From sequence record PP989839.1: a stretch of DNA of 64,000 nucleotides; one strand, given 5' to 3'. The translations under genes were made by a program, and so were the position numbers. This DNA is from Escherichia phage VTCCBPA_322. Below are positions 1-64,000 of the stretch, piece by piece (position 1 is the first letter of the stretch; the number at the start of each line of letters is the position of its first letter). Under the pieces are notes generated by a model. It ran no database searches and was not told the origin of the DNA. It saw only the letters and a list, made by a program, of their open reading frames with translations.

Positions 1-30
1 CCGTTACGTGTAGAGAATATAAGTCCCGCT

Positions 31-672
31 ATGACTGACTATGGGAGCATTGGTAACTGGTCTGCTATAAACTATTTAGGGATGGATTTCTATCGGGAAA
101 TCTTTGTTAACCCTACTACCGGTAATGACGAGAACTCCGGATTTGTTTCTGGTAGGGCTGTAGCATCTCTGGAGCGAGCTATAGAAATCATTAATATCAT
201 TCAACAACGTGGCAGTTTCCGGGGCAACTTCGTTATTAACGTAAGTGGAAGTATTGCTTTAACCAGGGTGGTTAGGGCATACAAAGATTTTCGTATAAAT
301 GCTGCGGGTTCTGTTATTACTTCTAGCAGTACCGGACATATAGAAATGAGTGGTATTGATGTAATCCTGGCATCTGGCACGTTTAGTGGTACTGCTGCTC
401 TATTACGCCATGTAGCAGACAACAATAGGGTTTATTTGATAGGTTCCGCTGTTGTAAACACCCCGGCTATAGTTACGGCATCCATAGGTTTGGGCACACT
501 ACATATTAACCAAACAGCTGGTACTAATACGTCTGAAATATCTAAGTATGTAGATGGTGCTGGAGTTGTAATGGTTACTCTTTTAGTAAGAGCAGCTAAT
601 AGAAATACTGCTATTGATTCTGTTCCTGTATCTGCAAATCAGTATGCTGGTATATCAAGTATTACATCTTAA
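31..672 (+). CDS. hypothetical tail-associated protein
   Basis: ATG at 31; 213-aa ORF directly upstream of the tailspike gene; followed by TTCG-tetraloop hairpin 681-698; no recognisable catalytic motif. Confidence 0.5.
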   Translation: MTDYGSIGNWSAINYLGMDFYREIFVNPTTGNDENSGFVSGRAVASLERAIEIINIIQQRGSFRGNFVINVSGSIALTRVVRAYKDFRINAAGSVITSSSTGHIEMSGIDVILASGTFSGTAALLRHVADNNRVYLIGSAVVNTPAIVTASIGLGTLHINQTAGTNTSEISKYVDGAGVVMVTLLVRAANRNTAIDSVPVSANQYAGISSITS

Positions 673-678
673 ACAGTA

Positions 679-703
679 ACACCCCTCTTCGGAGGGGTTT
701 CCT
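679..703 (+). terminator. hairpin (ACCCCTC-TTCG-GAGGGGT) with short T-run; weak intrinsic terminator or attenuator
   Basis: 7-bp GC-rich stem, TTCG loop, followed by TTTCC. Confidence 0.4.
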
Positions 704-723
704 AGAAAAACGAAGAGGTTATT

Positions 724-3021
724 ATGAACGAAATGTTCTCGCAAGGTGGCAAAGGCTCCACTGGTATTCTTACCAATAAGCAAGCTATTGCCCGTCATTT
801 TGGTATTAAGCAATCCGAGGTTCTTTACTTCTCTGTTGGTGCTGTATTAGATGGTTATAAAGTCATTTATGACAAGTCCACTCAAAGGAGTTATTCCTTA
901 CCTGCTGGTATTCCATCTGGCACTACTGCTATTAGTCTAAGCACTGCTGCTGTACTTGTACACTCAGCAGGCAGTGAGGACTTAGGTACTTTGGCTGCTA
1001 CTCGTAAGGAATTTATAACTAAGCAGGAGAACTTTAATACAGGCTTTACTATTAGTACCCATAATGAGCAAGTAGTTACTCCTGGTGGGGTTTACTACTG
1101 GGCAGGGTCTTTACCTAAAGTTGTACCTCCTGGTTCCTCTATTGAGGAAACTGGTGGGGTGAATGCTACTGCATGGGTTAATTCATACTCCAATGCTGTC
1201 TTATGTATTAAGGATTTGCTGACACATCCACAGGGTGGCACAGTTAGTGTGGTTGGTTACATTTCTGGTACGGACTTTGGTGGTGGTGATTTTTACTGGG
1301 ATGCTACTCGTCCACGTAGTAAACATAATGGTATTACAGTATTCAGTCCTACTGTTCCATTTAGTGGTTTATATACGGATATACCGAATTTCCATGCTAA
1401 GGTTGGAGAGACTGCACCTGATGCCAATGGTTGTTGGGTGCGTAAGGACTGTGGTCGTAAAGTTCTAATGTCATGGGGTGGTGTAGATATTTCAGGCACT
1501 CAGCCAATGGATGCCGTAGTAACAAGTATGTGTACTTATGTGCATAATACTCGTCAGATTTTGGATGCTGATGAGAATGCTGTACTTAAGGCAGGGTTTA
1601 CTACCGGTACTCAGACCAAAGATAAGCACAATGTGTTTACCCAAGCTTCTGTAATCTTAGAGGGTAAGTATGTCACCATTCGTGGTAATGGGGCTAAGAT
1701 TGATACATATCACCCTGTCCACAGAGAACGTTCTGTATTTGTTCTTCGTAATGGTGGGTATAACATTTCTGGTTTTAAATGGAATGATGGGTACACTGAC
1801 TTTAGTACTTCCCCTACGGATACCCAGCACAAACAAGGTGAATGGTGGATGGGTATTGTTGCAGATGGTGCAGTTACTTTAGTAGCTGACCACCATGAAG
1901 TAACTGCTTCTCAGGTATTTGTACGAGCAGATGCATTTAATGCTACGGACTGGAATGAAAGAGTAACTGTACGGTATAGTAAGTTTGACTACATTACTAA
2001 CTACTGTTTCCTTAGTCGTAAGCTGAAACATTATGAGTTCAGCTACAATGAGGTTAAACACAATGGCCGTGAGTGGCATACTTATGGGGAAGCATGTGCT
2101 CCAACCACATACACCACACATACTATTATACGTAGTAATAACTTCTTCAATCAGATCGCAGAACAATCCTGTATTACTCCTGGGTCATACCATAAGTCCT
2201 GTCTGATTGTTAATAACCATTGTGAACGCTATCGAGGCATTTTCGTTGAGATTGGTTCTTCCAGTAATATCAGCATTCTGAATAACTACTCTTATTCCAG
2301 TGGTGAAAGGGATAGTTCTCATATCCTACTTGTATCTGGTGGGGTAGATGACGAACCAGAGGGTGGTTTGAATAACTTGTTGATTAACGGTAATGTGTTT
2401 GAGAGTGGACCGTATACGCTGCGGGAGTACAACACTGGTACTCCAGTTCGCAGAGGCATTACATTCTCTAATAACCACATTATTGATTGCCCTATGCCTA
2501 ATATGGGTAATGCTGCTTACCACTCAATGGCATTTACCAATAACTACTGCCAGCCACCAGCAGACTTCCCGTATCTGGTATGGGCAGGTAAGAATCCAAT
2601 TATTGAAGGCAATACTTTTGTTGGTGGGGTTATTCGTGCTAGAGATCTGGGTTATACCATTACTAACCCAATCATTCGTAATAACGTATTCCGTGATGGT
2701 AGTACTGTTCAGACATTCCCTGCATTAATTGATATGACTGACTTTACCCGTTTAGTTGCTGAGGGTAACGATGTAACTAATGCTACCTTTACTCGTGTAA
2801 TTGTTGATCCAGCCAACTGTACTTCGGTCGGGTTTAAACGTATTGGGCAGGCAGAGGGTTTTGAATCTAACCCAGCTACCTTGTATGGTGCTAAACTTAC
2901 GGATGTAATTAATGGTGATATTGTGATGAACAATAACCCAGGTAATGCTGAAGGTGGTTACGCATGGGTATGCGTAAATTCTGGTTCTAAACAATTTGGT
3001 AAAATTGTCGTAGCTGTGTAA
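724..3021 (+). CDS. tailspike / tail fiber with right-handed beta-helix (pectate-lyase-like) domain, putative depolymerase
   Basis: ATG with GAAGAGG RBS; 765 aa; Asn-rich rung segments (NNHCERYRGIFVEIG, NNLLINGNVFESG, FSNNHIIDCP, IRNNVFRDG) typical of parallel beta-helix tailspikes; strong terminator downstream. Confidence 0.65.
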   Translation: MNEMFSQGGKGSTGILTNKQAIARHFGIKQSEVLYFSVGAVLDGYKVIYDKSTQRSYSLPAGIPSGTTAISLSTAAVLVHSAGSEDLGTLAATRKEFITKQENFNTGFTISTHNEQVVTPGGVYYWAGSLPKVVPPGSSIEETGGVNATAWVNSYSNAVLCIKDLLTHPQGGTVSVVGYISGTDFGGGDFYWDATRPRSKHNGITVFSPTVPFSGLYTDIPNFHAKVGETAPDANGCWVRKDCGRKVLMSWGGVDISGTQPMDAVVTSMCTYVHNTRQILDADENAVLKAGFTTGTQTKDKHNVFTQASVILEGKYVTIRGNGAKIDTYHPVHRERSVFVLRNGGYNISGFKWNDGYTDFSTSPTDTQHKQGEWWMGIVADGAVTLVADHHEVTASQVFVRADAFNATDWNERVTVRYSKFDYITNYCFLSRKLKHYEFSYNEVKHNGREWHTYGEACAPTTYTTHTIIRSNNFFNQIAEQSCITPGSYHKSCLIVNNHCERYRGIFVEIGSSSNISILNNYSYSSGERDSSHILLVSGGVDDEPEGGLNNLLINGNVFESGPYTLREYNTGTPVRRGITFSNNHIIDCPMPNMGNAAYHSMAFTNNYCQPPADFPYLVWAGKNPIIEGNTFVGGVIRARDLGYTITNPIIRNNVFRDGSTVQTFPALIDMTDFTRLVAEGNDVTNATFTRVIVDPANCTSVGFKRIGQAEGFESNPATLYGAKLTDVINGDIVMNNNPGNAEGGYAWVCVNSGSKQFGKIVVAV

Positions 3022-3024
3022 ACG

Positions 3025-3050
3025 AAAGCCCCCAATTAAGGGGGCTTTTC
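3025..3050. terminator. intrinsic terminator shared by tailspike gene (+) and opposite-strand ORF (-)
   Basis: AAAGCCCCC-AATTAAG-GGGGGCTTT stem-loop followed by TTTTCC on plus strand; A-run gives U-run on minus strand. Confidence 0.7.
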
Positions 3051-3500
3051 CTATATGGAGTTCACTGTTTGCATTACCCTGACTGACACTGATGTTAGGG
3101 TAATTACTTGACCTGAGATATTGAACATACCCAGCTGGATACCATCTACCATAAACGGGTCTGTTGAACCGAGTGTGTAAGTAGCTAATACATTATCTCT
3201 GTTAGCAATGTCCGTACCTTGTACCTTAACACTAGCGTCTGAACCCACTATCGTAGTTCCATTGGTTCGCCTTGTTTGTGTTCTCCATTCCCTAGCTGTA
3301 CCAGCACCTCCTGCAATAGTTCCTGAGATACGTACACTAAACATTACCTGGGTATTTCTGGTTCTAACAGGAAACTTAAGATTACCCTCTTCAATTGTTA
3401 GTGCTGCTGTACCTCCAGGAGTTTTAGTCATGCCTGGTAAAGCAAAGTAATTGAACCAGGACTGGTCATTTACTGCCTGGTTCCCTGTCCACGTATACAA
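3051..3500 (-). CDS. hypothetical protein encoded opposite to the late module
   Basis: 450-nt stop-free frame (chance unlikely); TTG at 3500 or ATG at 3431 as start, neither with a strong RBS; Gly/Thr-rich product. Confidence 0.35.
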   Translation of the reverse strand: MYTWTGNQAVNDQSWFNYFALPGMTKTPGGTAALTIEEGNLKFPVRTRNTQVMFSVRISGTIAGGAGTAREWRTQTRRTNGTTIVGSDASVKVQGTDIANRDNVLATYTLGSTDPFMVDGIQLGMFNISGQVITLTSVSVRVMQTVNSI

Positions 3501-3520
3501 GTCCAGAAGGAAAGTATCTT

Positions 3521-3676
3521 CTAACTCGGTTGGGGGAAAGGTAGCAGTTCTGGTGGGATCTCTGAGATGTTATTAGCAGAAACTATTCGTTCCCCATAAC
3601 TTCCCACGACCAACAATCCTCCCTTCATTTTGCATACAACATCCTTACCACTTTGGAAAATATCTTTAATAGACAT
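3521..3676 (-). CDS. small hypothetical protein (51 aa)
   Basis: ATG at 3676 preceded by GCGAGGT RBS at 6-nt spacing; directly upstream of ORF 3051-3500 in a different frame. Confidence 0.35.
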   Translation of the reverse strand: MSIKDIFQSGKDVVCKMKGGLLVVGSYGERIVSANNISEIPPELLPFPQPS

Positions 3677-3800
3677 AGTTACCTCGCAGTCGATACCAGA
3701 CACTATGTCTGGATGTATTCCATCATACTAAGTATTATCTAAGAGTCATCTTATGATACGACCCTATTGGGGTTCCTAACTTTACAACTACGGTAATATT

Positions 3801-4130
3801 ATGAATGAATCGGGTGAACTGCTTCTAGTCAGACTGGAGGAACGATTGAAGACTCTGTTTGAGAACCAGACAAGGGACAGGCAGGACCGTGAGAAACTGG
3901 AGGAAACTCTGGGAGAACTACGGGATTCAATCAATGACATAGGCAATAGACTAAAGAATGTGGAGGATAGCTTAGCTAAGAATGAACCTACTATTGAAGA
4001 GTTCATCACCATTAAGCATAAGGTCGTTGGTGCCGGAATTTTTGGTAAGTGGGTATGGGCTGGGGCAGGTGCAATTATCGGGGTACTGGCTGCTGCAAGA
4101 CGGGAGATATTCGCATGGTTCGCAGGCTAA
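3801..4130 (+). CDS. membrane-anchored coiled-coil protein, possibly lysis-associated
   Basis: ATG at 3801; charged coiled-coil N-terminus and C-terminal Gly/Ala-rich hydrophobic segment (VVGAGIFGKWVWAGAGAIIGVLAAA); first gene of lysis cluster. Confidence 0.45.
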   Translation: MNESGELLLVRLEERLKTLFENQTRDRQDREKLEETLGELRDSINDIGNRLKNVEDSLAKNEPTIEEFITIKHKVVGAGIFGKWVWAGAGAIIGVLAAARREIFAWFAG

Positions 4131-4375
4131 AAAGAAAAGTAGAGTTAGTACCTAACTGGAAAAGATGCTGGAAGTGGGCATCAGTTCAAATTAGTACGTT
4201 TGGTTTAATTCTATTCTCTGCTGTAGATATCATCCAACCAATGATGACAGGATTACCTCGCCACATCCTGGATGATATTCCTCATGGTTCCAATATTGCA
4301 ATCGCACTGTTTGCCTTAAACATCATAGGTAGATTAATACGATTCCGTCCAAAGGAAAATTCTCATGAAAGCTAA
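4115..4375 (+). CDS. putative holin (two transmembrane segments)
   Basis: ATG at 4115 with GGGAGA RBS (ORF track used GTG at 4049); basic N-terminus, two hydrophobic helices, charged C-terminus; immediately upstream of endolysin. Confidence 0.5.
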   Translation: MVRRLKRKVELVPNWKRCWKWASVQISTFGLILFSAVDIIQPMMTGLPRHILDDIPHGSNIAIALFALNIIGRLIRFRPKENSHES

Positions 4376-5000
4376 ACAGAAACTTGCTGCGAAAGGTGGT
4401 GCAGTGGGAGGAGTTGTCGCTGCTATTCTGGGGGCAGTGTTCTATATGGAAGGGGGTTATGTAAACAATCCTCGTGACCCAGGTGGGGAAACTAATCATG
4501 GTATTACCCAATCAGTAGCTAAGTCTCACAAAGAAGTTCTGGCTACTGAGTATGGTTGGGATGGTTCTATGAAGGGTTTATCTAAAGAGATGGCTGCTGA
4601 GATATACATTGATGACTACGTACTTAAGCCTAACTTCGTAGCCTTCGCTGATATATCTCCTGCTGTAACACATAAGCTGGTAGATGCTGGTGTTAATACT
4701 GGTGTGACTCGCCCGGCTAAGTGGTTACAGTTATCCCTTAATGAAATGTCCCGTGATGGCAAAGACTACCCTAAAATACAGGTTGATGGTAAAGTCGGTG
4801 TAAGTACTGTTAATGCATATAAAGCATTACAGAAAAAACGAGGCAAAGTTGCAGCATGTCAAGTAATGATTAAGCTGCTTGATGCTAAACAACTGAACCA
4901 CTATACCTCATTAAACATGCCAGACTTTACGTATGGTTGGGTAGCTAACCGAATTGGCAATGTGCCACTGGAGGCATGTAATGAAGACGCTAATCTCTAA
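4365..5000 (+). CDS. endolysin, glycoside hydrolase family 108 N-acetylmuramidase with PG-binding C-terminal domain (N4 gp61-like)
   Basis: ATG with AGGAAA RBS; N-terminal signature EGGYVNNPRDPGGETNHGIT typical of GH108; preceded by Gly/Ala-rich hydrophobic stretch suggestive of a SAR anchor. Confidence 0.8.
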   Translation: MKAKQKLAAKGGAVGGVVAAILGAVFYMEGGYVNNPRDPGGETNHGITQSVAKSHKEVLATEYGWDGSMKGLSKEMAAEIYIDDYVLKPNFVAFADISPAVTHKLVDAGVNTGVTRPAKWLQLSLNEMSRDGKDYPKIQVDGKVGVSTVNAYKALQKKRGKVAACQVMIKLLDAKQLNHYTSLNMPDFTYGWVANRIGNVPLEACNEDANL

Positions 5001-5487
5001 AGGTTGGCCTTATCTTCTGGTGGTGGTCCTTGGGGCCACCATTTACTTTTGGGGCAATTCCAATGGACAGTCTACTGTTCAAAAGAAATGGGATGCCCAA
5101 AAGGTTGAAGACCAAAAGGCAACACAAAAATTACAGGACAAATACAATGCTCTCCAAAGAAACCATAGTTATGAAGTCGGGTTACTCACTTCCCGGTTGC
5201 AGACGGCTGAGAGTAATTACGCAAGCGAGCTTGCTCGCGTTAGCAGTGATTACGACAGCCGGATGCAACAGTCTGAAAGGCGAGCATCGGTATATAAACG
5301 TCAAGCCGAAGCCGGAACCCTTGAGTGCAGAAGTCTTGCAAGCCATGCAGCCAGACTCGACAATAGTCTTGAAGAAGGCAGACGTTTGGTTGAAGAACTC
5401 CGGGCAACTGTTAGACTCCGTGACAACCAACTAATTGAGTTGGGTAAACAAATTCAGGCTGACCGTAAACTTTTTGAACAGGAATAA
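4981..5487 (+). CDS. i-spanin (Rz-like)
   Basis: ATG at 4981 overlapping endolysin stop; N-terminal TM ([16 protein letters not shown]) then long charged coiled-coil periplasmic domain; contains embedded lipoprotein ORF. Confidence 0.65.
5171..5434 (+). CDS. o-spanin (Rz1-like outer-membrane lipoprotein) embedded in +1 frame of i-spanin gene
   Basis: ATG at 5171; signal peptide with lipobox-like ITTAGC; mature part short and Pro-rich (KPKPEPL); fully nested in 4981-5487. Confidence 0.6.
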   Translation: MKSGYSLPGCRRLRVITQASLLALAVITTAGCNSLKGEHRYINVKPKPEPLSAEVLQAMQPDSTIVLKKADVWLKNSGQLLDSVTTN

Positions 5488-5489
5488 CT

Positions 5490-7760
5490 ATGGAACACCA
5501 AGACACTTTTAAGCCTTTACCAGACCCGGCTCAATCAGAGAAGTTAACGGACTGGAAGAAGGAACCAAGTATCCAATTACTGAAAGGTGATCTGGAATCT
5601 GCTAAACCTGCTCACGATGCAATCATGGCACAAATTCGTGAGTGGAATGACTTAATGGAAGTCAAGGGTAAGGCTAAACCCCCAAAGGTAAAAGGGCGTT
5701 CACAGGTCCAACCTAGACTGGTTCGCCGTCAGGCAGAGTGGCGTTATGCTCCATTGTCTGAACCATTCCTTTCTTCTAATAAACTCTTTAAAGTAACCCC
5801 AGTTACTTTTGAAGATGAGTTAGCTGCTCGTCAGAATGAACTAGTTCTTAACTACCAATTCCGTACTCAGCTTAATAAAGTAAAATTGGTAGATGATTAT
5901 GTGCATAGTGTCGTAGATGACGGTACTGGTATTGCTCGTATCGGTTGGGAACGTAAGACTGTTAAGATTAAGACAGAAACCCCAGTCTTCCAGTTGTATC
6001 CAATTGAGAACCAGGAACAAGCAGATGTTCTTCAACAGGCTTTGCAGCTTCAGGCAGAGAATCCCCGTGAGTATGACGAAACAATGCCGGAAGATATCAA
6101 GGAAGCTGTTAACTACTTCAACGAAACTGGAGAAGCTACTTATGCAATCCAGACTGGAGTTACTGAAGTAGAGGTAGAGAAAGCACTGGTTAACAGACCT
6201 ACTGTTGAAATGCTTAATCCAAATAACGTAGTTATCGACCCAAGCTGTAATGGTGACTTAGATAAGGCTCTTTATGCAGTTATCTCCTTTGAGACTTGCA
6301 AAGCAGACCTTATGAAAAACAAAGACCGTTATCACAACCTGGATAAAATTGACTGGGAAAGTTCCAGCCCCATTACTGACCCAGACCATGAAAGTAAAAC
6401 CCCTAGCGATTTCCAGTTTAAGGATGCACTTCGTAAGAAGGTAGTTGCTTATGAGTACTGGGGATTCTACGACATCAATGATGATGGTTCATTGGAACCA
6501 ATTGTTGCTACATGGATTGGCTCTACTCTTATTCGTATGGAGAAGAACCCATTCCCTGATGGCAAGTTACCATTGGTAGTTGTTCCTTACATGCCACGTA
6601 AACGTGAACTCTATGGTGAAGCTGATGCTGAATTGTTAGGCGACAACCAGGCAATTCTTGGTGCAACTATACGTGGGATGATTGACCTGTTGGGTCGAAG
6701 TGCAAATGGTCAACGTGGTTATCCTAAAGGGATGTTAGATACCCTGAACCGTCGTCGATATGATGATGGGCAAGACTATGAATATAACCCAATGCAAGGT
6801 AATCCCAGTCAGTCCATTATGGAACATAAGTTCCCTGAGTTGCCTCAGTCTGCAATAGTAATGACTCAGATGCAAAACCAGGAAGCAGAAGCATTAACAG
6901 GTGTTAAGGCATTTTCTGGTGGTGTAACTGGTTCAGCTTACGGTGATGTTGCTGCCGGTATTCGTGGTGCACTCGATGCAGCATCCAAACGTGAGATGGC
7001 AATCCTACGTCGATTAGCTAAAGGCATGGCAGACATTGGTACTAAGATTTGTGCAATGAATGCTGTGTTCTTATCTGAGAAAGAAGTAGTACGTATTACT
7101 AATGAACAGTACGTGGAAATTAACCGTGAAGACCTTAAAGGTAACTTCGACATTGAGGTTGATATTAATACTGCTGAAATTGATAACCAGAAATCCCAGG
7201 ACTTGAGCTTCATGGTTCAAACATTAGGTAATACAGTTGACCAGACTATTACGTTATCTCTTGTAGCAAAAATTGCAGAACTTAAACGTATGCCTGACCT
7301 TGCACATGAGTTACGTACCTGGCAACCACAACCAGACCCTATGGAAGAACAGCTTAAGCAATTGGCAATTCAGAAAGCACAGCTTGAGAATGAAGAGTTG
7401 CAAAGTAAAATTGCACTCAATATGGCTAAGGCTAAAGAGGCTGCTTCTAGCGGTGACCTTAAAGACCTGGATTATCTGGAGCAGGAATCTGGTACTAAAC
7501 ATGCTCGTGATATGGAGAAACAAAAAGCACAATCCCAAGGAAACCAGAACCTTCAGATAACTAAGGCGTTGACAACACCTACTAAAGAAGGTGAAACTAC
7601 CCCCAACATATCTGCTGCTGTTGGATATAACGCTTTGACTAACGGGAACTCTATACCAGAACGTGACTTAGCTGCACAACAAGACCCAGCTTATTCACTT
7701 AGTTCCCAATTTTATGACCCTAGCCAAGACCCAGCATCGGCTCTTGGCATGAACTTGTAA
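5490..7760 (+). CDS. portal protein (N4 gp59-like)
   Basis: 756 aa; position between lysis cassette and scaffold/capsid genes; size matches N4-type portal; assignment by synteny. Confidence 0.6.
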
Positions 7761-7773
7761 GGCAGACCTTCAC

Positions 7774-8118
7774 ATGAGTAAAGAATCAACAATCGCTGGA
7801 CTGGAACATCGACTGGAAGCTGCTAAAGGTGCAGTTGCACATGCAGAAGATGTACGTAAACTTCTGGAGAATCCACTGTTCCGTAAAGTAATTCTTCGCC
7901 AGTTCTGTGTGGAAGATTGTGCACGTTACGTGCAGGAGTCTGGTGACCCACTGCTTGAACCTAATAACCGTGCAGATGCACTGAATATGGCTCAAGCTGC
8001 TGGTCACTTACGTCGTTGGCTCGACCTCGCCATTCGTATGGGCGAAAACGAAGCTGATGTTATTCTTCAGGTAGAAGAAGAACTCGATGCAGTTCGTGCT
8101 GAACCTGAAGACGAATAA
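7774..8118 (+). CDS. hypothetical head-module protein
   Basis: ATG at 7774; 114 aa acidic protein between portal and scaffold-like genes. Confidence 0.5.
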   Translation: MSKESTIAGLEHRLEAAKGAVAHAEDVRKLLENPLFRKVILRQFCVEDCARYVQESGDPLLEPNNRADALNMAQAAGHLRRWLDLAIRMGENEADVILQVEEELDAVRAEPEDE

Positions 8119-8137
8119 TTAACCGGAGATATTTCCT

Positions 8138-9358
8138 ATGACTACGGAAGCTGCAACCACAGCTTCCGACATTCTCGCAATGTCGGATGATGAGATTCTG
8201 AATATGGAAGCCCCAGCAGTTATTGCTGAGGAAGATACTTCCACTCAGAACAACCCTGAAACCAACGGCGTACAGACTCCTGATGAAGAAGTTGATCCCT
8301 CTGCTGTTGAAGACCTACCAACCGAAGAAACCTCCCCTGAAACCGAACCAGTTGAAGAAGATGCAGCAAATTCTTTAACTTCTGATAAAGTTGATGATAA
8401 AGTTGTTGACACAGAAGTTGATAGTAACGGTAAGCCGATTACTAAAGCTGAACCTTCTACTACTGAACCAGGCCAGGAACAGAAAGAAGAAGGCAAACAG
8501 TCTGAAGGTCTGCCTGCTGACTTCAACTATAAGGAAGGTTACGAGAAGTTGATGGCTCCTTTTAAAGCTAACGGCAAAATGATTACTCCCCGTTCACCGG
8601 AGGAGGCCATTAGCCTGATGCAGATGGGTGCTAACTATACTCGCAAGATGCAAGAACTTCAGCCGTACCGTAAGGTAATGCTGATGCTACAGAACAACGG
8701 TTTAATGGATGAGGAAAAACTTTCTTTCCTGATTGACCTGGATAAGAAGAATCCTGAAGCCATTAAGAAGTTGCTCAAAGACTCTGGTACAGACCCTCTG
8801 GACTTTAATCCAGATGAGGAAATTAACTACCAGGGTGGCAATTACCGTGTTACCGACACCGAAGCAGATTTTGCAACCGAAATTGACGACTTAAAGTCTA
8901 CTCAAGAAGGACAAGCTACATTAGGTGTTATTGGCTCGACATGGGATGCTGCCAGTAAAGATGCTCTTTATCAGAATCGTGGCTTACTCCACACTATTCA
9001 CGAACAACGTGAGAATGGTATTTATGACACCATTGCTAACGAAGTGAATCGTCTTCAGATGTTAGGCCAGATTCCGGTAGGTACTCCGTTTATTCAGGCT
9101 TATAACTACGTTGGTAATCTCCTTGCACAACAGGGAGCATTTAACCAAGTAGCTAAGCCTGAACCGGTACAAGCAGTTAAACCAGCGGTTCAGCCGGTAG
9201 TGCGTGTAGCACAGCCTAAGCAGACTCTGGCTAACAGTGAGCAAGCTAAAGCAGCTTCCCTTAATCGGGCTGCTACACGCAAAGCAACACCTATTGTAAA
9301 CCCACTCGCCATGAGTGATGAAGATTTCGCTAAACTCCCAGTACCGGGTAGTCTTTAA
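8138..9358 (+). CDS. scaffolding-like protein
   Basis: ATG with GGAGA RBS; 406 aa, very acidic Glu/Asp/Thr/Pro-rich N-terminal half; immediately upstream of major capsid gene. Confidence 0.45.
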   Translation: MTTEAATTASDILAMSDDEILNMEAPAVIAEEDTSTQNNPETNGVQTPDEEVDPSAVEDLPTEETSPETEPVEEDAANSLTSDKVDDKVVDTEVDSNGKPITKAEPSTTEPGQEQKEEGKQSEGLPADFNYKEGYEKLMAPFKANGKMITPRSPEEAISLMQMGANYTRKMQELQPYRKVMLMLQNNGLMDEEKLSFLIDLDKKNPEAIKKLLKDSGTDPLDFNPDEEINYQGGNYRVTDTEADFATEIDDLKSTQEGQATLGVIGSTWDAASKDALYQNRGLLHTIHEQRENGIYDTIANEVNRLQMLGQIPVGTPFIQAYNYVGNLLAQQGAFNQVAKPEPVQAVKPAVQPVVRVAQPKQTLANSEQAKAASLNRAATRKATPIVNPLAMSDEDFAKLPVPGSL

Positions 9359-9374
9359 ACAGGAATAATACGAT

Positions 9375-10577
9375 ATGTTAAACTATAACGCTCCAATTGA
9401 CGGTCAGAAATCTAGCATTGATGGTGCTGGTTCCGACCAGATGAATACCTTTTACTGGCTGAAGAAAGCTATTATTCAGTCTCGTAAAGACCAGTACTTC
9501 ATGCCACTGGCTAACACCATTAACATGCCGAAGAACTACGGTAAGACTGTTAAGGTGTATGAGTACGTTCCTCTGCTCGATGACAAGAACATTAACGATC
9601 AGGGTATTGATGCTAACGGTGCTACCATTGTTAACGGTAACCTGTATGGTTCTTCTAAAGACGTAGGTAACATCACCTCTAAACTGCCTCTTCTGACAGA
9701 GAACGGTGGTCGTGTTAACCGTGTAGGATTTACTCGTCTGTCCCGTGAAGGCTCCATCCATAAATTTGGTTTCTTCTACGAATTTACCCAAGAGTCCCTG
9801 GACTTTGATTCTGATGACCAGCTGAAAGAACACCTGTCTCGTGAACTGATGAACGGTGCTGTACAGCTGACCGAAGCTGTTCTCCAGAAAGACTTGTTGG
9901 CTGCTGCTGGTACTGTACTGTATGCAGGTGCTGCTACCTCCGATGCTACCATCACTGGTGAAGGTTCTACTCCGTCTGTAGTTTCTTATAAGAACCTGAT
10001 GCGTCTTGACCAGATTCTTACTGAGAACCGTACTCCGACTCAGACCACTATTATCACTGGTTCTAAACTGACTGATACCAAAGTATTGGGTGGTACTCGT
10101 GTAATGTACGTTGGTTCTGAACTGGTTCCAGAACTGAAAGCGATGAAAGACCTGTTCGGTAATAAAGCATTCATCGAAATTCAGCACTATGCTGATGCTG
10201 GTACACTGATGAATGGTGAAATCGGTTGTATTGATAAGTTCCGTATTATCCAGGTTCCTGAGATGCTGCATTGGGCAGGTGCTGGTGCTCAAGTTTCTTC
10301 TAACCCGGGTTACCGTACTTCTATGGTATCAGGTCAGGAACACTATGATGTGTTCCCGATGCTGGTAGTTGGTGATGACTCCTTCTCTACCATTGGATTC
10401 CAGACTGATGGTAAGTCTGTTAAGTTCTCCATCATGACTAAGATGCCTGGTAAAGAAACTGCTGACCGTAATGATCCGTATGGCGAGACTGGCTTCAGTT
10501 CTATCAAGTGGTACTACGGTATCCTGGTTAAACGTCCAGAACGTCTGGCTCTGATTAAGACTGTTGCTCCTCTGTAA
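9375..10577 (+). CDS. major capsid protein (N4 gp56-like)
   Basis: ATG with AGGAA RBS; 400 aa; optimal-looking codon usage (ctg/cgt/ggt-rich); follows scaffold-like gene; followed by hairpin terminator. Confidence 0.65.
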
Positions 10578-10594
10578 TAGTCCGAAATAAAACA

Positions 10595-10620
10595 AGGGGG
10601 ACATTAGTCCCCCTCTTAAT
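10595..10620 (+). terminator. hairpin terminator after capsid gene
   Basis: AGGGGGAC-ATTA-GTCCCCCT 8-bp stem followed by CTT; weak T-run. Confidence 0.4.
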
Positions 10621-10644
10621 AAAACTGAATGAACCACAGGAAAT

Positions 10645-11286
10645 ATGAACATGAGCATTAACGATAAACCGACCACTGACGTAGAAGTGAACGTACAGGG
10701 CAACGAAGATACCGTTAACGATATTGCAATGCCTAGCGAACTTGAAGTTCTTAAGCAACGTGCAACGTTGATGAATATCAAGTTCTCTAACAACATCTCC
10801 GTTGAAAAACTTCGTGAGAAAATTGAAGCAGCACAAGTAAAAGATGAACCAGTAGTAGAAGAAGCTGCTGTTAATCCTCTGGGTGAAAAACAGGAAGCTG
10901 GCGTTAAGAAGATGACTCTGGGTCAGAAGATTCGTGCAGAACAGACTCGACTGATTCGTGTACGTATCCAGAACCTTGACCCTAAGAAGAAAGACCTGCC
11001 TGGTGAGATTATCACCGTAGCTAACGAATATATGGGTACTGTACGTAAGTTTGTTCCATTCGGTGAAGTAACTGACAATGGTTATCACATTCCGTACTGT
11101 ATCTACGAGTTCCTTAAAGAGCGTAAGTTCATCAACATTACAACCCGTAAGGGTAAGAATGGCTTACCGGATATTCGTGCAACTGAAGCACGAGAGTTCT
11201 CCATTGAGGTACTGCCTCCGTTGACTGAAGCAGAATTGGCTCAACTGGCTCAGGCACAGATTGCTGCTGGTAGCCTGAACGATTAA
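10645..11286 (+). CDS. hypothetical virion protein
   Basis: ATG with AGGAAA RBS; 213 aa; followed by terminator. Confidence 0.5.
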   Translation: MNMSINDKPTTDVEVNVQGNEDTVNDIAMPSELEVLKQRATLMNIKFSNNISVEKLREKIEAAQVKDEPVVEEAAVNPLGEKQEAGVKKMTLGQKIRAEQTRLIRVRIQNLDPKKKDLPGEIITVANEYMGTVRKFVPFGEVTDNGYHIPYCIYEFLKERKFINITTRKGKNGLPDIRATEAREFSIEVLPPLTEAELAQLAQAQIAAGSLND

Positions 11287-11305
11287 CGTATAAGCTACAG
11301 TTCAA

Positions 11306-11345
11306 CACGGCTCACTGGGGTAACTCCGTGGGCCGTTTCTTTTTG
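11306..11345 (+). terminator. intrinsic terminator
   Basis: ACGGC...GCCGT stem enclosing CACGG/CCGTG followed by TTTCTTTTTG. Confidence 0.5.
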
Positions 11346-11362
11346 AACCAAGAGGAATGATT

Positions 11363-12199
11363 ATGTCTTGTTCTGCTGAGGTAGAAGCTAACCGACTCCT
11401 AGAAGAGTTAACTAAGGGTGACGACTTTACCCTTCCTGATATTGATATGTCCGGTCCTGAATGGGATATCCCTGGTGGAGATGATTCTCCAATCTTTGGT
11501 GCTATTGATAAAATATCCAACGAATCTCTTACTACCCGAGAAGTGGGTGGTAGTGGTACGTTTGATGCATTAATGGAATCTGCTCACAATCACCTTAAAG
11601 CTGAGTTTAAAGCTAACCGTATTACCGGTGGTGAATATACCAAAGCATACATTGCTATGATGGAATCTTGCATGAGCAATGCTGTTCAGTTCTTACTTGG
11701 TCGTGACCAGGCATACTGGGCTGCTGCTATGGCACAGATTCAGGCAGTTACTGCTCGTGTTCAACTGGCAACTTCTAAAGCACAGTTTGTACTGGCTAAG
11801 ATTCAGGCACTGTCTGCTAAGAGTGAATATGCTCTTACTAAGATGAAGATTGCTACTGAGTCTGAAACGTACTGTGCTGCACTGTTTAATGCTAACCAGA
11901 TGCTACCTCAACAGCTTAAATTGCTTACTGAGCAGACTGAAGCACAACGTGCACAGACACTGGATACTCGTACCGATGGTGCAGTAGTTAAGGGTTCTGT
12001 AGGTAAACAGAAAGAGTTGTACTCTCAACAGATTACCTCTTACCAACGTGATGCAGAAGTTAAAGCATCTAAGCTGTTTACTGATGCATGGATTACACAG
12101 AAGACTATTGATGAAGGCTTGAACCCACCGAATGGTTTCACTAATGCAAGTATTGATACCATTCTGACCAAGCTGAAGTCTAACAACGGGCTGAACTAA
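11363..12199 (+). CDS. hypothetical structural protein
   Basis: ATG at 11363 has AGAGGA RBS at 7-nt spacing (track start 11357 is too close to RBS); coiled-coil-like Ala/Gln-rich sequence. Confidence 0.5.
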
Positions 12200-12200
12200 T

Positions 12201-14855
12201 ATGGGCTTATTCAGTGGGAAGACTAAAGTATACGTAGCATCCTCTGTCTATAACATGGCAGGGGATATACACAAACGTCCTAACTATATGAAGACTGTAG
12301 TTATCGGTAATATTGTTTCCAATACAGGATTCACTATGGCAGATACTATCTCTGATAGTTATCTGAATGGGCCAGGCATTCGTATGCGACTGTTCTCCAG
12401 CTGGAGTAAGAACCACTATGATTCAGTAGTTGGTATGGCTGGTTCTTCATTAGGTGTATTGGCTAAGATTGACCCTACTGTTATAGAAGGGCAAATTACA
12501 CCACCTGCTGGAGAGTCAGTCTATGTTCAGGCAGCAGAGATAGGCTTTGCTGACTTTGAGCAATGGTGTGACCAGTATCTTTATGAAAATGCTCCAAGTC
12601 GAATCATGGAACGATTCGACATAGACATTGACGAAGATACTAATGAAATCACTATGACCTCCTTAGATGGAGGCTCTACTATTACATTCACACCTACTAA
12701 CTTTGAACCAGGTGCTTTATATCTCTATGCTGATTACTCATTCTATAAGTCCCCTACCACCAATCCACCAGTAGTAGGACCGACTACCGTTTATGATGAT
12801 GAGGATGACTTACCATCTACTTTGTTATGGACTACTGTCTCTAGTGATACGACTGCTAACACAACCAATCTTACTAAGACTATACATACTCATTCTGTTT
12901 ACTCTGATGGTAGACCAGATGAGGACAGTACTGTTACTGAGCCAAGTGTGGATAACTGGAACTCTTACATTAAAGTTTACCGTAGAGGATTTACTGAGAA
13001 ACCTGATGATGTGACTGTAGTTGTATCTGACAGGGTAATGACTCATACAAAGTTTGGAGAGATTCAGTCCAGTACTTCTGTAACTACTAATGTAGTTGAT
13101 ATAGGTGGTGGTGTTACTCGTACAGATACAATCACTACAACCACAGAGACACTGGTTCGTAAGTATTCATCCCAGACTACTCGTACTGATACTGAGATGA
13201 CTGCTGTTGGTACACCTAAGATGCTTATCTATAAGCAGAACTCCGGTAATGTTGTACTGGATTCACTGTTTGAAACTGAGGCTACTGATAACCGATTCTA
13301 CCCATTTATTCCAATCAGGAATGATAAACAATGGGTAGAGAATGACCCAATCTACCCCCACTGTAAGAAAGCTCTTTATAAAGCTACTGGTGGGAAAATT
13401 GATAAAGTAGTCACAGAGCTTAAGAAGAATGATGACATAGGAGATATTCAGTACATCTATGGTTCATTCGGTGTATCCCTTAATACTCCTGAGGATACTG
13501 CTAAAGAATACATCTACCGTTTCTTTCAGATGGCTACTGAAGCATTTCCACCTGACCCAACTTATCCAACACTGGAGGCAGTAATTGCAGGTTATCAGGC
13601 AGCAAATGATGCAGTTGATGCATACGTGGAATGGTGGAACAGGCAGGAAGGTCAGATTGTTGGAACACCTCCTCCATTGCCAGAATACCCAGTCATACCT
13701 AAGCGAGAGTTTAGGGTACATAGTAATAAGCAGTACAAGTACGACATGACTATTGGCTGGAACTATGTATCTGAAACTACCCATTCAGGACAAGCATGGT
13801 CTGGTGCTAAGCAAGGACAACTTCGAGCCAGATATGCTGGAGATATAACGCTTACTCGTAAGAACATACGTACTGCTAGTAACTCTGGTTCAGTTAAGAA
13901 GTTGGAAGTTACTACTACATTTTACTCTATGCAGGAGTATGAGTTACTTTGGCAGGATGGTAATGACACTTACCGTAAACTTAGGGTATTAGGTCTAAAC
14001 CACAATAACAGGGTATATAAGAACAAGTCAGTGCACATTGATGTTGCCGAAGCAATGGGAGATGCAGAGGAGAGCGGATTCATTATTCCACTGCACACTA
14101 ATATCTACCGTTCAATGTCACTGGTTCGTAGTACACAGCTGTCTACTGCCTGTTCCTACTTAGTAATGAACTCATATAAGAAAGTTAAGCAGAAGTGGTA
14201 CACAACATCTGCCTTTAAGATTGTGGTTGTTGTAGTTGCTGTCGTTGTATCTGTATTTACTATGGGTGCTGGTGGTGCAGGTATTCTTGGGGCATACGGT
14301 GCAGTTGGTGCATCCCTGGGTTTTGTTGGATTAGCTGCTGTAATAGTTGGTGCTGTAGCAAACGCAATTGCTGCAATGATTCTGGTATCTATTATTACTA
14401 AAGTATCTACTTCACTGTTCGGTGATAAGCTAGGTTTTATCATTGCTGCTATTGCCTCAATGGTAGCCATGAACGTTGGTACTGCTTTGTCTACTGGTAC
14501 ATCCTTATCTTCCCTAGCCGGTGAAATGATGAATGCCCAAAACATCATGCAGCTTACCAGTTCAGTTGGCAATGGTATTAGTCAGTATATTAATGCATCC
14601 ACGGCTGCTACTATTCAGAAAGCAGAGAATATAATGCAGCAGTACAATACTGATATGATGGCAATCAATAAGCAGTATGAAGAAATGTTCGGTACTGCTG
14701 GACAGGGTGTGATTGACCCCATGCAATTCGTGTCAATGGAGTCGTTGGATTCGTTCCTATCACGTACTCTCATGAATGGTTCAGATATAGCTGACTTGTC
14801 CTTAGACATGGTTGGCAACTACTCTGATATGACTCTTAATACTGACCTTATTTAA
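12201..14855 (+). CDS. large virion protein with C-terminal Gly/Ala-rich multi-helix hydrophobic region
   Basis: 884 aa; Thr/Ser-rich central region; about 110 aa Gly/Ala/Val-rich hydrophobic stretch (VVVVVAVVVSVFTMGAGGAGILGAYGAVGASLGFVGLAAVIVGAVANAIAAMILV). Confidence 0.6.
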   Translation: MGLFSGKTKVYVASSVYNMAGDIHKRPNYMKTVVIGNIVSNTGFTMADTISDSYLNGPGIRMRLFSSWSKNHYDSVVGMAGSSLGVLAKIDPTVIEGQITPPAGESVYVQAAEIGFADFEQWCDQYLYENAPSRIMERFDIDIDEDTNEITMTSLDGGSTITFTPTNFEPGALYLYADYSFYKSPTTNPPVVGPTTVYDDEDDLPSTLLWTTVSSDTTANTTNLTKTIHTHSVYSDGRPDEDSTVTEPSVDNWNSYIKVYRRGFTEKPDDVTVVVSDRVMTHTKFGEIQSSTSVTTNVVDIGGGVTRTDTITTTTETLVRKYSSQTTRTDTEMTAVGTPKMLIYKQNSGNVVLDSLFETEATDNRFYPFIPIRNDKQWVENDPIYPHCKKALYKATGGKIDKVVTELKKNDDIGDIQYIYGSFGVSLNTPEDTAKEYIYRFFQMATEAFPPDPTYPTLEAVIAGYQAANDAVDAYVEWWNRQEGQIVGTPPPLPEYPVIPKREFRVHSNKQYKYDMTIGWNYVSETTHSGQAWSGAKQGQLRARYAGDITLTRKNIRTASNSGSVKKLEVTTTFYSMQEYELLWQDGNDTYRKLRVLGLNHNNRVYKNKSVHIDVAEAMGDAEESGFIIPLHTNIYRSMSLVRSTQLSTACSYLVMNSYKKVKQKWYTTSAFKIVVVVVAVVVSVFTMGAGGAGILGAYGAVGASLGFVGLAAVIVGAVANAIAAMILVSIITKVSTSLFGDKLGFIIAAIASMVAMNVGTALSTGTSLSSLAGEMMNAQNIMQLTSSVGNGISQYINASTAATIQKAENIMQQYNTDMMAINKQYEEMFGTAGQGVIDPMQFVSMESLDSFLSRTLMNGSDIADLSLDMVGNYSDMTLNTDLI

Positions 14856-14868
14856 CAGGAGAATCCCC

Positions 14869-15312
14869 ATGGATTTGTCATTCTTAACAGGCAACCAAAC
14901 TCCACAGCCAGCTGCTATGTCTTGGATGTCTAATAACAATCAGAACTTTAATACCCCGGCTATGAACTATGTACCTGGTGCAACTATTGGTATGGGAGCA
15001 AATACAGGAGTAGCTTCTCCTACCTCTTTCCTGTCTGGTTCAGCTAATCAGTTGGGTTTGAATGTACCCACCTTCCAACTAGGCTTAGGTGCACTTGGTT
15101 CATTAGCGAATATCTATAGTGGTTTCCAGGCTAATAAGTTAGCCAAAGACCAGTTGAACTTTACCAAGAGTGTTACTAACACTAACCTGAATAATCAGAT
15201 TAAGTCTTATAACACTGCACTGGAAGACCGTGCTCGTAGTCGTGCTACAGCAGAGAACCGTGACCAGTCTACTGCTGATGCTTATATTGCAGCTAATAAA
15301 TTAACCCGTTAA
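14869..15312 (+). CDS. hypothetical virion protein
   Basis: ATG with AGGAG RBS; 147 aa Asn/Gly-rich. Confidence 0.5.
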   Translation: MDLSFLTGNQTPQPAAMSWMSNNNQNFNTPAMNYVPGATIGMGANTGVASPTSFLSGSANQLGLNVPTFQLGLGALGSLANIYSGFQANKLAKDQLNFTKSVTNTNLNNQIKSYNTALEDRARSRATAENRDQSTADAYIAANKLTR

Positions 15313-15324
15313 TAGGAAACCATC

Positions 15325-17289
15325 ATGGCTCAAATTACATGGCGTAATGTTGATGCACCCAACTTCTCTGGGGTTGGTGACAGCATTCGCACATTTGGCA
15401 ACATGATTGGTAACGCCACCTCCGGCTTAAGTGATGCACTGGGTAATTTCCAGAACGCTGCCAAGCAGGAGGCTGGCAATGCCGTCATGATGAATGCTAT
15501 GCAGTATCAAGACCCTACTGAGTATCGCAATGCTTTAGCATCCGGTGCACTGTTTCAGGGGGTTGACCCTTCACTGGTAAACCAACGTACTCTCCAGAAT
15601 CTGGATGAGCGAGCAGGCACACTTCTGACCCAACAAGGTCAGCAGGGAACCAATGACTATAATGCTTATCGCTTTGGTCGTTTACAGGATACTAATGCTG
15701 CATTAGATAGTGCTTCCCCAGCTATTCGTTTACTGTCTGAGGCTTATCAGTCTGGTGACCAGAATCGTATTAATGCTGCATTGGGTCAGACGCGTGAAGC
15801 GTTATCTGCACTACCTGCTGACCAACAACTGGATATGTTGAGTCGTCTACAAGGACAAGGTGGTCAGGCTATCAATCAAGCACAGAACCGTTTTGATTTA
15901 GGCGTGGCTCAACGTAATGATGCAGATAGTCAGGCAGCTATGGGTGTAATGTCTCAAATTACCCGTGGTGCTGAGAACCCCAATGATGCTCGTTTGCTGG
16001 CAGAAGCATATAGTAAAAACCTGTCCCCTGTTGCACAGGCACGTTTACAGGAAATGCTCGCTCGTGCATACCCGGGTGTCTATGGCAATAATGTTGGTGC
16101 TACATCTGCTCCCGGTACTGCTGGTACTCGTCAGGGTTCCCCTTATGATGTTACTTATCAGTTTGCTGGTACATCTACTCCTATTACTCAAATGAGTATT
16201 GGTGATGTAATTAAACACCAGGATGTTATGAAGACTAATCAGGGTGCTTCCCCTGTTGGTGCATTCCAGATTAACCAAGCTACCTTGAAAGACTTTGCCC
16301 CCAAAGTTCTTGGTTCAGATTGGCAGAACCAACCTCTTTCTCCTGAGAACCAGGAGAAGATTGGTAAGGCTATTTTTGAGGCTCGTAAGAATGGTAACCT
16401 TAAAGATACCTGGGCTGCTTTACCTAACTCTACCCCTGGTGCTTATAAGGATATGACTTGGGAACAGATTAAACCTGTTATTGCCCAAGCTGAAGTAGGG
16501 GCTGACCCATTCGCTCTGATTCAGAATAATCAAGGAAATCAGGCAGTATCTACCTTGGCTCAGGGTATGATTGGTACACGTTCTATGCAGGATAACACCG
16601 GTAGTCTTAATACCGATTTCCTGGGTACTGTCACCGATAATACTCCAGTAGGTGAGATTGCTAATCGTCTACTGGATGGTGACTTTAAGGGTGCTGACCG
16701 TAACTGGGTACTTAACCGATTAACTGATATTTCTCAACGTGGGAATATGTCTCCAGCTATGGCTGCTGCTGTTATGCAACGTGCACAGACTGGTGTACCG
16801 GAAGGTTATATTAGTCGTGCTATTGATGCGGTTAACCCATTCATTACCAACGAAGCCGGTAATGGTATGCGTCTTAATGACCGTCTGGTAGATCAGTTAA
16901 TTGAGGGTGTACAACGTGGTGAACCACTGGAAGGCAGTGTGCGAAACCTTGGTCGTGCTCAAGCTATGCAGAATATTCAGGCAGCACAGACTGCTTATGA
17001 TGCTGCTGTAGCTGCACTGACAAATACCCAGAACAAGATTAACACCGGACAAACCGGTCTTACTGCATTGTTACCCGCACGTCAGGAAGCTGTTACTAAA
17101 GCTGCTGCAATGCTTCAAGCTGCACAAGCCCAAGTACAAGCAGACCCAGCTAACCTGGCTCCAAGAGGTTTTCGGTCACAGGCTAGTGTGGACAGAGCAC
17201 GAGCCAAGGAAGATGAAGAACGTGCTGCACGTTACCTACGTCAGGCACAAGGTTTGCCTGAGTATATGCAACCAAGACAAAATCGGTAA
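15325..17289 (+). CDS. virion protein (N4 gp51-like position), Gln/Ala-rich
   Basis: ATG with AGGAAA RBS; 654 aa; directly upstream of vRNAP gene; strong terminator downstream. Confidence 0.55.
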   Translation: MAQITWRNVDAPNFSGVGDSIRTFGNMIGNATSGLSDALGNFQNAAKQEAGNAVMMNAMQYQDPTEYRNALASGALFQGVDPSLVNQRTLQNLDERAGTLLTQQGQQGTNDYNAYRFGRLQDTNAALDSASPAIRLLSEAYQSGDQNRINAALGQTREALSALPADQQLDMLSRLQGQGGQAINQAQNRFDLGVAQRNDADSQAAMGVMSQITRGAENPNDARLLAEAYSKNLSPVAQARLQEMLARAYPGVYGNNVGATSAPGTAGTRQGSPYDVTYQFAGTSTPITQMSIGDVIKHQDVMKTNQGASPVGAFQINQATLKDFAPKVLGSDWQNQPLSPENQEKIGKAIFEARKNGNLKDTWAALPNSTPGAYKDMTWEQIKPVIAQAEVGADPFALIQNNQGNQAVSTLAQGMIGTRSMQDNTGSLNTDFLGTVTDNTPVGEIANRLLDGDFKGADRNWVLNRLTDISQRGNMSPAMAAAVMQRAQTGVPEGYISRAIDAVNPFITNEAGNGMRLNDRLVDQLIEGVQRGEPLEGSVRNLGRAQAMQNIQAAQTAYDAAVAALTNTQNKINTGQTGLTALLPARQEAVTKAAAMLQAAQAQVQADPANLAPRGFRSQASVDRARAKEDEERAARYLRQAQGLPEYMQPRQNR

Positions 17290-17296
17290 TACTAAT

Positions 17297-17320
17297 AAAA
17301 GCCCTTCGGGGCTTTTTTCT
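17297..17320 (+). terminator. strong intrinsic terminator
   Basis: AAAGCCC-TTCG-GGGCTTT hairpin followed by TTTTTCTT. Confidence 0.8.
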
Positions 17321-17327
17321 TACACAG

Positions 17328-17345
17328 GCTTACTGTAGAGTAAGC
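17328..17345 (+). promoter_or_regulatory. perfect inverted repeat (GCTTACT-GTAG-AGTAAGC) in leader of vRNAP gene; possible regulatory hairpin or operator
   Basis: 7-bp perfect stem with 4-nt loop between terminator and vRNAP RBS. Confidence 0.3.
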
Positions 17346-17383
17346 TTCCTATATACGATATAAGTTTGAACAGGAAACATGCT

Positions 17384-20300
17384 ATGTCAACATTTGACCG
17401 TCTGGCAGGTTTCGCAGACAGCATCACTAATGCCAAGCAAGTCGATGTCTCTACTGCAACCTCTCAGAAGCAAGCTGCACAAGGGCAAAGCCCTTTCCAA
17501 TTAACCCCAGAGAATGCTTACAATCTCCAAACTGGTCGTGTAGGTAATCTTGGAATCGGTGCATTCGAACCAGGTTCACTTCAGGCAGATTTCACTCAAG
17601 CCTCTCCATTAGAAATTCTTAATAAATACGGTAATGAGCAAGGTCTACAGATTCTTAATAGCCGAGCTAATGCTGCTGATGTTGTACGTCAGGACTTATC
17701 TAAGCAACGTACTAACGCAGAAGCATTTGGTGATACTCTTTCTGGTGTTGGTCTTGGTGTTGCTAATACCCTTGGGGGCATTGCTGCTCTTGGCACAGGT
17801 CTGGTCAATGATAATGCCGGGGCATCCATTGCTTCCGGGATGGATTGGTTGAATGAAGGTGTACACAATCTACAGTCTGATGCACTGAATGCTACCCGTA
17901 AGGTTGTTCAGAATCAGAACCTGATTTCTGCACAAAAGAACCAGAAACTTTATGAAGAAGACATTAAGAATGGGGAGAGCAGTTTGGTTGCCTCCTTGTC
18001 TCGCATTGGTCGTGACGCTTTTGATTCCGTTGCTAATACACTTGATAATGGTATGGCTGCCACCGATGGACTGAGTGAAGGTGTTGGTTCCCTCTTTACT
18101 GGTGGTCCACTTATCCGTGGTGTATCTGCACTTGGTAAAGTAATGGTAGGTGGTGATAAAGCTATTAAAGGTATTACCTTAGCTGCTGAGTTAGGTTCAC
18201 GCCCTGCACAGGTTGCATTGTCTGCTGGTCGTGTTGCTGCACCTGCTATAGCAATTGGTGGTATGGAAGCTGGTGGTGCATACCAACAGACTGCTTCTGA
18301 AATCATGAAGATGTCCCATCAAGAATTAGCAAGTAAGTCTCCTGTTTATCAACAACATATTGCTGATGGTTTATCCCCTGATGAAGCTCGTCGTCAGACT
18401 GCATCTGAAACAGGTATCGTTGCTGCTGGCTTAACTGCTCCGGTTGCTGCTGCTACTGGTCCACTGGTATCCAAATTTGAACTCAACCCCCTTAAAGTAG
18501 GTTCACTGGCTGGTGCTGGCTCTAACATGCTACGTGAGACTGTAGAAGAAGGTATCCAGTCCGGTACTAGTCAGTTTGCACAGAACAAAGCAATTCAGGG
18601 TAATGTAGATGCTAAGCGTGATTTGCTTAAAGGTGTCGGTGAACAAGCAGGTCTTGGTGCACTTTATGGCTTCGGTAGTGCTGGTGTTGCTCAGGCTCCA
18701 GGTGCAACTGTTAAAGCTGTTGGTGCTTCTGCTGGGCCTGCTTTACGTACTACTCTGGCTGGTGCTTCTCTGGTTGGTAGTGCATTAGCAAAAGCTGCCT
18801 CTCCTATTACTAACATCCTGGTTCAACGTGGGGAAGAAGTTGCTAAGCGTAATGAACAAGCATCTCCTGTATCAGACGCTACAGTTAACGCTGCTGCACA
18901 AGAAGCTACTGCTCAGGCAGAACAAGCACAAGCAACTGTACAGGAAGCAGTAGATGCAATGGATATTTCTCCTGAAGAGAAAGCTGCTGCTACTCAGTAT
19001 GCTGCTGACTTAACTCAGGCAATGAAGTTTGACCCAGTAGAGTTAGAGCAAGCTAATCCAGCAATCCGTGAAGCTGTTTCTGGTTCCACTAACCGTGTAG
19101 AAGCTATTCAGAAGATGGCTGACCTGGTTAATACTGCTGAAGACCCTAACGTTCAAATGGAAGCTGCAATCCAGATGTATGACAACATCATGTCTATGGA
19201 TAGCTTCATTAATCGTGACCCGGGTGCTTTGGCTAATCTGGAACAGGGTTCTCCTGCTGCTAATATTGTTGACCAGTTCTCCGGTCTGATGGCTAACGTA
19301 CAGAATACTCCAAAGGTACTTCGTGCATTCCGTGCCATCCATTCTATGATTCAGGAACAGGCTGAAGCAGGTAAGTTAAAAGCTACTGAAGAAGCTAATC
19401 AAGCCCAAGCAAACAACATTGCTATGGCTGCTGATATGTCTCCAGAAGTATTGGATGCAGATTCAGTGAACATGGTTCTGAAACATGCAAGTGAAGGTAA
19501 GATTACACTGGGTAATCGTCAGCGTGCTGCCTTGCAATCTGCTGCTGCTTTATTACAAGGAGCACGGGAATTTGACGCTAAAGCAGAAGAACTGGGCTTA
19601 CGTCCTCAGGACATTGTTAGTAAACAGATTAAAACCGACGAATCTCGTTCTAATGAAGGTCAGTACTCTGCGTTGCAACATGCTAAACGCATTCGTTCTG
19701 CGTACAACTCTGGTAACTTCGATTTGGCTTCCGCTTATCTCGACGACTTTATGAAGTTCGCCCAGCACATGCAGAATAAGGTCGGAGCGTTGAATGAGCA
19801 TCTGATTTCTGGGAATGCGGATAAGAATAAGTCTGTCCATTATCAGGCTCTTACTCCCTCCCGTGAATGGGTACGTAGTCGTACTGGCCTCGGTGTCAAT
19901 CCGTATGATACCAAGTCGGTTAAGTTTGCCCAGCAAGTAGGACTGGAGGCCAAAACCGTAGCTGATATTGCTAATGCACTTGCTACGGCTTACCCGGAGC
20001 TTAATGTTTCTCATGTGAAGGTTACCCCATTAGATTCACGTCTGGACAAGCCTGCTGCCCAGGTGGTTAAAGAGTTCCGTCAGGGCAATCTTGACGCTGC
20101 TCAATCCCAACAGACCAATGAACCAGTGAATCAGGTTGATAAATCTCCTGCACCTGTGCAAGAGGCCACTACTACTGTACAGCCTAAAGCTAAACTAGTG
20201 GTAGAAAATAAGACTGTTCCTGTTAAGGAGACTAGTTCAAAAGCAGAAGAAGTCTCTACTACCGAATCCGAAAGGGATGCTTATGTGAAAGAAAATACTA

Positions 20301-23300
20301 TTTCACAGGACATCCTCAATAAGAGCGGTGATCGTAGAGAGAGTCCTTGGCTCTTTGCTGATGGTACTGTTGTTGGTTCTAACGGCGATCACATTAGCCT
20401 GTCCGATGTATTTGGTCACGATGGCTATCGTGATATGTCTTTGGATACTGGTGCTGTACGTTCTACTTTCTATAAAGGCAGTGAGCAACCATTCGTATCT
20501 TTGCAACTTTTTGATAATCAGAAGCTAACTACTGAACAATTCAATACTGTTCAATCATTCGTAGAAGCAAACAATGCACTGATTCAGATTGGTGTAGATA
20601 CGTCTGGGCGTAACACCAATAACGTTGAGAAGATAGAAGTATCACTGGCCCAACTGAAAGCAGACTATACCGTTGGTGGTAAACCCCTGTCTGAGATGGA
20701 AACAGTGTTCCCTGTCTATAACAATGACAAGACACCGAACCAGTTCCTGAAAGCATTTACCCTGCCGGAAGAACCTAAGTCTCGCACCATTGGTTCTGAA
20801 TCCCCTTTGACTGATGTTAAGCAAGCACTGTCTTCTGCTGCTCGCTTTGAAGCATTCACTCAAAAAGAAAATAACGCTCTCACAAGTGATGTGATTAAGC
20901 GTTATCAGGACTTAATGGACTTTGGTGAAACTCTGAAGACTACTTTGTCTGACCGTCTGACTAAGTTTCTTGCTAATAAGAATGTTGGTAAACGTTTTGC
21001 AGAAGGTACTGAGGCTAACCGTTGGGTAGGTGGTAAGTTACTTAACATCGTAGAGAAAGATGGGGATACCTTTAAGTTCAATGACCAGTTGTTAGAGACT
21101 GCTGTACTTGCTGGTCTGCAATGGCGACTTACTGCTACACAAAATGCTGCTGTTAAAGATATGAAAGACGTAGCTGCTATTACTGGAGTAGAAGCATCCT
21201 TGTTACCTGAAGGTATCCTGGCTGAATTTGAGAATGCTCAGACTCTGGTTGAAGCTACTAACTCACTGGCTCAAAAGATTGAATCTTACTGGGGTCTGAA
21301 TCGTAATCCTAATGCACCTCTGGGTTATACCAAAGGTATCCCAATGGCAATGGCTACAGAGATTCTGTCTTCTTTCATTGAGATGGGTGAAGTTAAAGAA
21401 TCTATGCTGGATGTGTCTGAGTTTGACCCAGCTTCTAATAAGACTGTTGGTCTGTATACTATTGAGAAACTGGATGATAATGATGCCATTAACAAATTCC
21501 CTACTGCTATTGAGGAAGCTGTCCTCGTAGAACCAGAAGAGAAAATGTACTTTGGTGATGATATTCCTTCCGTGGCTCAAACACAGTTACGTAATCCTGC
21601 TGTTAAGAATACCCCAGAGCAGAAAGCTGCTCTTAAAGCAGAACAGGCTACCGAGTTCCGTGTACACATGCCTATGGTTAACTTCTATGAAGCATTAGGT
21701 CGTGACAACATTCTGGAACTGATGGGTGCTGGTACTCTTAATCCTGAACTGCTGAACGTGAATACTGCTAAATCATTGGAAGGTAAAAACCTGTCCGTGT
21801 CCATGGCATATGATTCCTTGTTTGGTGTAATCAATCAATTACAGGAACAGGAGAATGGTCTGGATACGCCTATTCACTATGGTTACAACATGACCCGTGT
21901 AGGTCGTATGCAGATGCTTGGTAAGAACAACCCACAATCCAGCAAGCTGGTTCGTGAAGCAATTCTGCCAACCTTCTCTACTATTGACTTAAGTAATGAA
22001 AATAGCCAAACGTTCTCTGACTTCCAGTTAGGTCTGGCTCAGGCATTGGGCATCAAGGTTCATAATATGTCCCGTGAAGCTATGTCTGAAAAACTGACCA
22101 AAGCTCTGGAAGGTAATTTGAAACCTGCTGTTGATATGATGGTTGAGTTTGATAAGTCCGGTCACTTACCTGCTGATGCAGTAGATATTCTGAAGACATC
22201 TCTGGGTGGTGATAAATCATTCGTAGCTCTTATGGCTCTTATGGAATATGCCCGTTACCTTAACAGTACTGACCGTGCTAACTTTAATACCCCACTGTAC
22301 GTTGAAGCCGATGGTGTAACCAACGGGCCAATCAATGCAATGGTATTAATGACCGGTGGTAAGTTCACTTCGGATTGGATTAAGAATACTGCTAAAGGTG
22401 GTTTGTTCTTCGGTAAAGCTGGTAAGACTATGAACGAACACCGTTCACAGGATGACAGTGTTGACTTGTATGAAGCATCTACTAATGGTCTGCAACAAGC
22501 ACTAAATGAGTTACGTACTACTTACCGTAATAATGTTCCGGTCATGAACCAGATGAATCATCTTCAGAAGTTAATGGACCTGTTCATTAAAGACTTTAAC
22601 CTGAACGAAGACGGTACTTTGGACCTGAAACGTGGTATCGCTAAAAACCCACTGACTATTACCATCTATGGTTCTGGTGCTCGTGGTATTGCTGGCAAGA
22701 TGGTTAGTGCAATTACTGACACCATCTATGAACGCTTCAGTGATGTTCTGCAAGCTCGTGCTGCTGACCCTAGCATTTCCCCAGCTATGGCAATGTTTGG
22801 TAAGGAGGCTGCGTCTGAGGCTAATGCTCAGGCTATGCTGGATACTTTCCTTACATCTATGGAAGCACTGACTGGTAATGTTCCAGTTATGCGTAAAGGT
22901 CAACTGTCTATTCAACAGGTAGAAGGTGCTCTGACTGGTAAGTTAGACCCACAGAAATTTACTGTATCTGGTAATGCCCTGAAGAACTTACAAGAGAACA
23001 TGCTTCACCTGTTCGTTGAACCAATGCGTACTGGTATCCGTAATACTGTTGGTGAAGGTCTTATGCATTCTACTGAGAACTTGCAGAAGGCTACCCAGAT
23101 TCAGTCTTTGGTTCTGCAAGACATGTTCCAACAAGCAGTACAGGCTAAGCTGGCAGAAAAAGAAAAAGACCCAACATGGAAGAAGGGTGATTTCTTAACA
23201 CAGAAAGAACTTAATGAAATCCAGGAATCATTATCTCCACTGGCTCCAATGATTGAGACTGGTTCACAGACTTTCTACATTGCTGGTAGTGAGAATACTG

Positions 23301-26300
23301 ACGTTGCTAACCAAGTTCTGGCTACCAACTTAGATGATCGTATGCGTGTGCCAATGAGCATCTATGCTCCTTCACAGGCAGGCGTTGCAGGTATTCCATT
23401 TATGACCATTGGTACTGGCGATGGCATGATGATGCAGACCCTTTCTACTATGAAAGGTGCTCCGAAGAATACCCTGAAAATCTTTGATGGTATGAACATT
23501 GGTATCGACAACATCACTGATGCAAGTCGTAAAGCTAACGAGGCTGTATACACTTCCTGGCAGGGTAACCCTATCAAGAATGTCTACGACTCCTTCTCTA
23601 AGTTCATGAAGAATGTAGACTTCAGCAAACTGTCTGATGAAACCAAACAGGCTATCGCTAAATCTGCTCTGGAATATGACCAGCGTGAAGGTGCTACCGA
23701 TGACCTGTTACGTGTTGGTGCTGAACAGATTGAACGTAATCTGCGCAACATTGCTCTGGGTGTGGATATTCGCCACAAAGTAATGAACCAGGTACAGACT
23801 ACTGTTGACCAGATGGCTGCTGTAGGTGCTCCTTATGTGAACAACGGTAAAATCTCTCTGGAAGGTCTGACTGTAGACCAGCAAGTAGCTAAGCTGAACG
23901 AACTGTTTGATGCTGAGTTAAACAAGCGTCGTGATGCAGTACGTGCTGCTAAAGCAGAACCAGTGAAAGAAGTACCAGCAATGGAACAGGTTGGTCGTGT
24001 ACTGAAGTCTGGTGTACGTCTGCTGTCTAATACTGCTATCTCTAAGCTGGCTAAAGAGATGTCTCCGGAACAGCAAGCGGTACTGAAAGAAGTACAGAAA
24101 TCCCTTGCTGCTAAAGACTACAAAGTTGTTTATGGTACTCCTGCTCAATTAGATGCTTATGCTATTGAGAAGAATATTACTCGCCCAGCACCAGAAGATA
24201 TTGAAGCTGCTGAAGCAGGTAATGCATACGGCTGGACTAACTTTGATGATAAGACTATCTACTTAGTTACCCCTTCCTTGGAGACTCTGGTTCATGAATT
24301 GGTACATGCTTCTACTTTCGAATCTGTACTGGCTCATTATGAAGGTACTCCAAATGAAGCAGTCCAAAATATTGAAGACTTAATGAATCAGTTCCGTACT
24401 CTGGATGTTAAGGATGAATCTCCGGCAGTACGCGAAGCATATGCAGATGCTCTTAATACCATTAATGGTCATTTGTCTAATGGCTTCATTGAACCAGCAA
24501 TGGCTAAAGCTGCTGCACTTAACGAGTACATGGCATGGGGTTTAACTAACCGTGAACTAATTAGCAAGCAGAAGAAAACTACTGCACTGAAGACTATGGT
24601 TCAGGCTGTGTATGAAGCAATCAAGCGTCTGGTATTCGGACGTAAGAAAGCTCCCGCTAATGCAGATGATATGTTCTCTGGTTTACTATTTAACTCTGCT
24701 GTAGTTATGCGAGGACAAGCTCCTACTGCTGCTGTAGCCAAGGATACTACTCTGTTCCATAACAAAGCATACGGTGACAATACTCGTCTGGAAGAGCTAG
24801 GGAAAACCTTCGATAAACTGATTACAGACTACATTGGTTCAGAACCAGTACAACAAGTAATTCGTAAGGGTAAATTCTCTGATGCAGTAGTGAATGCAAC
24901 TAAAGTAACCCGTGATGTTCAGGCTCATGGCTTCACTATGAATATGCAGGAACAGCGTCTATTCACTAACATCGTTGCTGCTCTGGCTACTGAAGCTGCC
25001 ATTAGTCCTGCTGCCCTGGCTCGTGCACAGGAATACTATACGCATGTTACTAAGAACCTGACCGTTGAATCGTTCATGGCTGACCCGGATAGTACTAACC
25101 CTGCTGACCGTTACTATGCTCAACAGAAGTTCGATACCATTATGGGTGCTAACAATATTGAGTTTGATGCACAGGGCCGTTCTTCCTTACTGCCTACCTT
25201 TGTTGGTCTGGCAATGGTAAGTGAAGAGGTACGTAAAGTACTGGCAGACATTCCTGTTATGAAAGCAGATAAGCAATCCGGTAATACAGTTGATGCAATG
25301 CTGACTAACATTGGTACTGCTGCAATGGCTAGTCTGAATGCTCGTGTAGCGGGTGATACTAAGGCTACCAATGTACAGGAAGGTATGGATGCACTGGCTC
25401 AGACAATCATGCAGACGAGTCTCAATGCACAGTCCTTCTATGATTCCGTTGCTACTCCTAGTGGTAATGCTATTGACCGTGCTAACCAGTATCTGGTGGA
25501 TTCTATTGATGCATTGTCTACCCGTGCTTTAGAAGGTGCTCGTGAAGTTGCAGCTAATACCAAGAACCCGTTGGTTAAAGGTGCTGCTCATGCTGCACAA
25601 CTAATAGCTGCTATTGCTACAGAGAAGAATGGTGAAATCGTAGCTGAAGGCGTTATGGCTGCAATGAACCAGGGTAAAGTGTGGCAACCTTTCCATGACC
25701 TGGTTAATGACTTAACAGGCCGTACTAAGAGCAATGCTTCTGTATACGATTTGATTAAGGCAGTACGTGCACAGGTACAAGCTGACCGTCAACAGTTCCG
25801 TGAACATTTGCCTACCACTATCGCATCTAAGTTCAGCCGTAAGCTGACTAATGATGAATGGAAAGCAATGCATACTGGTATGGGTAAAACTGACTTAGCT
25901 GTTTTACGTGACACTATGTCTCTGGCTGAAATTCGTGACTTGCTGACTGACCAAAAGATTGTTGACCGTGAAGTGAATAAGCTGGAAGCAGACTTACAGA
26001 AACAAGCTGGTCGTAACTGGCCTCTGATTAGCCGTAAATCTAAGCAACTAGCTCAGTACATGATTAACGGTACAGTTGGTAATAACCTGCTGCGTAATGC
26101 TACAGCAATCTCTCGTATGCTGGGTGAACGTCAGGCTGCACGTTCTACTGTAGATGTAGCTCAACTGGATAAACTGATTACTCTGTATGCACTGGAAGCA
26201 ATGAGTAAGACTGACCGTGAGATGTTATCTTCACTGGCTCAATCAGAAGTTGATGGAATTGATTTTGCTACTTCTTACCTGGTTGGTCAGCGTAAAGATG

Positions 26301-28096
26301 AAATGGCTAAAGCCAAGTCTGACATGCGTGCAACCCTGAACCAGTACAAAGGTTATATCCCAAGTGAGACTAAGCAAGGTGTTAACCTGATTGTTGCTGA
26401 AGACAGTCAATTTGCTGATTTGATTGAGAAGTCTTATGTACGTCTGGGTACTTATCAAGGTAGTTCTGCTAATCGTGGTTCAGCACGTAGCTACTACTTC
26501 GCACCGGTACAGGCACAGGCTCCATTCTCACAGGGTATTCTACAGAACGTTCGTAATACTGCTGGTGGTGTAGACCTTGGTACAGGATTTACGATGGGAA
26601 CCATGGTGGCTGGTCGTATTACTGACAAGCCTTCTGTAGACCGTATCACTAAAGCACTGGCTCGTGGTGAACGAGGTAATGAGCCACTGATGCCTGTATA
26701 TGATGACAAAGGTAATGTAGTTGCTTATGAACAATCTATTGACCCTAACATGCTGAAGCACATTGAGGGTGAGAACCATCTTGCTCGTGCAATCGGTGTA
26801 TGGCGTGGTCGTCAGGTGGAAGAAGCTAAGGCTCAGCGTTTCAACGATATGCTAATTGAGAATCTGCATAGCATGTATGAGAACGACATTAAGATGTCTG
26901 CCTCTAATAAGTCCCAGTACGTTAACCTTCTTGGTTCTAAGCTGGACCCAGTAACTGCTGATGCCCTTAAGCTGATGAACAGTGAAACACGTCAGAAAGC
27001 AGAAAGCCTGTTTGGCGAAGGTGAACTGTGGGTTCGTCGTGACATGCTGAATGATGCACTAGGCTATCGTGCAGCTTCCGTTGGTGATGCCTGGTCTGGT
27101 AATTCTCGTTGGTCCCCGGAAACACTGGATACCTTTAAGAAAGCTATGCTTGGTGTGTTCGGCAACCGTGCCTACAAGTATGTAATGGGTGGTGAGAACC
27201 TGGTTCAGAACTTAGTTAAAGAAGCTAAGACTCTGATTGTAGTTAAATCAGTGGTTGTACCTGCTGTTAACTTCCTGGCTAACCTTTACCAGATGGTTGG
27301 TCGTGGTGTACCCGTTAAGAACATTGCTAAAAGCATTCCACAGAAGACTGCTGAGATTAACCAGTACCTGAAATCTCGTCTGCGTCAGGTAGACGCAGAA
27401 GCAGAATTACGTGCAGCCACTAACCCGAACCAGATTCGTAAACTTAAGGCTGAGATTCAGTCTATTACTGACAGCCATAAGCGTATGAGTATCTGGCCTC
27501 TGTTAGAAGCTGGTGAGTTCTCTTCAATTGCAGATGCTGGTATTGGGCGTGATGATATCCTGATTACTGAGGGTAAACTCCATGAATACATGGATAAACT
27601 GGCTGATAAGTTACCTAAGTCTGTACGCAACGCTGGACGTTATGCACTTATCACCAAAGATACTGCTCTCTTCCAGGGTATCCAGAAGACGGTTGAGTAC
27701 TCTGACTTTATCGCTAAAGCAATCATCTATGATGATTTGACTCAGCGTAAAGGTAAGACTCGTGAAGAAGCACTAGGACGTGTAACGGAGGAGTTCATTA
27801 ACTATGACCGTTTGCCTGGTCGCTTCCGTGGGTATATGGAAAGTGTTGGTTTAATGTGGTTCTACAACTTTAAGATTCGTTCTGCGAAAATTGCAGTATC
27901 CATGATTCGTAACAACCCGGTACATGCAGCTATGGCTATGTTGGCTCCAACTCCTACCATGTTTGGTAACGTTGGTTTACCTATTCAGGACAACATCTTC
28001 AGTATTGCTGCACAAGGTAATCTTGGTTACTCCTGGGGCTTCGGTCAGGGCTTACGTGCCCATAACCTTAACCCTTGGCTCAACCTCACTAACTAA
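17384..28096 (+). CDS. virion-encapsidated giant RNA polymerase (N4 gp50-like vRNAP)
   Basis: 3570-aa ORF (ATG 17384 with AGGAAA RBS; track start 17366 is TTG); central region has T7-like polymerase motifs: DG near PLYVEADGVTNGPINA, motif B-like KNPLTITIYGSGARG, motif C-like KIFDGMNIG; hallmark of N4-like phages. Confidence 0.9.
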   Translation: MSTFDRLAGFADSITNAKQVDVSTATSQKQAAQGQSPFQLTPENAYNLQTGRVGNLGIGAFEPGSLQADFTQASPLEILNKYGNEQGLQILNSRANAADVVRQDLSKQRTNAEAFGDTLSGVGLGVANTLGGIAALGTGLVNDNAGASIASGMDWLNEGVHNLQSDALNATRKVVQNQNLISAQKNQKLYEEDIKNGESSLVASLSRIGRDAFDSVANTLDNGMAATDGLSEGVGSLFTGGPLIRGVSALGKVMVGGDKAIKGITLAAELGSRPAQVALSAGRVAAPAIAIGGMEAGGAYQQTASEIMKMSHQELASKSPVYQQHIADGLSPDEARRQTASETGIVAAGLTAPVAAATGPLVSKFELNPLKVGSLAGAGSNMLRETVEEGIQSGTSQFAQNKAIQGNVDAKRDLLKGVGEQAGLGALYGFGSAGVAQAPGATVKAVGASAGPALRTTLAGASLVGSALAKAASPITNILVQRGEEVAKRNEQASPVSDATVNAAAQEATAQAEQAQATVQEAVDAMDISPEEKAAATQYAADLTQAMKFDPVELEQANPAIREAVSGSTNRVEAIQKMADLVNTAEDPNVQMEAAIQMYDNIMSMDSFINRDPGALANLEQGSPAANIVDQFSGLMANVQNTPKVLRAFRAIHSMIQEQAEAGKLKATEEANQAQANNIAMAADMSPEVLDADSVNMVLKHASEGKITLGNRQRAALQSAAALLQGAREFDAKAEELGLRPQDIVSKQIKTDESRSNEGQYSALQHAKRIRSAYNSGNFDLASAYLDDFMKFAQHMQNKVGALNEHLISGNADKNKSVHYQALTPSREWVRSRTGLGVNPYDTKSVKFAQQVGLEAKTVADIANALATAYPELNVSHVKVTPLDSRLDKPAAQVVKEFRQGNLDAAQSQQTNEPVNQVDKSPAPVQEATTTVQPKAKLVVENKTVPVKETSSKAEEVSTTESERDAYVKENTISQDILNKSGDRRESPWLFADGTVVGSNGDHISLSDVFGHDGYRDMSLDTGAVRSTFYKGSEQPFVSLQLFDNQKLTTEQFNTVQSFVEANNALIQIGVDTSGRNTNNVEKIEVSLAQLKADYTVGGKPLSEMETVFPVYNNDKTPNQFLKAFTLPEEPKSRTIGSESPLTDVKQALSSAARFEAFTQKENNALTSDVIKRYQDLMDFGETLKTTLSDRLTKFLANKNVGKRFAEGTEANRWVGGKLLNIVEKDGDTFKFNDQLLETAVLAGLQWRLTATQNAAVKDMKDVAAITGVEASLLPEGILAEFENAQTLVEATNSLAQKIESYWGLNRNPNAPLGYTKGIPMAMATEILSSFIEMGEVKESMLDVSEFDPASNKTVGLYTIEKLDDNDAINKFPTAIEEAVLVEPEEKMYFGDDIPSVAQTQLRNPAVKNTPEQKAALKAEQATEFRVHMPMVNFYEALGRDNILELMGAGTLNPELLNVNTAKSLEGKNLSVSMAYDSLFGVINQLQEQENGLDTPIHYGYNMTRVGRMQMLGKNNPQSSKLVREAILPTFSTIDLSNENSQTFSDFQLGLAQALGIKVHNMSREAMSEKLTKALEGNLKPAVDMMVEFDKSGHLPADAVDILKTSLGGDKSFVALMALMEYARYLNSTDRANFNTPLYVEADGVTNGPINAMVLMTGGKFTSDWIKNTAKGGLFFGKAGKTMNEHRSQDDSVDLYEASTNGLQQALNELRTTYRNNVPVMNQMNHLQKLMDLFIKDFNLNEDGTLDLKRGIAKNPLTITIYGSGARGIAGKMVSAITDTIYERFSDVLQARAADPSISPAMAMFGKEAASEANAQAMLDTFLTSMEALTGNVPVMRKGQLSIQQVEGALTGKLDPQKFTVSGNALKNLQENMLHLFVEPMRTGIRNTVGEGLMHSTENLQKATQIQSLVLQDMFQQAVQAKLAEKEKDPTWKKGDFLTQKELNEIQESLSPLAPMIETGSQTFYIAGSENTDVANQVLATNLDDRMRVPMSIYAPSQAGVAGIPFMTIGTGDGMMMQTLSTMKGAPKNTLKIFDGMNIGIDNITDASRKANEAVYTSWQGNPIKNVYDSFSKFMKNVDFSKLSDETKQAIAKSALEYDQREGATDDLLRVGAEQIERNLRNIALGVDIRHKVMNQVQTTVDQMAAVGAPYVNNGKISLEGLTVDQQVAKLNELFDAELNKRRDAVRAAKAEPVKEVPAMEQVGRVLKSGVRLLSNTAISKLAKEMSPEQQAVLKEVQKSLAAKDYKVVYGTPAQLDAYAIEKNITRPAPEDIEAAEAGNAYGWTNFDDKTIYLVTPSLETLVHELVHASTFESVLAHYEGTPNEAVQNIEDLMNQFRTLDVKDESPAVREAYADALNTINGHLSNGFIEPAMAKAAALNEYMAWGLTNRELISKQKKTTALKTMVQAVYEAIKRLVFGRKKAPANADDMFSGLLFNSAVVMRGQAPTAAVAKDTTLFHNKAYGDNTRLEELGKTFDKLITDYIGSEPVQQVIRKGKFSDAVVNATKVTRDVQAHGFTMNMQEQRLFTNIVAALATEAAISPAALARAQEYYTHVTKNLTVESFMADPDSTNPADRYYAQQKFDTIMGANNIEFDAQGRSSLLPTFVGLAMVSEEVRKVLADIPVMKADKQSGNTVDAMLTNIGTAAMASLNARVAGDTKATNVQEGMDALAQTIMQTSLNAQSFYDSVATPSGNAIDRANQYLVDSIDALSTRALEGAREVAANTKNPLVKGAAHAAQLIAAIATEKNGEIVAEGVMAAMNQGKVWQPFHDLVNDLTGRTKSNASVYDLIKAVRAQVQADRQQFREHLPTTIASKFSRKLTNDEWKAMHTGMGKTDLAVLRDTMSLAEIRDLLTDQKIVDREVNKLEADLQKQAGRNWPLISRKSKQLAQYMINGTVGNNLLRNATAISRMLGERQAARSTVDVAQLDKLITLYALEAMSKTDREMLSSLAQSEVDGIDFATSYLVGQRKDEMAKAKSDMRATLNQYKGYIPSETKQGVNLIVAEDSQFADLIEKSYVRLGTYQGSSANRGSARSYYFAPVQAQAPFSQGILQNVRNTAGGVDLGTGFTMGTMVAGRITDKPSVDRITKALARGERGNEPLMPVYDDKGNVVAYEQSIDPNMLKHIEGENHLARAIGVWRGRQVEEAKAQRFNDMLIENLHSMYENDIKMSASNKSQYVNLLGSKLDPVTADALKLMNSETRQKAESLFGEGELWVRRDMLNDALGYRAASVGDAWSGNSRWSPETLDTFKKAMLGVFGNRAYKYVMGGENLVQNLVKEAKTLIVVKSVVVPAVNFLANLYQMVGRGVPVKNIAKSIPQKTAEINQYLKSRLRQVDAEAELRAATNPNQIRKLKAEIQSITDSHKRMSIWPLLEAGEFSSIADAGIGRDDILITEGKLHEYMDKLADKLPKSVRNAGRYALITKDTALFQGIQKTVEYSDFIAKAIIYDDLTQRKGKTREEALGRVTEEFINYDRLPGRFRGYMESVGLMWFYNFKIRSAKIAVSMIRNNPVHAAMAMLAPTPTMFGNVGLPIQDNIFSIAAQGNLGYSWGFGQGLRAHNLNPWLNLTN

Positions 28097-28097
28097 A

Positions 28098-28128
28098 TGA
28101 AAAAGCCCCTCTAATGAGGGGCTTTACT
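28098..28128. terminator. bidirectional intrinsic terminator at convergence of late (+) and early/middle (-) transcription
   Basis: AAAGCCCCTC-TAAT-GAGGGGCTTT 10-bp stem; U-run on minus strand (TTTTTCATTT), weaker on plus. Confidence 0.75.
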
Positions 28129-28136
28129 CTTAGAAG

Positions 28137-28367
28137 TTAAGGTGTTTTCCACATTTTAGGCTTACGCCCTTCACTTGGAAATTTACCAGTCTCCTTAATC
28201 TTTCGTAGTGTTTCTTCAGATGGGAACCACAGGAATGTGAAGTAAAGCTTCTTAGCTACGTAACGAGTTACTCCTAGTTTCTCTGCGATTTCATCGAATG
28301 AATATGTACGAACGGTATTGTTGAGAATGGCTTCACGAACAACAGAGGTAATAGATACTTGTGTCAT
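28137..28367 (-). CDS. small protein with HTH-like segment
   Basis: ATG at 28367 with AGGAAA RBS; 76 aa; SFDEIAEKLGVTRYVAKK resembles helix-turn-helix. Confidence 0.5.
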   Translation of the reverse strand: MTQVSITSVVREAILNNTVRTYSFDEIAEKLGVTRYVAKKLYFTFLWFPSEETLRKIKETGKFPSEGRKPKMWKTP

Positions 28368-28386
28368 GCTATTTTCCTATAAATGA

Positions 28387-28420
28387 GAAAGCCCTCACTA
28401 GGAGGGCTTGTTTTGTTTTG
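28387..28420 (+). terminator. hairpin with plus-strand T-run inside minus-strand module (antisense-blocking or bidirectional terminator)
   Basis: GAAAGCCCTC-ACTA-GGAGGGCTT followed by GTTTTGTTTT on plus strand. Confidence 0.4.
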
Positions 28421-28489
28421 GCTTCTTGAGCCTTACCACTTGTCTGGTAGTTCAGTACCTTTCGGTAAAAACTACCTTACATCTTTGAA

Positions 28490-28870
28490 TCAGATTGTAC
28501 AACCACCACCATCACAGGTGTTGTTTTCTGCAAAGGAAGCTAGAGCCTTAGCTGTCTCCTCTTTCTCATGCAGTGCCTGACGTAGCAGGTAACCCTCTAA
28601 TTCCCAAATCTTATTGAATGCATTTTCATATGCATACTGACGGCCTTTCTTCTCATCATAGATAGTTGGGTCTACACAGGCAGATACACCTTCAACTTTG
28701 AAGCCGTTTTCTAGGATGATAATGCAATGAGTTGTCAGACCCAGGTTAGCTAAATCATCTGCCGGGAGTGCAGATGGATCAACGAATGCAGACTTCACTG
28801 CATCAGCACCATTGAAATAGTAGACGCTCTTAATCTTAGCTTCGATTGCTTCTTTACTTACTGTTGCCAT
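28490..28870 (-). CDS. hypothetical protein
   Basis: ATG at 28870 with GAGG RBS (track start 28882 also ATG); 126 aa; preceded by terminator 28931-28968. Confidence 0.5.
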   Translation of the reverse strand: MATVSKEAIEAKIKSVYYFNGADAVKSAFVDPSALPADDLANLGLTTHCIIILENGFKVEGVSACVDPTIYDEKKGRQYAYENAFNKIWELEGYLLRQALHEKEETAKALASFAENNTCDGGGCTI

Positions 28871-28930
28871 TATTAGCCTCATAGAGTGGTTTTAGTGTGT
28901 GCTTAAACATGATTACGTTTATTAATACTC

Positions 28931-28968
28931 AAATAAAAAAGTCCCCCAGAGTGACGGCTCCAGGGGAC
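28931..28968 (-). terminator. intrinsic terminator ending the non-coding / tRNA-like transcription unit
   Basis: minus strand AAGTCCCC...GGGGACTT stem followed by TTTTTTATTT. Confidence 0.65.
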
Positions 28969-29752
28969 TTAGTACTATTTACCCATAGCTGGGAGGCTTT
29001 TGGTTCTTACCACGAAGACAGTCCACGCTGACTAGGCTTGGGATTGATAGTCCCGTTCCTGTGGTAATTACTCAGGCTAGGATTTAAGGAGTTCCTATTC
29101 TCCAGCGAAATTCCCGTCGAGGGGAATAACAATACAATAGCAGCCACTGGACTGTCTTACCAGTGTTGTCTTTAGAGTGCTGTGCAATCAGGACTATGTT
29201 ACTGCTAAATAGGTGAGTCATGCCAGGCTCTAACTGGCTCCTTCTTCGCAATCCTTACATACCCCTACATAATTATTGCGTTAAGCTTTTTTGTTTAAGT
29301 TTAAGTGAAGGCGTTCTTGCTGACTCATAATTAGGTTGGGCGTTTGACGAATGACTAGTTCGTTACTACCCGTTTGCCATAAGTACCTGGCGACTTTGGT
29401 TTGAGGTGGGAGTCCGAGTCCTGTACAGCCTTACCGTTCACACATTGGCAGCGTATCTAGAATAGCACTTCCGGCAACTGGATTTAACTGTTACACCTCA
29501 AATCTGGTAGGGGCGTCCAGAAGTCTCATCTGGTACTTACGCCGTCGTATGGTTACGACTTACCCCCATTGTTAGTTGCTCGGCTCACCCCCTCGACTAA
29601 AGTGACCTTTGAGGGGCTACGCTACACTATGTGTTTCATCCCATTACAGAGAATCATCAGGCGTATTAGTTGGTCACCCCGGATACCTACTTACCGAGCA
29701 TTGGTATCGTATGACTCTTCCAATTAGAAGTAGCACTGTTGCAGTCGTCACT

Positions 29753-29826
29753 GCCCATAGGTAAGGACTCGAACCTTACAATACCATTGGTTTACAATGT
29801 CGCTGTACCATTTCGCGTTCTATGCA
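29753..29826 (-). tRNA. tRNA-sized tRNA-like element (degenerate or unusual tRNA)
   Basis: minus strand: canonical T-arm TAAGG-TTCGAGT-CCTTA, D-loop-like AAATGGTACA flanked by CGC/GCG, anticodon-like arm CATTG-TAAAC-CAATG; acceptor pairs only 5-6 of 7; no encoded CCA. Confidence 0.3.
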
Positions 29827-29840
29827 ATGCTACTTTGAAT

Positions 29841-29964
29841 TGGTTATCAGTGAAGGATTCGAACCTCCGGTTGGAGTCTATAGCTTACCGCAGCAGCCCT
29901 CCAATCTAGCGGTGTCACACTTAGTCCAAACTTGAACATGTCAAGCCATCTCGTGCAACTGATA
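29841..29964 (-). ncRNA. tRNA-like RNA, about 124 nt, with perfect acceptor stem, canonical T-arm and encoded CCA
   Basis: minus strand 5'-TATCAGT...GGAGG-TTCGAAT-CCTTC-ACTGATA-A-CCA-3'; 7/7 acceptor pairing; long internal stem TTGGAG/CTCCAA abutting T-arm; too long for a canonical tRNA. Confidence 0.45.
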
Positions 29965-29966
29965 AT

Positions 29967-30094
29967 TGGTTCCAGGAGAAGGAATCGAACCTCCAAGTCA
30001 GGCCGTGAACCCTGACTATATCACCTACACTTAGTAGGCTTACTCTAACTGCTGCGCATTACATTAAAGCTATACCTAGTGTTGATATCCTGGA
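29967..30094 (-). ncRNA. tRNA-like RNA, about 128 nt, with perfect acceptor stem, canonical T-arm and encoded CCA
   Basis: minus strand 5'-TCCAGGA...GGAGG-TTCGATT-CCTTC-TCCTGGA-A-CCA-3'; 7/7 acceptor pairing; 7-bp variable-arm-like hairpin AGTCAGG/CCTGACT abutting T-arm; separated from next element by AT. Confidence 0.45.
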
Positions 30095-31130
30095 ATTGGA
30101 GTTGCCAGGGATTCCACCTGGCTCCATCTGTTTTTATAGTCACTCAGATATCGTCTGGACTCTTTACTGTGGGCTGTACCGACTACTTAGAATAACTACG
30201 GCAAAGATTATTCCACAGCTTACATTGATGGTACAACCCATCAAAGAGTACACTAGCACTGGGCCACGCATAAGTGGGCATCGGCCTTCCTCCCACAGCT
30301 AATCTACTAATGTACTCATTGATAGGATGTCATAATAGGAGGGAGGGGACGAATCCTCCCTTTATACCCTATGTTGCATGTAAGACCTAACATCTCGATG
30401 TTGTATAAATAGCGTAATGAACTATCCGACATTATTGGTTAATGTTGTGCTCAACATGAGCGTTAGTTGATAAGGGATCTGAAGCCTTATCCTAAAGATT
30501 CTAACCTTTGGGATATAGCCTAAGATTCAGAAATGGCCCCTATAGGGAGAGGCCATTGATTAACCCGAATGTTGCTTTACATTTTCTGTAATAACCAATT
30601 CTTAAAATAGTCTGTCTGACGGATGGGGGGCCACCCCTAGCGTCAGTGCCATACGGCAAAGATTAAGTTAAGAAAGGTTATGATAGGAGTTCCTATCTCA
30701 AAGGATTCTAACAGAACCCTTCACGATATTAACTACTCTTTTTTAATGCCTTTACTTCACCATCTTTATACCAAGCATACGGTATTAAGATTTTGCATCC
30801 TTCCGAATCAATGTGGAATGCTTTTTTTCCTTCAGCAGGTTCTCCACCCACGAAAGAACTAACCTTTCCATTGAGCCAGTGAATAGTAAATTTGTTCATG
30901 CTAACCCCGTTTGAACCAATCCCCTTCGGAGAGTATTAAAGGGGACTGGTTCGGTTGTTGTTATTCTGGCGGCTTGTCACCACCGTGTTTACCACTGCAT
31001 TTCCACAGGATAATGACAGTGATGATAAAAGCTATGTATGGAGCCGACACGTCTATAATTCTGACCAGTAGTAGCATCAGGACTATAAACACTACCACAC
31101 CTAGCAGCAGCTTCTGAGCCACCTACCAGA

Positions 31131-31574
31131 TTAACTACGTTTAAGGCCAGCGAACAGTGAAGGCTTAGTAGCAGGTTTCTCTGCCGGTTCTTCAGCCTTA
31201 ACTTCTTCCTGCACAACTTCTTCTTGTGCTTCTGGTTCAGCTACTGCTTCTTCTTCAGGTTCCGGCGTAGAACTCTCGTTCTGACCACCAGTAGAGGTCT
31301 GGATTTCTTCTTCCTTTACCTCTTCAACCACTTCTTCCGGTTCCGGTTCTACCGGACGGTGTTTGGCTTCCTGCGGGTTCTTACGAGAACGACGTGTCTT
31401 CTTCTCTACCAAGGGTGGAGTATCATCGTTATGACTTACCTCTTCGTTAATACCAATGGAGGCTGTGCCATCTGCATTTACAACAATGCTGGCTTCCCCT
31501 GGATAATTAACTTGTTCATCTACGTATGCCTGAATAGCTGCTTCTACTTCAGCTTGGTTCAAAGTGATTTGCAT
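31131..31574 (-). CDS. highly acidic protein with SSB-like C-terminal tail motif
   Basis: ATG at 31574; 147 aa, Glu/Pro-rich; C-terminus KPSLFAGLKRS resembles C-terminus of adjacent SSB-like protein (KSLFGKR). Confidence 0.5.
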   Translation of the reverse strand: MQITLNQAEVEAAIQAYVDEQVNYPGEASIVVNADGTASIGINEEVSHNDDTPPLVEKKTRRSRKNPQEAKHRPVEPEPEEVVEEVKEEEIQTSTGGQNESSTPEPEEEAVAEPEAQEEVVQEEVKAEEPAEKPATKPSLFAGLKRS

Positions 31575-31575
31575 G

Positions 31576-32130
31576 TTACGCCTTTATTAAATTAAGAAGG
31601 TTTTGGAAAGCTGGGAGATTTACACCAGCATGGATTGCACCGATTGCATCTGCTAAGTGCTCATTCTTATTCAGAAGTTTGCCTTTCTTATCAGTGAGCC
31701 AGTTGGCTTCAGGATAGATAGCATGAGCAGCACGAATCATCGTGTCCTTAGATGCAGTTTTATCACCGACCAGTGCAAGTTTGTTTTCAATTGGGGATAC
31801 TTCAAAGATTGGACAACCCAACGCACGAAATGCACCAATTAATCCTACGCATACGCCATAGGATTTCATACCGTTAGCAGACTGAGAGCCTACCGGTACT
31901 TCTACGAATACTGCTTTAGCAGACCGTAACCATTCCTCACAACCAAGAAACAAATCGTGAGCGGCTTGTATATCTTTGGAGTTGGTTCGAACTTGTTTGT
32001 TGTGGTCAACTTCAGTTTGAACCAGTTTAAGTTCGACCTGCTCGAAGACGCCGGAATCAATGTCCAGCATCCCACGAGCTAAACCCCAATTGCGGAGACT
32101 AATATCTGCACCAACAATTGGGATTTTCAT
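31576..32130 (-). CDS. RuvC-like Holliday junction resolvase
   Basis: 184 aa; N-terminal IVGADIS (RuvC-type first acidic motif) and C-terminal HLADAIGAIHAG; start overlaps SSB stop (TAATG). Confidence 0.5.
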   Translation of the reverse strand: MKIPIVGADISLRNWGLARGMLDIDSGVFEQVELKLVQTEVDHNKQVRTNSKDIQAAHDLFLGCEEWLRSAKAVFVEVPVGSQSANGMKSYGVCVGLIGAFRALGCPIFEVSPIENKLALVGDKTASKDTMIRAAHAIYPEANWLTDKKGKLLNKNEHLADAIGAIHAGVNLPAFQNLLNLIKA

Positions 32131-32927
32131 TAACGTTTACCGAACAGTGATTTACCACCAGCAGGAGCAGTACCCGTGCCAGCACCCGGTTTAGGAGGCA
32201 AGCCTGATTTACCAGTACCACCGGCAGAACTCTTAGTCTTGTCACGAGTTTTGCCTTTGTTCTTTTCCAACCATGCTGCATAGAATACAGCCAGTTCCGG
32301 GGTCAGTTCTTTCTCAGCCTTCTCTGCTTCCTGAGCCTCGACGACTGTGACCAGCAGTTCCGGGTGAAACACTTTCTGAATCTCGTTTACTTCACGAGTT
32401 TCGCCAGAGTCAACGTAACCGTTGTCTCCTTTGACTTGTTTGGATTCCAGAACTTTTTCCAGAGCGAAGGTAACAGTCTGACCAACCAGCTCAACTGGAA
32501 CCATGACAGACTTATTGACTTCTGCTTTAGCATCGAAGTCATAGACTTTGACAATCTTCTCTTCGAAGTCTGCTTCAGGCAGTTCAGTACCGGTTGCCAT
32601 CAGCATCATGTCATTAATGACGGTATAACCAGGCAAGAAGTATTCTTTACCATTCTTCTCGTAAGTAGGCTTATTGCCTTTAGCATTACCAGAAGTGAAG
32701 TACACCTGAGCACGGAACTCACCAGCAGGCACACCATCTGAGTTTTTCAGGTCTTCAATAATTAACTGCATCCAGTCTGCACCGGAGTCAGCTTTACCTA
32801 CGTAAGCTACTTTGACATCGCCCGTGTAGATATCAGTCTCTTTTGCACCGAATCCACCACCACCAAGGGTGTCTTTTACAGCTTCAACGTTTTTGGTTTT
32901 TTCTTTCAAGTTACTGAACAGTGACAT
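32130..32927 (-). CDS. single-stranded DNA-binding protein (N4 gp45-like)
   Basis: 265 aa with AGGAAA RBS; Gly-rich flexible C-terminal tail ending SLFGKR; size and position match N4-type SSB; assignment by synteny. Confidence 0.55.
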   Translation of the reverse strand: MSLFSNLKEKTKNVEAVKDTLGGGGFGAKETDIYTGDVKVAYVGKADSGADWMQLIIEDLKNSDGVPAGEFRAQVYFTSGNAKGNKPTYEKNGKEYFLPGYTVINDMMLMATGTELPEADFEEKIVKVYDFDAKAEVNKSVMVPVELVGQTVTFALEKVLESKQVKGDNGYVDSGETREVNEIQKVFHPELLVTVVEAQEAEKAEKELTPELAVFYAAWLEKNKGKTRDKTKSSAGGTGKSGLPPKPGAGTGTAPAGGKSLFGKR

Positions 32928-32967
32928 AATATTTTTCCTAATAAGTGATTAACAACCAGGCAAACGC

Positions 32968-33720
32968 TTAAGCGTAGTATTCAGCCAGATGGTCTAAGAG
33001 TTTCTGGGCATCGTTATCAATGTAAGTCTCGGACTTATCGAACATACCCATTGGAGAACGTAGACGTTTACCAACAGACTTCTTAGTTGGGCGAGTCTGG
33101 AATACGTGCTTATACCCTAAGTCACGTTCTTCTTCGGTAATTTCAAGCATCTTGTTGCCATATTTCTCCAGTTCTTTAATGTCTACACGCTCTGCGTAAA
33201 CCACTGTAGAGAAGTAAGCCTCAAGACCATTGTTCTTCAGAGAGCCTTTCACTGGGATGAATGTTTTGATCACACCAGCAGCTTCGTCGAGTTCATCTTT
33301 GGCATGAGCAGTAATGATTACTGGCTTACCAAACTTAACAACTTTCTGTTGCAGCAGTATTTTAAAGAACTGTGCAAAATCCCCCCATGCCTTCTGAGTA
33401 TTAGCAGACGGCAGTACATACTGGGATTCCAGCATATCCATCATGAAGGTAGCGGAGTCGATAATGATACCATCAACATCGTCTGCCATTTCTCCACCTG
33501 GAGATGCAACATCAAATGCTTCCCAAATCTGGTATGGGTCTTCAATGTTGTAGGTATTAAACTTGTTACGGAAAGGTAGACGTTTACCTGCTTCTGTATT
33601 CAGATAGAGCCAGCGTTCCTGGTTCCGGATGTTACGCAGTGATGCTGATTTACCACTCGCTGAGAATCCTGCAATCAGGATTAGCTGAGTGTTCATATCA
33701 TTGGAGATTTCTTCGGACAT
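32968..33720 (-). CDS. P-loop NTPase (RecA-like / AAA_24-type ATPase)
   Basis: Walker A GFSASGKS near N-terminus, Walker B-like GIIIDSA; 250 aa; GAGGAAA RBS. Confidence 0.55.
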   Translation of the reverse strand: MSEEISNDMNTQLILIAGFSASGKSASLRNIRNQERWLYLNTEAGKRLPFRNKFNTYNIEDPYQIWEAFDVASPGGEMADDVDGIIIDSATFMMDMLESQYVLPSANTQKAWGDFAQFFKILLQQKVVKFGKPVIITAHAKDELDEAAGVIKTFIPVKGSLKNNGLEAYFSTVVYAERVDIKELEKYGNKMLEITEEERDLGYKHVFQTRPTKKSVGKRLRSPMGMFDKSETYIDNDAQKLLDHLAEYYA

Positions 33721-33776
33721 TATTTTTCCTCGTTTAATTTAGGAGTCCTTCAAACCAAAGAAAGACTCCTGTTTAC

Positions 33777-35930
33777 TTATTTACCAGCGTAGCGTTTAGC
33801 CACGGTGACCATTACGGTTGCATTCAATTCATCATCTGGTAATGGATTAGCCAGTTTCTTATTGAATGTGTGGACGGCTTGCTGTACTTGAGCAAAGTCC
33901 CAACCACTATCAACCAATGCCAGTGCGTACTTAATCATTTGATTATTACGATTACCGGAGGCAATACGACTAGCGAACCAACGCTCCAGATTATCCAACG
34001 ACTGTACTTCCTTCATCTGGTTCTGGAACTGCTCGTTCTTACTAGTACGAGGAATAAAGTCACGCACATCTAACAGATTCGCATCGAGATTATAATGATA
34101 AGAACCAGTCTCGCAGGACATCCACTTCTTGGCTCGTTGATTAGCTGACTCATCCGTTTCGAATGGTAGCCAAGCCATAACATTATTCATGAACTCTTTA
34201 TATTCCTCAGTATCGAGGTGTAACTCATAGTTCATTGGAATAATCAGACGGAAGCGGTTCTCTTCATCAGTATGACGCTTGGTGGTATAGGTCATGAACT
34301 TATATTCCTTCATCAGTTCATGGCACGTATGCAGTGGTACTCCACCATCACAATCAATAACAATCATGTTAAATCCTGGAATAACGTTCTCTTCAGAACG
34401 ATGCCCATTCTTCATGTGATGGTTTACCCAGTGCATACCGGGAGCTTGGGTTAATACATGCAACTGGTCGAACGGTACACGCTCACCAATGTAGTCATAA
34501 GCAAAGCTATCACTATACGCCACAATCATCTCATTGATGTCTGTCTCTTTAAGAGTTTCACCACGGAAGAACTCAATACCCTCATTGAAGGTCTTCTTAA
34601 TGATGATGTGCTGTTTGTAACCCCATGCAGTAGCAAGAGTCATCATCTCATTACGAGCTGCATTGCCACTCTTATAGAATGGCAAAGACTCCAGTAAGTC
34701 AGCATGAGTTACTTCTTTACCTACAGAGGCAATGTACTTAGCCAGCTTCACATAGGCTTTTTCACGATTGAGGATTGTCTGGAATGCTGCTCCAGATTCC
34801 TCTACAAGCAGAATTGCTTGTTTAAGGTGAGCCATCTCAATGAATGAACTCTGGTCAACAAACGCCAGTGCACCTGCCAGCTTAAGAGCTTTGAAGTAGC
34901 GGTGGGAGATTTCAGCCTTACGAATTTCTTCGTGGTCAGCCATAGCCTCTGCTTGTTTCTCACAATCAATCTTGTAAGTAATAAGAGCAATGCCCACAGC
35001 ATCTTCCACAATCATCTTAAAGCCAAACAAGTTTGGGTCAGCCAGACTATGGAAGTGGTTAGCCCATTTACCAAGAGACTGTACGTTATCCTGTTTAATC
35101 AGGTTACGGTAGATTTCTTCCGGAGTCAGTGTTGCATGTGCTCGTTTGTCTAAATGCCCTATGGCAAACAGACAACGACGTGCATACCCTGTATCAAGGA
35201 AATCATAGAACTGGTCTTCAGTCTGTCCACCATCCAGCAGCTTACTCGGAGTACCGAACAGCAGCAGGTTAGTTGGAGTCTTACCATCCAGTTCTTCGCC
35301 ACGAACGCTTTCAGCAGTATTCTTGGTCAGCTTCTGCTTAACCTTGCCCTGGTCATATAGCTCCAGGAACAAGGTTAATACATCAGAGTTAGCCAGCAGA
35401 TTTGAACCAATTTCATCAATCTGAAGGTTAATAGAACCACAGCCAGCCATTAACAGCTTATGGCGTAGTTGTTTAACTGCTGGTGGAGTACCTGAGTCAA
35501 ACGTAAACGGATATGCTCCAGCACGTTTATATTCTGCTTCAACTTTATCAAACTCTTCCTGCTGGTCAGTGCCCTGACGTGCAGAACGTTCGTTAGCAAT
35601 CTTCCATAGACGGTCATTTGCAATGACGGGCATGGTGTCTTCCATAAAACGCTTACGGAAGCCAGTCATGAACCCGTCTTCGATGATATTTACTGAGTGA
35701 CCTTTACCGAAACCAGATGTAGCCAACGCTATAGCGTAGATGTTTACCGGCAGGTCACCACGGTCTTTAGTTACGATGGTTGCACCCATGCAGGATGCCA
35801 TTTTAGCCAAGAAGTAGGCTACTTCGACACGGAAGAATCCCCGGTCATTGTTCTGGGTTTTATTGCAGAGCACATCTACGATTTCTTCAATCGCCGGATG
35901 ATGCACTACTCCGGTAAGGTCAATACTCAT
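33777..35930 (-). CDS. DNA primase, primase-polymerase (AEP)-like (N4 gp43-like)
   Basis: 717 aa from ATG 35930 (track start 35987 is TTG); hhhDxD-type motif NMIVIDCDGG; degenerate P-loop SGFGKGHS; start overlaps upstream stop (ATGA). Confidence 0.5.
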   Translation of the reverse strand: MSIDLTGVVHHPAIEEIVDVLCNKTQNNDRGFFRVEVAYFLAKMASCMGATIVTKDRGDLPVNIYAIALATSGFGKGHSVNIIEDGFMTGFRKRFMEDTMPVIANDRLWKIANERSARQGTDQQEEFDKVEAEYKRAGAYPFTFDSGTPPAVKQLRHKLLMAGCGSINLQIDEIGSNLLANSDVLTLFLELYDQGKVKQKLTKNTAESVRGEELDGKTPTNLLLFGTPSKLLDGGQTEDQFYDFLDTGYARRCLFAIGHLDKRAHATLTPEEIYRNLIKQDNVQSLGKWANHFHSLADPNLFGFKMIVEDAVGIALITYKIDCEKQAEAMADHEEIRKAEISHRYFKALKLAGALAFVDQSSFIEMAHLKQAILLVEESGAAFQTILNREKAYVKLAKYIASVGKEVTHADLLESLPFYKSGNAARNEMMTLATAWGYKQHIIIKKTFNEGIEFFRGETLKETDINEMIVAYSDSFAYDYIGERVPFDQLHVLTQAPGMHWVNHHMKNGHRSEENVIPGFNMIVIDCDGGVPLHTCHELMKEYKFMTYTTKRHTDEENRFRLIIPMNYELHLDTEEYKEFMNNVMAWLPFETDESANQRAKKWMSCETGSYHYNLDANLLDVRDFIPRTSKNEQFQNQMKEVQSLDNLERWFASRIASGNRNNQMIKYALALVDSGWDFAQVQQAVHTFNKKLANPLPDDELNATVMVTVAKRYAGK

Positions 35931-36907
35931 GATGGAAAATATCTCTCTCTTTGTTTGCAAATGGTAGCGACAGGGCAGTATAAACAACGCTTAACCTGCC
36001 CCTCCACGACCTTGATAGCACCTTTGCCACCTTTTTCAGCCATGAAGATACGAGCAGATGCCATATCGTCAAAGTTTTTGGTACTTCTGGCTCCGGGTAC
36101 ATCTACCTTAGAAGCGTCAGAGAAGTATTTGAACTGTGGCTCTGTTCGCCACAACTCCTCATCAGTACATTCAGGAATTTCCTCTTCAGGAGCATCCCAG
36201 TACTTTTCAATGAGGTGAATCTTCTCTTCTACCCAACGTTCAGTCTTCTCGACAGATAGCAGCGGAATATCCTTATGCATAATACGATTAGCAGGATAGT
36301 TCGGGTTGCTACTAGCCATGTGCTTCATGAAGTCAGTGAAGATGTAGTTAATACGAATTACATCCTCAGTAATGATGTCGTTGTGAATCCAACGGTACAA
36401 GCTGCCTTGCATCTTGTGTTCATCATCACGGGAACCAGCAACCCAAGAATAGGTTGAGGTAGACTTAAAGTCTTGCAACAGACCTTCAGTTACGATGTCG
36501 AACTTACCACCGATAGTCCAACCCTTAACTACTCTGGTTCCACGTTGTTCAATGTAGATTGGGATAAGGTCAGGGTTAGCATCAAAGTCTGCTTTGGTTG
36601 GGTTAATGACTACTGCATCAATTACTCGCTGAGGATAACCCAACTTTTTCAATGCAGTCTTATGGCCTAACTTCCAGGCTTTCTCAATAGAATCGTGTAA
36701 GCCAGTACCCATTGATGTGGAGACGAAATCCATAACATCAATGGATTGTTCACTGAGATCTACGCGATGCTTCATGACGATTTGCTTAATGGGTTTAAGC
36801 AATGTAGTAGCAGACAAGTACTTAGGATTGTCTACATAATCATACTCGTCATGCAATAGCCATACAGCCAAAGCCAGCGAGACATCATGGTTGTTGGTTA
36901 TCTTCAT
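35927..36907 (-). CDS. PD-(D/E)xK family nuclease with C-terminal Cys cluster (RecB/Cas4-like exonuclease)
   Basis: 326 aa; C-terminal KRCLYCPVATICKQRERY with three Cys; overlapping start/stop with flanking genes. Confidence 0.45.
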   Translation of the reverse strand: MKITNNHDVSLALAVWLLHDEYDYVDNPKYLSATTLLKPIKQIVMKHRVDLSEQSIDVMDFVSTSMGTGLHDSIEKAWKLGHKTALKKLGYPQRVIDAVVINPTKADFDANPDLIPIYIEQRGTRVVKGWTIGGKFDIVTEGLLQDFKSTSTYSWVAGSRDDEHKMQGSLYRWIHNDIITEDVIRINYIFTDFMKHMASSNPNYPANRIMHKDIPLLSVEKTERWVEEKIHLIEKYWDAPEEEIPECTDEELWRTEPQFKYFSDASKVDVPGARSTKNFDDMASARIFMAEKGGKGAIKVVEGQVKRCLYCPVATICKQRERYFPS

Positions 36908-37407
36908 CAGTAGTTAATCCTGTATTTAAGTACACGGTTCCACTGTATTTCACGTAAATTTGAATAGGAGTAAATATACTTCCTATCCAGTTCCGTCTTA
37001 TAAACAACTTCAATGGAAGTAAACTTTTTGGTGAAGTACGGATGGCCACTACCTAAGTAATGCCAGCATCCACCAATAGTAGATATGTCTGGCGGAGTCT
37101 CTGTACCTTTTTCTTTAGCTACTTCTTCACTCTCCTTAGCAAATAAAAGCGCTTTAGCTAATAGTCGGTTTGAGTAGTGAACTAACTTCTCGCAGTCATA
37201 CACTGGAGTATTTCCAGGTTTACCATTACCCATACGGGCAGCAGCATTTCGCCATAGAGCTTTAAAGGCACAACCTTCATCGAAGGTCATGCCCAGTGCC
37301 TGGATAATATCCTCGCACTCTGCTTGGTATGGCTCTTGCTCTTTCCGTTGGGGGTTCTTAACTGGTACTACATACCAGTTATTCAATCCACCGGAGAGCT
37401 TAGTCAT
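36907..37407 (-). CDS. hypothetical protein
   Basis: 166 aa; ATGA overlap with upstream gene. Confidence 0.5.
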   Translation of the reverse strand: MTKLSGGLNNWYVVPVKNPQRKEQEPYQAECEDIIQALGMTFDEGCAFKALWRNAAARMGNGKPGNTPVYDCEKLVHYSNRLLAKALLFAKESEEVAKEKGTETPPDISTIGGCWHYLGSGHPYFTKKFTSIEVVYKTELDRKYIYSYSNLREIQWNRVLKYRINY

Positions 37408-37712
37408 TATTCCCCCTTGGGAATCATGTTTGCCTGGAACTCTGGTTCAGACATCAGACCCAGGTTGTTAATAGACAGATAAACGATGTCTTTCAAATCA
37501 ACCGAAGTGTCGAAACGCTGGTCCAGACTAATCTTCAGGGAGTGATTGGCACGGGCCAAGTCTTTATAGGTCACATGAGGCTCGTCAGTGAGCAGCATTG
37601 TGTTCATGGTAAGCAGGGAGCCATCATCAGCTTTGGGAAGCTGGAAAATTACCTGTGCTGCCACCATCCAATGATATTTTCTGACAACGGTTTCTTTAGT
37701 ACTTTTAGTCAT
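37407..37712 (-). CDS. hypothetical protein
   Basis: 101 aa; ATGA overlap with DNA polymerase gene. Confidence 0.5.
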   Translation of the reverse strand: MTKSTKETVVRKYHWMVAAQVIFQLPKADDGSLLTMNTMLLTDEPHVTYKDLARANHSLKISLDQRFDTSVDLKDIVYLSINNLGLMSEPEFQANMIPKGE

Positions 37713-40288
37713 GCGAATGCCTTTTGAATTATTTGATGAACTTCATCTGGGGTAGCGTGATTTGGAATTTCAATCTCGTTAGCCCACGTTGGGTAAAACA
37801 AGGATAGTTCCCCACCCAAACCAACTTCTGGATGAGCAATATCAGGATGGTCTTGCCAGTTAACGGCTTCAACCAGATGCTTGTTCGTATACTGCAAGGT
37901 GTCCATGTTGTCGCGAATCATGAAGTATTGGGCATCATGAATGTGAATACAAGGGCGTATATCTAACCTGAACTCACTGGTTCTGACTTTACGCATAAAT
38001 TCTGAGCCAGCACGGTTATTCAGTAGACACCAGCTTTGACCTAATGCATTACCAGCAGTCCTGCCTTCAGCCTCTGCTTCATATGGAGTCTTACATGTCC
38101 CACGTAAAACCTGAGCCAGTAAAGGAGTACGCACTCTCAAACCAAATGCAGCAGTTACATAACCAGTCTTAGCAGCTTCATCTAGCTTAGCTTGAACCCA
38201 CGCATCACTAACTACATAGAGGTCGTGATAACGTTTCTCTGTGAGTTTTGCCTTCTCTTCGGAGAAGCCACAGTTTTTCATTAAGCCCATATATGTACCA
38301 CCATAGGTAAGCAGGAAGGTTGGAGCCTTCGAGTCACTACGTAATGATTTGTACTTATGCTGAATGGAGTTAATAGATTCTACAGTGTCTTCTATGTCTG
38401 GCATCTGCTCGCCGAAGTAAGCATATGCACGGAGACTATGTCCATCATAGCCATCGGTATATACCTTAAGCTTCTGAGGGTCTTTAGTAGTTAGTGCAGA
38501 GATACGGTCTTCAAGGCTTGCAAAGTCCAGTCCACAAAATATCCAACCTGGTGGTGCTTCGAAGCATTTCTTAATCTTCTTGGCATATTTGGAACCACTG
38601 GGGATGGTCTGTAGATTAGGCTCGGACGCTGAGAGACGTCCTGATACTGTGCCTCCAAGATTGAGGTTACCGAACAGGTAGTGCCATCCATCTGGTCCAG
38701 GCTGTGCATTACGGAAAGCTGGTATGAATGAAGTGATAATCTTATCCACGAGCTTATAGTCGATAAGTGCATTGAGCAGTTCCTTAACATCTTCACTCTG
38801 CGTATGTGTACGCAGTGCTTTAATAGTGTCACCGTCAGTAGCAGGTTGCTTGCTCTTAGTAAGACCAAGAACCGGTAAGCCGATATAATCAAATAACAGC
38901 TTCTGTAGTTGTGGCCCAGAGTTAGGATTAAACTCAATGTCACAATCAGCTAGTGTTACCTGTTTCTTTTTCAACTTAGCATTCTTATCGTCTACCCATT
39001 CCTGACGAAGCATCAGGGTGAAGTTCTTCATGAGATTAGACTCACGAATAGTTTTCAGAGCCTGGTTCCTGTCAGTTTCCATTTCCTCAGCTACCTGGTT
39101 AACGGTTTCCATATTCATGGGCATACCGGTTAACTGCATTTGAATAATGTCTTCACATGCTGGTTTAAAGATGTTGTTGTAAACATCCAGTTGGTCATCA
39201 GTTACCAGGGTATCCCAGTGCTTCTCATAGGTGTACCACGTACACAAACCATCAATGAGGTTGTAGCGTAACAGTTGCTCATTAGGAATAAGACGAATGT
39301 CTTTAATATCATCCTGAGCATAGTTACCAGCATACTCCTGAGCCTGCTCTTTTAGACTAAGGTGATTACCAGCACAGCTGTTAGTAGCCAGATAGGTAAT
39401 TAATTTAGTACAGTCCCAGTTACGCAGCATGATGTCCATGCCATGTAGTAACCCTTCTGTATCAATCAGGTTATCCATGAATAACTGATAGATAAGTATG
39501 TATACGTCATAGCTAATGTTGTGATACATCTGCCGTTGGGTGTACTTAATGAAGAACTCGCGTAACAGGTTTCGAACAATATCATTTCTGTTGATACGCC
39601 CGTAAGGTGCTTCAGTAGCTCCAGGAATCGGCTCATAGTCCACGTTAAAGGCTATGCCTTGTGTCTTACTCCAACAGAATGTAATTGTCCCTATACCGGC
39701 GTTATAGTGCTTTAAACCGAATGCTTCGATGTCTATAGCCAGAGGCTTATTCATCTCAAGCAACTGGTCTAGCCAGGCTTTAATCTTTTCGGGTGTATCT
39801 GGGTAGGCTTCAAACTCAATGATTCCTTGACCTGGTTCAGCATACTGTCCACGTATGTGGTTGAGTAATGCATCCATACCCTGAGCAATCTTGGATTTCA
39901 CTACGGGTGGGTCATAAAATACCTGCCTGTAGCTAGGCGTATAGATAACCTTCTGCTTACCCCATACTGAGTCACAAACATAGCCGAGGTTAGCCTCTGC
40001 TTTAGCTTCTTTAGTCAGTATTTTGAAGTAGTCAGAATCGGTACAGATAATGTACTGAGTTTCTGCATCATCCAGTACTTGTTGCAATTCCTGCTGTATG
40101 AACTCCTTAATCTCCCTTGCTGGAGTCTTCTTCTTGCCGGGGGCAGAATGAAGTTCAATAAAGATGAAATCTTCCATGCTTAGGTCATAAGGTAGCAGGT
40201 AGGTTTTAATCATCTCCTCCCTTCGGATTTGATGACCGAGGATAGCAATAGGATACTTACCAGTATCCTGAGAGGTGATGTAACGCAT
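37709..40288 (-). CDS. family A DNA polymerase with 3'-5' exonuclease domain (N4 gp39-like)
   Basis: 859 aa; Exo I-like LAIDIEAFGL; Pol I motifs RLSASEPNLQTIP, KAPTFLLTYGGTYMGL (K...YG), CIHIHDAQYF (HD). Confidence 0.85.
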   Translation of the reverse strand: MRYITSQDTGKYPIAILGHQIRREEMIKTYLLPYDLSMEDFIFIELHSAPGKKKTPAREIKEFIQQELQQVLDDAETQYIICTDSDYFKILTKEAKAEANLGYVCDSVWGKQKVIYTPSYRQVFYDPPVVKSKIAQGMDALLNHIRGQYAEPGQGIIEFEAYPDTPEKIKAWLDQLLEMNKPLAIDIEAFGLKHYNAGIGTITFCWSKTQGIAFNVDYEPIPGATEAPYGRINRNDIVRNLLREFFIKYTQRQMYHNISYDVYILIYQLFMDNLIDTEGLLHGMDIMLRNWDCTKLITYLATNSCAGNHLSLKEQAQEYAGNYAQDDIKDIRLIPNEQLLRYNLIDGLCTWYTYEKHWDTLVTDDQLDVYNNIFKPACEDIIQMQLTGMPMNMETVNQVAEEMETDRNQALKTIRESNLMKNFTLMLRQEWVDDKNAKLKKKQVTLADCDIEFNPNSGPQLQKLLFDYIGLPVLGLTKSKQPATDGDTIKALRTHTQSEDVKELLNALIDYKLVDKIITSFIPAFRNAQPGPDGWHYLFGNLNLGGTVSGRLSASEPNLQTIPSGSKYAKKIKKCFEAPPGWIFCGLDFASLEDRISALTTKDPQKLKVYTDGYDGHSLRAYAYFGEQMPDIEDTVESINSIQHKYKSLRSDSKAPTFLLTYGGTYMGLMKNCGFSEEKAKLTEKRYHDLYVVSDAWVQAKLDEAAKTGYVTAAFGLRVRTPLLAQVLRGTCKTPYEAEAEGRTAGNALGQSWCLLNNRAGSEFMRKVRTSEFRLDIRPCIHIHDAQYFMIRDNMDTLQYTNKHLVEAVNWQDHPDIAHPEVGLGGELSLFYPTWANEIEIPNHATPDEVHQIIQKAFA

Positions 40289-40297
40289 AGCTTTACC

Positions 40298-40828
40298 TTA
40301 GAAAATCAGATGGGAAGCTGCATAGTACTCAATAGAGGGCAGAATCTTCTCATACTGTTTTATTGCCATAGCATCGCCAGCGAGTGTCCAGGCTGCTTCA
40401 CGAGTACGTGGCAGACCTTTGTACTGACCCGTCTGGTCTTGTGCTACCAGACACTCAGGCAGAGCATCACGTACATCCTGATAAGACATACAACCGCGAA
40501 CCAGGCGATATACAGTCTGGTTCACAAGGTGTACTTCCATAATCAGACGACTGGAGGCTTTCAGATACTTGTCCATTGCAGGCCATAGTTCTGGATTAAG
40601 GGTTAATCGTTCACCGTAGGTTGGGGGTCTGGTAGCGTTAGAACGCTGATAGAACTCCCCCTGATAAAGGAATCCAGCTGATACATCAATACCATTGATA
40701 CGGTCATTCTTATCAATGATGCTGTTTAACACACCATCAAGACGAACCAGTTCTGCTAAGAACAGGTGCTTGACTATCTCGCTGCTATTGGCAACCTGAC
40801 CAATAGTTGCTGAACCAATCTGAGGCAT
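40298..40828 (-). CDS. hypothetical protein
   Basis: 176 aa; strong AAGGGAGGG RBS. Confidence 0.55.
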   Translation of the reverse strand: MPQIGSATIGQVANSSEIVKHLFLAELVRLDGVLNSIIDKNDRINGIDVSAGFLYQGEFYQRSNATRPPTYGERLTLNPELWPAMDKYLKASSRLIMEVHLVNQTVYRLVRGCMSYQDVRDALPECLVAQDQTGQYKGLPRTREAAWTLAGDAMAIKQYEKILPSIEYYAASHLIF

Positions 40829-40838
40829 ATACCCTCCC

Positions 40839-42149
40839 TTAGAAAGTTAGACCACCGTACTTACTGGCAAGATTGCCATAGAACACTACACGCTTACGAG
40901 CACGAGACACAGCGACGTAAAGCAGACGGGCAACCATATCTGGTTGGCGACAGCTTGAGAGGTCATTTGCGTCAATAAAGATTGTGTCGTAAGTAGAGCC
41001 TTGCGATTTATGAACAGTACATGCGTGAGTAGCACGTAGGTCTGGAATGGTTTCTTTAAGACGGAAGTAAGGTTCCCAGTTCTTCTCTTTACCTAACCAC
41101 TTAACTAAACGGTTGAAGTAGTCTGGGTCGGTAGGTACTGGAACTTCACTAACAATACCACCATAACCAAGGTCAAGAGTACTATCACGGACTTCCAGTT
41201 CCAGGTCACCTGTAACTTTAACCATTCGAGTACTACTATCCTGGTCGATGAGTTTTACGTCTTGCTCGATAGACAGACGATCATCCACACCTAAGCGAAC
41301 AGCAGAGTTAGATACCAGCTGCTCGCCGATGGAGTACTCACCTACGTAGCCATTAGCCTCACGAATGTAGTTATTGTAATTAATAACCTGGTCATTTGTG
41401 TAAGCAACAATACGGCTGTTGGTAGGTTGAGTGAAGTGACTGAGAACCAGTCTCTCCATCTCTTCTTCCTGTACCCAGTCAATAATGCCTGGAATACATT
41501 TAATAGGCAGGAAGCCTGTCTTACCTTCCACCGTGTCACGCAATTGCTGGTGCAATGCCTTAAGTTCCGGTGCGTCAGTACGCATCTGTTCAGTCAGATA
41601 GTGTGTTGGGATATTACCTGCGTATACCGGAGACTTATTCTCTTTAACGGGCAGAAGCTGGGAAGCATCTCCTACAAATACCAGTTTGCACTGGTGAGTA
41701 CCTTCACGAGCATACTTAAGTAACTGACGGTCAATCATGGATGCTTCATCTACGAAGATGATTTTGTTCTTCTTAATATTGAATGACTTAGAAGGTACGA
41801 CATTAGCCTCACCAGTCTTAAAATCATTTTTAACAATCAGTCCCTGGAAGGAATGATAGGTAGATGTTGGACGTCCGGTAGCCTGAGCCAGAACTTCAGC
41901 AGCTTTGTTCGTGGTCGCAGTCATAACAACCTCGTTATACAGAGGCTTGGTTCCCATAAGGGAGCAAGTTTCCATATATGCAGGCATAGTGTCATCAATG
42001 AGGTGCGACATCAGGAATGTCTTACCAGTTCCCCCAGGTCCACTAATATTGAATTCTGAGGCATTAGGGTCGAGCAGGAAGTCGAAGAACTCCTTCGCAA
42101 CCGCTTCTTGCCCCTTGTTCAGTGGGGCTTTGGTAGGTTTGGAAAACAT
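40839..42149 (-). CDS. SF1 DNA helicase (Dda/RecD-like)
   Basis: 436 aa; Walker A GPGGTGKTF, Walker B FVDEASMI, motifs VHKSQGSTYD and LYVAVSRARK. Confidence 0.8.
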   Translation of the reverse strand: MFSKPTKAPLNKGQEAVAKEFFDFLLDPNASEFNISGPGGTGKTFLMSHLIDDTMPAYMETCSLMGTKPLYNEVVMTATTNKAAEVLAQATGRPTSTYHSFQGLIVKNDFKTGEANVVPSKSFNIKKNKIIFVDEASMIDRQLLKYAREGTHQCKLVFVGDASQLLPVKENKSPVYAGNIPTHYLTEQMRTDAPELKALHQQLRDTVEGKTGFLPIKCIPGIIDWVQEEEMERLVLSHFTQPTNSRIVAYTNDQVINYNNYIREANGYVGEYSIGEQLVSNSAVRLGVDDRLSIEQDVKLIDQDSSTRMVKVTGDLELEVRDSTLDLGYGGIVSEVPVPTDPDYFNRLVKWLGKEKNWEPYFRLKETIPDLRATHACTVHKSQGSTYDTIFIDANDLSSCRQPDMVARLLYVAVSRARKRVVFYGNLASKYGGLTF

Positions 42150-42161
42150 TAAAATCTCCAG

Positions 42162-42185
42162 TAAAAAACCCTCCGTAGAGGGTTA
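42162..42185 (-). terminator. intrinsic terminator after MazG-like gene
   Basis: minus strand AACCCTC-TACG-GAGGGTT followed by TTTTTTAC. Confidence 0.6.
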
Positions 42186-42644
42186 GATGTAAGGGGTTAA
42201 ATCTGGGGGAGTGTAGTCTTTCCCCTTCATAACTTTCTTATTCTCATTGAAGACTGGTTCCCCATCTTCAAACTTAGAATAGTTAGAGCGATTGACTTCA
42301 GCCAATGCTCCAGGGACATTCATCCCAAGGAAAGTACCGACGCCAGTTGCTGTAACAATCTGGTCTGCCAGTGCATCCAGTAGTTCTTTACGGTCTTCTT
42401 CTTTAATGAAGAAGCTACCCTCTTCTTGCTTAAGCAAGTTGGATACAAATCGTAAGTGTTTACGTGCATCATCTAACTTGTTTTTATAGCCAGGATACTT
42501 AGTCTGGAGCACATCTAGCATCTCCACTACTTCTTCCAGATGACAACCAATCTGGGTACTAATGTTCTTACTCGTCGGATTTGGTACTGCTTTCCGGAAC
42601 CAGGCTTCCGTATTTGCCAGCGTACAAACGGATGAACTTGTCAT
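42183..42644 (-). CDS. MazG-like nucleoside triphosphate pyrophosphohydrolase
   Basis: ATG at 42644 (track start 42650 is GTG); EExxExxD-type motif HLEEVVEMLD and second acidic helix ELLDALADQ. Confidence 0.55.
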   Translation of the reverse strand: MTSSSVCTLANTEAWFRKAVPNPTSKNISTQIGCHLEEVVEMLDVLQTKYPGYKNKLDDARKHLRFVSNLLKQEEGSFFIKEEDRKELLDALADQIVTATGVGTFLGMNVPGALAEVNRSNYSKFEDGEPVFNENKKVMKGKDYTPPDLTPYI

Positions 42645-42963
42645 ACTCACTCTCTTGGTTAAGGTGGCGATTATTATATGCCTCCAGAATCAAGTCCCTT
42701 ACATATGAGCGAATTTCATAAGCAGGACCAACTTGTTCTGACAGCCAATCTGCCACATGGGTTGGTAAAGGACGTAATACGTTTTCCATGAACGTGCGAC
42801 GTGTGTCGGCTGGTTCAATGTTTAAAGAACGCAATCGCAAAGTAACCGTAGTGGGGTGAACCCCCAACGTCTTAGCGATAGTTGCGAGGGACAGACCAAC
42901 AGCATTCATACGAATGATGTCTTCATCAGTTGCTTTGCGATTACTTCTGAATACTTTACTCAT
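42568..42963 (-). CDS. HTH DNA-binding protein
   Basis: ATG at 42963 with GAGGAGG RBS; helix-turn-helix GLSLATIAKTLGVHPTTVTLRL; 3' end overlaps MazG-like gene by 77 nt in another frame. Confidence 0.5.
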   Translation of the reverse strand: MSKVFRSNRKATDEDIIRMNAVGLSLATIAKTLGVHPTTVTLRLRSLNIEPADTRRTFMENVLRPLPTHVADWLSEQVGPAYEIRSYVRDLILEAYNNRHLNQESEYDKFIRLYAGKYGSLVPESSTKSDE

Positions 42964-43025
42964 AGTACAATTCCTCCTCAAAATTACCCTCACTTTATTA
43001 CAAGTGAGGGCATTTGAACAGGCTA

Positions 43026-45077
43026 TTACTTAACTGCTTTGACTAGCTTGGTAGCTAATTTAGCTTCTTCTTCAGTCAGACCCATTGCAGTGAATGACTT
43101 CTTAGCATGACGCTTATAGTCTTGCAGGGCATGACCCTTCTGATAGTCAGAGTATGACGTATCGTTCAGGATGCTACGCAGATTATCAGCGTGTTTACCA
43201 GAAGGAGCTACTTTAGTAGCAGCAGCAGAACGGTGAGCCTTAGCTTGCTTCACTGGTTTAGGTTTACCGATTGGTTTAGCTGTGTAAGTTGTACGTACAT
43301 CAGCAATCTTAGCCACCACATCGCTACCTACGCCCAAAGCAGCCCATGGCTTACGAGCCTTGCCTCGCATTTCCACAAGCAAATCAGCAGCAGCTAACTT
43401 ATCTTCTGGGGTTGTTGCATTAAGTAACTCTTTAACCAGTTCCTGGATTTGTTCTTTCACAGTAGGAGCCTTCTTAATAACAGGTTTGAGGTCAGTAGCT
43501 TTCACTGGTTCAGCAGCTACAGCTTCATTTAGTGACTCTTCCATATTCAGTGCTTCCTTACTAGCAACTGTACGGAATTGTTCTACAGAACCAGATGTGA
43601 GATTAGTGTATTTGAGGTTAGTACCACGATGCCCACCAACCATAACAAGTGTGGTAGGGGAACTGTGGTTCCCAACGATGGCATCATTAAGCAACTTCTT
43701 GCCCACTTCCGTCTTAGACAGATAGATACCATTGTTAACGTTGCAACGTTCCTCTTCCGGCAGTTCAGCAATAATGTGATATGCAGATACACGCATCTTA
43801 TTAGTGTTGTACTGAGGAACAGCAAATACATCTTCTGGTGCTACTTTACCAAGGATAGTTACGTTACCACCGAAGCTACGAATGTAGCTCATGGATGCTA
43901 CGTGTAGGCCATTAGAACAGTCCTGACGACGGTCAGGGTCTACCAGGTCTTCACGTACCTGCACTTTACAGCCTACCCATTGACGAATGTTGCCTGAGTG
44001 ACAGTCAACGAATACACGTTTACCATCTTCTTTCTCTTTATACTGAAGACGTTTCAGGAACAAGATAGAACCATCATCAGCAATAGGCAGTTCAGCAGTT
44101 TCCATGAACTTCATCAGGTCTTCTACTGAGTGCAGACGGTCTTTAATAACCGGAGCCAGACGCTCAAGGAACTTAGTAAAGCCCTTGTAGTCTTTCAGCT
44201 TGGCAGACTGACGCAAGTGACGTTGTAGGTTCTCAACTCCAGGGATAACCCCATTGTTGGTAACAGCAACAACCACTTCATCTTCCTTCACATCAGTGTG
44301 GAAGTTAGCGTCATCAGTACTAATGGCACCTAATGCAGCTAACTTCTCAGAAGCAGCAGCCAGCTTATCCTGGTTCGAAGTTTTAGTTACTTCAATGTAA
44401 GGCAGTGGTGTCTGTTCACGGTTGGTAAATACAACATGTACGCCTTTTATGTGCTTAGCTTGTTTAGCAAACTCACCCATTTCATCATCAGATACTGCAC
44501 GAATTGCAACAGGCCATTCTTGTCTGAGCATGGTGTTGGTATGTTCATACCCCCAACCCATTACGTCGTTAATAAAGCGAACCAGTGCAGGATGGTTATG
44601 GTCTTTGTCCCAACCAGTAACCCACATCAGATTGTCACGCTTGTCATAACAACCATCTGATACTGTTACTTCTGGTTCATTAGCCTGTACAGCCAGGAAG
44701 GTATCCATAGCTTTAGATACTAATGTCTTAGTGGGATTGCCCAGCTTAATATCAGCAACGTTACGGGCTGGTGGAACATCAGTATCATCATGGAAGAACT
44801 CTTTAAGCTTAGCTTTAGCTACCTTGAAGAAACGAACGAATCCGTTAGTGTTCTTCTCTGCTTCCAGATACTCAGTACGTAGTGATACCTCTGGTGCAAT
44901 GTTTACTTCTATCAGGTCTTTGGTAATTCCCAGACCTTTGGTTTGTGCTTCAGATACAATACGAGCAACCCGTGGGTCGCTCTGAGGATACACAATTGTG
45001 GAGCCATCTGGCTTCCACAATGTTAGGTTTCGACTGTCAACTGCCAGTGCGATGATAGAAATCAGTTCGATTTTCAT
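43026..45077 (-). CDS. rIIB: rIIB-like protein
   Basis: 683 aa directly downstream of rIIA-like gene; assignment by synteny with rIIA-like partner, no motif. Confidence 0.4.
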   Translation of the reverse strand: MKIELISIIALAVDSRNLTLWKPDGSTIVYPQSDPRVARIVSEAQTKGLGITKDLIEVNIAPEVSLRTEYLEAEKNTNGFVRFFKVAKAKLKEFFHDDTDVPPARNVADIKLGNPTKTLVSKAMDTFLAVQANEPEVTVSDGCYDKRDNLMWVTGWDKDHNHPALVRFINDVMGWGYEHTNTMLRQEWPVAIRAVSDDEMGEFAKQAKHIKGVHVVFTNREQTPLPYIEVTKTSNQDKLAAASEKLAALGAISTDDANFHTDVKEDEVVVAVTNNGVIPGVENLQRHLRQSAKLKDYKGFTKFLERLAPVIKDRLHSVEDLMKFMETAELPIADDGSILFLKRLQYKEKEDGKRVFVDCHSGNIRQWVGCKVQVREDLVDPDRRQDCSNGLHVASMSYIRSFGGNVTILGKVAPEDVFAVPQYNTNKMRVSAYHIIAELPEEERCNVNNGIYLSKTEVGKKLLNDAIVGNHSSPTTLVMVGGHRGTNLKYTNLTSGSVEQFRTVASKEALNMEESLNEAVAAEPVKATDLKPVIKKAPTVKEQIQELVKELLNATTPEDKLAAADLLVEMRGKARKPWAALGVGSDVVAKIADVRTTYTAKPIGKPKPVKQAKAHRSAAATKVAPSGKHADNLRSILNDTSYSDYQKGHALQDYKRHAKKSFTAMGLTEEEAKLATKLVKAVK

Positions 45078-45081
45078 CAGA

Positions 45082-47646
45082 TTAGTTACCTTTCAGTTTA
45101 TTTAGACGATTACGGTAGAGGGATTTAAACCCAGGAATATCCTCTGGATTCCTCTTGAGATGTTTAACTAAACTATCTAAGTCCAGATTTTGAAGGATGT
45201 CACTATCACTCCAGCTATAATGGAATAATCCTTTGTACTGATTAAGTATTTCAAAGTATTTATGATTACGTGGGCTGGTCATTTGTATGTAAGGTAATAA
45301 GTCTTCCCTTGACTTAATGTAACCCATTTCAATGAGCTTCTCCTCTTTACTCCGATGATTTCTTAGGAAATCATACGCCCATTCATACTCTGGTTTAAAA
45401 ATCAGATTCTGTAATGGTTTGAATGTTAGACCCAGTATGTCGAGGATTTCCCAGTATTCCCTGTCATCTAATCCTACATATTCCAGAATACCAATACGGT
45501 GTTCAGTGACATACTTCTTAAATCCCTTACTGGTAATGACAGGCATCAGTTCCTTAAAACGAACATCGTCAATGTGAATAGCACCACGTCGTTTAGCCTT
45601 GTTAGCTTCTATTTGATTACGGCAGACAACAGTCTCTGCCTTCATCTCATCAGATAACTCATACCATTTCCACATGGTTCCAATCCGGGCAATTACTGGA
45701 CTACCAGAAGCAACCTGATTGGCTAGTACGTAGTACTTAGGTTGTTCCACTTCAACAAAACCATATTTCTCATGGCGGCTTGGGTCAGCAAACTCCTTCT
45801 GGATGTATGGTTTATATACCCAATCACCACTTTTATCTCGTACAGGAGTAGTACCAAGAACTGCATTCAATGAAACCAATGCATTAGTTTTACCAGTTGC
45901 TTTGGTTTTATTGGCAGCTATTGTCTTAGCCCGTCTTTCAGCAGCTATCTTAGCTTGCTCTCTGCGATAGTTAGTTGGTTTGTCCCACTCATTATATTGA
46001 GTGAGGTCAATTACCCGATAACCCATAGCAGTGAACTTAGCTACAGCTTCCTCTGCTGCACCCTTCTTAGGACCAACGACGTGAACAAAAGCTGTACGCT
46101 CCAGGTCATCTCGGTTGTACTCTGGGAAATATGAGAAAGAGTCCGCACAATCAGATAAACGTCGAGTAACTACAACGTTCTTGGTAGTGAAAATACCAAT
46201 ACCCAAATGGCAGTTATAGCCCATCTTAAAGTAATCAGTAAGTTTACCTTTCACCAGATCAACACGGTTACCCTGGTTCATTATGTAACCAGACCATTTA
46301 ACACCAGTTGCTTTTAAAGCAGCAAGCTGAGGTAAATGTAGATGGCGATATACCAATTCCTGGAATGGATAGCTTGTACCATCTGCACGAGTATCTTTAA
46401 GAGCACTCATAGCCTTACTATACAGTTTCTTAAGACCTGCATATTCAGGACGAGCTAGTAGTGCTTTATTAGATAAGTTACGCCAATGCTTGATGTGATG
46501 TTTGCGTTGTTTAGCCCATAAGCTAGAGGACATATAGCGTTGAACAGTTCTGTCTGTAACTGCAAGTAAGAAAGATGGATATTCCCAATAACGGGTAGAT
46601 GATTTAGAGGCGTATTCTTCAATCTGCTTAATAGCTTCAGGAATTTTAGCCTTAATCTCCTTCTCCATACGGTCTACTAAATCTACACATAGAGTAGTAA
46701 TACCATCGTCGGTTAACTTCTGGTTAGACAGTGTTTCTCGACTAGGAGCAATAGCTAGAGTATCCGGTGCAGCCTGAACTACTAAATTGTCAGCACCAAT
46801 AATGTTCATAAAGTTGAGAATAAGACCTACAGCCTCTTCACTAGCAGGGCTGGATACTATTGGGTACATTACATTACCGTAACGAACAAATAGATTACTG
46901 TTACCCATATAGCCTTGATACCAGCTATCAGACATATTATAGGAACCAGGTTCAAATGACATGCCTAGTGTATTCAGTAAAGTGTAGTCGCCCTGCTGAA
47001 TACTATTACCTTCTTCTGTTTTAACGAGTTTAGGGATACTAAGTTCAGCTTTAATTTCACCGTTAAATACAATAGATGTAATGTAATGCACAAAGGTATT
47101 TAAATCATGCTTGCCTAACTGGAATTTAACTTCCAGGCCAGATTCCTCAGTAGGAATGTTAGTAACGATAGGAACAATTCCGGGTTTACCGTCATTCTCA
47201 ATCGCAGCTTTAGCTACGTTATATACAGACATCTTTCCCTGGTTCCATGAAGTAACCTGAAAGCTATCTGTATAAGCGAACGGGGATTTACATCCCAGAC
47301 CAAAGCCACCAGTAACACTACTGTTGGCTTTCTTAGTAGATGCACCATAGACACCATAAATGGAACCAATGAGTTCATCAGGGATACCATTACCGTAGTC
47401 ACGGAATGTAATAAAGTTGTCTGTATCAATAGTGATACGAATAGGAGTATCAGTCTTACCTGCTTCAATATGAGCATCCCAACTGTTACAGATAGTCTCA
47501 CGAACTACTGCTAAAGTAGGATTGTTATATAAGGAAGTACTTAATACATGAAAGAATGCCGGGTCATCAGAGATGCCAAAGGCAATTGTTTCTTTGCCAC
47601 CCAGTGTCGCTGAGGTAGCTACTTCATTGGTATCTGCAACTAACAT
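45082..47646 (-). CDS. rIIA: rIIA-like protein with N-terminal GHKL (Bergerat-fold) ATPase domain
   Basis: 854 aa; GHKL motifs ETICNSWDA (N-box), RDYGNGIP (G1), GGFGLGCKS (G2). Confidence 0.6.
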   Translation of the reverse strand: MLVADTNEVATSATLGGKETIAFGISDDPAFFHVLSTSLYNNPTLAVVRETICNSWDAHIEAGKTDTPIRITIDTDNFITFRDYGNGIPDELIGSIYGVYGASTKKANSSVTGGFGLGCKSPFAYTDSFQVTSWNQGKMSVYNVAKAAIENDGKPGIVPIVTNIPTEESGLEVKFQLGKHDLNTFVHYITSIVFNGEIKAELSIPKLVKTEEGNSIQQGDYTLLNTLGMSFEPGSYNMSDSWYQGYMGNSNLFVRYGNVMYPIVSSPASEEAVGLILNFMNIIGADNLVVQAAPDTLAIAPSRETLSNQKLTDDGITTLCVDLVDRMEKEIKAKIPEAIKQIEEYASKSSTRYWEYPSFLLAVTDRTVQRYMSSSLWAKQRKHHIKHWRNLSNKALLARPEYAGLKKLYSKAMSALKDTRADGTSYPFQELVYRHLHLPQLAALKATGVKWSGYIMNQGNRVDLVKGKLTDYFKMGYNCHLGIGIFTTKNVVVTRRLSDCADSFSYFPEYNRDDLERTAFVHVVGPKKGAAEEAVAKFTAMGYRVIDLTQYNEWDKPTNYRREQAKIAAERRAKTIAANKTKATGKTNALVSLNAVLGTTPVRDKSGDWVYKPYIQKEFADPSRHEKYGFVEVEQPKYYVLANQVASGSPVIARIGTMWKWYELSDEMKAETVVCRNQIEANKAKRRGAIHIDDVRFKELMPVITSKGFKKYVTEHRIGILEYVGLDDREYWEILDILGLTFKPLQNLIFKPEYEWAYDFLRNHRSKEEKLIEMGYIKSREDLLPYIQMTSPRNHKYFEILNQYKGLFHYSWSDSDILQNLDLDSLVKHLKRNPEDIPGFKSLYRNRLNKLKGN

Positions 47647-47689
47647 TTATTTACTCTCCAGATTAAATGTTGCTTCCTGGTTATGACTA

Positions 47690-47884
47690 TTAAGAATTTA
47701 ATGCTGATTTACAGGCTTCAAAGATTTCTTTACGCAATTCCCGTTCTTTTTCTGGTTCTTCATGAGGATTGTAACCAAAAGGACTGTTTTGCATAAAACT
47801 AGCTAGAATTAGTAAATCTTCTTTAGATAGACCATCAATAGTGATGGAGTATTGGTTTTTGCTTTTTACTGTAGCGTTAGCCAT
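47690..47884 (-). CDS. small hypothetical protein
   Basis: ATG at 47884 with GGAG RBS (track start 47914 is TTG). Confidence 0.45.
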   Translation of the reverse strand: MANATVKSKNQYSITIDGLSKEDLLILASFMQNSPFGYNPHEEPEKERELRKEIFEACKSALNS

Positions 47885-48191
47885 TTCGTTTCTCCGCCAT
47901 TGCTTGTAGTACAAATACTACAGTGTCTGAAATCTGGTCATCAGTAGGCTCAACTAATTGACCATCCTTGTCATACATTTCTTTCAGAAGTGCATTAAGT
48001 TCAGCCATACCAGCCAATACCATTTCTTTGCTTGGCTCCAACCATAACTTACGTTCCTCTGCTAGTGCAGCAATGCACATACACAGAGAGGCAATGTTTG
48101 CAGGACATGCAAGAATATCTCCAGTAAGAGCTACTTCACTTAGGGGTACTGCTTTGCCTGTTTCAGACAAAATTACTTCAGGATTAATCAT
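47877..48191 (-). CDS. hypothetical protein
   Basis: ATG at 48191 with GGAG RBS; track start 48239 would overlap upstream gene by 56 nt. Confidence 0.45.
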   Translation of the reverse strand: MINPEVILSETGKAVPLSEVALTGDILACPANIASLCMCIAALAEERKLWLEPSKEMVLAGMAELNALLKEMYDKDGQLVEPTDDQISDTVVFVLQAMAEKRNG

Positions 48192-48426
48192 GTATTTGCT
48201 CCAGGTTATGGGCAGGAATAGGGAAGCATGGATAGTCACCAGTAGGGTCCAGTGTCACTGATACATGTAGTGTATTTGTCATTTGGGTTAACATAAGAGC
48301 AGCATTGAAATCATCCTGAATACAGGCATATACAATGTCACCCTTCTCACCTTCACACATTAGTGGGGTGTCTTTAATGCGGTATTTAGCAGGCATATGT
48401 CCTCCTAAAAGAGTTAATAGAATCAA
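48184..48426 (-). CDS. small hypothetical protein
   Basis: 80 aa; follows terminator 48424-48450. Confidence 0.45.
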   Translation of the reverse strand: MILLTLLGGHMPAKYRIKDTPLMCEGEKGDIVYACIQDDFNAALMLTQMTNTLHVSVTLDPTGDYPCFPIPAHNLEQIHD

Positions 48427-48450
48427 AAAAAGACCTCCCGGAGGAGGTCT
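48424..48450 (-). terminator. intrinsic terminator
   Basis: minus strand AAGACCTCC-TCCG-GGAGGTCTT followed by TTTTTTTGA. Confidence 0.7.
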
Positions 48451-48455
48451 TAGGT

Positions 48456-48692
48456 TTACTTACTATTTTCTTCAATGAAACGTCTCATACGCTCCTTTGC
48501 TTCATCATGCTCCTTAATGGCTACATAGTCTCGTGCATAATAATATGCACACCATAAGCCAAGAACGCATGCAGAGAAGCGAGCCACTACGAAGAACATT
48601 TCCTCCAGGCTTTGAGCATTGTGCAATGAAAATACAAATTCCAGAACCAGGATGATACTTATAATCATTGCTTGTATAGCTAGTCGTCTCAT
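48456..48692 (-). CDS. small membrane protein (two predicted TM helices)
   Basis: 78 aa; hydrophobic segments IISIILVLEFVF and ACVLGLWCAYYYA. Confidence 0.5.
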   Translation of the reverse strand: MRRLAIQAMIISIILVLEFVFSLHNAQSLEEMFFVVARFSACVLGLWCAYYYARDYVAIKEHDEAKERMRRFIEENSK

Positions 48693-49633
48693 TCAGTAAT
48701 AGTCTCACCGGGGATTAACTTACGGAATTGGATAAAGTGAAGTAGGTTACCTGAGTACAGATTCCCTTCTTTATCCATGGATGTAACACCTTGTTCCCAT
48801 GTAGCCGGGTTCATGTTATTCACACACTTTTCACCAAGATTCATAGGTGTAGCCTGATGTTCAGTAGGTGAAGCATGAATAGGCTGTTTCTCTACCAACT
48901 TAGCAAACAGGTCAAGGTCATCGCTGATAGTGGATGGCTTACCTTCGAAGTTGTTATAAGAAGCACGGGCACAACGAGCAGCAGAGACTTTAAGCAGCAA
49001 GCCTAAAATTTCTTCATTACTTGGTTCATCACGAGTAATTCGCTGATATTTGCAATGATTGTAAGCATTAGCACAATCAACACTGCGAATATAAGGCAGA
49101 TGCCAGTCACCTTTCTTGAGCTTTTGCGGAACAGATTCTTCATGAGCCTTCTTCATGGCCTGGGCCAGTAAACGAATTTCTGGTTGGGCATCCTCATGGT
49201 CACGTAAGCCATAAAAGTTAGCCCAACTTGTTGAAGTTACCACGACACGGATATGTGTGAATGGTTCCAAGATACGGTTAACAATCTGCTTATGTACTTG
49301 CCCACGTCGTAACTGTTCAGCATACACAGCAGCAGCAGATGCAGCGTTATCCCAGATAAACTTAGCATCCTCAATTTCCATAGGAGTGAGTTCTTCTTCT
49401 GCTTGCATACCCTTCTGGTTCTTGCCCCAGTGACTGGGCATCACTGGTTCATTACGAACTTGTTCGATGAACTTAGCTGTTGGAATAGCACGACTGCTTG
49501 AAGCATTACGGTTAAATACACGGTGGGTCATAAACTCACTGTGGATGAATCGGGGATAAACCAATTCAAAGGTAGTAATACGAGTTCCTGTTTCTGGGTG
49601 AACGGAATCTGCAATGACAGTTGCCTTAATCAT
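48689..49633 (-). CDS. thyX: FAD-dependent thymidylate synthase (ThyX)-like
   Basis: 314 aa; ThyX-like signature THRVFNRNASSSR (RHR-x7-S type); overlapping start/stop with neighbours. Confidence 0.5.
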   Translation of the reverse strand: MIKATVIADSVHPETGTRITTFELVYPRFIHSEFMTHRVFNRNASSSRAIPTAKFIEQVRNEPVMPSHWGKNQKGMQAEEELTPMEIEDAKFIWDNAASAAAVYAEQLRRGQVHKQIVNRILEPFTHIRVVVTSTSWANFYGLRDHEDAQPEIRLLAQAMKKAHEESVPQKLKKGDWHLPYIRSVDCANAYNHCKYQRITRDEPSNEEILGLLLKVSAARCARASYNNFEGKPSTISDDLDLFAKLVEKQPIHASPTEHQATPMNLGEKCVNNMNPATWEQGVTSMDKEGNLYSGNLLHFIQFRKLIPGETITE

Positions 49634-50076
49634 TAGAATGACCTTAGATAGTTGGTAATACCACTACGGTTTTCTGTAATTTTCTTAACCTGAACGTATA
49701 CCAGTTTAAACTCACTACGAGGTAGTTCCTGTAATACTGCTATACCTTCAGTAAGAGCCACAGAACACGCTACAGCGGTTTCTTTTTTAAAGGAGTACAA
49801 GTCTTCGTACATGATGGCTTCATACTCCCTGCGGAGCATACAGAGAGCATCTCTTGCCTTATCACTTACTTCTTGTGAACCAGCAGACATAGCTAAACTG
49901 TATATGATAAAGACTTGTTCAAAAACAAAGTCCAATAATCTATCAGGATTGTTAGTCCCCATGAATAATTTTGTTGTGTAGGAACGAGCTTTACGGTTGA
50001 GTTCGTACTCATTCTCTATACCTTTATTATAAAGAACCGGATTTCGTTCCCTTTTCCGTAGGAATGGGATACGCAT
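49633..50076 (-). CDS. hypothetical protein
   Basis: 147 aa. Confidence 0.5.
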   Translation of the reverse strand: MRIPFLRKRERNPVLYNKGIENEYELNRKARSYTTKLFMGTNNPDRLLDFVFEQVFIIYSLAMSAGSQEVSDKARDALCMLRREYEAIMYEDLYSFKKETAVACSVALTEGIAVLQELPRSEFKLVYVQVKKITENRSGITNYLRSF

Positions 50077-50456
50077 TAGTATTTACTACCTCTTCTATAC
50101 CAAGGGTAATGATGGGTAGTACTTTTACCTTTGAATACATCCTTAGTACGTGGATTCTTTTGTATTTGAGCCAGGTAAAGATGCATATCATCTCCACACG
50201 GGCTAAGCCAGAACTTATCTATGATTCGGTCTACCTTAGATTTCAGATGAGGTTCCGGAGGAATGTATGAAGGGAAAGGTCTGCTAATAGTCCATCCTTT
50301 CTGAACAAGAGCCTGCATTGTCGTGTAAAGATCTAATGCAATATCATTATCTACTTGATCATGGATAGTTTTACCTAAAGTAAGCATTGCAGTTTGTTCC
50401 AGCTTACCGAAGTCCAGTCCTTGCAGGATAGACTTACCATTTCGTCTGTTTGACAT
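50076..50456 (-). CDS. hypothetical protein
   Basis: ATG at 50456; track start 50558 would read through terminator 50470-50499. Confidence 0.45.
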   Translation of the reverse strand: MSNRRNGKSILQGLDFGKLEQTAMLTLGKTIHDQVDNDIALDLYTTMQALVQKGWTISRPFPSYIPPEPHLKSKVDRIIDKFWLSPCGDDMHLYLAQIQKNPRTKDVFKGKSTTHHYPWYRRGSKY

Positions 50457-50469
50457 AAGAGTACCTGTA

Positions 50470-50499
50470 AATAAAAAAGCCCACGGGTTAAGTGGGCTT
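50470..50499 (-). terminator. intrinsic terminator
   Basis: minus strand AAGCCCAC-loop-GTGGGCTT followed by TTTTTTATTT. Confidence 0.7.
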
Positions 50500-50573
50500 G
50501 GGTTAGGAGATGGATAAGCAATGAGCTGGAAGTAACTTCCACAAGCACCACTATGCAATGATGCTTAGGTTAG

Positions 50574-50816
50574 TTACTCTGCTTTACTACCACCATTGGT
50601 TTGAACAACAGTTACGTTTGTAACTTGGTTCTGACCTTTGTTGGACAGTGACCAAATCAGTGCTACTACCCAGAAGACTAAAGACCAGCCTAATACAATA
50701 TTGAGCACACCAATACCCCACTTGGAGGCATGGCCTCGTGCAAAAGCAATGATAGTAGGGATAAGGTATACAGCTAGTATGAATAAGAAAACAAGGATTG
50801 CTGCTAAAGATTCCAT
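50574..50816 (-). CDS. superinfection-immunity (Imm-like) small membrane protein
   Basis: ATG at 50816 with AGGAA RBS (track start 50852 is GTG); motif PTIIAFARGHASKWGIGVLNIVLGWSLVFWVVALIWS matches Imm-family pattern. Confidence 0.6.
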   Translation of the reverse strand: MESLAAILVFLFILAVYLIPTIIAFARGHASKWGIGVLNIVLGWSLVFWVVALIWSLSNKGQNQVTNVTVVQTNGGSKAE

Positions 50817-50889
50817 GATGGTTCCTATGTGAGGTTGAGTTAGTTTCTTCACAAATAGCCCAACTATGCTGGGCTATTTAGGCAGCTAC

Positions 50890-51090
50890 TTACTCTGCGT
50901 CAGAGACAGCAGTCAAAGCTTTACGGATGTAACCACGCACAGAACGGTAACTTTCTTTTACAGATACTGTTCGCCCATCAATCAGATGAATTACAGCACC
51001 GACTGATGTCTCATCTACGTCTACTACGTTAGTTGCAACAATAGTTTTACGCACGGTACTTCCAACAGGAGTTACTTGAAATACTGACAT
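50890..51090 (-). CDS. small hypothetical protein
   Basis: 66 aa. Confidence 0.4.
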   Translation of the reverse strand: MSVFQVTPVGSTVRKTIVATNVVDVDETSVGAVIHLIDGRTVSVKESYRSVRGYIRKALTAVSDAE

Positions 51091-51120
51091 GTTGTTTCCT
51101 TAATTAAGCTGGATAGCCTT

Positions 51121-51627
51121 TTATTTTGAAGGTCTAGCAGCTACTGGTTGGTTTTCCTGGTTCTGATACTTGCCATTGTAATTAGCAGGTTCCTGAACCA
51201 GATGAAATAATACTTGAGCTATCCCAGCACCAGCCGGGATATGTAGTTTTTTACGACCATGATAGACCAGTTCAAGGGTAAGATACCCTTTCCATCCTGG
51301 TTCTATTACGGTATTAAACACTGATAATGCACGTCTTGCCCACGTAGACTTATCGTGAACGATAGCTACACAGGAAGGAGACATGTTGAACTTCTCAATT
51401 GCTGAAGCCAAGGTGAACTTACCGAGATGGTGTGATACTTGATTCCCATCAACGACTTTCACCATTGGAATCAACCCAAATAAGCGATAGAAGGTAATAT
51501 CTTGTTTGATACGAATATCGTAACCAGCTTCACCCAATCCATAGCTTACACCATGCTCGGATACCTTGCGGTCTGGGATATCCAGCAACTGAGATGAACG
51601 GTATAGAGAATTACCATTAACAACCAT
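51121..51627 (-). CDS. dCTP deaminase / dUTPase-family protein
   Basis: 168 aa; trimeric dUTPase-superfamily-like motifs VIEPGWKGYLTLEL and GAGIAQVLF. Confidence 0.5.
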   Translation of the reverse strand: MVVNGNSLYRSSQLLDIPDRKVSEHGVSYGLGEAGYDIRIKQDITFYRLFGLIPMVKVVDGNQVSHHLGKFTLASAIEKFNMSPSCVAIVHDKSTWARRALSVFNTVIEPGWKGYLTLELVYHGRKKLHIPAGAGIAQVLFHLVQEPANYNGKYQNQENQPVAARPSK

Positions 51628-52802
51628 TATTTCATTCCTTTAGGGATATGAACTACCTCCCCAAAAGGTACGGTAGCATTGGGATTATTCAGAACACACC
51701 AGATGATAGGAATATCAAATGGTAATTCTTCCATAGGATGAACATACATATCGGAGAATATGATTGCAGCAGTTGGTTTATTCTTAATAATCCAATCACG
51801 TACTGGCACAAGGCTTGTACCACCACGACCAGTAATCTTAATCTCTTCAAAAGTATCTTCTTCAGTGATGTCTATTTCTTCTTGGATAATATCGTCGAAG
51901 GTAATTAGGGACATCTTCTTAGGATTGAACTGGCTCTTAACGTAGGCAACCTCTGAGTTAAATCGCAGAGAGTCTGCACTACTAATAGAACCAGATACAT
52001 CCTCAAAGTAGGCCAAGTGTCGTAAACGTCCTTCATCATCTTCCAGTGAAGGTAGATAAATGTCAGTGTAACGACGGTTAGGTCTGGCCCACGTATAATG
52101 AGTATCATCAATGTCGGTAAAGAAGTTCATCAGAACTTCCTGCCATGGAACCACTGGTTTGAGGAATTGGGTAATAACCTCTTCCATACGACCAGCACCT
52201 TTACCAGGCAATGTTCCACCAGCCATTTTCTGGCTCTGCATTGCACGTACTACGTTGTTGACGACAGCACCCTGGGACTGCCCCGAAGTGGGGGATTTCA
52301 TGTCGCCAGCAAGACCTGCTCCAGCACCCCCTGACGGCTTCTGCCTTTTCTGAGGGTTCTTCATCAAGTCATCGTAGATGTCTTCTTCGACCCACCCTTT
52401 GTATTGTGGGTCTTTGCAAATACCTTCATCAATGCCAGTGAACTTGTAACCATCTTCTTCTAACTGAAGGTTAATGAAGTGGTCACATGCCTGGTTCCAG
52501 ATTTCTGGGTCACGGCTTCCACGACGAATATCGTGTAGGTATGCCACATGCCAAAGTTCATGCATTAATACTGTTTTTCTTGCATCTGGGCACATCCAGA
52601 TGAAGAAATCAGGATTGAAATGGAGTTCTATCCCATCAGTACATGCAGTGGGACAATCCTCACGTTTCCATGAGAACTTAAGACTACATAGTAATGAACC
52701 AAAGAACGCAGCAGACTTGCCTAGGAAAGCCTGAGCTTGAATACGGTCATACTCACGCATGAGTTGTTCATCACTAAGGGAGTGCTGAGGAAATTGGTTC
52801 AT
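51627..52802 (-). CDS. VWA-domain protein with N-terminal HExxH metallopeptidase-like motif (N4 gp25-like)
   Basis: 391 aa; HELWH motif; C-terminal region consistent with von Willebrand A fold; immediately downstream of MoxR-like ATPase. Confidence 0.5.
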   Translation of the reverse strand: MNQFPQHSLSDEQLMREYDRIQAQAFLGKSAAFFGSLLCSLKFSWKREDCPTACTDGIELHFNPDFFIWMCPDARKTVLMHELWHVAYLHDIRRGSRDPEIWNQACDHFINLQLEEDGYKFTGIDEGICKDPQYKGWVEEDIYDDLMKNPQKRQKPSGGAGAGLAGDMKSPTSGQSQGAVVNNVVRAMQSQKMAGGTLPGKGAGRMEEVITQFLKPVVPWQEVLMNFFTDIDDTHYTWARPNRRYTDIYLPSLEDDEGRLRHLAYFEDVSGSISSADSLRFNSEVAYVKSQFNPKKMSLITFDDIIQEEIDITEEDTFEEIKITGRGGTSLVPVRDWIIKNKPTAAIIFSDMYVHPMEELPFDIPIIWCVLNNPNATVPFGEVVHIPKGMK

Positions 52803-52806
52803 TGTT

Positions 52807-53859
52807 TTATCCGTGAAGGTAACGAGAGATATTAGCAGCAGCCTTACGCCATTCAGGGGTAGCCTGAAGTTCTGGCAATGCTCTACCTACTGTACGGAAG
52901 TACAGAATCTTATGAGTGAACGTTTTAAATCGTTCAATGTACTGAAGAACATCAGCGAAGTTCTCTTCAGTAGTTTTGTTAGCCAGATGGTTAACGGTAG
53001 CCCAGCACAGGTTGTTATCTTCTGGTAGTGCACAGCCCAAGGGGTCTTTTACTACCTTTTCAATCGTAATCATACGATTGTATACCTGAGTAAATTGAAC
53101 AAACTCTGTAGCCTTACCAGCAGTAACGTGCCCTGCATAGTAGATAGAATCTTCGTCAGGCAGAGCACCTTCAGGGCGGTTCTTAAGGTCTTTGTTAACA
53201 AAGTCCCAGGTACGAGGGCAACAGAACGTTTTATTCTTATGTGCTGGGTCAAAGTCATGCAGATAACCGGGGTTAGCATGTAAGAATGCAACCAGACGTT
53301 CATCCCATTCTTGAGGAATCATTACGTCTTCAACAAAAATGTCGAAGTTGAGTTCCATTTCGAAGTGGACAACACGAGACTGCATTGCAGTACCCAGTGG
53401 GTTAACGATGGCACGGTCAGTAGCTTTGTTACCTGCACATATAATCATCACATTAGGATGAAGTTTTTTCTGACCAGTCATACGGTCTAAAATCAGTTTA
53501 TATGCAGCAGCTACTACTTCTTTTCTGGCTGAGTTGAACTCATCAAGGAACAGGAGCCAACCATTATATCCTTCCGGTACTTTATCTCCCTCAATAGGGA
53601 ATAAGTCAGCGAATGGGATAAACTCTGCACGGTCACCATTACGGAATGGTAGGCCAGACAAGTCTTCCGGGGCAGAAGTAGACAGACGATGGTCTATCAG
53701 CTTCATACCAAATTCTTCTGCAACAGAGCGAATGATTGCAGATTTACCCATACCTGGTGATGAAGTCAGGAACGGTACGTTACCTGCTTGCAGGGCACGG
53801 ATAATAAAGTTACGGGCCTGACGTGTATTACATACGGTCAGTGAGTCAATGCTCGCCAT
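52807..53859 (-). CDS. MoxR-like AAA+ ATPase (N4 gp24-like)
   Basis: 350 aa; Walker A SPGMGKS, Walker B LLFLDEFN, sensor region ICAGN. Confidence 0.75.
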   Translation of the reverse strand: MASIDSLTVCNTRQARNFIIRALQAGNVPFLTSSPGMGKSAIIRSVAEEFGMKLIDHRLSTSAPEDLSGLPFRNGDRAEFIPFADLFPIEGDKVPEGYNGWLLFLDEFNSARKEVVAAAYKLILDRMTGQKKLHPNVMIICAGNKATDRAIVNPLGTAMQSRVVHFEMELNFDIFVEDVMIPQEWDERLVAFLHANPGYLHDFDPAHKNKTFCCPRTWDFVNKDLKNRPEGALPDEDSIYYAGHVTAGKATEFVQFTQVYNRMITIEKVVKDPLGCALPEDNNLCWATVNHLANKTTEENFADVLQYIERFKTFTHKILYFRTVGRALPELQATPEWRKAAANISRYLHG

Positions 53860-53893
53860 TTACTTACTCTCCTAAAGTTAATGGAATTACTAA

Positions 53894-54220
53894 TTAAGAT
53901 TTAATACAAGGGTATGCTGTATCAATTGCCAGCAGAACCATGTCTGATGGTACTTTTACTGCATTAACCTTTCGGTCGTACAGAATAATAGTGGCTACTT
54001 TGTCAAAGACATTTCCTAACTTTAAACTATCTGGTACGCAGTTTTTGCCTGCTTCTACACCCATAGTAACCATGCCCATGAAGTAACCTTGGTTCACAAA
54101 GCTATCATTCCCGGCCTTATAAGCAGCAGCAGCTTCCAATAAGGTTTCACGGCTGGATGCTTGAGCATTGAATGACAGAGCTGATAAAGCTACTACAGCA
54201 ACAGCAATTAAAGTTTTCAT
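53894..54220 (-). CDS. secreted / periplasmic small protein
   Basis: N-terminal signal peptide MKTLIAVAVVALSALSFNAQA. Confidence 0.5.
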   Translation of the reverse strand: MKTLIAVAVVALSALSFNAQASSRETLLEAAAAYKAGNDSFVNQGYFMGMVTMGVEAGKNCVPDSLKLGNVFDKVATIILYDRKVNAVKVPSDMVLLAIDTAYPCIKS

Positions 54221-54406
54221 TTAGTTACCTTTTAACTCGTTGAGTTGAAGTACTCCGGTAGGGGTTAATGACCACCCAAGACCAGCGTTGAACTGTACTA
54301 GGCCCAGTTTCTTAAGAGACTGTGCGGTTTTGTTATTACGGTTGCTGGTGGCAGAGCCACCTTGAACCATACGAAGGAAGATTGCTTGGGACTGAGTTAA
54401 TTTCAA
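54221..54406 (-). CDS. small hypothetical protein
   Basis: 61 aa. Confidence 0.4.
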   Translation of the reverse strand: MKLTQSQAIFLRMVQGGSATSNRNNKTAQSLKKLGLVQFNAGLGWSLTPTGVLQLNELKGN

Positions 54407-54612
54407 AGGTAATATCCTTCCAGGTTTATTGGTGTTACAAATGTACTAGCTGATAGACAGAAAGACTTACCAGTTTCTACAGCAACAGCAGCAGGCTTAC
54501 CATCGGGTAAGTGAATCTTTAAACATACTGACTGGTTATATATAAAACCACAGGCAGGTTGCACATCACCGAAGGTCACTTCATTGCTTTCAGAACGATT
54601 CGTTACTTTCAT
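54403..54612 (-). CDS. small hypothetical protein
   Basis: 69 aa; ATGA overlap. Confidence 0.4.
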   Translation of the reverse strand: MKVTNRSESNEVTFGDVQPACGFIYNQSVCLKIHLPDGKPAAVAVETGKSFCLSASTFVTPINLEGYYL

Positions 54613-54797
54613 TTCTTCTCCGGTACGAACTGCATTACACAGTTTTGATTACGAGGGATATTCAATTCACATTCATGCTTGAGGGTTTGCGTTACAGAAT
54701 TTGGAGTAGAACCAAAGTAGGTATTAGAAATAGCTACGAATCCTGCACCTATCAAACCACCTAGTAAGAATGAGAAAAATGCAATCTCTTTATACAT
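54609..54797 (-). CDS. small membrane protein
   Basis: 62 aa with one TM (FFSFLLGGLIGAGFVAI). Confidence 0.4.
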   Translation of the reverse strand: MYKEIAFFSFLLGGLIGAGFVAISNTYFGSTPNSVTQTLKHECELNIPRNQNCVMQFVPEKK

Positions 54798-54821
54798 TTC
54801 CTGGCTCCAGGATGTTTAAGT

Positions 54822-54853
54822 CAAAAAAAGACCTCCCTTCAATAGGGAGGTCA
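54822..54853 (-). terminator. intrinsic terminator
   Basis: minus strand GACCTCCC-TATTGAA-GGGAGGTC followed by TTTTTTTGA. Confidence 0.7.
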
Positions 54854-54902
54854 AACTTGAGGGTTTCATTTCAGGGTTTATAACCCCAAACAAAGGATAC
54901 CC

Positions 54903-55736
54903 TTATTCTGCAACAGTAACAGCGATGGTTACATCGACCGTACCGTTGGTAACTACTACAGAAGTATCTTCGCCAGCAGCTACCGGTTTAACCGTCAGTA
55001 CGTTACCAGCAATGGTAGCTGTAGCACGAGCAGAATCTGGGGCAGTTTTAATAGACAATGTACCAGCAGAAGAACCAACAGGCATAGCAGCAATGGTTAC
55101 AGTCTTACCGGCAGCAGTATCATCAGCAACAGACAGAGCCAGTGAATCAGGAGTAGCTACCAGTGAGCTTGCTTCGTAGTAGCCTACAGCCAGCAGAGAC
55201 TCATCTTCTACAGTGGTTCCATTAGCATCAGTAACAATTACTTTATAAGTACCGGCAGAAGCAGCTGTTACGTTGTTAAGGGTCAACGTTGCAGTAGCAG
55301 CGGATGCGTTATCACCAGAATCAATATCGGCGAATACTGCACCGGCAGTATCGGCTTTAAATTGCCATTTATAAGTAAATGGTGCTTTACCACCTGCTAC
55401 ATCAACATGCCAGTTAATGTCTTCGCCTTCGATAGCAGAGACTACACGAGGCAGTTTAGTAGCAATAGTCAGTCGTGGAGTAGCTTTCATATCAATAGAG
55501 ATGGCTTGCATATCCACAATGTTGTTAGGCCAGAAGCCTTCTTCAGCAGGGTTTTTAGCAGAACGTTTATACAGCAGATCACGTACACCGTGAAAGATAA
55601 CTAAGCTATCTGGGTAGGTAGCATCTGGATGTACAAAAGTACCTACTTCTACTGAACCACCCGGGATAGAACCACTGGCATCTAGTACAGTTGCAACATT
55701 GGTGGTTTTGTTAAAACCTACTTTTAAAGTTGGCAT
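54903..55736 (-). CDS. Ig-like domain capsid decoration protein (N4 gp17-like)
   Basis: ATG at 55736 with GAGGAAA RBS, downstream of terminator 55784-55813 (track start 55865 reads through it); Ala/Thr/Val-rich beta-strand repeats. Confidence 0.5.
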   Translation of the reverse strand: MPTLKVGFNKTTNVATVLDASGSIPGGSVEVGTFVHPDATYPDSLVIFHGVRDLLYKRSAKNPAEEGFWPNNIVDMQAISIDMKATPRLTIATKLPRVVSAIEGEDINWHVDVAGGKAPFTYKWQFKADTAGAVFADIDSGDNASAATATLTLNNVTAASAGTYKVIVTDANGTTVEDESLLAVGYYEASSLVATPDSLALSVADDTAAGKTVTIAAMPVGSSAGTLSIKTAPDSARATATIAGNVLTVKPVAAGEDTSVVVTNGTVDVTIAVTVAE

Positions 55737-55783
55737 ATGAATTTCCTCATAAGTAAATAGCAGGATTAGTATACATGACATGT

Positions 55784-55813
55784 AAAAAAATAAACCCTCC
55801 GTTAAGAGGGTTA
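55784..55813 (-). terminator. intrinsic terminator
   Basis: minus strand AACCCTC-loop-GAGGGTT followed by TATTTTTTTAC. Confidence 0.65.
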
Positions 55814-56008
55814 GTTGTTTACACAGTAGATAGCAAAAGCTATCCATCCTGCCATTACAAAGCATCCTAGTGAATATGCCCCATAGTAGCAGTAAGCAAA
55901 CTTAGACTTGTGAGCACGAACTATCGTAGCCAGAACCAGTACAGATAAAACTATCAGTATCAGCTGAAAGATTACTTCAAAATTGATAAGCATAGTTGCT
56001 ACCTCCAA
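55811..56008 (-). CDS. small membrane protein
   Basis: 65 aa, two hydrophobic helices. Confidence 0.45.
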   Translation of the reverse strand: MEVATMLINFEVIFQLILIVLSVLVLATIVRAHKSKFAYCYYGAYSLGCFVMAGWIAFAIYCVNN

Positions 56009-56009
56009 G

Positions 56010-56046
56010 CAAAAAATAAAGCCCCACTCCCGAAGGAATGAGGCTA
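56010..56046 (-). terminator. intrinsic terminator after RNAPII operon
   Basis: imperfect hairpin AGCCTCATTCC-TTCG-GGAGTGGGGCT followed by TTTATTTTTTG. Confidence 0.5.
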
Positions 56047-56051
56047 GTTTA

Positions 56052-57269
56052 TTAACTTAATGCATAATCTGTTTCAAGGATGTCCTGCCAGAGGCTGTCA
56101 TCCAGCTTACCAGCAGAGAACTCTTGTCCCAGTACCTGAGACAGGATGAAGCCCAGTAGGTCACTCTTCGCAATGTCAGACAGAATCTGATTGTACTGAC
56201 GACGCAAGTCATTACCGTAGTTAGGATGGCAACGGAAGCAGTCATGTACAGTCATTACAGGGAATGGTTTCTTAGGCATGGTATTGAGCATAGTCATGAT
56301 TACATCTGTATCAACCAATGCAATCGTTTCTGAGTCCAGATAGTCAAAGATACGAGTAGACAGGAAGCCCGACTTCTCATAGCTGGTCCACAGTGTATTA
56401 ACCATTTCATAGTTATCATCAGAGCCTACCATGTAGTCACTGGTTCCCTCACAAAGGGACTTAACATAATTCACCTGGTTCATGTCGAAGTTGCAACGAC
56501 GCAGCATCTCACGTACCACCATTCCATCAATAGAGTGAGTGATGTTAGCAGAGAGCATACGGGTCTTCTCTTCAGTACCCTGAACCATACGAGTGATATC
56601 GAAGGGTTTACCTAAGAAGTTAATAGTCTGTACTTCTTGAACCATGACCTTAATGACAGCATGGAAGTTGTCAGGCAATACCCATATGTAACGGTTAGCA
56701 TCCGGGTTACCACATTGCAGTAAGAACTTGTTAAGTGCCCAAGGACCACTTGCAACTGTTTCCATTACATTCTCAAAAGTCTTGAGACGAATACCTTCAC
56801 CGAATACTTCTTTAGGCTTGGCTTCTGAACCGTAGAATGCGGTCATAACTGCCTGCTTGGTATCACTACGTTTAATACGAGATGCTTCACCAAGGATGTC
56901 CAGCATCTTGTGATAGATAACTGTATAAGCATCACGACGTAATGGCTTACCATTCTCACCCATGTAGTTAACTACGTTACATAGTTCAGCAGCAGAACGG
57001 TCACCAGTCAGGCAGGCCAGTAACTGCAAGCCGGATGATGTAGCATCCAGAGCTACGGCATAACCGATAGGCTTACCTGCTTTCATATCTTTCCATGCGT
57101 TTATACCAGCATAGAACAGTGCAGATTCTTCAGCTTCATCTACCAGATTAAGCAGGTTAGCTTCGTTCTCATCGAACCAGGCAATACGTTCATCCCAGGT
57201 CTTTTTATCCAGACCATAGTTATTGGCAATATCTACTTTCAGGTATTCTTTAGCAGTTAACAGTTGCAT
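56052..57269 (-). CDS. phage RNA polymerase II, catalytic (large) subunit, T7-like (N4 gp16-like)
   Basis: 405 aa; T7 RNAP motif A-like GYAVALDATSSGLQ and motif C-like VMTVHDCFRC. Confidence 0.8.
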   Translation of the reverse strand: MQLLTAKEYLKVDIANNYGLDKKTWDERIAWFDENEANLLNLVDEAEESALFYAGINAWKDMKAGKPIGYAVALDATSSGLQLLACLTGDRSAAELCNVVNYMGENGKPLRRDAYTVIYHKMLDILGEASRIKRSDTKQAVMTAFYGSEAKPKEVFGEGIRLKTFENVMETVASGPWALNKFLLQCGNPDANRYIWVLPDNFHAVIKVMVQEVQTINFLGKPFDITRMVQGTEEKTRMLSANITHSIDGMVVREMLRRCNFDMNQVNYVKSLCEGTSDYMVGSDDNYEMVNTLWTSYEKSGFLSTRIFDYLDSETIALVDTDVIMTMLNTMPKKPFPVMTVHDCFRCHPNYGNDLRRQYNQILSDIAKSDLLGFILSQVLGQEFSAGKLDDSLWQDILETDYALS

Positions 57270-57326
57270 TTTATGTTCCTTTTGCTTCTTGGCTCTCCAC
57301 TATGGGGAGCCTGCTTATTGGATGGA

Positions 57327-57566
57327 TTAGCCAGCATTAAATGATGACAATACTATTCCTGGTTCCACACCTTCTGTGGCAATACCCAGGTACTCGACAT
57401 GTACTTTATCTGGGGAAGAACACCAAGCGGAGTATGTACTCCATTCTCCGTCTGGGCTAATAAGACGAGCCTCTTCTGCGGTTTTAGCTGCTACCACAGC
57501 AGAATCATATGTATCCCAATCCGTATTTTCTTCTTGGCTAATAAGCCATAGTTTTAATCTACTCAT
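57327..57566 (-). CDS. small hypothetical protein
   Basis: 79 aa between the two RNAPII subunit genes. Confidence 0.4.
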   Translation of the reverse strand: MSRLKLWLISQEENTDWDTYDSAVVAAKTAEEARLISPDGEWSTYSAWCSSPDKVHVEYLGIATEGVEPGIVLSSFNAG

Positions 57567-58377
57567 CGTTTACTAACTCCTTATCAGCGAACTCCAGTAC
57601 AGCTTTGTTGTAACTGGTTCCCTGATAGTTAATGTGATAGCCCTGAGCATAAGTACGCCCACGTTTGTCATATTTGTGACCCAGTGAGAAGTTATTACCC
57701 TCTTTGGTCACTAACTCCATTACTTCCTTAGCGGTACGGCTGTACTTCTCAAAGGCTTTAACACGTTTCTCGTATTCCTGTCGGGTTTCACCCTCTTTGG
57801 GCTTATCCATATTAGGGCGAGAGTCTTTTACATAATTAGCAACATCCCAGTTGATACTTAGACGTTGATTATTCATACGGTTAATATGGTCAAGACAGAC
57901 ATCCATCTCATGATGGTTCTTCTTGAGGATGATACTGCCCCTGCTCTCGTAGTAACCTGTATCACGGTTACACAGAACAGGCTTAGGAGCACTTACGATA
58001 GGTAATGGATACTGGAATGCTTCCAGTTCCATCTGAACATCTTCACTAATCTCATAGATAACACCGAACTTGTCGATGGTAGGGTCATAGTTGAAGCAGT
58101 CATTCTCTGCCATCTTATACAGACAGTCAGCGATGTACTGAGCGTCATCTGAGTGGCTCATGAGAGAGCCAATCATAGTCTGGATGTCGGCTCGTTTATG
58201 TAGGGCAATCTGCACCATTGCATCAATGAGCAGCTTATAATCAATTTCCAAATAGGCAGCGAATGCCCTAAAGTCAATTTCTTCGGAGTCCTCAAATTCC
58301 TTCCTCATGCGAGGGAGTAATTGATTTTTGTTGAAAAGAATTTCGAGTTGCTTCTGATGTTCAATAGATGAGTACAT
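57559..58377 (-). CDS. phage RNA polymerase II, small subunit (N4 gp15-like)
   Basis: 272 aa immediately upstream of catalytic subunit gene; assignment by synteny and size. Confidence 0.6.
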   Translation of the reverse strand: MYSSIEHQKQLEILFNKNQLLPRMRKEFEDSEEIDFRAFAAYLEIDYKLLIDAMVQIALHKRADIQTMIGSLMSHSDDAQYIADCLYKMAENDCFNYDPTIDKFGVIYEISEDVQMELEAFQYPLPIVSAPKPVLCNRDTGYYESRGSIILKKNHHEMDVCLDHINRMNNQRLSINWDVANYVKDSRPNMDKPKEGETRQEYEKRVKAFEKYSRTAKEVMELVTKEGNNFSLGHKYDKRGRTYAQGYHINYQGTSYNKAVLEFADKELVNDE

Positions 58378-58397
58378 CGCATATTCTCCTAACTAAT

Positions 58398-58631
58398 TTA
58401 AATAATACTTGCTATTAGAGTCCTGGTTTTATGCTCACTAGCACATCGGTAATACATTCTTATGTGGTTTCCATGGAAGTTATGTCTCCATGCCCACGGG
58501 AAGGATAATTCTACTTCACACCAGTTATTAGGGCTTTCATATGCCCCTTTAACTGCTTCTTTAATCTTTGGGTAATTACCCCATTTATGCTTATGTTTCT
58601 TAGCTATGATCTGCTGAATTGATACTGACAT
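58398..58631 (-). CDS. small hypothetical protein
   Basis: ATG at 58631 with AAGGA RBS; directly downstream of conserved hairpin motif. Confidence 0.45.
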   Translation of the reverse strand: MSVSIQQIIAKKHKHKWGNYPKIKEAVKGAYESPNNWCEVELSFPWAWRHNFHGNHIRMYYRCASEHKTRTLIASII

Positions 58632-58637
58632 TTCATA

Positions 58638-58659
58638 TCCTTAAGCTGCGGAGCAGCTT
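58638..58659 (-). promoter_or_regulatory. conserved hairpin motif TCCTTAA-GCT-GCGGAGC-AGC; candidate virion-RNAP early promoter upstream of RNAPII operon
   Basis: 7-bp stem AAGCTGC/GCAGCTT with 3-nt purine loop GGA on plus (template) strand; shares core with sites at 63123 and 63897. Confidence 0.45.
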
Positions 58660-59009
58660 TAACTCCAGTAGTTGTAAGCATCGCCTAAATGTTTACGCCA
58701 TGCTTCGGGTAACAGTACATTACCTGTTACATTAATGAACTGGTATGGGTCCAGGTAGTCATTACTCATGACTTTGAAATTCCACTGTGGATTAGAGGAG
58801 GCATAGGCAATGAAGCCTTCAATGAAGCCATAAATAGCACCCTCTTTGATACGGTTACCATTGCCATCTCTTACTGGAATAGCAAAGCTATTACCATAAT
58901 GACCATAGGCCATACCCCAGCGAGCACCATGTTTTTTATAAGCTAATTTGGCAGAAGCATTAGTATGCTGTCCAAGTGTATTAGTAGTGAATACGAAGAT
59001 TTCTTTCAT
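58659..59009 (-). CDS. hypothetical protein
   Basis: 116 aa. Confidence 0.5.
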   Translation of the reverse strand: MKEIFVFTTNTLGQHTNASAKLAYKKHGARWGMAYGHYGNSFAIPVRDGNGNRIKEGAIYGFIEGFIAYASSNPQWNFKVMSNDYLDPYQFINVTGNVLLPEAWRKHLGDAYNYWS

Positions 59010-59215
59010 TTGAGTAGTTTCCTTAAGCCTTTATAGGCTTCTTGGGAAGTCATGTTAAATTCGGGACGACCTGCAATATAAAGGTCTAATTCTTTTAGAG
59101 CCAACTCATGGTCATGCTGTTCCTTCTTGGTTCTACAATGACCACACTTGCCATCCCATTGGGATACATGACCTTTACCACATTTGCATTGTTTACCCAT
59201 TAGGATTCTCCACAA
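59006..59215 (-). CDS. small zinc-ribbon protein
   Basis: CKCGKG...CGHC four-Cys pattern. Confidence 0.45.
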   Translation of the reverse strand: MWRILMGKQCKCGKGHVSQWDGKCGHCRTKKEQHDHELALKELDLYIAGRPEFNMTSQEAYKGLRKLLK

Positions 59216-59573
59216 AGTAGTTATACATAGCTTTTACTAGCTTCTCTTTAATAACCTCACCATGACATGGTTTCGGATAACAGAAGCACTGTAAGGTCAG
59301 CCCTTTCTCGTCAATGGCTTTATTACCAAGACGATTAAGTTCATCCAGTACAACTGGATTCTTTCTCATGATTTGTTCATGAAGCCATGCTCGATATTTG
59401 GCTATAACCTGTTCTCTTGAACCGTCTTTACCAATAACGAATGGATTGCCTAATGGTGAGCCACGCCCGATATACTCTCCGGATTTACCATGATGTTTAT
59501 TAACAATGATAATTGGACGTGCATATACACCAAGCAAAGCATTAGTGTCATCACCTAATGTAATAGTCTTCAT
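59193..59573 (-). CDS. DUF4326-like protein
   Basis: motifs GRGSPLGNPF, AKYRAWL, LQCFCYPKPCHG. Confidence 0.45.
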   Translation of the reverse strand: MKTITLGDDTNALLGVYARPIIIVNKHHGKSGEYIGRGSPLGNPFVIGKDGSREQVIAKYRAWLHEQIMRKNPVVLDELNRLGNKAIDEKGLTLQCFCYPKPCHGEVIKEKLVKAMYNYFVENPNG

Positions 59574-59576
59574 TTT

Positions 59577-59801
59577 TTATTTACCTTGAATTACTAAGTG
59601 AGATTCATATAGGTCAACCTTTGCAGAACTTACTACAGGAATTATTTCATCTGTCTTGCTAATACGCATAGCAGAGCAACCAACTTTCATCCATAAGTAG
59701 GTATCAGAATCTTCATTCAGGAAACGAAATACATCACCATTTGATAAGTCTTTAAATTGAAGTACAGGTAAGGGCTTCTTCTTAATTACTTCTACTTTCA
59801 T
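59577..59801 (-). CDS. small hypothetical protein
   Basis: 74 aa. Confidence 0.45.
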   Translation of the reverse strand: MKVEVIKKKPLPVLQFKDLSNGDVFRFLNEDSDTYLWMKVGCSAMRISKTDEIIPVVSSAKVDLYESHLVIQGK

Positions 59802-59802
59802 A

Positions 59803-60126
59803 TTACTGACCTTTGGGGTTAAGTACCTGGAAAGCGAACACAGGGCGTTTACTACGCCACTGGTTCATAGCTAGTTCACTGGTTTCAGAACCATCATGTA
59901 AGTCATAAATAAATGAGATTACATAGTCTGGTTCTTCTGGGAAATTCTCTGTAGAGAATGGTAAACCTGATTCCTTAAGAATAGGAACCAGTGGAGATTC
60001 TGCATTGCAGTAGAGGGTAAACTCTTCATTGAATGCCTGGCTTGTTTGAGATACATAATCAATATTACGCATCATTTTATCTACATCTGTAAATGTAGAA
60101 TCATGAACTACTAGAATAGTTTTCAT
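59803..60126 (-). CDS. hypothetical protein
   Basis: 107 aa. Confidence 0.45.
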   Translation of the reverse strand: MKTILVVHDSTFTDVDKMMRNIDYVSQTSQAFNEEFTLYCNAESPLVPILKESGLPFSTENFPEEPDYVISFIYDLHDGSETSELAMNQWRSKRPVFAFQVLNPKGQ

Positions 60127-60377
60127 ACCTTTCTTAATGTCCCATAAATGTTATTATCGACAATACTCAAATCACAAAAACCAATCTCTTCTTGTCTCCC
60201 AGAGGATACCCAGATATTGTTTTCTGTTAGCTTAGGCTTCTTAGAGAAGCCTATTAAGGAGGTATTAGCACTCTTATATTGTCGAGTATATAGAGCTATA
60301 TACTTAACCCAGTGAGGCACTTGGATAGTATGTCCCATATATTCCACAGTCTTACCTGTAGGGTATGTAATAATCAT
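60123..60377 (-). CDS. small hypothetical protein
   Basis: 84 aa; ATGA overlap. Confidence 0.45.
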   Translation of the reverse strand: MIITYPTGKTVEYMGHTIQVPHWVKYIALYTRQYKSANTSLIGFSKKPKLTENNIWVSSGRQEEIGFCDLSIVDNNIYGTLRKV

Positions 60378-60686
60378 TTAGTACCTCACAATATATACAG
60401 GTTTATTAAGCTTATTCATGATATCAATCATGTGCTTGGTTCCTTTGGAATTACCATCCCAGAAGCATACAGCAGCATCTGCAAATTCACCCATTTCCTG
60501 GTTACGTATATAACCAGCACGTTTACCTAGTCTGACCCAGTCAGCAGGAAATTTATTTATTACCATTCCTGTTCCACCCCAAAGGTTATATGCTGTAAGG
60601 TCTGCTCCATAAGCCATACCACATACTAATTCTGGACATTCAGGTATATTTCCTGAATTTACTAACTTCTGTAGTTCAGCAATCAT
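60378..60686 (-). CDS. SLOG-family (DUF2493-like) Rossmann-fold protein
   Basis: motifs GMAYGADLTAYNLW, RNQEM, CFWDGNSKGTKHMI. Confidence 0.45.
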   Translation of the reverse strand: MIAELQKLVNSGNIPECPELVCGMAYGADLTAYNLWGGTGMVINKFPADWVRLGKRAGYIRNQEMGEFADAAVCFWDGNSKGTKHMIDIMNKLNKPVYIVRY

Positions 60687-60724
60687 AAGATTAGTGTCAG
60701 TGAAGTCACGTCCACCAGCTACAA

Positions 60725-60952
60725 TCAGTTTCGTTTTTGATATCCTTGCATATAGTTAATACGGCGAATACGTTGAGTAGATGCCTTAACAGCCATCTGT
60801 TGATTTTCTTGTTTATGCTGATTAGTCAGTATCTTATCCCATTCTTTCTGGTTCCTTTGTTTCTGTAATATACGACTACAACGCTTATGATTGGCAACTC
60901 CACGTCCTTTTTTACAGACTGGGCAAATACCATAATCGTTTGAGTACATCAT
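60725..60952 (-). CDS. small zinc-ribbon protein
   Basis: CPVCKK...HKRC pattern. Confidence 0.4.
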   Translation of the reverse strand: MMYSNDYGICPVCKKGRGVANHKRCSRILQKQRNQKEWDKILTNQHKQENQQMAVKASTQRIRRINYMQGYQKRN

Positions 60953-61257
60953 TGGCTTAAAGCCTCCATTAATATTTTACGAATAACGTTAACATCAGAT
61001 TCAGTACCAATTAAACCAACAGGTTTACCTGTACTATCTGTTACAAAACCAGCAATCCTTTCCATTTCTGCTGTAATTAGTTTGTCACCACTAATAAGAC
61101 GATTACGAAGGTAAGCCTCATAAGCTACCTCTATATCTTCTACTGTGGTTCTTTCATTACGAGCGAATGGATTACTTAATGGGAAGGGTAAATGTACCCG
61201 TATATTCCTGTCAGCTACTTTAGCTTGGTGAGGAAGTATACATACTATTTCATTCAA
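60949..61257 (-). CDS. hypothetical protein, possible DUF4326-like paralogue
   Basis: 102 aa; LSNPFARNERTTVEDIEVAYEAYL resembles N-terminal motif of 59193-59573 product. Confidence 0.45.
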   Translation of the reverse strand: MNEIVCILPHQAKVADRNIRVHLPFPLSNPFARNERTTVEDIEVAYEAYLRNRLISGDKLITAEMERIAGFVTDSTGKPVGLIGTESDVNVIRKILMEALSQ

Positions 61258-61298
61258 GGTTATTTCTCCTATTTAAATACATATCTAACTATTCAAGA

Positions 61299-61332
61299 AT
61301 AAAAAATAGGAGCCTCCTAATGGAGGACTCCT
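61299..61332 (-). terminator. intrinsic terminator
   Basis: minus strand AGGAGTCCTCC-ATTA-GGAGGCTCCT followed by ATTTTTTATTCTT. Confidence 0.65.
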
Positions 61333-61334
61333 TA

Positions 61335-61523
61335 TTATTTAATACACGGATGATTGAAAGTTACGATGATATCGTCTTTAATCTTCATATTAGTAACTGG
61401 ATTGAGTTGACCAGGTGCACCAACATAAGCAACAGTGTCGTTACCCTTACTTAATGCTGACTTATTACGTTTACGCATACGAACAACATCTTCTTTGGTT
61501 CCCATGATTAATGACTTACGCAT
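61335..61523 (-). CDS. small basic hypothetical protein
   Basis: ATG at 61523 with GGAG RBS (track start 61568 lacks RBS). Confidence 0.4.
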   Translation of the reverse strand: MRKSLIMGTKEDVVRMRKRNKSALSKGNDTVAYVGAPGQLNPVTNMKIKDDIIVTFNHPCIK

Positions 61524-61890
61524 GTTTAGTACTCCACATAAAGTTAAAAGGTTTATTGTTACGTACAATTCTTACAACCATTTGATAGCCATTGAGCTGC
61601 ACAACACCATAGTGTCGTTTCTGTACACCAGTGTGATATCTACGAAAGATACATTCTTCAATGGCATCTTCTATGTTAGTGAATATCACTGGTTCTCCCG
61701 TAATATCGACAACTAAGCACAGGTGAATAACGTTTACACATCGCCACCTGGCTCATCTCTGCCACGAGCATTACTTGCTACGGAAGTGAACATACCAATA
61801 ACTATGCCTACTGCTAATAACCACGGGAATGCAGCTACCAGCAGTATCATTAATAAAGTACACAGAATCTCTGCCAGCAGCTTCATAGCA

Positions 61891-62295
61891 TTATCCTTCC
61901 AGTTGTTTAGGCAACATTGCCATTAGTTGTTTAGCCATAGACTCACACTCATCGGTGCAATATTGCTCATCTCGCCATACACCCTCTGAGTACATGTGCA
62001 AGCCTTCCAACGGAGTACCCTTGTACTTCTCTGGGCATTTCATGAGGTCACCATAATGAGCACAATCAAAACCAATAACAATTTTGTCCTCTAATTGAGG
62101 AAGTGCATCCTGATAAGTAACACCACCATGAACTGAGATGCATACTTCTGAGTCATAATTCATGAAGTCTTTGTCTACTAAGTCAGCAGGTAATGCTACG
62201 TAACCACAATGGTGAGAACCATCATTCACTAACAGGATTACAGCAGGTAAGACAGCTTCAGTAGTCCAGCTTTTTACGATTTTATGAGTAGTCAT
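61891..62295 (-). CDS. hypothetical protein
   Basis: 134 aa; conserved-looking His/Cys positions (SHHCGY, GFDCAH). Confidence 0.5.
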   Translation of the reverse strand: MTTHKIVKSWTTEAVLPAVILLVNDGSHHCGYVALPADLVDKDFMNYDSEVCISVHGGVTYQDALPQLEDKIVIGFDCAHYGDLMKCPEKYKGTPLEGLHMYSEGVWRDEQYCTDECESMAKQLMAMLPKQLEG

Positions 62296-62296
62296 C

Positions 62297-62488
62297 TTAT
62301 TTATTTCCTTTGTGAAGTTTACGGATTTGTTTACGAGTAGGTTTAGCTACAAAGAAGTGGTCATAATGCTGACCATTCTTGTCTTCTACAGATACCTGCC
62401 AACGAGCATTAAGTGACATCTTGCCACCATAACACTGTACCATCTTAATCAGCTTCTGAGAGTTATAACGGTTACATACTGTACGCAT
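62297..62488 (-). CDS. small hypothetical protein
   Basis: 63 aa. Confidence 0.4.
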   Translation of the reverse strand: MRTVCNRYNSQKLIKMVQCYGGKMSLNARWQVSVEDKNGQHYDHFFVAKPTRKQIRKLHKGNK

Positions 62489-62592
62489 AATGGTTACTCC
62501 TTCATCTAATATAAATCTATATCTATCTGGTTACTGTTTCAGTACCCTTCGTCTAAAGATACTCAAAAAGTAGAAATAGCTTATCGTCTAGT

Positions 62593-62624
62593 TAAAAATA
62601 AAAGACTCCCCAAAGGGAGTCTTA
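62593..62624 (-). terminator. intrinsic terminator
   Basis: minus strand AAGACTCCC-TTTG-GGGAGTCTT followed by TTATTTTTAAC. Confidence 0.7.
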
Positions 62625-62631
62625 TGGTTGA

Positions 62632-63114
62632 TTAGAAAGTCAGTTTACGAGCATATTTATTCTCGTCTGCTGGGATGTCAGCAGCCTCTGCTTTCACACG
62701 GCGAAGTTGAACTTGCAGGTTAATGATACCTTCTTCACCTGGTTCCAGGTTCTGAGCATATTCGATTAACTGTTCCAGTAAGTCGTTCTGTGCACAACGC
62801 ATAGCACGGAAGTCAGCATTGCTGCTATTAGTAGGCAGCGGTTCCTGAGTATCCAGTGGAATACCTGTAGGCAGTGAGATGAATTTCTCATCATCAGAAC
62901 CTTCATTAGCTACATAACCAATGTTCAGCCAGAACTGAGCTTTTGGTTTATCAGCTTTAGCAGTAGAAGTAGCAGCAGCGTTAGATTGACCGAAAGTGAA
63001 TTTTTGAATAGACATTTTGTACTCTCCAGATAAATGATTGTTTGATTTATGGGTTTGTCCGTCGGTGACTAAACCCAAGAAAAGACTTAAGATTTCAATG
63101 ATTAGTGGATGCAT
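62632..63114 (-). CDS. acidic hypothetical early protein
   Basis: ATG at 63114 lies about 9 nt downstream of candidate promoter hairpin; alternative start at 63015 has GGAGAG RBS. Confidence 0.45.
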
Positions 63115-63122
63115 TTAAATCA

Positions 63123-63144
63123 TCCATAAGACGCGGAGCGTCTT
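63123..63144 (-). promoter_or_regulatory. conserved hairpin motif TCCATAA-GAC-GCGGAGC-GTC; candidate virion-RNAP early promoter
   Basis: 7-bp stem AAGACGC/GCGTCTT with GGA loop on plus strand; same core as 58638 and 63897. Confidence 0.45.
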
Positions 63145-63149
63145 GGTTT

Positions 63150-63449
63150 TTAAGACAAACGTTTAAGCAATTCTGCCTTAGCAGATTTGTAGTCAGAACT
63201 ATCTTGTCTTACTGCATCTTCGAAGCGAGCCAGTAGTTCTTCCTTATCTGGTTCTCCTTCACAGGATTCCCATTGCCATACATAACCAGTTAGTGGAACT
63301 AGTTCTCCTTCCACAAAGTAAGGATTGTTGTCAGAATCTCTAACAGTAGACTCTTCGGTAAGACGGATACGTTTCCCTTCTAATTCTCCTACGATAATTG
63401 TTCCAACAGGAACATCAACAGAACCTTTGATACAACGGAATTTAGCCAT
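63150..63449 (-). CDS. hypothetical early protein
   Basis: 99 aa. Confidence 0.5.
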   Translation of the reverse strand: MAKFRCIKGSVDVPVGTIIVGELEGKRIRLTEESTVRDSDNNPYFVEGELVPLTGYVWQWESCEGEPDKEELLARFEDAVRQDSSDYKSAKAELLKRLS

Positions 63450-63499
63450 TATCTATCTCCAAAGTAGATAGTTATCTACTTTTGACTATCTATCTAATG

Positions 63500-63530
63500 T
63501 TTATAAAAGGAGACTCCGAAGAGCCTCCTA
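63500..63530 (-). terminator. intrinsic terminator
   Basis: minus strand AGGAGGCTC-TTCG-GAGTCTCCT followed by TTTATAAAC. Confidence 0.6.
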
Positions 63531-63536
63531 TGTGAC

Positions 63537-63860
63537 TTAGTCTTTAGTCAGGATGTCAATTACTTTTGAATATTCTGCGTTATAGATACGAGCGTTCTCA
63601 GAATCCTTACAGAATTCCTCAATACTTTTCTTACGCAGAGTCTCAGTCATAGCTGTTTCCTCTGCCAGTTTATTAACGAATGTATGCATTTCTAATTTAG
63701 TACGAATGGCTTGTTTCTCTGCCATAGTACTTACATATGAATTAAGCATACCTACTGCTTTAGTTGCTGTACCGAATGTATCTGCAACAGTAGTAGCAGC
63801 TGAGTTAACAGTACCAAGTAAAGTTCCTGCGGTCATACGTACAGTAGCTTGAGTAGTCAT
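63537..63860 (-). CDS. hypothetical first early protein
   Basis: ATG at 63860 with GGAG RBS; 107 aa. Confidence 0.5.
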   Translation of the reverse strand: MTTQATVRMTAGTLLGTVNSAATTVADTFGTATKAVGMLNSYVSTMAEKQAIRTKLEMHTFVNKLAEETAMTETLRKKSIEEFCKDSENARIYNAEYSKVIDILTKD

Positions 63861-63896
63861 GATGATAGCTCCAATAGTTGATGATAGGACGACATG

Positions 63897-63916
63897 TCCA
63901 TAACATGCGGAGCATG
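63897..63916 (-). promoter_or_regulatory. conserved hairpin motif TCCATAA-CAT-GCGGAGC-ATG; candidate virion-RNAP early promoter for leftmost early gene
   Basis: 5-bp stem CATGC/GCATG with GGA loop on plus strand, about 40 nt upstream of start codon at 63860. Confidence 0.45.
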
Positions 63917-64000
63917 TGTAACGTGTAAGGTGGGGTAGGGTAGTGGCTACACCGTCAACATACCGGGGGGCTAGTTGAGTGTAAGGGTGTAGCCCCAGCC

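What the first reader, a model, noticed from the sequence alone, without database searches (positions are those of the whole stretch)
63123..63144. Second copy of the TCCATAA-NNN-GCGGAGC hairpin motif
TCCATAA-GAC-GCGGAGC-GTC forms a 7-bp stem with GGA loop, 6 nt after the stop of the upstream early gene and 9 nt before ATG 63114. The identical 7-mer and loop with a different stem sequence (compensatory changes) argue for a recognised structure. On the plus strand it is followed by GGTTTTT, so an antisense terminator function is an alternative.
Basis: seen in the sequence. Interest (0 to 1): 0.6.

Follow-up and report, generated by a model that had tools for sequence, protein, structure and literature searches.

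The report
N4-type virion-polymerase hairpin promoter (P2)
The hairpin is the DNA promoter that the injected virion RNA polymerase of an N4-like coliphage most likely uses to start transcribing an early gene; it matches the well-studied phage N4 promoter P2, so it is real but ordinary.

Summary
Window 63123-63144 (+) reads TCCATAAGACGCGGAGCGTCTT, a 7-bp stem (AAGACGC/GCGTCTT) with a GGA loop.

The window is an N4-like podophage (Gamaleyavirus, Schitoviridae). Its genes here lie on the minus strand, so the + strand is the template. The hairpin meets every published sequence determinant of a phage N4 virion RNA polymerase (vRNAP) early promoter:
- the GC-rich heptamer GCGGAGC centred at -11;
- -11G, -10G, -12A and -8G, with a C:G pair closing the loop;
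- +1C eleven nucleotides from the loop centre.

It sits 20-23 nt upstream of the gp2 homologue, exactly where N4 P2 sits. The window holds exactly three such hairpins (0.09 expected). They are positional counterparts of N4 P1, P2 and P3.

Across relatives the stem changes by compensating substitutions while the heptamer, loop and +1/+2 CC stay fixed. The window's own vRNAP keeps all base-contacting residues of N4 vRNAP. The identical 22-mer is already published as a putative promoter of Klebsiella phage KP8.

Predicted start: 63125 on the minus strand, RNA GGAUGAUUUAAAUG.... Initiation itself was not tested. The plus-strand terminator reading is formally possible but unsupported. Verdict: a real, functional-looking element of an already known kind, and of low interest.

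The parts
63123..63144 (+). P2-type vRNAP early promoter, read on the template strand (positions +3 to -19). Stem arms 63128-63134 and 63138-63144, loop GGA 63135-63137 (-10G, -11G, -12A), heptamer GCGGAGC 63133-63139, -8G at 63133, +1C at 63125.
   Evidence: Determinants are taken from PMC4496689. Comparison with N4 P2. Covariation.
63125..63125 (-). Predicted transcription start (+1). The RNA would begin 5'-GGAUGAUUUAAAUG, giving an 11-nt leader before the gp2 ATG at 63114.
   Evidence: Inferred from the N4 rule that +1 lies 8 nt downstream of -8G and 11 nt from the loop centre. GG at +1/+2 is invariant in 16 orthologues and present in nearly all of 49 distinct hairpin contexts.
62632..63114 (-). 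gp2 homologue (160 aa). In N4, gp2 is the single-stranded-DNA-binding cofactor that recruits RNAPII. This is the gene driven by the promoter.
   Evidence: 68% identity to N4 gp2 over the full length. Function in N4 from PMC4496689.
62592..62623 (-). Terminator-like hairpin with a T run directly after the gp2 stop codon; likely end of the P2 transcription unit.
   Evidence: A terminator is annotated at the same place in PhAPEC7.
63897..63917 (+). P1-type promoter copy (TCCATAACATGCGGAGCATGT): 6-bp stem, loop 63909-63911, predicted +1 at 63899 (minus strand). It lies upstream of the gp1 homologue (63860..63537).
58638..58659 (+). P3-type promoter copy (TCCTTAAGCTGCGGAGCAGCTT): same stem as N4 P3, loop 58650-58652, predicted +1 at 58640 (minus strand). 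It lies upstream of a 77-aa ORF and RNAPII subunit A (58377..57559).
17366..28096 (+). Virion RNA polymerase gene (3576-aa ORF), the enzyme expected to recognise the hairpin. The real start is probably the ATG at 17384.
   Evidence: full-length match to N4 vRNAP structures; 72% identity over mini-vRNAP; K114, R119, W129, K849, K850, D901 and R904 conserved; K267 is N.
63505..63528 (-). Terminator-like hairpin GGAGGCTCTTCGGAGTCTCC followed by TTTT, after gp1. Nearly the same sequence follows N4 gp1. It helps explain why a separate promoter is needed downstream.
   Evidence: One search compared.
63107..63125 (-). Inverted repeat at the very 5' end of the predicted P2 transcript (GGAUG ... CAUCC), with the gp2 AUG inside it.
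   Evidence: Suggestive only.

Best explanation
The hairpin is the template-strand form of an early promoter for the phage's injected virion RNA polymerase. It is the orthologue of phage N4 promoter P2.

Proposed mechanism, following N4:
1. The genome end (the window's right end) enters the cell together with vRNAP.
2. Host DNA gyrase supercoils the DNA, and the inverted repeat AAGACGC/GCGTCTT extrudes as a cruciform.
3. The template-strand (window +) hairpin is capped by the very stable d(GCGGAGC) mini-hairpin, with a sheared -10G:-12A pair. It survives E. coli SSB, which melts the non-template hairpin.
[quoted passage not shown] Its beta-intercalating hairpin opens the two bottom A:T pairs.
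5. The single-stranded AATA (-4 to -1) acts as a ruler, and synthesis starts with GTP opposite the C at 63125.
6. The transcript (GGAUGAUUUAAAUG...) encodes the gp2 homologue and probably ends at the terminator at 62623-62602.

Shown here: the sequence determinants, the position, the conservation and covariation, and the conserved contact residues of the polymerase. Inferred from N4: extrusion, SSB dependence and actual initiation.
For: 1. The window is an N4-like Gamaleyavirus. It carries a 3576-aa vRNAP ORF that matches N4 vRNAP structures end to end.
2. All published N4 determinants are present at the right spacing: a GC-rich heptamer centred at -11 and flanked by inverted repeats, -11A/G, -10G, -8G, +1C, the loop-closing G:C pair and the 3' A of the loop (PMC4496689; sequence).
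3. N4 P2 reads AAGAAGC TCC GCTTCTT ttGGATG ... ATG(gp2). The window reads AAGACGC TCC GCGTCTT atGGATG ... ATG(gp2 homologue). The other two copies correspond to N4 P1 and P3, and the P3 stem is identical.
4. Only three sites in 64 kb satisfy the rule. All are on the template strand of the early region, against 0.09 expected.
5. In 16 loci chosen only because they encode gp2 homologues, the hairpin sits 20-23 nt upstream of the ATG. 92% of cells are paired, against 24-55% for slid partners. Three stem pairs change on both sides, and 0 of 500 shuffles reach the covariation score. The heptamer and GGAT at +1 to +4 are invariant.
6. An IMG/VR scan for TCCATAANNNGCGGAGC with no stem requirement gave 97 matches. 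In 22 of them the NNN is followed by its reverse complement, against 1.5 expected. 19 of those 22 lie on contigs of about 70-77 kb; the other three lie on 2.9, 23 and 35 kb contigs, two of which also carry a gp2 homologue. Five different triplets occur.
7. The base- and phosphate-contacting residues of N4 mini-vRNAP (K114, R119, W129, K849, K850, D901, R904) are all conserved in the window's vRNAP.
8. The identical 22-mer AAGACGCTCCGCGTCTTATGGA is listed as putative promoter P2 of Klebsiella phage KP8 (PMC6950046).
9. Hairpin early promoters of this type were confirmed by TSS mapping in the N4-like phage LUZ7 (PMC9163698).
Against: There is no transcript 5'-end or in vitro transcription data for this phage or any Gamaleyavirus in the material searched. 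Records of relatives do not annotate the element.

One N4 residue of the beta-intercalating hairpin (K267) is N here.

The + strand sequence also fits a generic intrinsic-terminator pattern.

The comparative sequences are related to one another, so the shuffle statistics overstate independence.
Confidence: 0.93

Rival explanations
1. The hairpin is an intrinsic (rho-independent) terminator for plus-strand transcription, that is, antisense to the early genes. This could be its only role or a second role alongside the promoter.
For: The consensus scan lists 63127-63145 (+) as terminator-like: 8 pairs, with tail GTTTTTAAGA. As + strand RNA the region folds to -10.3 kcal/mol. An A-rich run lies just upstream of the hairpin on the sense strand in about 12 of 16 orthologues, and about half read AAAACC immediately before the stem.
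Against: The other two copies in the window have no T run on the + strand (TAACTCC, GTAACG). N4 P2 has CTCTTTAAAG, and several orthologues have GTTACC or GTTGTC. So the T run is not a property of the class.

Part of the A run is the stop codon of the upstream gene. The same hairpin with its flank also occurs in front of a different gene in KP8, which suggests shared descent of a promoter cassette.

Only short + strand ORFs that overlap the minus-strand genes lie upstream. A + strand transcript here would run off the genome end about 860 nt later. The strict conservation of -11G, -10G, -8G and +1C has no meaning for a terminator.
Confidence: 0.04
2. The element acts as an RNA hairpin in minus-strand read-through transcripts from P1. 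It would be, for example, an RNase processing site or a translational operator or stabiliser in front of gp2.
For: The minus-strand RNA would also fold: stem AAGACGC/GCGUCUU as part of a -14.6 kcal/mol structure. It lies 8 nt before a start codon.
Against: A terminator lies between P1 and this site. The conserved bases are exactly those contacted by vRNAP on the opposite (template) strand. The loop is always GGA on the template strand, matching the stable DNA mini-hairpin GCGNAGC (PMC13037366). A UCC RNA triloop has no known special property (own knowledge). No Rfam family matches. The fixed 11-nt distance to a conserved CC on the template strand is explained by initiation, not by RNA folding.
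Confidence: 0.02
3. A chance inverted repeat with no function.
For: GCGGAGC alone is not over-represented: 4 found against 2.1 expected.
Against: Three rule-satisfying hairpins are found against 0.09 expected. All are on one strand in the early region. They are positionally conserved with covariation.
Confidence: 0.01

Closest known systems
Bacteriophage N4 early promoter P2, the vRNAP hairpin promoter used in the mini-vRNAP crystal structures (e.g. 3C3L) and the 2026 cryo-EM initiation complex
   Same: - Position: directly upstream of gp2, about 11 nt from +1 to the ATG.
- Stem length: 7 bp.
- Heptamer GCGGAGC and GGA loop.
- -8G, and +1/+2 CC on the template strand.
- Initial transcript GGAUGA.
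- Same polymerase family, with all base-contact residues conserved.
   Different: The stem differs at one pair: AAGACGC/GCGTCTT against AAGAAGC/GCTTCTT, a compensating change. The -1 to -4 spacer is AATA (read -4 to -1) rather than AAAA. A 99-aa ORF is inserted between the gp1 terminator and the promoter. A T run follows the hairpin on the template strand. vRNAP K267 is N. There is no experimental data for this phage.
Putative promoter P2 of Klebsiella phage KP8 (PMC6950046, Table 1)
   Same: Identical 22-nt sequence AAGACGCTCCGCGTCTTATGGA, and the same upstream flank TTAAAACC.
   Different: In KP8 it precedes a different small gene (ORF4). The KP8 gp2 homologue has its own hairpin (GGGCTGCTCCGCAGCC). 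It is also only a prediction.
Early hairpin promoters of Pseudomonas phage LUZ7, mapped by ONT-cappable-seq
   Same: Template-strand hairpin with a 3-nt loop, initiation with G, used by an injected vRNAP.
   Different: Shorter stems (at least 4 bp), TSS 13-14 nt from the hairpin centre, a different sequence and a more diverged polymerase.
Extraordinarily stable DNA mini-hairpins d(GCGNAGC)
   Same: The heptamer GCGGAGC fits GCGNAGC. The review names the N4 promoter as a natural example.
   Different: This is a structural motif, not a functional family. Here it is extended by 4-5 further base pairs and embedded in a promoter.

Membership tests
N4-type vRNAP early hairpin promoter | Inverted repeat able to form a 5-7 bp stem with a 3-nt loop on the template strand | tested here: met
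   7-bp stem and GGA loop on the + strand. Genes lie on the minus strand.
N4-type vRNAP early hairpin promoter | GC-rich heptamer centred at -11 with a purine at -11, -10G, -12A and a C:G closing pair | tested here: met
   GCGGAGC at 63133-63139. Requirements quoted from PMC4496689. Invariant in 16 orthologues.
N4-type vRNAP early hairpin promoter | -8G in the stem, contacted through the major groove | tested here: met
   G at 63133. Invariant in A1 (pair 34-40).
N4-type vRNAP early hairpin promoter | +1C on the template strand, 8 nt downstream of -8 | tested here: met
   C at 63125, followed by C at 63124. CC is at this distance in nearly all of 49 distinct hairpin contexts.
N4-type vRNAP early hairpin promoter | Stem bases free to vary provided pairing is kept | tested here: met
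   Three stem pairs change on both sides, 92% of cells are paired, and 0 of 500 shuffles reach the score. 22 of 97 pattern hits have a complementary triplet against 1.5 expected.
N4-type vRNAP early hairpin promoter | Located in the early region near the genome's left end, oriented with the early genes, about three per genome | tested here: met
   Three sites at 58.6-63.9 kb, all on the template strand. The window's right end aligns by eye with N4 nt 1-100. The flanking genes are gp1, gp2 and RNAPII-A orthologues.
N4-type vRNAP early hairpin promoter | Genome encodes a vRNAP with the promoter-recognition residues | tested here: met
   K114, R119, W129, D901, R904, K849 and K850 are conserved. 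K267 is N.
N4-type vRNAP early hairpin promoter | Rifampicin-resistant initiation at +1 by vRNAP in vivo and on single-stranded DNA in vitro | not testable with these tools
   Needs Cappable-seq or 5'-RACE and in vitro transcription. No such data were found for Gamaleyavirus.
N4-type vRNAP early hairpin promoter | Gyrase-driven extrusion at physiological supercoiling, and activation by E. coli SSB | not testable with these tools
   Known for N4 only.
Intrinsic (rho-independent) terminator on the + strand | GC-rich stem-loop directly followed by a T run, at the end of a transcription unit on that strand | tested here: inconclusive
   The stem and T run are present. No + strand transcription unit ends here. 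The T run is absent from the two paralogous copies and from N4 P2.

The most novel reading that the evidence does not exclude
The P2 unit may carry a second conserved structure. The first 19 nt of the predicted transcript (GGAUG AUUUAAAUG CAUCC, 63125-63107) form a 5'-terminal hairpin that encloses the gp2 start codon.

Comparable 5'-terminal inverted repeats start at +1 in P1- and P2-type promoters of N4, the G7C group and more distant schitoviruses, with some compensating changes:
- GGAUG/CAUCC against GGAUUC/GAAUCC;
- GGACA/UGUCC against GGGUA/UGCCC.

If this is functional, it could protect the triphosphate end, tune gp2 translation, or help peel the nascent RNA off the single-stranded template. 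I found no description of it in the papers read here. I could not check the older N4 literature.
Probability: 0.35. Interest if true: 0.35.

Novelty: already known. Interest (0 to 1): 0.12.

Why it matters
The result places the three early transcription starts of this phage at 63899, 63125 and 58640 on the minus strand. That improves annotation, because records of related phages do not mark these sites.

It also shows that the recognition code worked out for N4 P2 carries over unchanged to the Gamaleyavirus group. The conserved parts are the heptamer, the loop, -8G, the +1 spacing and the polymerase contact residues.

It does not open a new question. Hairpin promoters for N4-type virion polymerases have been studied genetically, biochemically and structurally for decades, and the identical sequence has been published as a putative promoter in phage KP8.

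Tried and rejected
- The fourth GCGGAGC at 49831 has no flanking complementarity, so it is a chance match.
- Rfam scan of 62400-64000 at E up to 1 gave only three sub-threshold chance hits, none at the hairpin.
- Sigma-70 promoter scan found nothing at the hairpin. Promoter-like sites are depleted in the region, 7 found against 20.7 expected.
- I looked for promoter annotation in related GenBank records (PhAPEC7, SP5M). Only terminators and CDS are annotated.
- I tried to read the primary N4 promoter papers (PMC2639713, PMC1855362, PMC317147). None is held. The determinants therefore come from the 2015 review and the 2026 cryo-EM paper.
- The hairpin set was selected for a stem of at least 5 bp, so it is circular for covariation. 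I used it only for flank and +1 conservation. The covariation test used loci selected by the gp2 protein.
- The Wilcoxon test on 5'-terminal folding uses related sequences, so I do not treat it as a probability.

Full report
**The observation**

Window 63123-63144 (+) reads TCCATAAGACGCGGAGCGTCTT. AAGACGC (63128-63134) pairs with GCGTCTT (63138-63144) around the loop GGA (63135-63137). Folded as single-stranded DNA, both strands give this hairpin at about -7 kcal/mol, with z of -2.2 and -2.5.

The shared identical 7-mer is therefore GCGGAGC, and the 5' flank differs by one base. A third copy, which this finding does not mention, lies at 63897-63917: TCCATAACATGCGGAGCATGT. A fourth GCGGAGC at 49831 has no stem.

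The degenerate 22-mer matches twice, against 0.00 expected. A rule-based scan (GRA triloop, -9C, -8G, stem of at least 4 bp, both strands) finds exactly these three sites in 64 kb. All three are on the + strand and all have C eleven nucleotides 5' of the loop centre. Simulations scanned at stem of at least 5 bp give 0.09 hits.

**The genome**

The last 2.5 kb of the window is 94% identical to Gamaleyavirus (G7C-like) N4-related coliphages of the family Schitoviridae. The window carries a 3576-aa ORF (17366-28096, +) that matches the solved structures of phage N4 virion RNA polymerase from end to end.

Credible genes between 32 and 64 kb lie on the minus strand. The + strand is therefore the template strand at all three hairpins.

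**Comparison with N4**

On the N4 sense strand the three early promoters read as follows:

| Promoter | Sequence | Position |
|---|---|---|
| P1 | GTTGC TTC GCAAC ttatGGAC | upstream of gp1 |
| P2 | AAGAAGC TCC GCTTCTT ttGGATG aagta ATG | ATG is the gp2 start |
| P3 | AAGCTGC TCC GCAGCTT ttGGTAA | upstream of gp15 |

The window's sense strand at the finding reads AAGACGC TCC GCGTCTT atGGATG atttaa ATG. The ORF that follows is 68% identical to N4 gp2 over its full length.

The 63897 copy precedes the gp1 orthologue, which is 67% identical to N4 gp1. The 58638 copy has the same stem as N4 P3. It precedes a 77-aa ORF and the orthologue of RNAPII subunit A, which is 66% identical to its N4 counterpart.

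The three hairpins are therefore positional orthologues of N4 P1, P2 and P3. The finding is P2.

**Published determinants**

The 2015 review of the N4 polymerases (PMC4496689) gives these requirements:
- Conservation from -17 to +1, including a GC-rich heptamer centred at -11 and flanked by inverted repeats.
- The loop-closing G:C pair and the 5' G and 3' A of the loop are needed for extrusion and stability.
- vRNAP specifically recognises -11A/G, -10G, -8G and +1C.
- Stem bases outside the conserved ones may vary if pairing is kept.
- Transcription starts 8 nt downstream of -8.

The 2026 cryo-EM paper uses a P2 oligonucleotide with ...CCAAAAGAAGCGGAGCTTC....

Mapping this onto the window gives -8G at 63133, -9C at 63134, -10G at 63135, -11G at 63136, -12A at 63137 and +1C at 63125. 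Every determinant is met. The predicted RNA begins GGAUGAUUUAAAUG, with the gp2 AUG at 63114. In N4 it begins GGAUGAAGUAAUG.

GCGGAGC is also an instance of the extraordinarily stable DNA mini-hairpin GCGNAGC. A 2026 review of that motif names the N4 promoter as a natural example (PMC13037366).

**Comparative evidence**

Two tests did not pre-select for a stem.

1. An exact scan of IMG/VR for TCCATAANNNGCGGAGC gave 97 matches. In 22 of them the next three bases are the reverse complement of NNN, against 1.5 expected. 19 of the 22 lie on contigs of about 70-77 kb; the remaining three lie on shorter contigs (2.9, 23 and 35 kb), two of which also carry a gp2 homologue. Five different triplets occur: GAC, CAT, GTT, GAT and GGC.
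2. Loci were fetched only because they encode a gp2 homologue. Every close relative has a TCC-loop hairpin 20-23 nt upstream of the gp2 ATG, with stems GACGC, AGCTGC, GGCTGC, AGAAGC and others.

An alignment of 16 such upstream regions gives these pair counts:
- 92% of cells are paired, against 24-55% when partners are slid.
- Three of seven pairs change on both sides.
- 0 of 500 shuffles reach the covariation score.
- The heptamer, the loop and GGAT at +1 to +4 are invariant.

These sequences are related to one another, so the shuffle count is not a probability. The slid-partner control and the variety of stems are the stronger arguments.

**The polymerase**

The N4 mini-vRNAP numbering was first checked against the N4 gp50 sequence and then mapped onto the window's protein. 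Over that domain the two proteins are 72% identical.

| N4 mini-vRNAP residue | Window residue | Status |
|---|---|---|
| K114 | K1205 | conserved |
| R119 | R1210 | conserved |
| W129 | W1220 | conserved |
| K849/K850 | K1939/K1940 | conserved |
| D901 | D1991 | conserved |
| R904 | R1994 | conserved |
| K267 (beta-intercalating hairpin) | N1358 | changed |

The enzyme that should read the hairpin is therefore present and has the same reading head.

**Earlier descriptions**

Hairpin early promoters have been predicted in several N4-like phages: LUZ7, LIT1 and PEV2 (PMC3715699) and Pectobacterium CB1-like phages (PMC6027278). In LUZ7 they were confirmed by primary-transcript mapping (PMC9163698).

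Table 1 of the Klebsiella phage KP8 paper lists AAGACGCTCCGCGTCTTATGGA as putative promoter P2 (PMC6950046). That sequence is identical to the window's hairpin. In KP8 it precedes another small gene, and the KP8 gp2 homologue has its own hairpin (L104). GenBank records of close relatives annotate no promoter here.

**Rival explanations**

*Plus-strand terminator.* The consensus scan does flag 63127-63145 (+), with tail GTTTTTAAGA. Against this:
- The other two copies have no T run on the + strand, and neither does N4 P2.
- Several orthologues lack it.
- Part of the A run on the sense strand is the upstream stop codon.
- No + strand transcription unit ends here.
- A terminator does not explain the fixed -11G, -10G, -8G and +1C.

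I cannot exclude a minor secondary role.

*RNA element in read-through transcripts.* This is unlikely for three reasons. A terminator-like hairpin almost identical to the one that follows N4 gp1 lies between P1 and this site. The conserved bases are those read on the opposite strand. Rfam finds nothing.

*Chance.* This is excluded.

**Mechanism**

By analogy with N4, the steps are:
1. Gyrase-driven extrusion of the cruciform.
2. SSB melts the non-template hairpin, while the GGA-capped template hairpin persists.
3. vRNAP binds through the -11 recognition element, the specificity loop and the intercalating hairpin.
4. The two bottom A:T pairs open.
5. Synthesis starts with GTP opposite C63125.
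6. The gp2 homologue is transcribed to the terminator at 62623-62602.

The sequence-level steps are shown here. Extrusion, SSB dependence and initiation are inferred from N4.

**Side observations**

- *5'-terminal hairpin.* The predicted transcript starts with an inverted repeat, GGAUG...CAUCC, that encloses the gp2 AUG. Four pairs are invariant. The fifth is G:C in 13 loci, U:A in two and unpaired in one. P1- and P2-type promoters of N4, the G7C group and more distant relatives show similar 5'-terminal hairpins, whereas P3-type promoters do not. This is suggestive only.
- *gp2 N-terminus.* The PHROG profile for gp2 covers only residues 34-160, and distant homologues lack the N-terminal 33 residues. 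In the N4/G7C group the frame stays open through in-frame indels and the segment is hydrophobic. This fits the membrane association reported for N4 gp2. It supports the upstream ATG, and hence the 11-nt leader.

**Verdict**

The finding is a real, non-random and very probably functional element. It is an orthologue of one of the best-characterised phage promoters. I rate it already known, with interest 0.12.

Noticed in passing
window 63107-63125 (minus strand); also 63887-63899: The predicted P2 transcript begins with an inverted repeat, GGAUG AUUUAAAUG CAUCC, that encloses the gp2 AUG. The P1 transcript begins GGAC AUGUC GUCC. N4 and more distant relatives have equivalent 5'-terminal hairpins with a few compensating changes, while P3-type promoters lack them. 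Function is unknown; possibilities are mRNA stability, translation control, or RNA displacement from the template.
   Followed up: partly
window 63897-63917 (+): A third promoter copy (the P1 orthologue) lies about 100 nt from the window's right end. That end aligns by eye with nt 1-100 of the N4 genome, so the window ends at or very near the phage's left terminus.
   Followed up: partly
window 63150-63449 (minus strand): A 99-aa ORF (PHROG 24403, unknown function) sits between the gp1 terminator and P2, where N4 has no gene. It has no promoter hairpin of its own. Several relatives (L097, L101, L102, L104/KP8, L110) carry an extra hairpin promoter about 285 nt upstream, in front of their inserted gene. 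This suggests promoter-plus-small-gene cassettes are shuffled among these phages.
   Followed up: partly
window 63016-63114 (minus strand): The first 33 codons of the gp2 homologue are absent from the PHROG profile and from distant homologues. An internal ATG at 63016 has a strong GGAGAG Shine-Dalgarno sequence. The extension is hydrophobic and kept in frame through indels in 16 relatives, but it lacks a third-codon-position excess of variation. Two gp2 isoforms are possible.
   Followed up: partly
window 17366-17384 (+): The mechanical ORF for vRNAP starts at TTG 17366. N4 vRNAP residue 1 aligns with residue 7, so the real start is probably the ATG at 17384.
   Followed up: no
vRNAP residue 1358 (window about 21435-21437): K267 of N4 mini-vRNAP, one of the two lysines of the beta-intercalating hairpin that opens the base of the promoter stem, is asparagine here. 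All other promoter contacts are conserved.
   Followed up: no
loci L115, L116, L118, L119-L121, L123 (upstream of distant gp2 homologues): More distant schitovirus contigs have a GC-rich triloop hairpin at the equivalent place. The template-strand loops are GTA, GCA or GAA, so the central base is not always a purine. This hints at diverged polymerase specificity.
   Followed up: no
window 57000-64000: Sigma-70-like promoter matches are depleted in the early region: 7 found against 20.7 +/- 3.7 in shuffles. Terminator-like hairpins are enriched: 20 found against 4.2.
   Followed up: no

Follow-up and report, generated by a model that had tools for sequence, protein, structure and literature searches.

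The sequence TCCATAACATGCGGAGCATG, read directly at positions 63897-63916 on the plus strand of Escherichia phage VTCCBPA_322 DNA (PP989839.1; the 64,000-nucleotide stretch that we analyzed is referred to throughout as the window), has every sequence feature of a virion RNA polymerase (vRNAP) hairpin promoter. Its position and sequence make it, with high probability, the orthologue of phage N4 promoter P1 and the leftmost early promoter of a G7C-like, N4-like coliphage. Promoters of this kind are already known, and the site, hereafter P1, is a textbook N4-type hairpin promoter. For annotation, its identification would place the start of the first early transcription unit at about 63899 on the minus strand, suggests that the phage follows N4 in having extruded DNA hairpins read by an injected polymerase, and removes a spurious small open reading frame (ORF) from consideration. 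Knowledge of N4-type promoters is unchanged by it; a predicted stem-loop at the 5′ end of early transcripts is the sole element that might add something.

A hairpin upstream of the first early gene

The last 3 kb of the window are 91-96% identical to Gamaleyavirus (G7C-like) coliphages, and the nearest records match a 24-kb internal stretch at ~93% identity. Window position 64000 corresponds to base 1-3 of several records, and the end of the window coincides with the left end of many. These alignments identify the phage as an N4-like member of Gamaleyavirus (G7C-like), which the window shows in reverse orientation. Because the early genes run leftward on the minus strand, the plus strand is their template. 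The genes that bear on P1 are as follows.

63537..63860, minus strand: gp1 homologue, the first early gene, 107 aa, 65% identical to N4 gp1
62632..63114, minus strand: gp2 homologue, 68% identical to N4 gp2 from the first residue
58398..58631, minus strand: 77-aa ORF after the third hairpin site (P3), homologous to KP8 gp021
57559..58377, minus strand: gp15 (RNAPII subunit) homologue, following the 77-aa ORF
17384..28096, plus strand: vRNAP, 3570 aa, the cognate enzyme

Promoter geometry was taken from a 2015 review and a 2026 cryo-EM paper. The vRNAP promoters of N4 are conserved from −17 to +1, with inverted repeats flanking a GC-rich heptamer at −11; the polymerase contacts −11G, −10G, −9C and −8G, and the junction between paired and single-stranded DNA lies at −5/−4 (PMC4496689, PMC3715699). 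With the heptamer centered on −11, the N4 rule puts the start site 8 nt downstream of −8G (PMC4496689), and two initiating GTPs are bound in the cryo-EM complex with the N4 P2 oligonucleotide (...CAGCC-AAAA-GAAGC-GGA-GCTTC; PMC13492108). The heptamer GCGGAGC belongs to the GCGNAGC "mini-hairpin" class, and mini-vRNAP binds GGA loops with high affinity (PMC13037366). Transferred to the window, this geometry gives the following assignments.

63904..63916, plus strand (template): P1 promoter hairpin, with its stem at −5 to −9 and −13 to −17 and its loop at −10 to −12
63907..63913, plus strand: heptamer GCGGAGC, a GCGNAGC mini-hairpin motif whose central G63910 is −11G
63900..63903, plus strand: single-stranded spacer ATAA, 4 nt, −1 to −4, the "molecular ruler" from stem base to start site
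63899 (+1) and 63898 (+2), plus strand: predicted start site, template CC, placed by N4 geometry; the RNA would begin with GG
63861..63899, minus strand: predicted 5′ leader of the gp1 mRNA, 39 nt, given +1 at 63899

The hairpin itself is as the earlier note had described it: a stem of CATGC (63904-63908) and GCATG (63912-63916) enclosing the loop GGA (63909-63911), and a sixth pair, A63903:T63917, is possible and would bring the stem to 6 bp. P1 presents, on the template strand, a stem within the 5-7 bp expected of N4-type promoters, with a 3-nt loop, and a GC-rich heptamer at −11 with a central purine, −10G and the −12A of the sheared pair. Within the stem lie −8G (G63907) and −9C (C63908), the bases contacted by R904 and D901. 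At the sequence level, four unpaired nucleotides then precede a template C at +1, 8 nt downstream of −8. We infer from this register that the P1 transcript starts at 63899 on the minus strand. The near edge of the motif lies 36 nt from the gp1 homologue and the predicted leader spans 39 nt, in agreement with the distance of about 40 nt given previously.

The cognate vRNAP encoded in the window retains the elements for promoter recognition. It is 67% identical to N4 gp50 overall and 70% identical over the polymerase domain, keeps K114, R119, W129, K268, K849, K850, D901 and R904 (mini-vRNAP numbering), and has conserved catalytic residues. K267, a residue of the beta-intercalating hairpin, is changed to N and is the sole promoter-contact residue that differs.

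By analogy with N4, the left genome end would enter the cell and be supercoiled by host gyrase, and the P1 inverted repeat would extrude as a small cruciform. Host SSB would melt the non-template arm and leave in place the unusually stable template-strand hairpin, with its GCGGAGC core and the sheared G:A pair of its GGA loop. The injected 3570-aa polymerase would bind this hairpin and read −11G, −10G, −9C and −8G, with the 4-nt spacer serving as ruler, and the RNA would begin with GG at 63899 on the minus strand. The product would be a transcript with a 39-nt leader that encodes the gp1 homologue, a middle RNA polymerase cofactor, which would be translated from its own Shine-Dalgarno sequence. 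Cruciform extrusion, the dependence on SSB and gyrase, and the exact start site are in each case carried over from N4.

P1 lies ~85-104 nt from the genome end, and no gene is found upstream of it. Between P1 and the left terminus, the last 56 nt of the window hold a perfect 9-nt inverted repeat, GGCTACACC/GGTGTAGCC, at 63945-63953 and 63986-63994, and a 7-nt perfect inverted repeat at 63967-63973 and 63990-63996. The left end of N4 carries an equivalent inverted repeat, GGCTACAC...GTGTAGCC. These terminal repeats could be a terminus, packaging or ejection signal.

Sister sites, conservation and alternative roles

Two further copies of the motif occupy the corresponding places upstream of other early genes.

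63123..63142, plus strand: P2 orthologue, TCCATAA-GACGC-GGA-GCGTC, predicted +1 at 63125, upstream of the gp2 homologue, whose AUG is at +12
58638..58657, plus strand: P3 orthologue, TCCTTAA-GCTGC-GGA-GCAGC, predicted +1 at 58640, upstream of the 77-aa ORF

Searching the window for TCCATAA-N3-GCGGAGC with at most 2 mismatches returned three matches (58638, 63123 and 63897), all on the plus strand, compared with 0.32 expected from shuffles; none of 100 shuffles reached three. All three sites fall in the last 5.4 kb of the window, that is, at the left end of the genome, on the template strand and upstream of early genes. They correspond to P1, P2 and P3 in the gp1, gp2 and gp15 contexts, so that the proposed match with the three early promoters of N4 holds. 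The bare heptamer GCGGAGC occurs four times, always on the plus strand, and three of these copies have flanking stems of 6-7 bp. We rejected the extra copy at 49831 as a fourth promoter: it has no flanking stem and does not fold into a hairpin. Folded as single-stranded DNA, the P1, P2 and P3 sites gave −4.7, −6.9 and −6.4 kcal/mol (z = −2.1, −4.3 and −4.0). By predicted energy P1 ranks below the other two, and 8 of 200 shuffles folded equally well.

The P2 hairpin as read on the plus strand (63127-63155) has GTTTTT after it and was classed as terminator-like; any antisense transcription on its way into the early region could be stopped there. The first AUGs after P2 (63114) and P3 (58631) are only 11 and 9 nt from the predicted starts, so the gp2 homologue and the 77-aa ORF have no room for a normal Shine-Dalgarno sequence. 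The first 33 residues of gp2, which are conserved with N4, lie ahead of an internal GGAG-N7-AUG (M34), and two gp2 isoforms are therefore possible.

Beyond the window, a hairpin of the same form stands upstream of the gp1 homologue in phages G7C, ECBP1, AN24P2, Jgk1 and Moo19, in KP8-like Klebsiella phages, in Xanthomonas phage RiverRider, in Pseudomonas phage inbricus, in several Achromobacter phages, and in Stenotrophomonas phage Pokken and Burkholderia phage HN05. At this position the loop is a variant one in Erwinia phage Frozen and Stenotrophomonas phage Philippe, and the hairpin of Axy24 has one stem mismatch. The position upstream of gp1 was conserved in every N4-like lineage examined except phiEaP8, for which the locus held no upstream sequence.

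The stem is maintained as a structure. We aligned 47 distinct heptamer-containing sites from N4-like phages without applying any stem filter. At −5, the pairs were UA in 22 sites, CG in 17 and AU in 6; at −6, AU in 29, CG in 12 and UA in 3; at −7, GC in 39 and CG in 5. Paired cells amounted to 86%, compared with 70% in shuffles (0 of 500 as high) and 20-47% in slid-partner controls, and the outer three stem pairs showed changes on both sides in 7, 16 and 24 of the 47 sites. The identity of the pairs at −5 to −7 is thus free while pairing is kept. GG at +1/+2 was present in more than 90% of the aligned sites, and −8G and −9C were invariant in all 47, the sites having been selected by the heptamer. 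A scan of IMG/VR for GCTCCGC-N7-GGACATGT returned mostly chance matches in GC-rich contigs and few new orthologues, and serves as a negative control for stem length: all 14 N4-like matches had stems of at least 5 bp, compared with 2 of 25 unrelated matches, most of which had 2-3 bp. Taken together, positional orthology, identity of the contact bases, covariation of the stem and conservation of the polymerase contact residues bear out the earlier note's proposal that P1 is a third copy of an N4-type vRNAP hairpin promoter.

Relatives have 4-6 such hairpins, compared with 3 in the window. Jgk1 (L005) has sites at 91, 591, 1248 and 1565, including two identical copies of P1 500 nt apart; the duplicate is probably a terminal repeat assembled in tandem. 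G7C (L002) has a hairpin at 506 that lacks GG at +1 and might be a terminator or a dead promoter.

These data also bear on other roles that the hairpin could be given. Palindromes of 5 bp are common and the folding energy of P1 alone reaches only z = −2.1, as would suit a chance palindrome without function. Against this stand the three matches where 0.32 are expected, the covariation across genera and the conserved position upstream of gp1; for practical purposes the comparative data refute chance, and we give that reading almost no credence. A role in the RNA, as an intrinsic terminator or a processing site instead of a DNA promoter, is extremely unlikely. The P2 copy does sit directly 3′ of the stop codon of a 99-aa ORF, and the T-run that follows it on the plus strand was picked up by a terminator scan. 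P1, however, has no gene upstream to terminate and lies ~85-104 nt from the genome end, reading in the sense direction (TTATGGAC) reveals no U-run after its hairpin, conservation falls on those bases that N4 vRNAP contacts on the template strand, and the conserved spacer and downstream GG would have no role in a terminator.

It is very unlikely that P1 serves some other DNA process close to the terminus, for example as a priming or replication site or as a packaging signal. Such a function would fit the location of P1, within ~100 nt of the left terminus and adjoining other conserved terminal inverted repeats, and mini-hairpins of the GCGNAGC class do occur at priming sites (PMC13037366), stable ones acting in this way at some single-stranded DNA phage origins. 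It would not fit the identical motifs found 0.8 and 5.3 kb further in, each on the template strand immediately ahead of an early gene; their N4 equivalents are experimentally defined promoters. Nothing calls for a second role of P1 in replication or packaging, and we retain the N4-type promoter as its probable function.

Searches for other signals gave little. A scan of 62900-64000 found no sigma-70-like promoter near 63900, and an Rfam E-value scan of 57000-64000 found no match at E up to 1. We rejected both a sigma-70 promoter and an intrinsic terminator at P1; the sole terminator-like hairpin call was that at P2, on the antisense strand.

The short upstream reading frame and a predicted 5′-terminal stem-loop

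The earlier note had also pointed to an ATG that, in two of the three sites, opens a tiny ORF, and had suggested that the one at P1 is translationally coupled to gp1. Two features of the minus strand are needed to follow this proposal.

63857..63901, minus strand: 14-codon "leader ORF" (MDMSSYHQLLELSS and a stop codon), whose TGA overlaps the gp1 ATG as ATGA; judged not to be a gene
63887..63899, minus strand: inverted repeat GGAC-AUGUC-GUCC at the 5′ end of the predicted gp1 transcript, with the AUG at +5 to +7 in its loop

As a statement about sequence, the observation stands: the ORF at P1 has 14 codons, and at P2 the ATG of TTATGGA opens one of 10 codons, the P3 site reading TTAAGGA and having no ATG. 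As a translated leader, the ORF finds no support. The ATG of the 14-codon ORF (63901-63899) spans −2, −1 and +1 under N4 geometry and so would not be fully transcribed from P1; close relatives have lost the layout, other subfamilies lack it, and the peptide is not conserved; no Shine-Dalgarno sequence precedes the ORF; and gp1 has an accessible ribosome-binding site of its own, a GGAG (63872-63869) placed 8 nt ahead of the start codon, where folding predicts the leader, 3′ of the 5′ hairpin, to be unstructured. A longer ruler of the type seen in phage LUZ7 would move the start further downstream, and the ATG at 63901 would still be excluded. The ATG in TTATGGA is best explained as a by-product of the promoter consensus TTATGG at −4 to +2, not as a start codon, and the leader-ORF hypothesis is very probably wrong.

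Stated in full, that hypothesis holds that a short upstream ORF is translated, either with 14 codons from the ATG of TTATGGA or with 12 from the in-frame AUG at +5, and that termination at ATGA couples ribosomes into gp1. The 14-codon ORF does exist and does end in ATGA; its length and the overlap recur in G7C, KP8-like phages, Moo19 and Jgk1, all of which have a 39-nt leader despite internal indels; and the AUG at +5 to +7 (63895-63893), the sole fully transcribed in-frame upstream AUG, is inside the predicted transcript. That AUG, however, has a 4-nt leader and no Shine-Dalgarno sequence, and is placed in the loop of the 5′-terminal hairpin. Close relatives also break the arrangement: in L057 a stop interrupts the leader ORF at codon 8, L058 combines a 38-nt leader with GUG where the +5 AUG would be, and the leader of L052 runs to 114 nt. 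This last locus, from a metagenomic G7C-like phage (IMGVR_UViG_3300006879_000003, 1373-1500), carries an insertion with a second GGACATGT segment between P1 and gp1, which accounts for the leader length and makes it a natural variant that disrupts the leader-ORF layout. Further afield, the ORF of N4 ends 4 nt short of the gp1 ATG, and the triplet at −2 is GTG or CTG in Rothmandenesvirinae (Axy22, JWAlpha and phiAxp-3). The encoded peptides differ (SSYHQLLELSS versus SSLSLTIGAIQ) because compensating indels shift the frame. We regard coupling by either form of the ORF as very improbable, and take gp1 to be translated from its own GGAG.

The inverted repeat that holds the +5 AUG has a pattern of its own. 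Predicted gp1- and gp2-class transcripts begin with an inverted repeat exactly at +1, which in the window takes the form of GGAUG-N9-CAUCC at 63107-63125 on the minus strand for the gp2 class. For the gp1 transcript, the 5′ hairpin is predicted at −4.9 kcal/mol and makes up 99% of the ensemble when the first 20 nt are folded. We compared the stem-loop across related loci (L001, L009, L067, L071, L073, L076, L079, L057 and L058), with the following forms.

gp1 class, window: GGAC-AUGUC-GUCC
gp1 class, N4: GGACA-UGU-UGUCC
gp1 class, inbricus: GGGUA-AUGU-UGCCC
gp1 class, phiAxp-3: GGGU-AUGUU-GCCC
gp1 class, HN05: GGCA-AUCA-UGCC
gp1 class, Frozen: GGCA-UCU-UGCC
gp1 class, RiverRider: GGA-UUCAU-UCC
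gp2 class, window and most relatives: GGAUG...CAUCC
gp2 class, two metagenomic relatives (L057 and L058): GGAUUC...GAAUCC

The third pair of the stem is A:U, G:C or C:G across subfamilies, a compensatory pattern. In the gp2 class, G:C is replaced by U:A in L057 and L058, where the substitution at leader position +5 goes together with His to Asn in gp2 codon 2. Minimum free energy (MFE) folds of the first 24 nt contained a terminal helix of at least 4 bp in 69% of 45 distinct sites, compared with 19% of 2000 control 24-mers starting with GG; gp15-class sites have no terminal helix. The MFE measure replaced a more permissive stem count (G:U allowed, loops of at most 12 nt), by which 36% of control positions reached 4 bp or more. 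We tentatively suggest that the stem-loop on gp1- and gp2-class early mRNAs may be under selection and maintained by compensatory changes across subfamilies, a possibility that we hold at somewhat less than an even footing. One possible role is to shield the triphosphorylated 5′ end against decay that depends on RppH and RNase E; the stem-loop might also assist, during promoter escape, in peeling the new RNA from its single-stranded template. Should it prove real, it would offer a simple, testable determinant of how stable early mRNAs are, or of how promoters on single-stranded templates are escaped. We found no description of such an element in the searchable literature, a scope outside which the primary N4 promoter papers fall, and we present it as a lead, not a finding.

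Comparison with known systems

Three hairpins of this kind are predicted routinely in descriptions of N4-like genomes (PMC3715699, PMC6027278). In N4 itself, the hairpin upstream of gp1 is at 93 and reads GTTGC-TTC-GCAAC ttat GGACATGTTGTCC; those upstream of gp2 and gp15 are at 562 and 4551, and the register is hairpin, any four nucleotides, GG. Like P1 of the window, N4 P1 lies ~90 nt from the left genome end and upstream of gp1, and has a 5-bp stem, a 3-nt loop, the spacer TTAT (non-template strand) and GG at +1/+2; the downstream GGACATGTYGTCC and the −9C/−8G closing pairs are common to both. The two differ in the stem (GTTGC/GCAAC in N4, CATGC/GCATG in the window, through compensatory changes), in leader length (47 nt in N4, 39 nt in the window) and in the loop, which in N4 P1 is GAA (template GCGAAGC, −11A) and in the window is GGA, as in N4 P2 and P3, a loop type of higher affinity (PMC13037366). 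A GGA loop is present at all sites in the window phage, G7C and KP8, to which N4 P1 stands in contrast, and relative promoter strengths may therefore differ from those of N4.

The N4 P2 and P3 promoters and the early promoters of Klebsiella phage KP8 carry on the template strand the heptamer GCGGAGC, identical to that of the window, and N4 and KP8 share with the window the same three genomic contexts (gp1, gp2 and the gp15 region). N4 P2 and P3 have the spacer TTTT, whereas the window has TTAT or TTAA. In KP8 (NC_048700), the orthologous sites are annotated as early promoters and listed in the accompanying paper (PMC6950046). The hairpin and TTATGGA of KP8 P2 (AAGACGCTCCGCGTCTTATGGA) are identical to those of the second site in the window, and the third site, like KP8 P4, precedes a homologous small ORF and then the RNAPII subunit gene. 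KP8 has four annotated sites (P1-P4), compared with three in the window. A bioRxiv paper on G7C-like phages contains nothing on early promoters.

More distant systems share the principle and differ in its execution. Pseudomonas phage LUZ7 has early hairpin promoters with a conserved 3-nt loop and an initiating G (PMC9163698). It belongs to another subfamily, with nine early starts, stems of at least 4 bp and, by ONT-cappable-seq, starts 13-14 nt from the hairpin center, compared with 11 nt here (PMC9163698). The ruler can therefore differ in distant relatives, and the exact +1 in the window could, as in LUZ7, differ by a few nucleotides, the shift being further downstream. Promoters of the T7 type are read by polymerases that have the same fold and recognition modules, namely the specificity loop and the intercalating hairpin (PMC4496689), but T7 promoters are double-stranded and read as sequence, whereas those of the N4 type are read as a single-stranded hairpin.
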